Positions 1 to 32,000 of a stretch of 32,000 nt of DNA are shown here, piece by piece (position 1 is the first letter of the stretch; each line of letters starts with the position of its first letter). The DNA lies in the NCBI GenBank assembly GCA_002688505.1, contig CP024013.1, positions 210,001 through 242,000 of the forward strand. Direction: 5' to 3'. A program made the position numbers and the translations under genes. The stretch comes from Candidatus Saccharimonadota bacterium (lineage in GTDB: Bacteria > Pseudomonadota > Gammaproteobacteria > Enterobacterales > Enterobacteriaceae). The notes below the pieces were generated by a model. The model was not told the DNA's origin, made no database searches, and was given only the letters and a program-made list of their open reading frames with translations.

Positions 1-1785
1 TTTTTTAATGATATAAATAATTTTGATTTTGATAAAAAAATTTTAAATAAAATTAATTATAAAGATTTTATTGAAAATATTAAAAGTTTATTGTTAGGTT
101 ATGCAATAAATAAAAAATATTGTATATGAAATAATATTTATAGTTATAATTTATTAGATAGTAATTTTATACATAATATTATAGGTAAATTTTCTGATTT
201 TGTTTTTAAAATATTATATTGAAAAAATAAGTTTAGAAAAGAGTATTTTTTAAATAAATGAATAATTTTATATTTTAATTTAATAGAAGATTTTTTTTCT
301 GAAAATTTAATTAAAAATTGTTATTTCTTAAATAAAAATTATTTGAATATATTATTAGATGATTATAAAATTATTAATTTTAATAAAAAAATTAATAGTT
401 CTATTTTTATTAAAATAATATTAATTTTATTAAAAAAAAAAAGAAAAAATATTCAATTTTCTATTAATCATATAAATATTAGTTCAATTTCTTATTTAAG
501 ATCATTACCTTTTAAAATAATTTGTATATTAGGTTTAAATTTAAATATTTATCCTAAAAATATATTAAATTATAATTTTGATTTAATGTATTTATATCCT
601 AAATTTGGTGATAGAAATAAAATAGAAAATGATAAATATTTATTTTTGGAAAATTGTATATTAGCACAAGATAAAATATATATGAGTTATATAAGTTTAT
701 CATTGAATAATAATAAAAAATATTTTCCATCTATTCTATTAGATAATTTATTAAATTATATAAATATTAATATATTTAATTTATCAAAAATTAGTATTAA
801 AAATTTATATTTTAATGTTAAGAATAAAAAAAAATTAAATAATAATAAACAAAATTTATTATATAATAATTTTTATATATTAAATAAAACTAAAAATAAT
901 ATTTTATTAAAAGATTTTTGTAAATTTTGATTTGATCCTATAAAATTTTTTTTTAATATTTCATTAAAAATTTTTTTTTATGAAGATTTAAATTATAATT
1001 TAAATAATTTAAATTATAATATAAAAGATTTTTATATATTTAAGAATAAAATTGTTAATGATTTATTAATTGGTAATAAATTTAATAAAAATTTTTATTT
1101 ATATTTACAAAAATTTAATTTAATTCCTTTAGGAAATTTTGGAAAAATTTTATGAAAAAAAGAAATGTTTAATATTATTAAATTATTTAATTATATTAAT
1201 AATATATCTTTTAGTTATAAAGAATATAAATTTTCAATTATTATAAAAAATATTTTTTTAAATGGTACTTTAAGTATAAATAATGATTTTAATCATTTTA
1301 AATATTTACCTAAAAATTTAAATTTAATAGATGGTTTATTATTTTGAATAGATCATTTAATATATTGTTGTTTAGGATTTTATAAAAAAAGTATTTTATA
1401 TGGATATAATAATATATTTATATTTAATAAATTAAATATATATTTATCTAAAGATTTGTTATATTATTATATAAATGGTTTTTTATATGGTATTAAAAAT
1501 CCATTATTATTTTTTCCAAAATTAAGTGATTTAATATTTAAAAATATTTATAATTTTAAAGAAAAAAAATTATTTAATAATTATAAAATAATTAAATCTT
1601 TATTTTTTAAAATAAAATATTTAATAAAAAATAAAAATAATAATTATGTTTTTTATGGTTTAAATAATGTTTATATTAATTATTTAATTAAAAATAATTA
1701 TATTATTGATATTAATTTAATTATTAGTAATTCTAAAAAATGATTATTACCTATGTTAAAATATATGAAAATTAAAAAGTATTAG
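1..1785 (+). CDS. recC: Exodeoxyribonuclease V gamma subunit RecC, C-terminal 594 codons (5' end is upstream of the window)
   Basis: Frame +1 is open from base 1 to TAG at 1783-1785 when TGA is read as Trp. There are 7 in-frame TGA, starting at 127, 220, 259, 928, 1153, 1345 and 1741. This joins track ORFs 343-930, 1165-1347 and 1456-1743, all in the same frame. FKIICILGLNLNIYPK...FDLMYLYPKFGDRNKIENDKYLFLENCILAQDKIYMSYI tracks the E. coli RecC block LLGMNDGVYPR...GDRSRRDDDRYLFLEAL...LYISYI (recalled). recB and recD follow directly. Confidence 0.85.
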
Positions 1786-1792
1786 TATATTA

Positions 1793-4700
1793 ATGAATAA
1801 TATTTTTGATTATTTAAATAGTAATTTATATAAAAGTAATTTAATTGAATCTTCTGCAGGTACAGGTAAAACTAATATAATTTCATTATTATATTTAAGA
1901 TTTTTATTAAATATTAATATTGATAAATATTTTTCAAATTTATTAATTAATAATATTTTAATAGTTACTTTTACTGATTTGGCATCATTAGAAATTAAAA
2001 GTAGAATTTTAAATAATATAAGAAATTTAAAACAATCATGTATTAAAAATTTTTGTGTTAACGAAAATATAATAAATATTTTTAATTATATTAAATATAT
2101 TCCTAATATATTAAACTTATTAATTCAAATAGAAAATAATATTGATTCTATTTCTATATTTACAATACATGGGTTTTGTAAAAAAATTATATTTAATAAT
2201 TTTATAGAATTTAATATAGATTTTAATTCTAAAATATTATCTGATGAATATAATTTTATTTATGAATCAACTATTTATTATTGATATAAATATATATCTA
2301 TATTAGAAGAAAATATAATTTTAATTGTATTAAAATATTGATCAAGTTATAAATTTTTATTTAATGATATAATTAAAATTTATAATTTTAATAAAATTAA
2401 ATATAATTTTAAAATAAAAAGATTTAATTCTATTAAATATTGTTATTATAATATTTTAAATAGTATTAATTTTTTTAAGAGAGAATGATTATTAAATAGT
2501 AAATATTTATATAATTATTTTTTAAATCTTAAATATAAAGTTTTTAGTTTAAAAAATTTAAATAATTTTTTTTTTGAAATAAATAATTGATGTAAAAATA
2601 ATACATGTGATTTTAATATTCCTAAAAATTTATATAAATTAAGTTATAAATATTTATTATATAATTATAAAAATATTATTTTTAATAATAATTATATATT
2701 AATATTTATAGATTATATATTATATATAATAAATGATTTATATAATTATATTTTATTGGATTGTTTAAAATTTGTTAAAAATAATATTAAATTTAAAAAA
2801 AATGAAAAATTTTTAATTAGTTTTGATGATTTAATAAATAAATTTAATAGTTTTTTAAATAATAATAGTAATAATTTATTTTTAATTAATTATATTAGAA
2901 AAAATTATCCTATAGTTTTAATAGATGAATTTCAAGATACTGATATTAATCAGTATTATATTTTTAATAAAATTTATATTAAAAATAATTCTAGTTTTAA
3001 AACTAAAATAGTATTAATTGGAGATCCTAAACAATTAATATATTCATTCAGAGGTGCTAATATTTTTAGTTATATTTATGCTAAAAAAAATATAAAATGT
3101 ATATATACTTGTAATATAAATTGACGTTCTTCTTATTATTTAAATAAAAGTTTTAATTATTTATTTACTAGAGTTAAAAATTTTTTTATATATAGTGATA
3201 TATTTTATATAAAATTAAAATCTAATGTAGATAATAAAAAATTATATATATTAAATAAAAATAATATTGATAATTCAATTAAATTTTATATATTTAAAGA
3301 TTTAAATTATAAAAATTTTAAATATAATTTAGCAAAATATTGTGCTATTAAATTAATAAATTTATTAAATAATAAAAACAAATATATATTAGATTATAAA
3401 TGTAATAAACGTAATTTATATCCTTCTGATTTTTGTATATTAGTTTATAGTAATTCAGATATTAAAATAGTTTTGGATGTTTTTAAAGATTTTAATTTAC
3501 CTATTTTTTACAATAATAATAAAGATAGTATTTTTAATACTTTAGAAGCAAAAGATATTATTTATATATTAAAATGTATATTATTTCCTATGTCTAAAAT
3601 TAATATTAAAAATATATTATTAACATCTATTTTTGGTTTTAATATTTTTAATATTAATAGTTATATAAATAATAATTATTATTTAAATATATTTATAGAT
3701 GAATTTTATTTATATTATGATTTATGAAATAATTTTGGAATATATTATATGATTAAATATATTATAAAAAAAAAAAAAAGTATTATTAATAATATTATAA
3801 ATAAAAGTCAGTATATAATTAATATTTTACATTTGGCTGAGATATTACAATATATTTATTTAAAGAAAAATAATAAATTTTTATTATTAAAGTGATTAGA
3901 AGATAAAGTTTTTAATAAAATAAATATATTTAAAAATAAATATTATATTAGGTCACCTTATTATAATAAAGAATCAATAAATATTTCTACCATACATAAA
4001 TCTAAAGGTTTACAATATAATATTGTTTGGTTACCATTTTTAATAGATTTAAAAGTTAATAAAAATTTTTTTTATTTTTATGATCGTAAAAAATTTATTT
4101 TTAGTTTAGATTTATATAAAACATATTATGGAAAAAAATTAATGATGGAAGAAATAGTTTCTGAAGAAGTTAGACTTTTTTATGTTGCAATTACTAGATC
4201 AATATATCAATGTAATATTTTTATTTATAATTATAATATTAATAATAAAATGTTTAGTAAAAAGTATATTAATAATATTTTTGGTATAAATAAAAAAAAA
4301 ATTTTTTTAAATTTATATGATTATATAAAAAATAATATTAATTATAAAAATATATTAATTAAATTTATTAAAATATATAAATATATAAATAATTATAAAG
4401 ATATATTTATTTATAAATCTAATAGAATAAAATCTGTTTTAAAAATTAAGAAATTTAATATTAAAAATAATAAATTTATTTTAAATTATTCTAATATAAA
4501 AAATAAAATTATTTTATTAAAAAATAATGTTAATAAAAATATTATAAATAATAATATATTATTGAGAGGTAAAAAAATAGGTAATTTTTTTCATAATATT
4601 ATAGAAAATATTAATTTTAATAATTTTAATTTTAATATAAATTATTTATTATTTAAATTAAAAGAATTTAATATTGATAAAAAATATTTTTTTTTAGTTA

Positions 4701-5287
4701 AGAATATTTTATTTAATTTATTAAATGTTAATTTAAATTATTTAAATATAAGTTTATGTAATAAAAATATTTTAAATATTTATAAAGAATTTGATTTTTT
4801 TTTATATATTTATAAAAAATTTAATTTTATAGATTATTTAAATATTATTAATAAATATGATTTTATTTCTAAAAAATGTGTTATTAATGATTTAAATTTT
4901 AATTTTAATGGTTTTTTAAATGGTGTAATAGACTTAATATTTAATTTTAATAATAAATATTATATTGTAGATTTTAAAACTAATTGAATTGATTATCATT
5001 ATTCATCGTATAATTATAAAAATATGTTGAAATTAATGTGTAAAAATAGATATGATATACAATATCAAATATACTGTTTAGCTTTACATAAATTTTTGAA
5101 AATGAAATATAAAAATTATAGTTATAAAAATAATTTTGGTGGTATATATTATATATTTTTAAGAGGTATTTTTTTGGATACTAATAATAAAAGTTTAACT
5201 GGTATTTATTTTATTAAACCTAAATATGAATTAATTAATAAATTAAGTAAATTTTTTAGAAAAAAAAAATTATTTTATGAAAAATAG
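1793..5287 (+). CDS. recB: Exodeoxyribonuclease V beta subunit RecB (helicase-nuclease), 1164 aa
   Basis: Five track ORFs (1793-2284, 2756-3124, 3473-3727, 4142-4987, 5024-5287) share one frame. I checked every junction and only TGA intervenes. The gene ends at TAG 5285-5287. Motifs: IESSAGTGKT (Walker A), VLIDEFQDTD, LIGDPKQLIYSFRGANI, NWRSS, TIHKSKGLQYNIVWLPF, LFYVAITRS. The nuclease motif GVIDLIF...YYIVDFKTNW retains the Asp/Asp/Lys pattern. Length is close to E. coli RecB (about 1180 aa, recalled). Confidence 0.93.
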
Positions 5288-7100
5288 AGTTAATAATTTT
5301 TTATTAAATGCTTATAAAAAAAAAGAATTAAATTTAATAGATATAAATTTTTCTAAATTATTTTATTTTAAAAAAGATAATAATAGTTATATATATATAT
5401 TATTTGCTTGTATATTAAGTTTATCAAACAGGTTAGGTCATATTTTTGTATATTTAAATGATTTTTTTAATAAAAATATTTTTTTTTCTAAATATATTTT
5501 AGAATTTTTATATTTTTTTTTTAATAAACATATTAAAATTAAAAATTGTATAAATTTAATGTTGGATTGTTATATTATTAGTTTATGATTTAATAAAAAA
5601 AATACTCCTTTTATTTTATATAATGATTGTATTTATTTATATAAAAATTGATATTATGAAAATTATGTTATAACTTATTTAAGTAAAAATTTTTATGTTA
5701 AATTTAAAAAAGATATATATTTAAAATATTTAAATATATATATTAAAAATTTAAATTTAAATTTGAATTTTAAAAAAATTATATTAAGTTCTATTTTTAA
5801 TAAAATTACTATAATTACTGGTTCTCCAGGTACAGGTAAAAGTACTTTAATTATTAAAATAATAATTTTATTATATAAAATATTTAAATTTAAAGATAAA
5901 AATAGTATTATTTTATTATCTCCTACTGGTAAATTATCTTCATGATTAACTGACTGTTTAAATAATATTTATAATTTATTAAATATTAGTAATGATTTAA
6001 AAGAAATTTTACCTAGTAAATGTTTAACTATACATAAATTTTTAGGATTTAATTATTTATATAATTATCTAAAATTTAATAAAAATAATAAAATATTATC
6101 AAATTATATAATTATAGATGAGTGTTCTATGATTAGTTTAAATATTTTTTATAATATATTATCATCTTTAAATAGTTATACTAAATTAATATTAATAGGA
6201 GATTATAATCAATTAGATTCTGTTGAATCTATTTCTATATTTAATAATATTTGTAATATTATTTATGATAATTTTTTTTTTAAAGATTATCTTAATTGTT
6301 TTTTATATTATAAAAATATATTTATATTAAAGAAAAATTATCGTTATATTAATGATAATAAAAATATTGGTATTTTTTTAAACTTAATTAAAAATAAAGA
6401 TTATAATATTTTATATAAATATTTTTTAAATAATTCTTTTTCTAATATTATTTTTTATGATTCTAATAAATTTGGTTATGATTTTTTTTTAGATTTATGT
6501 ATTAAATTTTATAAAAATTATATAAATTTTATTTTATATAATTTTGATATAAATAAAATATTTAATATTTTTAAAAAAGATCAAATAATTTGTATATTAA
6601 AAGAAACTAAAAATGGTGTTTATTTCGTAAATAATTTAATTAATAATTATATATATAATTTATTTAAAAATAAATTTTTATTTAATTTTAATGATAAAAT
6701 TCATTTTTTAGGTGAACCTGTTTTAATTACTAAAAATAATAATGATTTAAAGTTATATAATGGTGATTTAGGTTTTTTTGTATCTGATAAAAAAAATAAT
6801 TTAAGATTATATTTTAATAAAAAGATAAATTATTTTCATCCATTTATATTATATAATAATTTAATAAATGCTTGATCAATAACAGTACATAAATCTCAAG
6901 GTTCTGAATATGATAATGTTTTGTTAATTTTACCTAATAAATTTATTAATATATTAAATAATAATATTATATATACTGCTTTAAGTAGATCTAAAAAAAA
7001 AATTATTATTTATGGTGATATAAATATACTAATTAATAGTATAAAAGTAATTTATAATAAAAATACTAATTTTAGAAAAAGATTAAATATATATTGTTAA
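5277..7100 (+). CDS. recD: Exodeoxyribonuclease V alpha subunit RecD, 607 aa
   Basis: Track ORFs 5277-5588, 5763-5945 and 6129-6875 are in one frame and joined only by TGA. The frame continues past TGA 6873-6875 to TAA 7098-7100. Motifs: ITGSPGTGKST (Walker A), IIIDECSMISL, LILIGDYNQLDSVE, TVHKSQGSEYDNVLLILP. The ATG overlaps the recB 3' end by 11 nt. Confidence 0.9.
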
Positions 7101-7105
7101 TTATT

Positions 7106-7819
7106 CTAAATTATTTTAATTAAATAAATACAAATTAATTGTATATCATTTCATGATAAATTATTAGATAATTTATAATTTTTTTCATATTTATAAAATA
7201 ATTTTAATATTTTTATTATATTTAATATATTAATATAATTATTATTTATATTTTTAATAAAATTTTTAAATAAAATATTTAAAATTAATATTTTATTTGT
7301 ATTTAAATTTTTAAGTTTATTAATTATTTTAAATAAATTATTTATTTTTTTTTTGTTAATTAGTTTAATTAAATTATATATTTGTTTATTTAAGTAATTT
7401 TTAAATTTATATTTATTTTTTTTATTTAATTCTATTAAAAATATTTTTTTATTTTTTATTTTTAAATTTTTTATATTTAATTTTGTTTCAAATTTTAATA
7501 TTATATATATTTTTTTTTTTATTAATTTAAATATATTTTCTTTTAATAAGTAATTAATATTTTTTATATTTTCTATTATATTTATTATAAAAATTTTATT
7601 TTTTGATATTATATTTTCATTTAATATTTCTTTAATTATTAAATTTCAATTAAATTTTTTATTTATAAAAAAATTATATATTATTATATTTTTATATATA
7701 TTTTTTATTTTTTTAATTATATAATTTGTGTATTTATATTTTTTTTTTATATTATTTCCTAATAAGTAATATATATTATATTTAATTTTGTTATTTTTTA
7801 ATATATTAAATTTTATCAT
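7106..7819 (-). CDS. holA: Probable DNA polymerase III delta subunit (HolA), shortened to 237 aa
   Basis: Absent from the ORF track because two in-frame TGA (7646-7648, 7151-7153) break it. I translated it codon by codon from ATG (7817-7819) to TAG (7106-7108). The N-terminus MIKFNILKNNKIKYNIYYLLGNN...FNWNLIIKEI parallels E. coli HolA (...AAYLLLGNDP...TDWNAIFSLC, recalled). It sits immediately downstream of leuS, as in the E. coli leuS-lptE-holA operon. The sequence is very degenerate, so the call rests partly on synteny. Confidence 0.55.
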
Positions 7820-7826
7820 TTATAAA

Positions 7827-10332
<2,506 letters not shown>

Positions 10333-10352
<20 letters not shown>

Positions 10353-12066
10353 ATTTAATTATATTTTTATTTTTTATTATATTTAAATTATGATTTTTAT
10401 ATTTTATTCTATTACATATAAAATATTTTTGAATTTTAAATTTTAATAAATTTTTTTTTATATATTCATATATTTTTTTTATTATATTTATTATTATATT
10501 ATTATTATTAATTTTATTAAATGTTATATTTTTGTTTTTTTTCATATTTTTTTTTTTATTAAATTTATTATATAATTTTATTAATTTTGTTTTTTTTTTA
10601 TATTTTATTTTTTTTTTATGTTTAATTCTTAAAATTGAAAAATTTGGTGTTTGAATATTTTTATTAGGTAATATTATAGTTTTAATATTTTTTTTTTTAA
10701 TATTATATAGAATATCTTTTTTTTTTTTTAATAAATAATATCCTATATTAATAGGAACTATAACATGTATTTCTTTTGTGTTTTTTTTAAAAGATTTTTC
10801 TTGTATAGTTCTTAAAATTAAAAGCGATAAAGATTTATTATCTCTTATAATACCTTCTCCTTTACATCTTGGACAAATATAGTAGCTTGATTCTTTTAAT
10901 GATGGATTTAATCTTTGTCTAGACATTTCTAATAAACCAAATTTAGATATATATCCTATTTGGGTTTTAGCTTTATCTTTATTAATTATTTTTCTAAATT
11001 TTTTTTCTACTTTTTTTTGATTTTCAAATATAGACATATCTATAAAATCTATAACTATTAATCCTCCTAAATCTCTAAATTTTAATTGTTTAGCTATTTC
11101 TTTAGAAGCTTCTAAATTAGTATTTAATGCTGTTATTTCTATATTTTTTTCTTTATTAGATTTTGAAGAATTAACATCTATAGATGTTAAAGCTTCATTT
11201 ATATCTATAGTTATAGAACCTCCTGAGGGTAATCTTACTTCTCTATTAAAAGCAGATTCAATCTGATTTTCAATTTTAAAATAAGTAAATAATGGTATTT
11301 CTTTTTTATATAATTTAATTTTATTTAATATATCAATTTTATTTATTTTTTTAATATATTTTATTGCAGATATATAAGTGTTTTTATTATCTATAATTAT
11401 TTCTTTTATGTCATTATTTAAATAATCTCTAAATATTCTTGTAAATATATCATTTTGTTTATATATTAAACTAGGTGATTTATTTTCTTTAAATTTTTTT
11501 TTAATATATTTTCAAATTTTTAATTTTATTGATAAGTCTAATTTAAATGTATCTATAGATTTTCCTAATCCTGAAGTTCGAATTATTAATCCCATTTTTT
11601 TAGGTATTTTTAATTTTTTTAAAATTTTTTGTATTTTTTCTCTTTCTTTTCCTTCTATTTTTCTAGATATACCTATAATGTTATTATTTGGCATTAAAAT
11701 TAAATAATTACCTATTAAATTTATAAATGTTGTTAAAGCAACACCTTTATTACCTATTTGTTCTCTAGTTATTTGTATTATTAATTCTTGTCCTTTATAT
11801 AAATAATTAATATTATTATTTTTTTTATTAATAAAATATTTAGGTGAAATTTCTTTTAATGGTAAAAATCCTTTTTTTGATTCTCCATAATCTATAAATA
11901 CTGCTTCTAAACTAGGTTCTATTCTTATAATTTTACCTTTATAAATATTAAATTTTTTTTTTTTATATTTGTTGTTTTCTATATTTAAATCATATAATTT
12001 TTTATTATTTATTATTGCTATTCTAAGTTCTTCTTTTTGAGTAGCATTTATTAACATTTTTTTCAT
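10333..12066 (-). CDS. rne: Ribonuclease E, catalytic N-terminal half only, 577 aa
   Basis: Track ORFs 11512-12066 and 10333-11037 share a frame. The interval between them contains only the TGA at 11512-11514. N-terminus MKKMLINATQKEELRIAIINNKKLYDLNIE...IYKGKIIRIEPSLEAVFIDYG matches E. coli Rne ([30 protein letters not shown], recalled). Catalytic blocks SIDVNSS and DLGGLIVIDFIDM and the Zn-link CPRCKGEG are present. The gene is divergent from rluC as in E. coli. Confidence 0.9.
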
Positions 12067-12185
12067 ATAATTTTATATTTATTTTAAATGATTTATTTAT
12101 TAGTATATAATAATGTATAAATAAATTATTATTATTTTATAATATTTTATATATTTATTTTATTTTAAAATAAAAACATAATTAT

Positions 12186-13151
12186 ATGTATAATAAATTT
12201 TTTATAAATTTTTTTAAAATTGGTATTAATGATGTTAATCAAAGATTAGATAATTTTCTATTTAAAAATATTAAAAATTTACCTAAAAGTAAAATATATT
12301 CTTTAATTAGAAAAGGTAATATAAGAGTTAATAATAGTAGAATATGTTTTAATTATAAATTAAATATTAATGATATATTACGTATTCCTTTAATAAATTT
12401 TAAAAAAAAAAATAAATTTTTATATTTAAATAAAAGTATTATAGATAAATTTGTTAATAGAATTATATATGAAGATAATTATTTAATATTAGTTAATAAA
12501 CCTTCAGGTATTAGTGTTCATGATGGTAATAAAGTTAGATTAAATTTAATTGATATTTATAGAAGTTTAAAATCAAATAAATATTTAAATTTAGTACATA
12601 GACTTGATAAGTACTCTTCAGGTTTATTATTAATTTCTAAAAACAGAAATATACTAGTAAATCTAAATAATCAATTTAAATATTCAAATATTATTAAAAA
12701 ATATTATATATTAGTTTATGGTAATTGGCCAAGAGAAATTTATAAAGTATCAAAATTTATATTTAAATATAAAAAAAAAGGTTATATAATAAGTAAAAAA
12801 CAAGAGTTTTATAAAAATATAAAATTAAAATGATCTTTAACTTATTTTAAAATTATAGAATATATTAATAATTTTACTTTATTAAATGTTTATCCTGTTA
12901 CAGGTAGATTTCATCAAATTAGATTGCATACTAGTTATATAGGTTATCCAATATTGTTTGATAATTTATATGGAAATAGGTACTTAAATAAAAAATTATA
13001 TATAAAAAATATTAGTAGATTATTTTTACATTGTAATTATATTTCATTTTTTCATTATTTTCTTAATAAAAGAATATTTTTTAATATTAAATTAGAAAAT
13101 GATTTATATTATATATTAAATGTAATTAAGAAAAATAATATTATTAATTAG
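12186..13151 (+). CDS. rluC: 23S rRNA pseudouridine synthase, RluA family with S4 domain (RluC-like), 321 aa
   Basis: Track ORFs 12186-12833 and 12924-13151 are in the same frame, joined through TGA 12831-12833. Motifs HRLDKYSSGLLLISKN and TGRFHQIRLH are present. Divergent arrangement with rne supports rluC. The gene ends at TAG 13149-13151. Confidence 0.85.
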
Positions 13152-13154
13152 GAG
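13151..13154 (+). promoter_or_regulatory. Shine-Dalgarno-like GGAG for rpmF
   Basis: GGAG lies 5 nt upstream of the rpmF ATG (13160). Its first G is the last base of the rluC TAG stop. G-rich tetramers are rare in this sequence, so this one stands out. Confidence 0.5.
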
Positions 13155-13159
13155 TTAAA

Positions 13160-13336
13160 ATGGCTGTTCAAAAAAGTAAAAAAAGTAGATCTAAAAGAGG
13201 TCATCGTAGATCACATAATAATAATATAAATATACCTTTATTTGTTTTTAATAATAGAACTAATAAATATAATTTATATCATCATGTTGATGAAAATTAT
13301 ATAATTAATAGAAAAAATAAATTATTAATTAAATAA
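13160..13336 (+). CDS. rpmF: 50S ribosomal protein L32, 58 aa
   Basis: Not in the track because it is under 60 aa. MAVQKSKKSRSKRGHRRSHNN... matches E. coli L32 ([21 protein letters not shown], recalled). The stop is TAA 13334-13336. Confidence 0.93.
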   Translation: MAVQKSKKSRSKRGHRRSHNNNINIPLFVFNNRTNKYNLYHHVDENYIINRKNKLLIK

Positions 13337-14864
13337 AAAATTTTTCTTTATTTATTTTTAATAAAAATAAACTTAAAGAATATATTATTATTGTATATAT
13401 AAGTAATAATAGAATTTTTATAATTCTTTTATAAATATTAAATTTTATAAATATTTTTTCTAAATTATTAGTTAATTTATTTAGAAATAATAATATTAAT
13501 AAATTAGATATAAAAATTTTAATTATAAAATTTTTTCATTTATATTTATGTTTAAACATTTTTTTTCTAATTAATTGTATATATAATAAAAAACAATTTA
13601 AATATGAAGATATTATTATTGATATTGATATTCCTATATATTTAAATATTTTTATAGTAAAAATATTAATTATTTGTGAAAATATTAATATAAAAATAGA
13701 TATTTGATTTGGTATATTAATATTATGTTGAGAATAATAACATGGTATAAAAATTTTATTTAATATTAAAGCTGTAAGTCCTATAGAGTATATATTTAAT
13801 ATTTTAGATGTCATAATTACATCTAAATATTTAAATTTTCCATATTTAAAAAATGTTATAATTAATAATTTTGATGATATTAAAAAGAATATAGATATTG
13901 GTATACTTAATAATAAAATTGTTTGTAAATATTTTTCTATTAATTTATTATATCCATTTATATCTTTTTTATTATATTTATTTGATAATTTTGCTAATAA
14001 TAATGTTCCTGTCATTGTACCTAAAATACTTAATGGTAATTCTATTAATTTATCAGCATAATATATTCATGATATCGATCCTTCTTTAAAGTATGAAGAT
14101 AAATTATTATTAATAATTTGTGATATTTGATATATTAATATATTTAATATTGTTGGTATAAATTTTTTAATAATTGTAAATATTCCTTTATGTAAAAAAT
14201 TTATTTTACTAATATTAATTTTTATTGGTATTTTTCTTATATATATATTTTGTATTGTTAACTGTATTATTCCTCCTATTATTATTGGTATACTTAATGA
14301 AGTTATTGATATATTTAAAAATTTACTTATAAATATACTAAATACAATTATATTAATATTAGTTATTAATTGTATTGTAATAATAGGATAAATAATATTT
14401 CATAAATTTATTATTGATGCTAAGAAATAAGATAAAGATATTAATATTATAAATGGTATTGTATAATTAAATATTTTATTTGTTAATTCTAATTTTTTAT
14501 AATTATTTTTAAATCCTGAGTATATAATTAATATTATTTTATTAGAGAAAGTGATACATATTATTGTTAATATAAATAATACTAATATTAGTATAAAATA
14601 CATTGAACTTATTAGTTGTTCTAAATTTTTTTTTTTTTTTTTAAATTTATATTTACTTAATATTGGTATAAATATATATGATAATGTACCTTCTGTAATA
14701 ATTTTTCTAAATAAATTTTGTATTTTAAATGATGTATAAAAAGAATCTGTATGTATATTAATTCCAAATTTATTAGCTATAACTATATCTTTTATAAATC
14801 CAATAATTTTTACAATAAAAGTTAATAAACTGATTTTAATTATGTTAAATAATATATTATTCAT
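13329..14864 (-). CDS. murJ: Lipid II flippase MurJ (MviN), 511 aa
   Basis: Track ORFs 14400-14864 and 13536-14015 share a frame. I checked 13329-14400 codon by codon. In-frame TGA occur at 14400, 14067 and 13536, and the real stop is TAA at 13329-13331. N-terminus MNNILFNIIKISLLTFIVKIIGFIKDIVIANKFG...DSFYTSFKIQNLFRKIITEGTLSYIFIPILSKY parallels E. coli MurJ. The table-4 length equals the E. coli length (511 aa, recalled). The tail after TGA 13536 is hydrophobic and looks like transmembrane segments. Confidence 0.9.
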
Positions 14865-14972
14865 ATTAATTTTTTTAAAATTATTTAAATTATTTTTAAC
14901 AATTTATTAATTAAATTAATTAATATTTTATATTTTAAAAAATATTTTTATATTATTAATTTATATTTATTT

Positions 14973-15392
14973 TTACATTTTATAAATTTTATTTTTTATA
15001 TATAATTCAATTTTTTGTATTATAATTTTTTTAGTAATATTTATATATTTAAATAAATTAATTTTTTTAAAAATCTTTATAAAGTTTATATTTATAATGT
15101 ATTTTTTTGTTTTATTATTACATATTGATAAAATTATAAATAATATTCCTTTAACTATTAAAGTATTACTATCGGCATTAATATTAAATTTTTTTTTATA
15201 TTTTTTTATTTTTAATCATATACTATTATAACATCCATATATTATATATTTTTTTTTTCTTAAATTTTTATTGTTTATTGGTAAATATTTACTTAAATAT
15301 ATTATATAATCTATTTTTTCTTCTGAATTAATACATAAATTAATTTCTTTAATAATTTTTTTAATATTAAATAATTTATTTATTTTTTTCAT
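14973..15392 (-). CDS. sufE: Cysteine desulfuration protein SufE, 139 aa
   Basis: Absent from the track because of one in-frame TGA. Translation: MKKINKLFNIKKIIKEINLCINSEEKIDYIIYLSKYLP...IYGCYNSIWLKIKK...ADSNTLIVKGILFIILSI. This parallels E. coli SufE (EEKYLYIIELGQRLP, IQGCQSQVWI, GDSDAAIVKGLIAVVFIL, recalled), including the persulfide-acceptor Cys. It lies directly downstream of sufS. Confidence 0.85.
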
Positions 15393-15401
15393 ATATATAA
15401 T

Positions 15402-16633
15402 CTATTTAATTTTTTTAATTATTTTTTTTAAGTAAAAAATAAATGTATTTATATCTTTTTTAGAATTATATAAAGCTATTGATATTCTACATACACCTGG
15501 TAAATTATAAAATTTAATTATTGGTATTGCACATTGATTACCTGTTCTTATACATATTCCATATTGATTTAATAAAAATCCTATATCATAACAATTACAA
15601 TTTTTTATATTAAATGATATTATTCCTATTCTTGGTTTTGTTCCGTATATTATAATTTCAGGTAATAGTTTTAATTTATTTATTAAGTATTTTGTTAATT
15701 TTTTTTCATATTTAATAATATTATTTATTTTTATATATTTAATATATTTAATAGCATATTTTAAACTAATTATTGATTCTACATTATATGTACCTGATTC
15801 AAATTTTCATGGTGAATTTATAAAATTTATATTTTTTATTATATTATTTTTAATATTTATATTTGATATTATTCCTCCTCCAAATTGTCATGGATTTAAT
15901 AATTCTAAAAGTTTTTTTTTTCCATATAATATTCCTATTCCATTCAGTGAATACATTTTATGTCCTGAAAAAACATAAAAATCACAATTTAAATTTTTAA
16001 CGTTTATTTTAATATGTGATATAGACTGAGATCCATCAATTATTGTTAATATTTTTTTTTTTTTGCTATTTTAATAATTTTTTTTATAGGATTTATTATA
16101 CCTAATATATTTGATACATGTGTTATAGATAATATTTTAGTATTATTATCTATTAATTTTTTAAAATGTTTTATATCTAATTTACCATTTTTTTTAATTT
16201 TTATTATTCTTAATTCTAAATTTAATTTTTTTGATATATAATATCATGGTACTATATTAGAATGATGTTCCATTAAAGATATAATAATATTATCTTTTGG
16301 TTTAGTAAATTTTTTTGTAATTATATTAGATAATAAATTTATTCCTTCAGTAGTATTTTTTATAAAAATAATTTCTTCTGGTGAGTTAGAATGTATAAAT
16401 TTACTAATTTTTATTCTTATTTCTTCTATAGAATTTGTATTTATATTACTTAAAGTATAAATTCCTCTATTTATTGATGAATATTTAGTTTTTATAAATT
16501 TATTTACTGATTCAATAACTAATTTAGGTTTTTGTACGGTAGTAGCATTATCTAAATATATTATTTTTTTATTATTTATTCTTTGTTTTAGTATAGGAAA
16601 ATCTTTTTTTATTTTTTTAATATTTAAATTCAT
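15402..16633 (-). CDS. sufS: Cysteine desulfurase SufS, interrupted by a single frame change inside an A13 tract (span 1232 nt, which is 3n+2)
   Basis: The N-terminal frame (ATG 16631-16633, through TGA 16244-16246) reads ...MEHHSNIVPW...ILSITHVSNILGIINPIKKIIKIAKKKKY and stops at TAA 16046-16048. The C-terminal part is in the adjacent frame and is open from 16070 down to TAG 15402-15404. It reads KKKKILTIIDGSQSISHIKINVKNLNCDFYVFSGHKMYSLNGIGILYGKK...FESGT...CIRTGNQCAIP...CRISIALYNSKKDI. The PLP-lysine motif SGHK and the catalytic-Cys motif RTGxxCA are intact. Both frames were checked codon by codon. Confidence 0.9.
16052..16064 (-). repeat. A13 homopolymer on the coding strand (T13 on +), site of the sufS frame change
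   Basis: Counted directly from the + strand: a, then 9 t, then 4 t, then gct, between 16051 and 16067. The two sufS reading frames overlap only across 16046-16073. Confidence 0.9.
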
Positions 16634-17658
16634 TTTAGTAATTCTTTTATAATAATATTGTTAATTAATTTATTTAAATTTTTTATTTTTATATATTTTA
16701 ATATGTTTTTAATAAAAGAAAATGATATTATTTTTTTTATATTATTAAAATTAATTCCTTTATTAAGTAAATAAAATATAATATTTTTATTTATATTTGT
16801 CATTGTTATTTTATGTTTACATTTATTATATTTATTAAATATTTTTATTTTTGGGTTATTTATAATATTAAATTTTTTAATTGTATATAAATTTTTATGT
16901 ATTATATATGAAATAGAGTTTTTAGCTTTTTTATTAATTTTTATTAACGAATTTATTAATATATTGCTTTTTTTATTTATTAAACAATTATGTTTATAAA
17001 TACTTTTTGATATTTTAAATTTATGTATAATTTTATTATAAAAAATAAATTTATTTTTATTGTTTGGTATTGAAATAGTATTAATATTTAAATTAGATTT
17101 TTTATTTAAATAAAATTTAGATTTAAATTTTATTTTTTTTATATTTAAGTTTATATTAATTATTTTTAATGATGATTTTTTATTTAAATTTATATAATAA
17201 TCTATATTATATACAGAAGATTTTTTGTTTATTAATAAATATATATAATATATATATGATAATTTTTTTATATTTATATAATATTTATATTTTATATTAT
17301 TATTTTTTTTAATTAAAATATGTTGTTCAATAAAATAAATTTTTGTATTTTTTTTTATATTTATATATATTATATTTTTTATTTTTTTATTTAAATTATT
17401 TATTAATATAAAATATATAATTTTTTTTATATTTTGATTTTTAAATATATTAAATATAAATGAAATTATATTATATTTTTTTATTTTTTTTATATTTAAT
17501 ATTTTAATTAAATTTTTATATGTATAGTAAATATTTTCATTTATAATTAATATTTTAATTGATTTTAATTTATATATTTTTTTTATAATATATTTTTTTG
17601 TTTTTTTATTAAATTTATTAATATTTAATATATTTTTTATGTTATTTGTATATATCAT
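16624..17658 (-). CDS. sufD: Fe-S cluster assembly protein SufD, 344 aa
   Basis: This is track ORF 16630-17658 extended through TGA 16630-16632 to TAA 16624-16626. The sequence is very degenerate. The C-terminal block CKHKITMTNINKNIIFYLLNKGINFNNIKKIISFSFIKNIL matches the SufB/SufD C-terminal signature (H-x-ATVGxLD-x-LFYLxSRGI...A..L...F, recalled). Its position between sufC and sufS supports the call. Confidence 0.75.
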
Positions 17659-17670
17659 ATTAAATAATAT

Positions 17671-18363
17671 TTATTTTATTGTTTTAATTTTACCTTTTTT
17701 TATTAAATATATATAATTAGGTTTAATATTTTTAATAAAATTATTATTATGAGTAATAATTAAAAAAGATTTTTTTTTTTTTTTTAAATATTTAATTATA
17801 GAAATAGTTTTTTTTATTGTTTTTTTATCTAATCCTGAATCTATTTCATCTAAAATTATTAATTTAGGTTTAAATAATAATATTTGTAATATTTCATTTT
17901 TTTTTTTTTCTCCTCCTGAAAATCCTTTGTTAAAGGATCTATTTAATAATTTTTTTGGAAAATTTATTTCTTTTATTTTTTTATTTAAAAATTTTTTAAA
18001 TTCTATTATATTTAATATTTTTTTATTTCTGTATTTTCTTATATAATTAAAAGTTTTATATAAAAAATATTGGGTTTTTAATCCTGGAATTTCTATATTT
18101 TCTTGAAATGAAATAAATAATCCTTTTCTTGCTCTTTCATCAATAGATAAATTTTTAAGATTTATATTATTAAATAAGATTTTACCTTCTAAAATATTAT
18201 ATTTTTTATTTCCAGCTATTGTTGATACTAAAGAACTTTTTCCTGATCCATTATTACCTTTTAGAATATGTATTTCGCCTTTTTTTATATTTAAATTAAT
18301 ATTATTAATTATTATTTTATTTTTTATTTTTATTTTTAGATTTTTAATTTTTAATAAATTCAT
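17671..18363 (-). CDS. sufC: Fe-S cluster assembly ATPase SufC, 230 aa
   Basis: Complete track ORF. Walker A GNNGSGKSS, ABC signature FSGGEKKKNEILQ and Walker B LIILDEIDSGLD are present. LFISFQENIEIPG matches E. coli SufC (IFMAFQYPVEIPG, recalled). The stop is TAA. Confidence 0.93.
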   Translation of the reverse strand: MNLLKIKNLKIKIKNKIIINNINLNIKKGEIHILKGNNGSGKSSLVSTIAGNKKYNILEGKILFNNINLKNLSIDERARKGLFISFQENIEIPGLKTQYFLYKTFNYIRKYRNKKILNIIEFKKFLNKKIKEINFPKKLLNRSFNKGFSGGEKKKNEILQILLFKPKLIILDEIDSGLDKKTIKKTISIIKYLKKKKKSFLIITHNNNFIKNIKPNYIYLIKKGKIKTIK

Positions 18364-18387
18364 ATAGATATATATTTTAAAAATAAA

Positions 18388-19761
18388 TTATAAATCAATA
18401 AATAGTATTTCTTTAGCTTCTAAATAAAATTCTAATGGTAACATATTTAATATATTTTTACAAAATCCATTAATTATCATAGATATAGCATTATTTTTTT
18501 TAATTCCTCTTTGTAGTAAAAAATAAAGTTGTGATTTTTTTATATAATTTGAACTTGCTTCATGTTCAATAATTGAATTACCATTTTTAACTTTTATTTT
18601 TGGAAAGGTATAAAATTTACATTTATTAGATAATAGTAATGAGTCACATTTAGTAAAGTTTACTGATTTATTAGAATTTTTTTTAATTATAATTAAATTT
18701 CTATTAGTATTTTTACTATAATTTGATAAAATATTTTTTGAAATTATTAATGATTTAGTTTTATTTCCTATATGTATAACTTTATTACCTGTATCGGATT
18801 GTTGTTTATTTTTTGTTATAGATATTGAATAATAATTACTTATACTTTTATTACCAAGTAATATAGTACTTGGATATTTTCAATTTATAGCTGATCCTTT
18901 TTCTAATTGTATTCAATTTATTTTACTTTTATATCCTAAACATAATGCTCTTTTAGTAACAAAATTTAATACACCTTTATTATTTTTTTTGTTTACATAT
19001 CAATTTTGTATAGTACAGTATTTTATAAATGATTTTTTTTTTAATATAATTTCTACAACTGCAGAATGTAATTGTTTTTTTTTTTTTATTATTGCAGTAC
19101 ATCCTTCAATATAATTTAAATATGTTTTATTTTCTAATATTATTAAGGTTCTTTCAAATTGTCCTAAATTAGGTGTATTAATTCTAAAATATGATGATAA
19201 GTCTATTGGACATTTTACATTTTTTGGTATATATATAAAAGTTCCATCTGAAAAGACACATGTATTTAATATAGAAAAGAAATTATCATCAATAGGTACT
19301 ACTCTAAACATATATTTTTTAACTAATGAAGGATATTTTTTTAAAGCTTTGTTAAAAGAACAAAATATAATTCCTAATTTTAATAATTTATTTTCATATG
19401 AAGTATTAATTGATACGCTATTAAGTATAGTGTCTATACCTATATTTTTTTTTAATATATTTAAATTTTTTAATATATTTTTTTTTTGTTTATTATTTAA
19501 TTTTATATGTGAATAATATTTATATTTTTGATAATTTATTTTTTTATATTTTCCATTAAATCATCTAGGTTCTTTTGTTTTATTTCATATTTTATATGCT
19601 TTTAATCTTATTTTAAGCATTCAATTAGGTTCATTTCTTATTTTAGATATTTGTTTTATTATTTTTTTATTTATACCTTTTTTTAATTCTTTATATGTAT
19701 AATTTTTTTTATTTAATTTTTTATTTATATTTAATTTTATTTTACTATTTTTAATAAACAT
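18388..19761 (-). CDS. sufB: Fe-S cluster assembly scaffold SufB, 457 aa
   Basis: The track shows only 19000-19311. I checked 18388-19776 codon by codon: a single frame with 8 in-frame TGA, ATG at 19759-19761 and TAA at 18388-18390. The C-terminus ...HEASSNYIKKSQLYFLLQRGIKKNNAISMIINGFCKNILNMLPLEFYLEAKEILFIDL has the typical SufB ending (LPMEFAVEA..L, recalled). Confidence 0.9.
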
Positions 19762-19773
19762 TCTAATATTTAT

Positions 19774-20772
19774 TTAATTTGTAATTAAATCTTTACAAAT
19801 TTTATTTAAAGAAATTTTATTTATATTATTTAATGTAGTTTTAGATATATTTATTAATGCTTCTTTAGTTAAGAATGCTTGATGTCCTGTTATTAATACA
19901 TTATAATATGACATTAATATATTAAAAATATTATCTTTAATAATTTTATTTGTATTATTTTTAAAGAAAATATTTTTTTCATTTTCATATACATCTATAG
20001 CTATTCCTTTGATTTTCTTATTTTTAATAGCTTTTATTAAAGATTTTGAATCAATTAATTCACCTCTACTTGTATTAATTATTAATACATTTTTTTTCAT
20101 TTTTTTAATATTATCATAATTAATCATATGATGATTATTTTTATTATATGGACAATGTAAAGTTATTATATCAGAATATTTGTATATTTTATTTAAAGAT
20201 GTATATTTAGCACCATATTTTTCTATTATAGGATATTTAATTATATCAAAAGCTATAATTTTCATTTTAAAACCTTTTAATATTTTAATTAGTTCTTGTC
20301 CTATTTTACCTGTTCCAATAATTCCTATAGTTTTTTTATACATATTAAATCCTATTAAATTATTTAATTTAAAATTTTGATTTTTAGAATTTTGATATGC
20401 TATGTGTATTTTTCTATTTAAATTTAATATCAAACTTAATGTATATTCAGCTATAGATCTAGGTGAATAAGATTTTACATTTATAACTTTTATTTTATTT
20501 TTATTTGCTAATTTAATATTTACGTTATTAAATCCTGTACATCTTAAAGCTATTATTTTAATATTATATTTTTTTAATTTATAAATTATTTCTTTATTTT
20601 TAGCATTATCGTTTACAAATATACATATATAATTATATCCTTTAGATAATTTAACAGTTTTTTTATTTAATTGTTTTTTTGTATATTTTATATAAAAATT
20701 AAATTTTTTATTAATTTTATTAAAATATTTTATTTCGTATTTTTGAGTACTATAAAATAAAATTTTATTCAT
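19774..20772 (-). CDS. ldhA: D-lactate dehydrogenase / D-isomer 2-hydroxyacid dehydrogenase (LdhA-like), 332 aa
   Basis: Complete track ORF with no TGA. It is collinear end to end with E. coli LdhA as I recall it: YSTQKYEIKYF, ICIFVNDN, IALRCTGFNNV, NRKIHIAYQ, GIIGTGKIG (NAD fold), ITLHCP, IINTSRGELID (Arg), AIDVYENE (Glu), LITGHQAFLTKEAL (His). Confidence 0.88.
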   Translation of the reverse strand: MNKILFYSTQKYEIKYFNKINKKFNFYIKYTKKQLNKKTVKLSKGYNYICIFVNDNAKNKEIIYKLKKYNIKIIALRCTGFNNVNIKLANKNKIKVINVKSYSPRSIAEYTLSLILNLNRKIHIAYQNSKNQNFKLNNLIGFNMYKKTIGIIGTGKIGQELIKILKGFKMKIIAFDIIKYPIIEKYGAKYTSLNKIYKYSDIITLHCPYNKNNHHMINYDNIKKMKKNVLIINTSRGELIDSKSLIKAIKNKKIKGIAIDVYENEKNIFFKNNTNKIIKDNIFNILMSYYNVLITGHQAFLTKEALINISKTTLNNINKISLNKICKDLITN

Positions 20773-20983
20773 TATTATATATAAATATTTATTTATATGT
20801 TAGTTATTATTATATATATTATATATTATTTTAAATTTTATTATTAATTTAATTTATTTTTATGATATATTATTTATTATAATTTTATTTTATTATTTTT
20901 AGTTATTTTAAAAAAATATTTTAAATTATATTTTAACTTATTAAAATTTTTGTTAGTATATTAAAATAATTTTATTTATTAAT

Positions 20984-21412
20984 ATGTTTATATTATGTTT
21001 TGATTTTGGAATTAATAATATTGGTATAGCAATAGGTCAATTTTATACTAGAACTGCTAGTCCTATAGTTAGTTTAAAAGCTTGTAATGGTATACCAGTT
21101 AATTGAAAATTTATTAAAGATCTTATTAAAGATTGATCAATAAAGAAGATTGTTATTGGATATCCTAAAATGTCATATTATAAAAATTTTAATAATAATC
21201 TATTTATAAAATATATTAATAAGTTTGTTATTATATTAAAAAAGAAATTTAAATTAAAGGTTTTTTTTTCTGATGAAAATTATACTTCTTATGCGGCTCG
21301 TAATTTTATAAAAACAAAAAATATGTTTTATAATTTATTCTATTCAAATAAAAGTATACATTCAATTTCTGCAGTTTATATATTAGAATCATGATTAAAA
21401 ATAAATAAATAA
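20984..21412 (+). CDS. ruvX: Putative pre-16S rRNA nuclease / Holliday-junction-resolvase-like protein YqgF (RuvX), 142 aa
   Basis: The ATG at 20984 is in frame with track ORF 21170-21394. In-frame TGA occur at 21104, 21134 and 21392, and the real stop is TAA 21410-21412. MFILCFDFGINNIGIAIGQ...IPVNWKFIKDLIKDW..KIVIGYP...DENYTSYAA...SISAVYILESW parallels E. coli YqgF (LAFDFGTKSIGVAVGQ...DERLSTVEA...SASAVIILESYF, recalled). Confidence 0.85.
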
Positions 21413-21418
21413 AATTAA

Positions 21419-22366
21419 TTATTTTTTGTTTTTTAGTCTTAAATGAAATATTAAGTTTAATATATCATTAGGTATTTTAGAATCTATTTTAATTAAATTA
21501 TTATTTATTGGATGTTTAAATTTTATTCTTGAAGCATGTAATGCTTGTCTATCTAATTTTTTTATTAAAATATTTATATTTTTTGAAATTTTATATTTTT
21601 TTATATTTTTATTTGTGTATATTTTTTCACCTACTATTGGATGATTAATATAATTCATATGTACTCTTATTTGATGTGTTCTACCAGTAATTAATTTTAT
21701 TTTTAGTAGTGTACAAAAACTAAATGTTTCTATTACATTATAATAAGTTATAGCTTTTTTTCCTTTTTTATTGATACACATTCTTGTTCTATTATATTTA
21801 TTTCTACTTATAGATTTTTTTATAATTCCATTATTATTTATTATTCCATATACTATAGTTTTATATATTCTTATTATTTTTTTTTTTTTTATATAATTTT
21901 TTAATTTTAAATAACTTAATATATTTTTAGCTACAAGTATAATACCTGTAGTATCTTTATCTAATCTATGTATTATTCCATATCTTGGTAAAATTTTATT
22001 AGATTTATAGTAAAACATTAATGAATTCATAATAGTATTATTTTTATTACCATAGCCTGGATGAATTACAGTGTTTTTATTTTTATTTATAATTAATAAA
22101 TATTTGTCTTCATATATTTTTTTAAATAATATTTTATTTAATGCTATATATTTATTTTTAATTATTTTTATAAATATTTTAATTAAATCATTTTTATTGA
22201 TTTTTTTACTAGGTTTTGTAATTATTTTATTGTTTACATAAACATTTTTATTTTTAATTAAATTAATAATTTTATTTCTAGAATATTTTTTAATTAAATA
22301 TTTTATATTAATATCTAATCTTTTATTTTTTAAAGTATTTTTTATTTTAATATAAATATATTTCAT
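21419..22366 (-). CDS. rluD: 23S rRNA pseudouridine synthase RluD-like, 315 aa
   Basis: Complete track ORF ending in TAA. It has an N-terminal S4-like region with KRLD. Motifs HRLDKDTTGIILVAKN and TGRTHQIRVHM are present. Confidence 0.85.
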   Translation of the reverse strand: MKYIYIKIKNTLKNKRLDINIKYLIKKYSRNKIINLIKNKNVYVNNKIITKPSKKINKNDLIKIFIKIIKNKYIALNKILFKKIYEDKYLLIINKNKNTVIHPGYGNKNNTIMNSLMFYYKSNKILPRYGIIHRLDKDTTGIILVAKNILSYLKLKNYIKKKKIIRIYKTIVYGIINNNGIIKKSISRNKYNRTRMCINKKGKKAITYYNVIETFSFCTLLKIKLITGRTHQIRVHMNYINHPIVGEKIYTNKNIKKYKISKNINILIKKLDRQALHASRIKFKHPINNNLIKIDSKIPNDILNLIFHLRLKNKK

Positions 22367-22405
22367 AAATTATTTTTTTTTTAATTATTAATAATAATTT
22401 ATTTA

Positions 22406-23803
22406 TTATTTACCTATACAAAAATTTTTAAATATATTATTTATAATTTTGTTTGAAATAGATTTTTTAATACCTAATATAGAATTTAATAATTTTTGAG
22501 AAATTAATAATTTTTGTGATATTATATCTAGATTTATATATTTAATATTATGTTTTGTAATATTTTTCATTAATTTTATAATACTTTTTATATTTTTTAT
22601 ATTTTTATTAAGTAAATAATTGTGTCTTTCATTACAATAAAATTTATTTTCTGTATTATTTATATATTTTATTTTATTTTTTATTATTTTTTTAATTTTA
22701 TTTATACCTATATTTTTTTTTATAGATGTATTTATTATATTAATATTATTTATTTTAAATTTTCTAGTTTTTTTTTTTGTTAGATCTATTTTATTTCTTA
22801 TTAAAATTATTTTCTGATTTTTATTTATATATTTAATTATTTTATTATATTCATTTAATATTTTATTTTTAGATGTTAATTTTGCATCTAACATAAATAT
22901 TATTATTGTTGAATTTTTTATTTCTTGTATAGTTTTTTTTATTCCTATTTTTTCTATTATATTATTTGTTTTTCTTATTCCTGTTGTATCTGTAATTTCT
23001 ATATTTATATTTTTAATAGTTATATAATCTTTTATTATATCTCTTGTAGTTCCTGGTATATTAGTTATTATTGAATTATTTTTATTTGTTAATTTATTCA
23101 TTAAACTTGATTTTCCTACATTAGGTTTGCCTATAATTGTTATTTTAATACCTTCATTATTTATAATATTAAATTTACTTTTTTTATATATTTTATTTAT
23201 ATTTTTATATATTTTTTTAATATTTTTTTTAATATATTTAAAATTTTTATAAGATAATTCATTTTCAGAAAAATTTATTTCTTTTGTTATTATAGTATTT
23301 ATATAATTTATTGATTTTATATTTATGTTTATTTTTTTTGAAAATTTACCTTTTAATGATATTAATGATAAATTTATTTGATTTGATGAGTTTGAATTTA
23401 TAATATTATTAATAGATTCTGCTTGTATTAAATCTAATTTTTGATTTAAAAAAGCTCTTTTAGTAAATTCTCCTGGTTTAGCTAATCTTATATTTTTAAT
23501 TTTTAAATTTAAAATTTCTTTTATAATTTTTTCTATTATTTTTTGTCCTCCGTGACATTGAAGTTCTAATACATCTTCACCTGTAAAAGATTTAGGAGAT
23601 TTATAATATATAGCTATACCATAATCCATTAATTTTTTTTTTTTATTTAAGAATTTACAAAATTTTGCATATCTAATTTTAGGTATTTTACCAATTATAA
23701 TTTTAGCAATTTTATTTGATTTTCTACCTGATATTCTTATTATACCTATACCTCCATTACCAACAGGAGTTGTTTGTGATATTATAGTTTTTAAAAATTT
23801 CAT
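22406..23803 (-). CDS. mnmE: tRNA modification GTPase MnmE (TrmE), 465 aa
   Basis: Complete track ORF. N-terminus IISQTTPVGNGGIGIIRISG, G1 motif GKPNVGKSSLMN, DTTGIR, and the diagnostic C-terminal FCIGK are present. It is adjacent to yidC-rnpA-rpmH as in most bacteria. Confidence 0.92.
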   Translation of the reverse strand: MKFLKTIISQTTPVGNGGIGIIRISGRKSNKIAKIIIGKIPKIRYAKFCKFLNKKKKLMDYGIAIYYKSPKSFTGEDVLELQCHGGQKIIEKIIKEILNLKIKNIRLAKPGEFTKRAFLNQKLDLIQAESINNIINSNSSNQINLSLISLKGKFSKKININIKSINYINTIITKEINFSENELSYKNFKYIKKNIKKIYKNINKIYKKSKFNIINNEGIKITIIGKPNVGKSSLMNKLTNKNNSIITNIPGTTRDIIKDYITIKNINIEITDTTGIRKTNNIIEKIGIKKTIQEIKNSTIIIFMLDAKLTSKNKILNEYNKIIKYINKNQKIILIRNKIDLTKKKTRKFKINNINIINTSIKKNIGINKIKKIIKNKIKYINNTENKFYCNERHNYLLNKNIKNIKSIIKLMKNITKHNIKYINLDIISQKLLISQKLLNSILGIKKSISNKIINNIFKNFCIGK

Positions 23804-23838
23804 AAAATTATTATATTTTATATTAAATATTTATTATT

Positions 23839-24624
23839 TTATAATATTATATTTAAAATATTATTTGTTATATTATAAATCAATATACTACAAGGTATTT
23901 TAAATAATATATATATAAAAATCATAGATATTACTATTTTTAGTATATAGTAATTATTTTTATAATTTATTAAAATTTTTTTATAATATAAATATATTGA
24001 TATTCCTAATAATATTTGTAAAATATAATATTTATCATAATTAGATAGATTATTAATTCATAAAAATATTAAGTTATTATTATATTTAATATTATTTAAT
24101 ATTTTATATATTAATATAAATGTAAATATATTAATTAAGTTATATAATATATTATATATAAAGTATATTTTATTTTTTAAATATATTTTTTTTATATTTA
24201 TAATATTTTTGTTATTAGTATTTAATTTTTTTTTGTTTATAGAATATATATTTTTTATTTTATTTATTAAATATAAAAATAATTTTATAATAATTGATAT
24301 AACTACAATAGTTATTATTCAATCTTTGTAAATATAATTAATATAATATATTATATTAATTATTATATTTATAAGAAAAAAATTTTTTTTAGTAAAAAAT
24401 ATATTATTATTTTTTATTATTTTATTTAATTTATTTATAATATCTAGTTTTGTTTTTTTTTTTATATAAATTATTTTTTTATTATTTATATTTTTATTTA
24501 TTATTTTATTATTAATAATAATATTTTTATTTTTTAAATTTAAATATGTATTATTAAAATATTTTATTATAAATATAAAAAGAAAAGTTATTAATAGTGA
24601 GTAAAGAAATTTTTTATAATACAT
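23839..24624 (-). CDS. yidC: Membrane protein insertase YidC, minimal form of 261 aa lacking the large periplasmic P1 domain
   Basis: This is track ORF 24319-24624 extended codon by codon through TGA 24319-24321 and 24058-24060 to TAA 23839-23841. IFLWINNLSNYDKYYILQILLGISIYLYYK parallels E. coli YidC [62 protein letters not shown] parallels [35 protein letters not shown] (both recalled). Its position between rnpA and mnmE supports the call. Confidence 0.75.
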
Positions 24625-24633
24625 TTATTTGTT

Positions 24634-24990
24634 TTAATTTAAAATTTTTATTTTTCATATTTTATTTATATATTTATTAAATATTTTTTTATTTATTTTA
24701 GTAATACTATTATTTATTTGAAATATAAAATCTATTTTTTTAATTTTAAATTGATTTATTCTAAAATTTTCATATATTTTTCTTTTAATTTTATTTCTTA
24801 ATGTTGATAATTTTATTTGTTTTTTTTTAATTATTATTTTAATTCTTGGATATTTTAAGTTATTTAATTCATAATATATTATAAAAGGTTTAAATATTTT
24901 TATATTTTTTAATTTATTTTTGTTTTTAATTTTCATTTTTTTTTTGAAAAATAATCTTTTTAAGATGATAATTTTTTTCTTTTTTTTCAT
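24634..24990 (-). CDS. rnpA: RNase P protein component RnpA, 118 aa from the first ATG
   Basis: This is track ORF 24655-24990 extended through TGA 24655-24657 to TAA 24634-24636. [33 protein letters not shown] matches the RnpA RNR motif region (HPRIGLTVAKK...ERNRIKRLTRESFRL, recalled). The start is uncertain: ATG 24990 overlaps rpmH by 31 nt, and the alternative in-frame ATG at 24936 avoids the overlap. Confidence 0.78.
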
Positions 24991-25094
24991 CTTCTATTTG
25001 ATAATATTTTTCTTCCACTTTTTTTAGACATTCTTTTTAAGAATCCATATTTTCTTTTTCTTTTTATTTTTGATGGTTGGTATGTTCTTTTCAT
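24960..25094 (-). CDS. rpmH: 50S ribosomal protein L34, 44 aa
   Basis: Not in the track because it is short. [44 protein letters not shown] matches E. coli L34 ([39 protein letters not shown], recalled). There is one in-frame TGA. The stop is TAA 24960-24962. Confidence 0.92.
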
Positions 25095-25169
25095 TTTTTT
25101 TAAATTTTATTTAATATTTATAATTTAAATTATTATATTATTAATAATATATAATATTATAAATTATTT
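25095..25169. promoter_or_regulatory. Divergent rpmH/dnaA intergenic spacer (75 bp); presumed promoter region and possibly origin-proximal
   Basis: This is the only noncoding DNA between the rpmH-rnpA-yidC-mnmE block (-) and dnaA-dnaN-gyrB (+). It is composed of A and T only. No specific element could be called. Confidence 0.3.
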
Positions 25170-26612
25170 ATGTGTAAATATGGGGTTATTTTGTTAAAAA
25201 ATTTATGAAATAAATGTTTATTAGAGTTAAAAAAATATATATCTATTTATGAATTTAATATTTGGATATTACCCTTACAGGTATTAATTTATAATAATAT
25301 TATAAATTTATATTCTCCTAATAAATTTGTTATTAAACATATTAAAAAAAATTATTTAATTTATATAAATAATTTTTTTTTAAAATATTGAAAATATAAA
25401 AGAATAAAACCTATTTTAAATTTTTTAATTGGAAGTATAAATAATAGTAATAAAAATAATTTATTTAAAAATAATTTTATTTATTTAAATAGTAAAAAAA
25501 ATAAATATAATTCATATGATTTTAAAGAATTTAATAATTTTAATTTATTAAAGAAGTATAGTTTTGATAATTTTATATATAATAAATCTAATATTTATGC
25601 ATATAAAAAATCCATAAAAATATGTAATTTAAATAGTAATTTTAAGTATTTATTTATTTATTCAAAAGTTGGTTTAGGTAAAACTCATTTATTAAATTCT
25701 ATAGGTAATAGGATTAATTATTTATATAATGGTAAAAAAAGTATTTTTTATATAAATATGAAAGTCTTTTTAAGTAAAATTGAATATTTTTTATATAAAA
25801 ATTTAATTGAAAATTTTATATTTTATTTAAAATCTTTTTCTATTTTTTTAATTGATGATATACAATTTTTATATAATAAAAAATTAATTCAAAATAAATT
25901 TTTAAATATATTTAATATGTTATTTAAATATAATAAATTTATAATTTTAACATCTAATTGTAATGTAAATAAATTAAAAGGTATAAATAATGAAATAATT
26001 TCTAAATTGTATTATAATTTTGTATTTATAAAAATTAATAATTGTGATATAAATTTAAGGTATAAATTTTTAATTAGTAAGTGTAAATATATTAATTTTT
26101 GTTTAGATAAAAAAATATTATATTTTATATCTGAATATTTAAATTCAAATTTTTATGAATTAGAAAATATATTATATTTAATATATGTAAATGCTATTAA
26201 TTTAAATTATATTAATAAAATAAATATTAATTTTATTAAATATATATTATATAAATTTATTTTAAATAATAGTAATTATAATTTAAATGTTAAAATATAT
26301 GATATACAAAAAGTAGTTTGTAATTATTATAATATAACTATTGATAATTTATTGTCTAAATATCGTTATAAATCTTTTGTATGACCAAGACAAATATCAA
26401 TAGCTATAAGTAAAAAATTAACTAATTATAGTTTAATAAAGTTAGGATTATATTTTGGTGGTTTAAGTAATTCTTATATTTTATATTCTTATAATAAAAT
26501 AAAAAAATTATATATGAATAATTCTAAAGTTAAATTAGAATTTAATAATTTAATAAAACTTATTGTTTATTATAAAAATGAAATTTATTATAAAAAAAAA
26601 AAAATTAATTAA
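25170..26612 (+). CDS. dnaA: Chromosomal replication initiator DnaA, 480 aa, strongly diverged
   Basis: ATG 25170 is the first in-frame ATG after a TAA at 25152. The frame was checked through TGA 25206, 25389 and 26382 to TAA 26610-26612. LKNLWNKCLLELKKYISIYEFNIWILPLQ parallels E. coli [28 protein letters not shown]. Walker A is SKVGLGKTHLL and Walker B is FLIDDIQF. Domain IV reads IQKVVCNYYNITIDNLLSKYRYKSFVWPRQISIAISKKLTNYSL..LGLYFGG. Confidence 0.9.
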
Positions 26613-27723
26613 ATTTTTATCTAAATTTAATAGTTGTGTATCAATAAATCCTAAAAATCCTATTTTATCTAATATTTTATTATCATTAAATAAAAATTTT
26701 CTTTTTTTAATGGTTACTAATTTAGATATTGAAATAGGATATAGTTTATTTTTACCTAGTGAAAATATTTTAGATGTAGGTGATATTACAGTTAATATTA
26801 GAAAATTATATGATATATGTAAAACATTTCCTGAGAATAGTAATTTATTATTTAAGTCATATAATAATAAAATTAAAATTTTTTGTTTAAATAGTGTTTT
26901 ATCATTATCTATTTTACCTTCTTATGATTTTCCTATAATTAATAAAAATCAATTTAATTTTAAATATAAATTTATTATATATTCTTATTTATTTAAAGAT
27001 ATAATAAGTTCAATTTATTTTTCTATAGGTAATAATGATATTCATTGTTATTTAAATGGAATGTTAATAGAATATATTGATAATATTTTTTATTTTGTTA
27101 CAACTGATAGTTATCGTTTATCTATTTATAAAATTTATGATAATAATGATTTAATAGTAAAATATACTAAAAGTAAATTTAATTTTATTTTACCAAGAAA
27201 ATTGGTTATAGAATTATATAAATTATTAGATTTAATTAAAGATAATAAAAAGATTATTTTTGAAATTGATAATAATATTGTCAAAATTAATTTTGATAAT
27301 TTTATTATATATTCTAGTTTAATTGATGGTGATTTTCCAGATTATAAAAATGTTTTGGATTTAACTTATAATTGTTATAATTATATAGATTTAAATATAA
27401 AAGATTTTAAAAATTCTTTATTAAGATCTTCTATAATTAGTAGTTATTCATTTAATTATGTAACTTTAACTTTTAAAAAAGATTTATTAAAAATTTATTC
27501 TAATAATACATTTTCTGATGAGATTAAAGATATAATATATATTAATAATAATAATGATTTTTTTAAAATTAATTTAAATGTTAAATTTATATTAGATATA
27601 TTAAATGTTATTAAAGATTCATCAAAAATTAGATTTTATTTTAAAAATAGTAATTCAATAATTAAAATTGATGATATTAAAAATAAATATATAATATATA
27701 TGATAATGCCTATTAAATTATAA
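26578..27723 (+). CDS. dnaN: DNA polymerase III beta sliding clamp DnaN, 381 aa
   Basis: This is track ORF 26563-27723, but I prefer ATG 26578. That start gives MKFIIKKKKLIKFLSKF...NPILSNILLSL, like E. coli MKFTVEREHLLKPLQQV...LPILGNLLLQV (recalled). The C-terminus YIIYMIMPIKL parallels the E. coli ending VVMPMRL. It overlaps dnaA by 35 nt. Confidence 0.92.
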   Translation: MKFIIKKKKLIKFLSKFNSCVSINPKNPILSNILLSLNKNFLFLMVTNLDIEIGYSLFLPSENILDVGDITVNIRKLYDICKTFPENSNLLFKSYNNKIKIFCLNSVLSLSILPSYDFPIINKNQFNFKYKFIIYSYLFKDIISSIYFSIGNNDIHCYLNGMLIEYIDNIFYFVTTDSYRLSIYKIYDNNDLIVKYTKSKFNFILPRKLVIELYKLLDLIKDNKKIIFEIDNNIVKINFDNFIIYSSLIDGDFPDYKNVLDLTYNCYNYIDLNIKDFKNSLLRSSIISSYSFNYVTLTFKKDLLKIYSNNTFSDEIKDIIYINNNNDFFKINLNVKFILDILNVIKDSSKIRFYFKNSNSIIKIDDIKNKYIIYMIMPIKL

Positions 27724-27756
27724 TTAATTTTATTAAATTTTATTGTAGAGATAAAT

Positions 27757-30162
27757 ATGTTATTTAATAATTCTTATAATTCTTCTAATATTAAAGTTTT
27801 AAAAGGTTTAGATGCAGTTAGAAAACGTCCTGGTATGTATATTGGTGATACAGATGATGGTACTGGATTGCATCATATGGTTTTTGAAGTTATAGATAAT
27901 TCTATAGATGAATCTTTATCTGGTTTTTGTAAAAATATTTTTGTTAAAATATATAAAGATAATTCTATTTCTGTTTTAGATGATGGCAGAGGTATACCAG
28001 TAGATATACATAAAGATGAAAATATTTCTGCAGCTGAATTAATAATGACAGTATTACATGCTGGTGGGAAATTTGATAATAATTCTTATAAAATTTCTGG
28101 TGGTTTACATGGTGTTGGTGTTTCTGTAGTTAATGCTCTTTCAGAGAAATTAATATTAAAGGTTTATAGAAATAAAAAAATTTTTTATCAAGAATATAAT
28201 TATGGGGTTCCTTTATCAAAATTATATATAATAGGTAATACAATTTATAATGGAACTTATATAAGATTTTGGCCTGATAAAAGTATTTTTAAAAATTGTA
28301 TAAAATTTAAATATTCTATTTTATTTAAAAGATTAAATGAATTATCATTTTTAAATAATGGTTTGAATATAAGTTTAGTAGATAAAAGAAATAATAAATC
28401 TTTTTTGTTTAATAATAAAGGAGGTTTAAAATCATTTTTAAATTATATAATAGATAATAAAGTTGTTATAAATAATAAAAAATTTTATTTTTATTATATT
28501 AAAGATAATATGTCATTGGAAGTATCTAGTTGTTGATTAGATAATTCAAATTGTTCTATTTTATGTTTTACTAATAATATTCCTCAAATAGATGGAGGAA
28601 CTCATTTAATAGGTTTTAAATCTGCTATAACTCGTACTATAAATTTTTACATTAATAATGAATTTTTAAAAAAAAAAAATAAATTAAATGTTATAGGAAG
28701 AGATACTCAAGAAGGCTTATATGCTATAATTTCTATTAAATTTTTTAATCCTAAGTTTTCTTCTCAAACAAAAGATAAATTAATTTCTTCTGAAATTAAA
28801 AGTTTTGTTGAATCTTTGGTTATAAAAAATTTGTATGATTTTTTATTAGAAAATCCTAATGATGCTAAATTAATAATTAATAAAATAATTAATTCTTATA
28901 AGATTAGAGAATCTATTAAAAAATTTAGAGAAATATCCAAAAAAAAATCTAATTTAGATTTATTAAATATTTCTAATAAGTTAGCAGATTGTCAGGAAAA
29001 AAATCCTTTATATTCTGAAATTTTTTTAGTTGAAGGTGATTCTGCAGGAGGTTCAGCTAAACAAGGTAGAAATAGATTAAATCAAGCAGTATTGCCTTTA
29101 AAAGGTAAAATTTTAAATGTAGAAAAAACTAATTTAGATAAAATATTATCTTCAAATGAAATAAATATTTTAATTTCTGTTTTAGGTTGTGGTATAGATA
29201 ATAATGATTTTAATATAAATAAATTAAGATATAATAAAATTATTATTATGACTGATGCTGATGTTGATGGAGCACATATTCGTACTTTATTATTAACATT
29301 TTTTTATAGATATATGAAACAATTAATAATTAATGGAAATTTATATATTGCTAAACCTCCGTTATATAGAATACAAGATAAAAAAAATATATTATATGTT
29401 AATAATGAAAAAGATTTATTAAAAAATAAAATTTTATTTATTTTTAATAATATTAACATTTACAAAAAAAAAAATTTTATTTTATTAAAATCTAAATATT
29501 TAATTAAATTAGTTTTAATTTATATTAAATTTTTTAAAAATTTTAATAATTATAAATATAAATTTATAGATTTTTTATTGAATAAATTAATATTTTTTAA
29601 GCTTTTAAATATAAAAAATATAAATAAATATAATATTTGGTTAGATAGTTTTTTGTTTTATTTAAATGATAATAATTTAAATATAAAAGTAAATTGTGAT
29701 TTAATATTAAAAGATGATGTTTTTATAGGTTTTGATTTTAAAATTTTTAGTGGTTTTTATAGTGAAAATATTATTTTAAAAAAAAAATTTTTTAATAAAT
29801 ATTATATTAAAATTATTAATTTATGTAAAAATTTATATTTTTTTAAAAGTTATAATAAATTTTATGTTTTATTAAATAATAAAAAATATTATTTTAATAA
29901 TATATTAAATTTGATAAATTTCGTTTTAAAAATTAAGAGTAATAATATATATATTCAACGTTATAAAGGTTTAGGTGAAATGAATCCAGATCAGTTATGA
30001 AATACTACTATGAATCCAAAAAATAGATTTTTAATAAAAATTAATTTATCTAATTTAGAAACTTCTGATGTTTTATTTAAAATTTTAATGGGTGATAATG
30101 TAAAATTAAGAAAATCTTTTATTAAAAAATATTCTAATAAATTTAATAATAAAAATATTTAA
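27757..30162 (+). CDS. gyrB: DNA gyrase subunit B, 801 aa
   Basis: Track ORFs 27757-28536 and 28816-30000 share a frame. The interval between them was checked and contains only TGA 28534-28536. The frame continues past TGA 29998-30000 to TAA 30160-30162. The conserved N-terminal motifs are nearly identical to E. coli: [41 protein letters not shown]. Other motifs: [77 protein letters not shown]. Confidence 0.96.
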
Positions 30163-30168
30163 TTAAAT

Positions 30169-30241
30169 CTCCTCCGACTGGATTCGAACCAGTGACATAC
30201 GGATTAACAGTCCGTTGTTCTACCAACTGAACTACAGAGGA
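30169..30241 (-). tRNA. tRNA-Asn (anticodon GUU), no encoded CCA
   Basis: The reverse complement folds by eye as a cloverleaf: acceptor tcctctg/cggagga, D arm gttc-agttggta-gaac, anticodon arm acgga-ctGTTaa-tccgt, T arm actgg-ttcgaat-ccagt, discriminator g. It starts 6 nt after the gyrB stop. Confidence 0.9.
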
Positions 30242-30325
30242 ATATAAAGTTATTATATATTTAATATATTTTTTTGTCAAAATTTTTAGTTAATTTTTTA
30301 TATATTTATAGTATAATAATTTTAT

Positions 30326-30412
30326 AGTGGGATGTCTGAGTGGTTTAAAGAGCATGCTTGGAAAGCATGTATACTTTTATTAGTATCAAGGGTTCAAATC
30401 CCTTTCCCACTA
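30326..30412 (+). tRNA. tRNA-Ser (anticodon GGA), type II with long variable arm, no encoded CCA
   Basis: Acceptor agtggga/tcccact, anticodon arm catgc-ttGGAaa-gcatg, variable arm atact-tttatt-agtat, T arm aaggg-ttcaaat-ccctt, discriminator a. Folded by eye. Confidence 0.85.
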
Positions 30413-30452
30413 TTTAGTTTATATATTAAATAATTTTTTAAAAGGTATTTAA

Positions 30453-30710
30453 ATGGTAATTATACGTTTATCTCGTTATGGTAGAAAAAAGAGACCTTTT
30501 TATCATATTACTGTTTCAGATAATAGAAAGTTTAGAAATTCTAAATTTTTAGAAAAAATAGGGTTTTATAATCCTTTATTATCATTTAATTCTAAATATA
30601 GTATTTTTATTAATTTGGATAAATTTAACTTATGAATTAAACGTGGTGCTAAAGTTACTTGTAGAATTAAATATTTATTTAAAAAATATAAAAATTTATT
30701 AAAATTATAA
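30453..30710 (+). CDS. rpsP: 30S ribosomal protein S16, 85 aa
   Basis: This is track ORF 30453-30635 extended through TGA 30633-30635 to TAA 30708-30710. [41 protein letters not shown] matches E. coli [41 protein letters not shown] (recalled). The TGA aligns with the Trp of HWVGQGA. Confidence 0.94.
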
Positions 30711-30737
30711 TTTTTTTAAATTTTAATTATATAAAAT

Positions 30738-31430
30738 ATGTATATAAATTTAATTACTTTTAATCCTAATTTTTTTACATCTATTTTTAATAATGGTTTA
30801 ATTTATAAAGCTATTAAAAATAATATTGTAATTTTTAATTTTTTTAATCCAAGATTATTTTTAGATAAAAATGATAAAAATATAAATGATAAGATTTATG
30901 GAGGTGGTCCAGGTGTATTGATTAAACCTAAATTGTTATATTTATGTATAAGTAAAGCTAAAAAAGTATCTAATAATTATTGTATAATATATTTGTCTCC
31001 TCAAGGTAGTATAATTAATAAAAACATTTTAATAAAGTTATTAAAATATAAATCAATAATTCTAATATGTGGTCGTTATAGTGGTATAGATGAAAGAATT
31101 ATTAATAAATATGTTGATTTTGAAATATCTATTGGAGATTATGTTGTTAGTTGTGGTGAAATCTCATCAATAGTAATTATTGATATATTAATAAGAAATT
31201 TACCTGGAATTATAAATAATTTTTCTAATAATTATGATTCATTTAATTTTAATAAAGGATTATTAGGTTGTTCTAATTATACGAAACCAAAAATTTTTAA
31301 TGGAATGAAAGTACCTAAAGTATTATTATCTGGTAATCATAAAAAAATTTATAAATGAAAAATAAAAAGTTCATTTAAGAATACTATTAAAAAAAAATTT
31401 TATTTATTAAAAAAAATATATGAAAAATAA
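30738..31430 (+). CDS. trmD: tRNA (guanine37-N1)-methyltransferase TrmD, 230 aa
   Basis: This is track ORF 30738-31358 extended through TGA 31356-31358 to TAA 31428-31430. Motifs YGGGPGVLIKP, YLSPQGSIINK, LICGRYSGIDERI and LLSGNHKKIYKW are present. The TGA aligns with the Trp of E. coli LLSGNHAEIRRWR (recalled). Confidence 0.92.
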
Positions 31431-31761
31431 AATAATTAGTTATATAGAAAATAAACAAATGTTAAAAAAATTTTCTTTTTTTAATTCAGGATATTTTTTA
31501 GAAGTTAAAATTTGAGTAGTTGAGGGAAATAAAAAAAGAATACAATCATTTGAAGGATTAGTAATTTCTAAAAAAAATAGAGGTTTAAATACTTCTTTTA
31601 TATTAAGAAAAATATCTCATGGTATTGGTGTTGAAAGAGTTTTTCAGTTATATTCTCCAATAATATATGATATTATAATAAAAAAAATTAGAAGATTTAA
31701 AAAATCAAAGTTATATTATTTACGTTATAATAATAAAAAATTTTTGCGTAGTTTAAATTAA
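31420..31761 (+). CDS. rplS: 50S ribosomal protein L19, 113 aa
   Basis: Absent from the track because TGA 31513-31515 splits it. Translated directly: [80 protein letters not shown].... This parallels E. coli L19 ([60 protein letters not shown], recalled). The stop is TAA 31759-31761. It overlaps trmD by 11 nt. Confidence 0.94.
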
Positions 31762-31762
31762 A

Positions 31763-32000
31763 ATGTTTTTAAATAAGAAATTATATAGATTATTAGTTTG
31801 TGTAGAATATAATGGTAGTAATTATCATGGTTTTCAAAGACAATTAAATTATAAAAAAAGATTAACTATACAAGAAGTAATAGAAAAAGTTTTAACAAAA
31901 ATTACTAGGGATAAAATTAAAATATTTTGTGCTAGTAGAACTGATTCAGGTGTACATAGTATAGGTCAAATTTTTCATTTTGATACTAATTTATATAAAA
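31763..32000 (+). CDS. truA: tRNA pseudouridine(38-40) synthase TruA, N-terminal 79 codons (3' end is beyond the window)
   Basis: The ATG at 31763 lies 1 nt after the rplS stop. [18 protein letters not shown]...[22 protein letters not shown] matches the TruA signature (IEYDGSKYYGWQRQ...[22 protein letters not shown], recalled), including the catalytic Asp in RTD. Confidence 0.9.

What the first reader, a model, noticed from the sequence alone, without database searches (positions are those of the whole stretch)
16046..16073. sufS is split by a frame change inside an A13 tract while the rest of the suf operon is intact
The N-terminal frame runs ...IIKIA-KKKK-Y and then hits TAA at 16046-16048. 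The C-terminal 222 codons lie in the neighbouring frame, open from 16070 to TAG 15402-15404. They carry the PLP-lysine SGHK and the catalytic Cys (RTGNQCA). The two frames overlap only across the A13 run (16052-16064). The span is 1232 nt (3n+2), so one extra A would give a 410-aa SufS reading ...IAKKKKILTIIDGSQ, collinear with E. coli ...GAKVLVDGAQ. The second frame has no usable start of its own; its first Met is inside SGHKMY. sufB, sufC, sufD and sufE are all intact, which argues the pathway is under selection. Candidate explanations are homopolymer sequencing or assembly error, transcriptional slippage restoring the frame in some mRNAs (described for poly(A) tracts in Buchnera/Blochmannia-type endosymbionts), -1 ribosomal slippage on A AAA AAA, or a recent pseudogene.
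Basis: partly seen in the sequence, partly recalled or inferred. Interest (0 to 1): 0.7.

Follow-up and report, generated by a model that had tools for sequence, protein, structure and literature searches.

The report
sufS frameshift in a poly(A) run
In this beetle-symbiont genome the essential gene sufS is broken by one missing A in a 13-A run, but an independent assembly of matching reads shows at least 14 A's there, so the break is most likely a sequence-length error or a minority variant, not gene loss.

Summary
On the minus strand, sufS starts at ATG 16633. It leaves frame inside A13 (16052-16064), hits TAA at 16048-16046, and continues in the -1 frame to TAG 15404-15402. One extra A gives a 410-aa SufS collinear with E. 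coli SufS.

The window is Candidatus Stammera capleta (12.5% GC, TGA=Trp). About 37 other Stammera SufS proteins are intact. The literature ranks sufS among the 20 most constrained core genes. On the window's own branch, both halves of sufS still show purifying selection.

Two results point to a homopolymer-length miscall or a non-fixed allele:
- A Logan contig from run SRR6147586 is 100% identical to window 11935-16064 and ends inside the tract with 14 T's where the window has 13. The two contigs from that run match the window's length at the 15 other runs of 10 nt or more that they span.
- In a sister genome (CP144843.1), leuS is "broken" at an A13. The Logan assembly of a matching run has A12 and an intact leuS, and this is the only difference in 18.8 kb.

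If A13 is real, the known rescue is RNA-polymerase slippage or ribosome sliding on poly(A). That has been described for Buchnera and Blochmannia. Interest is low to moderate.

The parts
15402..16633 (-). Whole sufS locus (type II cysteine desulfurase). It is 1232 nt (3n+2), and 1233 nt / 410 codons plus stop if the tract is A14.
   Evidence: The repaired protein matches Aminotran_5 positions 1-371 (E 1.2e-124) and E. coli SufS 6ndn (E 9e-115).
16046..16633 (-). N-terminal reading frame: ATG 16633 to TAA 16048-16046, 195 aa ending ...IIKIAKKKKY. It contains one in-frame TGA=Trp (16244-16246).
16052..16064 (-). Sense-strand A13 tract (T13 on the + strand), where the frame changes. Collinearity with relatives predicts A14 (GCA AAA AAA AAA AAA ATA).
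   Evidence: Logan contig L021 shows 14 T here and then ends.
15402..16070 (-). C-terminal reading frame (-1 relative to the N frame): 222 codons to TAG 15404-15402. No ATG, GTG or TTG before Met 39.
15957..15968 (-). SGHK motif containing the PLP-binding lysine.
   Evidence: It aligns to SGHK of E. coli SufS.
15528..15548 (-). RTGNQCA motif containing the catalytic cysteine.
   Evidence: It aligns to RTGHHCA of E. coli SufS.
14973..15392 (-). sufE, 139 aa, intact under code 4.
   Evidence: PF02657, E 8.9e-19.
16624..17658 (-). sufD, 344 aa, intact. Its last 10 nt, stop codon included, overlap the start of sufS.
   Evidence: SUFBD_core, E 2.6e-23.
17671..18363 (-). sufC, 230 aa, intact. It contains in-frame A16 (17770-17785) and A13 (17897-17909) tracts.
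18388..19761 (-). sufB, 457 aa, intact under code 4. It contains an in-frame A13 (19075-19087).

Best explanation
sufS is a functional, strongly constrained gene. The single-base deficit in its poly(A) tract is most likely not the fixed state of the organism. Either the deposited assembly under-called an A14 homopolymer as A13, or A13 is one of several tract lengths present in the sequenced symbiont population.

Inferred history. Two substitutions toward A (GCT to GCA, and AAY to AAA) fused an interrupted Lys/Asn stretch (GCT AAA AAA AAY AAA ATA in the closest relatives) into an uninterrupted run of 14 A's. Runs of that length are unstable in replication, in PCR and sequencing, and in assembly.

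Shown: the anatomy, the conservation, the selection signature, the disagreement with an independent assembly, and the precedent in a sister genome. Inferred: that the true or majority length is 14.
For: 1. Independent assembly of a matching read set. Logan contig SRR6147586_7 (L021) is 100% identical to window 11935-16064. Its last 31-mer is ATCAATTATTGTTAATA followed by 14 T, so it has at least 14 bases where the window has T13 then G.
2. Agreement everywhere else. The two contigs retrieved from that run (L020, L021) span 15 other A/T runs of 10 nt or more, including A17, A14, A13 and A12, with the same length as the window and no indels.
3. Calibration of contig ends. At three other tract-associated Logan contig ends (rne T12, sufB A10, and an A10 at the start of L018), the run in the contig equals the deposited length. 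Only at sufS is it longer.
4. Precedent. CP144843.1 has leuS split into 582 + 239 aa at an A13. The Logan assembly of a matching run (SRR23946987) has A12 and an intact 841-aa leuS. That is the only difference in 18,846 bp.
5. Constraint across the genus. About 37 other Stammera SufS proteins are intact at 409-428 aa. sufS is a single-copy core gene among the 20 lowest dN/dS of 124 genes in 50 Stammera genomes (10.1101/2023.12.12.571295).
6. Constraint on the window branch. SufS has 24 unique amino-acid changes per 1000 sites, against 51 for 13 neighbouring genes. Synonymous:nonsynonymous changes are 9:5 upstream and 12:5 downstream of the shift, like the intact orthologues.
7. Frame maintenance. 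14 of the 15 tracts of 12 nt or more in the window's genes are in frame. In 9 related loci, 117 tracts of 12 nt or more (not split into coding and intergenic) gave one tract-associated frame break among the genes compared, the contested leuS.
Against: - I could not see reads. The Logan contig stops inside the tract, so it gives a lower bound (14 or more), not a length.
- The adjacent contig could not be retrieved.
- My reading of why the contig ends there rests on my understanding of de Bruijn graph assembly with k=31. It is not a tool result.
- SRR6147586 differs from the window by two SNPs in gyrB. It may therefore be a different sample or a mixed population, in which case A13 could be real in the deposited haplotype.
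- Verified poly(A) frameshifts are common in AT-rich endosymbionts: 4-8 genes per Blochmannia genome (PMC3017870).
Confidence: 0.6

Rival explanations
1. The genome really carries A13, and full-length SufS is still made. RNA polymerase slips backward on the T13 template and adds one A in a fraction of transcripts. In addition or instead, ribosomes slide by -1 on the A run (GCA AAA AAA AAA AAA, then re-pairing so that ATA is read next). Both routes give the same 410-aa product, ...AKKKKILT.... This is the Buchnera/Blochmannia type of 'impaired and rescued' gene.
For: - There is a single indel inside an A run of 9 or more, in an otherwise perfect ORF with no rate acceleration. Those are the criteria used for Blochmannia (PMC3017870).
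- Transcription insertions concentrate in A/T runs and rise exponentially with run length (PMC5574713).
- About 30% in-frame transcripts are reported for frameshifted genes (PMC3017870 citing Tamas 2008).
- E. coli ribosomes slide on A runs of 11 or more (PMC4363877).
- The genome tolerates in-frame A16-A17 runs in sufC, leuS and murJ, so expression through long A runs is routine here.
Against: - The Logan contig shows 14 or more bases at the site.
- The shift is not shared with any relative, and the tract itself is lineage-specific.
- Frame is kept in 14 of the window's 15 tracts of 12 nt or more, and one tract-associated break was found among the 117 such tracts in related loci. Slippage therefore does not make frame irrelevant.
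Confidence: 0.3
2. sufS is a very recent pseudogene in this one Stammera lineage. No functional SufS is made, and Fe-S assembly is failing or is supplied in another way.
For: The deposited sequence has a frameshift with a stop two codons later. Indels in homopolymers are the usual first step of gene erosion in endosymbionts (PMC3017870).
Against: - There is no second lesion in 1232 nt.
- The half downstream of the shift shows the same purifying-selection pattern as the upstream half (12:5 against 9:5).
- SufS is the best conserved protein of the region (91% to L015).
- sufB, sufC, sufD and sufE are intact.
- sufS is among the most constrained core genes of the genus.
- An allele with 14 or more A's exists in a matching read set.
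Confidence: 0.05
3. The site is an evolved, programmed -1 ribosomal frameshift site (dnaX-like), or SufS is made as two separate polypeptides.
For: A AAA AAA is a classical slippery heptamer (established knowledge; review PMC5009743).
Against: - The 92 nt downstream have no stimulatory structure (z -0.10).
- The site is absent in all nine related sufS sequences examined: eight other Stammera genomes plus a Logan contig of one of them.
- The zero-frame product would be a truncated half of a PLP domain.
- The C frame has no start codon before Met 39, which lies after the SGHK lysine.
- The break falls at Aminotran_5 profile positions 166-169 of 371, inside the domain.
Confidence: 0.02

Closest known systems
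Poly(A)-tract frameshifts in Buchnera aphidicola and Blochmannia genes rescued by transcriptional slippage (Tamas et al. 2008 PNAS; Williams & Wernegreen 2010, PMC3017870)
   Same: An extremely AT-rich obligate insect symbiont. A single-base indel inside a long sense-strand A run, in an otherwise intact, slowly evolving essential gene. The same predicted rescue product.
   Different: Here the genomic length itself is in doubt, because an independent assembly shows 14 or more. The frameshift is not shared with any sister genome, whereas some Blochmannia frameshifts are conserved between species. No RNA data are available.
Homopolymer-length errors in short-read or metagenome-derived symbiont assemblies
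   Same: The disagreement is confined to one long A/T run. A sister genome shows the same thing in leuS: A13 deposited against A12 in Logan.
   Different: The other long runs covered by the Logan contigs (up to A17) agree between assemblies. The error, if it is one, is site-specific and could instead reflect real length heterogeneity.
Ribosome sliding on lysine-encoding poly(A) (Koutmou et al. 2015, PMC4363877) and dnaX-type -1 frameshifting on A AAA AAG
   Same: An A run of 11 or more. The -1 direction is what is needed to join the two frames.
   Different: There is no stimulatory element and no conservation. Sliding is non-programmed and gives mixed outcomes.
E. coli SufS/CsdB (PDB 6ndn, 1i29), group II cysteine desulfurase of the sufABCDSE operon
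   Same: The repaired protein aligns end to end with no gap at the junction, with a single 4-residue gap elsewhere. It has the SGHK lysine and the RTGxxCA cysteine, and the sufB-C-D-S-E gene order.
   Different: No sufA lies directly upstream of sufB. The protein is very Lys/Ile/Asn-rich and is translated under code 4.

Membership tests
SufS (group II cysteine desulfurase, Aminotran_5) | Full-length class-V aminotransferase fold | tested here: met
   profile positions 1-371 of 371 in the repaired protein, E 1.2e-124. The two halves cover 1-169 and 166-371.
SufS (group II cysteine desulfurase, Aminotran_5) | PLP lysine (SGHK) and catalytic cysteine (RTGxxCA) aligned with E. coli SufS | tested here: met
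SufS (group II cysteine desulfurase, Aminotran_5) | suf operon context with the SufE sulfur acceptor | tested here: met
   sufB-C-D-S-E are contiguous on the minus strand.
Slippage-rescued poly(A) frameshift (Buchnera/Blochmannia type) | Single indel within an A/T run of 9 nt or more, in an otherwise intact ORF | tested here: met
   A13, one base short, no other lesion.
Slippage-rescued poly(A) frameshift (Buchnera/Blochmannia type) | No acceleration of protein evolution in the frameshifted lineage | tested here: met
Slippage-rescued poly(A) frameshift (Buchnera/Blochmannia type) | Frameshift confirmed at the genomic DNA level | tested here: inconclusive
   The Logan contig of SRR6147586 has 14 or more bases where the window has 13, and it ends there.
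Slippage-rescued poly(A) frameshift (Buchnera/Blochmannia type) | Frameshift conserved among strains or species (the strongest cases) | tested here: not met
   all relatives are in frame and their tract is interrupted (AAY).
Slippage-rescued poly(A) frameshift (Buchnera/Blochmannia type) | Heterogeneous mRNA tract lengths, including in-frame species; full-length protein | not testable with these tools
   Needs cDNA amplicon sequencing and proteomics.
Programmed -1 ribosomal frameshift | Slippery heptamer X XXY YYZ in the zero frame | tested here: met
   A AAA AAA lies within the tract.
Programmed -1 ribosomal frameshift | Downstream stimulatory structure | tested here: not met
   minimum free energy -9.8 kcal/mol, z -0.10 against shuffles.
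Programmed -1 ribosomal frameshift | Evolutionary conservation of the shift site | tested here: not met
Assembly artefact at a homopolymer | Independent assembly of matching reads disagrees only at the homopolymer | tested here: met
   100% identity up to the tract, then 14 against 13. Sister-genome precedent. Caveat: this is a lower bound only, and it is not confirmed that the run is the same sample.

The most novel reading that the evidence does not exclude
The sufS tract, and perhaps the rne A12 and sufB A10 tracts where the Logan contigs also break, is genuinely length-polymorphic within the symbiont population of a host. Out-of-frame alleles of a top-constrained essential gene would then persist at appreciable frequency because polyploid cells or populations, RNA-polymerase slippage and ribosome sliding buffer them. 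In this 12.5% GC genome, with about two A/T runs of 9 nt or more per kb, reading frame at long A runs would be a population-level and expression-level quantity, not a fixed genotype.
Probability: 0.12. Interest if true: 0.6.

Novelty: not a real feature. Interest (0 to 1): 0.25.

Why it matters
SufS is the sulfur donor for the only Fe-S assembly operon found in this window, in a symbiont whose host depends on it for pectin digestion. A true loss would be remarkable. The evidence says the gene is not lost.

Practically, the finding flags a probable error in a reference genome, which would lead annotation to treat sufS as a pseudogene. It also flags a parallel error in leuS of CP144843.1.

More generally, frame calls at A runs of 12 nt or more in Stammera assemblies need read-level verification before they are used to infer gene loss or slippage rescue. 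If A13 does prove real, Stammera would be a further lineage with slippage-rescued genes, and one with far denser and longer A runs than Buchnera or Blochmannia.

Tried and rejected
- An exact DNA search of GTDB representative genomes for the tract plus flanks found nothing. The window's genome is not among the representatives.
- Look-ups of the window's SufC and SufD, to fetch the 271,175-bp record or the Logan contig on the other side of the tract, failed.
- The exact A14, A11 and A17 versions of SufS are not in the protein collection. No independently called full-length protein of this strain exists there.
- The Salem 2017 Cell paper and Tamas 2008 PNAS are not held. I could not check the sequencing technology of the reference genome or quote the slippage percentages first-hand.
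- A search for SRR6147586 in papers found nothing.
- The promoter and terminator scan was uninformative in this AT-rich DNA: 86 hits against 94 expected.
- The split-protein idea was rejected. There is no start codon, and the break lies inside the PLP domain.
- The old-pseudogene idea was rejected on the rate tests.
- The idea that long A runs are frame-neutral in this genome was rejected. 14 of the window's 15 tracts of 12 nt or more keep frame, and only one tract-associated break turned up in nine related loci holding 117 such tracts.

Full report
**Observation**

Reading the minus strand and translating with code 4 reproduces every element of the finding.
- sufS starts at ATG 16633 and runs 195 codons to ...IIKIAKKKKY, then TAA (16048-16046).
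- The neighbouring (-1) frame is open from 16070 for 222 codons to TAG (15404-15402).
- That frame contains SGHK (15957-15968) and RTGNQCA (15528-15548).
- The frames change inside a sense-strand A13 (16052-16064).
- The span is 1232 nt (3n+2). One extra A gives a 410-aa protein...IAKKKKILTIIDGSQ....
- The second frame has no ATG, GTG or TTG before the Met of SGHKM.

This is homology, not chance. Pfam Aminotran_5 covers profile positions 1-169 in the first half (E 4.8e-51), 166-371 in the second (E 2.4e-67), and 1-371 in the repaired protein (E 1.2e-124). The repaired protein aligns to E. coli SufS (6ndn, E 9e-115) with no gap at the junction.

**Context**

- The window is 12.5% GC and uses TGA for Trp. 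Three conserved Trp codons in sufS are TGA, and TGA:TGG is 41:5 in six genes.
- Related loci identify it as Candidatus Stammera capleta, the pectinolytic symbiont of tortoise beetles.
- Its proteins sit on an NCBI contig of 271,175 bp. From memory, that matches the 0.27-Mb Cassida rubiginosa reference of Salem et al. 2017.
- Code 4 in Stammera is already known (PMC8629427; PMC10540940).
- The gene order is sufB-C-D-S-E on the minus strand. All four neighbours are intact under code 4.

**Comparative evidence**

- About 37 other Stammera SufS proteins are intact, at 409-428 aa.
- At the tract position, the closest relatives read GCT AAA AAA AAY AAA ATA (AKKNKI). More distant ones read AKKNNI or ANKYNI. 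Two changes toward A created an uninterrupted run in the window's lineage. Collinearity predicts A14, and the window has A13.
- On the window's own terminal branch, SufS has 24 unique amino-acid changes per 1000 sites. The mean for 13 neighbouring genes is 51. The intact SufS of L015 and L001 have 32 and 44.
- Synonymous:nonsynonymous codon changes on that branch are 9:5 upstream and 12:5 downstream of the shift.
- The region after the shift has therefore been under purifying selection for essentially the whole branch. An old pseudogene is excluded.

**How unusual is the tract?**

It is not unusual. The window holds 66 A/T runs of 9 nt or more: 54 sense-A, 11 sense-T and one intergenic. Fifteen runs are 12 nt or longer, including A17 in leuS and murJ and A16 in sufC. 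Only the sufS run is out of frame.

Nine related 21-kb loci contain 117 runs of 12 nt or more. I did not split these into coding and intergenic. Among the genes compared, they gave a single tract-associated frame break, in leuS of CP144843.1 at an A13.

Frame is therefore maintained by selection even at very long runs.

**Is the frameshift real?**

Two independent-assembly comparisons bear on this.

1. The leuS break in CP144843.1 (582 + 239 aa) is absent from the Logan assembly of run SRR23946987, which matches that genome. There leuS is 841 aa. The two sequences differ at one position in 18,846 bp: A13 against A12 in that tract.

2. Logan contigs from run SRR6147586 match the window.
   - L020 equals window 19458-30772, with two substitutions and no indel.
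   - L021 equals window 11935-16064 at 100% identity and then ends. Its last 31-mer is ATCAATTATTGTTAATA plus 14 T, where the window has 13 T followed by G.
   - The two contigs span 15 other runs of 10 nt or more (A17, A14, A13, A12 and others) with the window's lengths.
   - At three other contig ends associated with tracts (rne T12, sufB A10, and an A10 at the start of L018), the run in the contig equals the deposited length.

My inference from how k=31 de Bruijn graph contigs terminate is as follows. A contig ending on [flank + T14] means the T13+G path was absent or pruned, and that the branch is between 14 and a longer length. This step is inference, not a tool result. It gives only a lower bound of 14.

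I could not retrieve the contig on the other side of the tract. The two gyrB differences (G to A at 29719 and 29752, giving V655I and G666S) leave open that the run is a different or mixed sample.

**Mechanism if A13 is real**

Passing from the N frame to the C frame needs either one extra A in the mRNA or a -1 shift of the ribosome. Both give the same protein.

- Backward slippage of RNA polymerase on A/T runs adds single bases, at a rate that rises exponentially with run length in E. coli and Buchnera (PMC5574713).
- Frameshifted Blochmannia and Buchnera genes are reported to yield about 30% in-frame transcripts (PMC3017870).
- E. coli ribosomes slide on A runs of 11 or more (PMC4363877).
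- Nothing suggests a programmed site. The 92 nt downstream fold no better than shuffles (z -0.10), and the site is lineage-specific.

**Verdict**

- The biological reading most consistent with the evidence is that sufS is functional and the one-base deficit is a homopolymer-length miscall or a non-fixed allele (about 0.6).
- A real A13 rescued by slippage or sliding is the main rival (about 0.3). It would be a new member of a well-known kind.
- A recent pseudogene is unlikely (about 0.05).
- A programmed frameshift or a split enzyme is very unlikely (about 0.02).
- Read-level tabulation of tract length is the decisive missing test.

Noticed in passing
L001/L017 (CP144843.1) about 17971-17983; L018 (Logan SRR23946987_795): leuS of a sister Stammera genome is split (582 + 239 aa) at an A13. 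The Logan assembly of a matching run has A12 and an intact 841-aa leuS. That is the only difference in 18,846 bp, so the deposited genome probably has a homopolymer error.
   Followed up: yes
L004 (CP144828.1) about 2740-2750: mnmE changes frame at ...GCA AAA CCC AGG TGA ATT... (expected AAA CCA GGT GAA). This is an extra C in a C run, not a poly(A). It could be a real pseudogene or an error.
   Followed up: partly
window 8651-8667 (leuS), 14626-14642 (murJ), 17770-17785 (sufC): In-frame sense A17, A17 and A16 runs lie inside essential genes. There are 66 A/T runs of 9 nt or more in 32 kb, 54 of them sense-A. AAA:AAG is 627:19. That is far denser than reported for Blochmannia (114-153 per genome of roughly 0.7-0.8 Mb, size from memory), and it implies heavy slippage or sliding load on normal expression.
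   Followed up: partly
window 26592-26604: An A13 run lies in the overlap of dnaA (tail ...YYKKKKIN*) and dnaN (head MKFIIKKKKLI...). A length change there would hit both replication genes.
   Followed up: no
window 29719 and 29752 (gyrB): The Logan contig of SRR6147586 has A where the window has G at both positions. Both changes are nonsynonymous (V655I, G666S) and lie 33 nt apart. These are the only substitutions in 15.4 kb compared, which hints at a second haplotype or a different sample.
   Followed up: partly
window 11953-11964 (rne T12), 19478-19487 (sufB A10), 16065-19458: Logan contigs of SRR6147586 end at these two shorter tracts as well as at the sufS tract, yet they pass A17 and A14 runs. 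The 3.4 kb between (sufS N half, sufD, sufC, most of sufB) was not recovered as a contig carrying the window's exact proteins. This suggests site-specific length heterogeneity or two haplotypes in the suf region.
   Followed up: partly
window 16244-16246, 15888-15890, 15807-15809 and throughout: TGA encodes Trp at conserved Trp positions (VPW, NPW, SPW in SufS). TGA:TGG is 41:5 in six genes. This is already published for Stammera, but any code-11 ORF list fragments most genes here.
   Followed up: yes
window 1-7100: Long ORFs of 594+ aa (partial), 1175 aa and 617 aa sit upstream of leuS. The 617-aa product's orthologues carry AAA_30 / UvrD_C_2 (RecD-like) domains in related loci. My recC and recB labels for the other two are guesses and were not checked against Pfam. 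If correct, this roughly 0.27-Mb genome retains a recBCD-like set.
   Followed up: no

What the first reader, a model, noticed from the sequence alone, without database searches (positions are those of the whole stretch)
25170..26612. DnaA ORF is intact but DNA-contact and AAA+ arginine residues are replaced
I aligned by eye to E. coli DnaA, with numbering reconstructed from the recalled C-terminal sequence. The domain IV signature FGGRDHTTVLHA reads FGGLSNSYILYS here (26457-26489). That changes D433 to S, H434 to N, T435 to S and H439 to Y. P423 becomes I (TNHSLPEIG versus TNYSLIKLG). R399 and R407 appear retained. As I recall, these are the residues that make base-specific contacts with the TTATNCACA box in the domain IV-DNA structure. 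In the AAA+ module, Walker A and B are kept. Box VII DRLKSRF reads NEIISKL, changing R281 to E (25992-25994) and the arginine finger R285 to K (26004-26006). Sensor II VRELEGAL reads FYELENIL, changing R334 to Y (26154-26156). Either this DnaA recognises a different, probably A/T-only motif with altered ATP control, or it is decaying despite an open frame.
Basis: inference. Interest (0 to 1): 0.6.

Follow-up and report, generated by a model that had tools for sequence, protein, structure and literature searches.

The report
Eroded but maintained DnaA initiator
The replication-initiator gene dnaA of a tiny, extremely AT-rich insect-symbiont genome (most likely the beetle symbiont Stammera) is intact and still under selection. 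It has nevertheless lost the ATP-sensing arginines and most DNA-box-reading residues that almost all other bacteria keep, so it probably starts replication without the usual ATP switch.

Summary
R281E, R285K and R334Y sit at exactly the stated codons, and FGGRDHTTVLHA reads FGGLSNSYILYS. The frame is open only with TGA = Trp; it has three in-frame TGA codons.

Among 182 other DnaAs, R281, R285 and R334 are each kept in 181, H434 and T436 in all 182, and D433 in 180. T435S, H439Y and changes at P423 are ordinary variation.

The gene is not a pseudogene:
- 19 relatives from 258-326 kb genomes all keep the ORF.
- An A↔T-only dN/dS is about 0.2-0.36, against about 0.1 for dnaN and gyrB.
- 11-20 stop codons would be expected under neutrality per close strain pair; none is seen.
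- The predicted fold is DnaA.

Kept: the P-loop, Walker B, R399/R407/Q408 and the domain I residues W6, E21 and F46. R334 is lost in the whole clade. R285 was lost several times, and also in Ca. Legionella polyplacis and a Buchnera.

Best reading: an ATP-switch-free initiator with relaxed DNA specificity, an intermediate stage before dnaA loss. This is a new variant of a known kind and is untested biochemically.

The parts
25170..26612 (+). dnaA coding sequence, 480 codons under code 4. The real start may be the TTG at 25191, since relatives start about 7 codons later.
   Evidence: The exact protein is P0001, on a 271,175-bp NCBI contig.
25206..25208 (+). In-frame TGA read as Trp. It is equivalent to E. 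coli W6, the domain I dimerisation residue. The other in-frame TGA codons are at 25389-25391 and 26382-26384.
   Evidence: W at this column in 180 of 182 other DnaAs.
25200..25373 (+). Domain I (DnaA_N, residues 11-68). The W6, E21 (25251-3), N44 and F46 (25326-8) equivalents are kept.
   Evidence: Residue roles from PMC5448010.
25551..26195 (+). AAA+ domain III. The Pfam Bac_DnaA match covers residues 128-281; the lid, which holds sensor II, runs to about residue 342.
   Evidence: Foldseek: TMt 0.87-0.89 and rmsd 2.3-2.5 A to DnaA domain III structures 8bv3 and 2z4r.
25662..25685 (+). Walker A, SKVGLGKT. The K178/T179 equivalents are kept; the first Gly is Ser.
25761..25763 (+). E204 -> K. 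E is found here in 172 of 182 other DnaAs. Its role as the hydrolysis-linked glutamate of E. coli DnaA is recalled from memory, not checked against a paper.
25782..25784 (+). V211 -> E. Together with R245 -> L (25884-25886), this replaces the two residues that bind single-stranded DNA.
   Evidence: Role from PMC5835720.
25854..25859 (+). Walker B, D235 D236, kept.
25956..25958 (+). Sensor I, D269 -> N.
   Evidence: D is found here in 179 of 182 others.
25992..26006 (+). Box VII reads E-I-I-S-K: R281 -> E (25992-4) and the arginine finger R285 -> K (26004-6).
   Evidence: R in 181 of 182 others at each position.
26154..26156 (+). Sensor II, R334 -> Y.
   Evidence: R in 181 of 182 others. Lost in all 19 clade members.
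26301..26501 (+). Domain IV (Bac_DnaA_C, residues 378-444). R399 (26364-6), R407 (26388-90) and Q408 are kept.
   Evidence: Foldseek against 1j1v: TMt 0.94, rmsd 1.0 A, 41% identity.
26454..26489 (+). DnaA signature, FGGLSNSYILYS in place of FGGRDHTTVLHA: R432L, D433S, H434N, T435S, T436Y, H439Y. P423I lies at 26436-8.
26578..26612 (+). 35-nt overlap between the dnaA 3' end and the dnaN start, containing a run of 13 A (26592-26604).
   Evidence: The same 35-nt overlap occurs in L082 and L085-L088.
26578..27723 (+). dnaN (beta clamp), the downstream neighbour. gyrB follows at 27757-30162.
24960..25094 (-). rpmH (L34, 44 aa), transcribed divergently from dnaA. The 75-nt spacer 25095-25169 has a conserved TATAAT-like stretch and no G/C-containing box.

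Best explanation
This is the orthologous dnaA of a roughly 0.27-Mb, roughly 12-15% GC gammaproteobacterial symbiont that reads TGA as Trp. The organism is most likely Candidatus Stammera capleta.

The protein is still made and still selected, but as a stripped-down initiator.

Kept:
- The nucleotide-binding P-loop and Walker B.
- The arginines of the basic loop and recognition helix (R399, R407, Q408).
- The domain I surface that dimerises (W6) and recruits the DnaB helicase (E21, F46).

Lost:
- Every residue that couples ATP to oligomer activation and to hydrolysis: E204, R281, the arginine finger R285 and the sensor II R334.
- The two residues that bind single-stranded DNA (V211, R245).
- Most major-groove readers of the 9-mer box (R432, D433, H434, T436).

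Inferred mechanism. The protein binds nucleotide without a working ATP/ADP switch. It sits on very AT-rich origin DNA, mainly through minor-groove and backbone contacts. It then serves chiefly as a platform for helicase loading on DNA that melts easily.

Inferred order of events:
1. Sensor II and R432 were lost in the clade's ancestor.
2. R285 and R281 were then lost repeatedly in different lineages.
3. E204, D433 and T436 were lost in this subclade.
4. H434 was lost only in this strain and its closest relative.

Shown versus inferred. Identity, register, residue states, conservation statistics, purifying selection and fold are shown. ATP behaviour, DNA specificity and helicase loading are inferred.
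For: Family and context:
- Pfam finds the three DnaA domains.
- The gene order rnpA-rpmH | dnaA-dnaN-gyrB is seen here and in five relatives.
- The AF2 model has mean pLDDT 81.6. Its best PDB matches are all DnaA: 8btg, 1l8q and 2hcb for the whole protein, and 1j1v for domain IV at rmsd 1.0 A.

Residue states and rarity:
- The family-invariant positions that are kept are W6, G175, G177, K178, T179, H180, D235, D236, R399, R407, Q408, T418, S421 and G426.

Selection:
- The A<->T-only pN/pS is 0.36, or 0.22 if the neighbours' pS is used. dnaN plus gyrB give 0.10.
- The difference from neutrality has p = 1.5e-6.
- Zero stops are seen where 11-20 would be expected per close strain pair.
- Domain IV is the most conserved domain within the clade, and the replacement residues are fixed there: L432 in 17 of 19, S435 in 18 of 19, Y439 in 19 of 19.

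Convergence:
- Ca. Legionella polyplacis has R281Q, R285K and R334L.
- Buchnera (Eriosoma) has E204K, R281F and R285K.

Literature:
- The E. coli sensor II R334 mutant loses ATPase activity but still oligomerises. The R285 mutant cannot form an active complex (PMC3401641).
- The base-specific contact residues are R399, P423, D433, H434, T435 and H439 (PMC7561715).
- Several symbionts have lost dnaA altogether (PMC4389277, PMC7198777).
Against: - No biochemical data exist, and no origin or binding motif could be identified. The window holds no strand-skew switch and no cluster of canonical boxes: 34 matches to TTATNCACA at up to 1 mismatch, against 55 expected.
- In E. coli the R285 mutant is inactive for initiation, so an initiator role without an arginine finger needs a changed mechanism that has not been demonstrated.
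- Lys at 285 might keep part of the finger's function.
- Arginine loss is partly a genome-wide effect of AT pressure. GyrB lost 12 of its 27 conserved Arg, mostly to Lys.
- The NCBIfam equivalog model TIGR00362 scores 276.6, below its cutoff of 343.9.
- The dN/dS estimator is home-made, pairwise and based on few synonymous sites. Nei-Gojobori gives 0.73-0.81 for this subclade, though that method is biased at 4% GC3.
- The presence or absence of hda, dnaC and dnaB in this genome was not checked.
Confidence: 0.5

Rival explanations
1. The gene is a decaying remnant. The protein no longer does anything, and the open frame is a transient state before loss.
For: - 41% radical changes at family-invariant positions, against 14% in DnaN and GyrB.
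- Nei-Gojobori omega of 0.73-0.81 in this subclade.
- The neighbouring yidC is truncated here and is not called in L085.
- Many symbionts have lost dnaA.
- Erosion weakly tracks genome size: rho 0.49, p 0.04.
Against: - All 19 clade members keep a full-length ORF.
- 11-20 nonsense changes are expected per close strain pair if neutral, and none is seen: P = 2e-5 to 3e-9.
- pN is below pS with p = 1.5e-6.
- The P-loop, R399 and R407 are invariant across the clade, even though only 5 Arg remain in the whole protein.
- The fold is predicted with confidence.
Confidence: 0.08
2. The frame is kept open only because dnaN starts inside the dnaA 3' end. A stop codon or frameshift in dnaA would break translational coupling or operon expression of the essential clamp, while the DnaA protein itself is dispensable.
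For: A 35-nt dnaA/dnaN overlap is conserved in six genomes.
Against: - Coupling would select against stops, not against amino-acid changes. Yet nonsynonymous change is 3-5 times rarer than synonymous change.
- Specific functional residues are invariant: K178, T179, D235, R399, R407, W6.
- Domain IV is more conserved than the rest of the protein.
Confidence: 0.04
3. DnaA is retained for a job other than initiation, for example as a DNA-binding regulator or nucleoid protein. Replication would then start by a DnaA-independent route, as in some cyanobacteria that keep dnaA.
For: - The residues essential for origin unwinding in E. coli (R285, V211, R245) are gone.
- DnaA-independent replication with dnaA retained is documented in cyanobacteria (PMC7198777).
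- Domain IV is the best-conserved part of the protein.
Against: - The domain I residues for dimerisation and DnaB binding (W6, E21, F46) are retained. That fits helicase loading better than regulation.
- A genome of about 250 genes has little regulation left to perform (inference).
Confidence: 0.2
4. Function is essentially canonical. Lys285 acts as the finger, other residues compensate for R334 and the signature changes, and the protein still runs an ATP switch on ordinary DnaA boxes.
For: - The Walker motifs and the fold are kept.
- R285K is the most conservative possible change.
- T435S and H439Y occur in normal DnaAs.
Against: - Four independent ATP-cycle residues (E204, R281, R285, R334) are changed at once, two of them radically.
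- Other clade members have I, F or S at position 285 and N, I, S, F or L at 334.
- H434 and T436 are invariant in 182 of 182 other DnaAs but are changed here.
- Canonical boxes are under-represented in the window.
Confidence: 0.1

Closest known systems
Canonical bacterial DnaA (E. coli DnaA; Pfam PF11638 + PF00308 + PF08299; structures 1j1v, 2hcb, 8btg)
   Same: Same gene by descent:
- Same three-domain layout.
- Same position between rpmH and dnaN.
- Same predicted fold.
- P-loop, Walker B, R399, R407, Q408, W6, E21 and F46 are kept.
   Different: It lacks E204, V211, R245, D269, R281, R285, R334, R432, D433, H434 and T436. It scores below the TIGR00362 equivalog cutoff. It carries a C-terminal tail that runs into dnaN.
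E. coli DnaA sensor II mutants (R334A/H) and the arginine-finger mutant R285A
   Same: Both laboratory changes occur here naturally. R334 mutants lose ATPase but still oligomerise and initiate, which models the state inferred for the clade's ancestor (PMC3401641).
   Different: - The laboratory R285A protein is inactive, whereas here the gene remains under selection without R285.
- Here the changes are combined with loss of the ssDNA-binding and box-reading residues.
DnaA of other reduced symbionts: Ca. Legionella polyplacis and Buchnera aphidicola (Eriosoma)
   Same: Independent loss of the box VII arginines, plus sensor II in Legionella polyplacis, in AT-rich reduced genomes.
   Different: Those proteins keep the domain IV reading head (RDHTT or KDHTT). 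The Stammera clade has changed it as well.
dnaA-less symbionts (Wigglesworthia, most Blochmannia, Carsonella, Sulcia, Baumannia) and the dnaA pseudogene of Blochmannia obliquus
   Same: Same evolutionary setting of genome reduction, in which the need for regulated initiation is relaxed (PMC4389277).
   Different: Here the gene is retained, open and constrained. It looks like a stage before loss, or a stable alternative to loss.
Cyanobacteria that keep dnaA but replicate independently of it (Synechocystis PCC 6803, Synechococcus PCC 7002)
   Same: They are a precedent for a retained DnaA whose initiator role has changed (PMC7198777).
   Different: They are free-living organisms. Whether their DnaAs have lost the arginine finger or sensor II was not examined here.

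Membership tests
DnaA protein family (orthology) | Domain architecture DnaA_N + AAA+ Bac_DnaA + Bac_DnaA_C helix-turn-helix | tested here: met
   Scores of 34.9, 105.8 and 61.9 bits, all above the Pfam gathering scores.
DnaA protein family (orthology) | Score above the NCBIfam equivalog cutoff (TIGR00362) | tested here: not met
   276.6 bits against a cutoff of 343.9. It is still the best family by far; Hda scores 45 bits.
DnaA protein family (orthology) | Conserved gene neighbourhood rpmH | dnaA-dnaN-gyrB | tested here: met
   and the same order in five relatives.
DnaA protein family (orthology) | DnaA fold in domains III and IV | tested here: met
   AF2 mean pLDDT 81.6. Foldseek top hits are 8btg, 1l8q and 2hcb, and domain IV matches 1j1v with TMt 0.94.
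Canonical ATP-switch DnaA initiator (function) | Walker A Lys/Thr and Walker B Asp-Asp | tested here: met
   K178, T179, D235 and D236 are kept.
Canonical ATP-switch DnaA initiator (function) | Box VII arginines R281 and R285 (the arginine finger) | tested here: not met
   E and K here. R in 181 of 182 other DnaAs at each position.
Canonical ATP-switch DnaA initiator (function) | Sensor II arginine R334 | tested here: not met
   Y here. R in 181 of 182 others. Lost in all 19 clade members.
Canonical ATP-switch DnaA initiator (function) | ssDNA-binding residues V211 and R245 | tested here: not met
   E and L here. Position 245 is itself variable among other DnaAs: R in 98 of 182.
Canonical ATP-switch DnaA initiator (function) | Base-specific DnaA-box contacts R399, P423, D433, H434, T435 and H439 (Fujikawa 2003, via PMC7561715) | tested here: not met
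   Only R399 is kept. D433S and H434N are at near-invariant positions. T435S, H439Y and P423I fall within normal variation.
Canonical ATP-switch DnaA initiator (function) | ATP binding and hydrolysis, box binding, origin unwinding | not testable with these tools
   This needs purified protein and a mapped origin.
Canonical ATP-switch DnaA initiator (function) | Domain I dimerisation and DnaB-binding residues W6, E21 and F46 | tested here: met
   All three are kept. Roles from PMC5448010.
Pseudogene | Frame disrupted by stops or frameshifts | tested here: not met
   The frame is open under code 4. The three TGA codons fall at Trp or aromatic positions. Relatives also have full-length ORFs.
Pseudogene | Neutral evolution (nonsynonymous rate equal to synonymous rate) | tested here: not met
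   A<->T-only pN/pS of 0.22-0.36, p = 1.5e-6 against neutrality.

The most novel reading that the evidence does not exclude
Stammera DnaA is a natural initiator with no arginine finger, no sensor II arginine and no box-reading head. It starts replication without an ATP/ADP switch, by non-specific or AT-only minor-groove binding plus helicase recruitment. The same stepwise dismantling recurs independently in other reduced symbionts (Legionella polyplacis, some Buchnera), first sensor II and RIDA, then the finger, then the reading head. That would make it a general, ordered route from regulated DnaA to no DnaA.
Probability: 0.35. Interest if true: 0.65.

Novelty: new variant of a known kind. Interest (0 to 1): 0.55.

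Why it matters
DnaA's arginine finger, sensor II arginine and signature motif are treated as near-universal requirements for bacterial replication initiation. Here a whole symbiont clade has kept dnaA under purifying selection for its entire diversification (the beetle symbiosis has been dated to the Paleocene) while discarding these residues one by one.

If the protein still initiates replication, three things follow:
- It defines the minimal working core of DnaA: P-loop, R399/R407 and domain I.
- It shows that the ATP switch is a regulatory add-on that can be dispensed with when cell-cycle control is relaxed.
- It gives an ordered series of natural intermediates that explains how other symbionts could lose dnaA completely.

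Stammera lives extracellularly, so host takeover of replication control is a less obvious explanation here than for intracellular symbionts.

Tried and rejected
- The genome-contig scan with the DnaA alignment returned only free-living Pseudomonadota and other phyla, and no Stammera genome. It still served as the outgroup set for DnaA, DnaN and GyrB.
- Cluster look-ups gave no organism names for the clade.
- Literature searches for Stammera with dnaA, for accession CP043978, and for DnaA with endosymbiont and arginine finger found nothing. The supplement of the 50-genome paper does not list dnaA.
- Nei-Gojobori and YN00 dN/dS are unreliable at about 4% GC3. YN00 failed for most genes. I replaced them with an A<->T-only estimator.
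- A search for canonical DnaA boxes found no enrichment.
- The rpmH-dnaA spacer is 75 nt and holds only a promoter-like TATAAT stretch.
- The gyrB-rpsP spacer is filled by two tRNA genes.
- The spacer at 20773-20983 is featureless A/T.
- Third-position skews show no polarity switch, so there is no origin in the window.
- Hda and DnaC-like paralogues were considered and rejected.
Full report
**What the sequence is**

The window is extremely AT-rich, with 5-19% GC per kb and about 4% GC at third codon positions. The stretch 25170-26612 translated with the standard bacterial code has three internal TGA codons. Read as Trp (table 4), it gives one 480-residue protein.

The first TGA (25206-25208) falls on the column where 180 of 182 other DnaAs have Trp, equivalent to E. 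coli W6. TGA = Trp is therefore the correct reading.

Family searches give these results:
- Pfam finds DnaA_N, Bac_DnaA and Bac_DnaA_C, all above their gathering scores.
- NCBIfam's DnaA equivalog TIGR00362 is by far the best model, but at 276.6 bits it stays below its cutoff of 343.9.

The neighbours are rnpA and rpmH, transcribed divergently (rpmH at 24960-25094, minus strand). Downstream lie dnaN (26578-27723) and gyrB (27757-30162). This is the orthologous dnaA.

**Which organism**

The exact protein (P0001) sits on a 271,175-bp NCBI contig. Eighteen relatives at 42-74% identity sit on contigs of 258-326 kb, for example CP043978.1 and CP144843.1. The nearest free-living relatives are Gammaproteobacteria at about 30% identity.

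The only gammaproteobacterial symbiont reported to read UGA as Trp is Candidatus Stammera capleta, at 15.4% GC with 255 CDS (PMC8629427 and PMC10540940). The 50 sequenced Stammera genomes span 216-340 kb (bioRxiv 10.1101/2023.12.12.571295). The assignment to Stammera is therefore very likely, but it is inferred and not read from a record title.

**Checking the observation**

- phmmer against solved DnaA structures.
- A MAFFT alignment of 202 DnaAs that includes E. coli DnaA taken from an annotated genome.

By coincidence, the window's residue numbers equal E. coli numbers from about residue 399 onward.

|---|---|---|---|
| E204 | K | 25761-25763 | no |
| V211 | E | 25782-25784 | no |
| R245 | L | 25884-25886 | no |
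| D269 | N | 25956-25958 | no |
| R281 | E | 25992-25994 | yes |
| R285 | K | 26004-26006 | yes |
| R334 | Y | 26154-26156 | yes |
| R399 | R (kept) | 26364-26366 | yes |
| R407 | R (kept) | 26388-26390 | yes |
| P423 | I | 26436-26438 | yes |
| R432 | L | 26463-26465 | no |
| D433 | S | 26466-26468 | yes |
| H434 | N | 26469-26471 | yes |
| T435 | S | 26472-26474 | yes |
| T436 | Y | 26475-26477 | no |
| H439 | Y | 26484-26486 | yes |

**How unusual the replacements are**

Among 182 DnaAs outside the clade:

| Residue | Number with the E. coli residue |
|---|---|
| R281 | 181 |
| R285 | 181 |
| R334 | 181 |
| H434 | 182 |
| T436 | 182 |
| D433 | 180 |
| D269 | 179 |
| E204 | 172 |
| R432 | 168 (the other 14 have K) |

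The Ser in place of the first P-loop glycine is also common (43 of 182).

As a control for AT pressure, I extracted DnaN and GyrB from the same outgroup loci. At positions conserved in at least 95% of outgroups, the window keeps:

| Protein | Positions kept | Radical changes |
|---|---|---|
| DnaA | 54 of 102 (53%) | 41% |
| DnaN | 27 of 35 (77%) | 14% |
| GyrB | 228 of 280 (81%) | 14% |

The DnaA-GyrB difference has p = 8e-8. Arginine loss is partly genome-wide: GyrB lost 12 of 27 conserved Arg, 6 of them to Lys. In DnaA only one of the four lost invariant Arg became Lys.

**Is it decaying?**

No, not in the sense of a dead gene.
- All 19 clade proteins are full length.
- The predicted structure is confident, with mean pLDDT 81.6 and domains III and IV mostly above 85. 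Its best PDB matches are DnaA structures. Domain III fits 8bv3 and 2z4r at 2.3-2.5 A, and domain IV fits the DnaA-box complex 1j1v at 1.0 A.

Standard dN/dS fails here. Nei-Gojobori gives 0.73-0.81 for this subclade but is distorted at 4% GC3, and YN00 mostly failed. I therefore compared only A<->T differences at sites where that change is synonymous, nonsynonymous or nonsense.

Pooled over three independent close strain pairs:
- dnaA has pN 0.040 and pS 0.112, a ratio of 0.36. The ratio is 0.22 if the neighbours' pS is used.
- dnaN plus gyrB have pN 0.019 and pS 0.180, a ratio of 0.10.
- dnaA differs from neutrality with p = 1.5e-6.
- dnaA differs from the neighbours' nonsynonymous rate with p = 6e-7.
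- About 126-128 sites per pair could become stop codons through one A<->T change. Under neutrality, 11-20 hits per close strain pair would be expected, and none is seen (P = 2e-5 to 3e-9).

The gene is under purifying selection that is 2-3.5 times weaker than on its neighbours.

**What is kept and what is lost**

Among 53 positions conserved in at least 95% of the 182 outsiders, the window keeps 28:
- W6.
- F138, F141 and N147.
- The whole P-loop: G175, G177, K178, T179, H180, L181.
- G186.
- Walker B D235 and D236.
- K243, Q247, F250, F254, N255, L257.
- L306, K309, L340.
- R399, R407, Q408, T418, S421, G426.

The protein has only five arginines in all. Two of them are R399 and R407, which are invariant in all 19 clade members. 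The domain I residues for dimerisation (W6) and for DnaB binding (E21, F46) are also kept (roles from PMC5448010).

Lost residues and their roles:
- The arginine finger R285. The E. coli mutant cannot form an active complex (PMC3401641).
- The sensor II R334. Its mutant loses ATPase but still oligomerises (same source).
- R281.
- E204.
- The ssDNA-binding V211 and R245 (PMC5835720).
- Most of the base-specific contact set (PMC7561715, citing Fujikawa 2003).

Within the clade, domain IV is the most conserved domain, at 63% mean pairwise identity. Domain I is at 53%, the AAA+ core at 50% and the lid at 45%. The replacement residues are themselves fixed: L432 in 17 of 19, S435 in 18 of 19, Y439 in 19 of 19. 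This pattern fits a stable, altered DNA-binding surface better than random decay.

**Order of events**

- R334 is replaced in every clade member (by Y, F, N, I, S or L), as are R432, T435 and H439. These changes are most simply ancestral.
- R285 survives in P0005, P0007, P0008, P0011 and P0122. It is K, I, F or S elsewhere, including in close relatives of strains that keep R: P0009 and P0013 against P0007 and P0008. It was therefore lost several times.
- E204K, D433S and T436Y are shared by the window's four-member subclade (P0001-P0004).
- H434N is found only in P0001 and P0002.
- The number of family-invariant positions kept correlates weakly with genome size (rho 0.49, p 0.04, with no phylogenetic correction).

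**Convergence elsewhere**

I ran a profile search of 1.84 billion representative proteins and then tabulated residues and looked up names. The same AAA+ arginines are gone in other reduced symbionts:
- Ca. Legionella polyplacis: R281Q, R285K, R334L.
- Buchnera aphidicola from Eriosoma: E204K, R281F, R285K.
- Unnamed proteins P0123, P0124 and P0127.

Legionella polyplacis and the Buchnera protein keep the domain IV reading head. I found no paper that describes this pattern. Complete loss of dnaA in symbionts is well known (PMC4389277, PMC7198777, PMC4285127).

**Origin and motif**

- Canonical boxes (TTATNCACA, up to 1 mismatch) are not enriched: 34 found against 55 expected.
- The rpmH-dnaA spacer is 75 nt, with a conserved TATAAT-like stretch and no G/C-containing box.
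- dnaA and dnaN overlap, so there is no spacer between them.
- The gyrB-rpsP spacer holds two tRNA genes.
- At third codon positions, the + strand is G-rich and T-rich in every one of 26 genes, whatever their orientation.

The whole window therefore lies on one replichore and contains neither origin nor terminus. The question of an alternative motif could not be addressed with this window.

**Conclusion**

Selection on DnaA's ATP switch, and on part of its sequence readout, has been relaxed. But the gene persists under selection, with a conserved core made of the P-loop, the basic-loop and helix arginines, and the domain I surface. Its most likely role is a switch-free, low-specificity initiator and helicase-loading platform on very AT-rich DNA. 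I put confidence in this at about 0.5.

The rivals, with confidence:
- A non-initiator role: 0.2.
- Near-canonical function through compensation: 0.1.
- True decay: 0.08.
- ORF maintenance only for dnaN coupling: 0.04.

Noticed in passing
window 26578-26612 (A run at 26592-26604): dnaA and dnaN overlap by 35 nt, and the overlap contains a run of 13 A, read as KKKK in both frames. The 35-nt overlap is the same in five related genomes. A long homopolymer inside two essential genes is a slippage hot spot.
   Followed up: partly
window 15402-16633, minus strand (A run at 16052-16064): sufS is split into two ORFs (16046-16633 and 15402-15956). The frame changes at a 13-A run. This is either a frameshift pseudogene or a gene rescued by slippage, even though sufS is reported among the most constrained Stammera genes.
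   Followed up: partly
window 23839-24624, minus strand; L085 1918-2477; L087 1045-2433: yidC is only 261 aa here and 258-265 aa in L082 and L086. It is 462 aa in L087 and L088, and it is not called at all in L085. An essential membrane insertase appears to be eroding in this subclade; its A<->T-only dN/dS is 0.23-0.45.
   Followed up: partly
whole window: Third codon positions are about 4% G+C. On the + strand, G exceeds C and T exceeds A in all 26 genes whatever their orientation. The entire 32 kb therefore lies on one replichore, even though 18 kb of genes (7106-24990) are on the minus strand.
   Followed up: yes
window 25170-26612 compared with 26578-30162: Synonymous A<->T divergence between strains is lower in dnaA (0.11) than in dnaN plus gyrB (0.18), p = 0.006. 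This is unexplained.
   Followed up: no
window 25170-25208; L082, L085-L088 around 3001: The annotated dnaA start is not conserved. It is ATG at 25170 here, whereas relatives start about 7 codons later at TTG or ATG. Residues 1-7 have pLDDT below 50. The real start may be the TTG at 25191.
   Followed up: partly
window 24960-25094, minus strand: rpmH (L34, 44 aa) contains an in-frame TGA. It overlaps the predicted rnpA start at 24990, and rnpA calls in relatives extend over rpmH.
   Followed up: no
window 30169-30241 (minus strand) and 30326-30412 (plus strand): Two tRNA genes fill the gyrB-rpsP spacer.
   Followed up: no
records CP144843.1 and CP144840.1 (L086, L087): The authors of these later Stammera records say they set the sequence start at the skew-defined origin. 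In them, dnaA lies roughly half a chromosome away: 140-147 kb of 260 kb, and 175-182 kb of 306 kb. If the record start really is the origin, dnaA is far from it.
   Followed up: no
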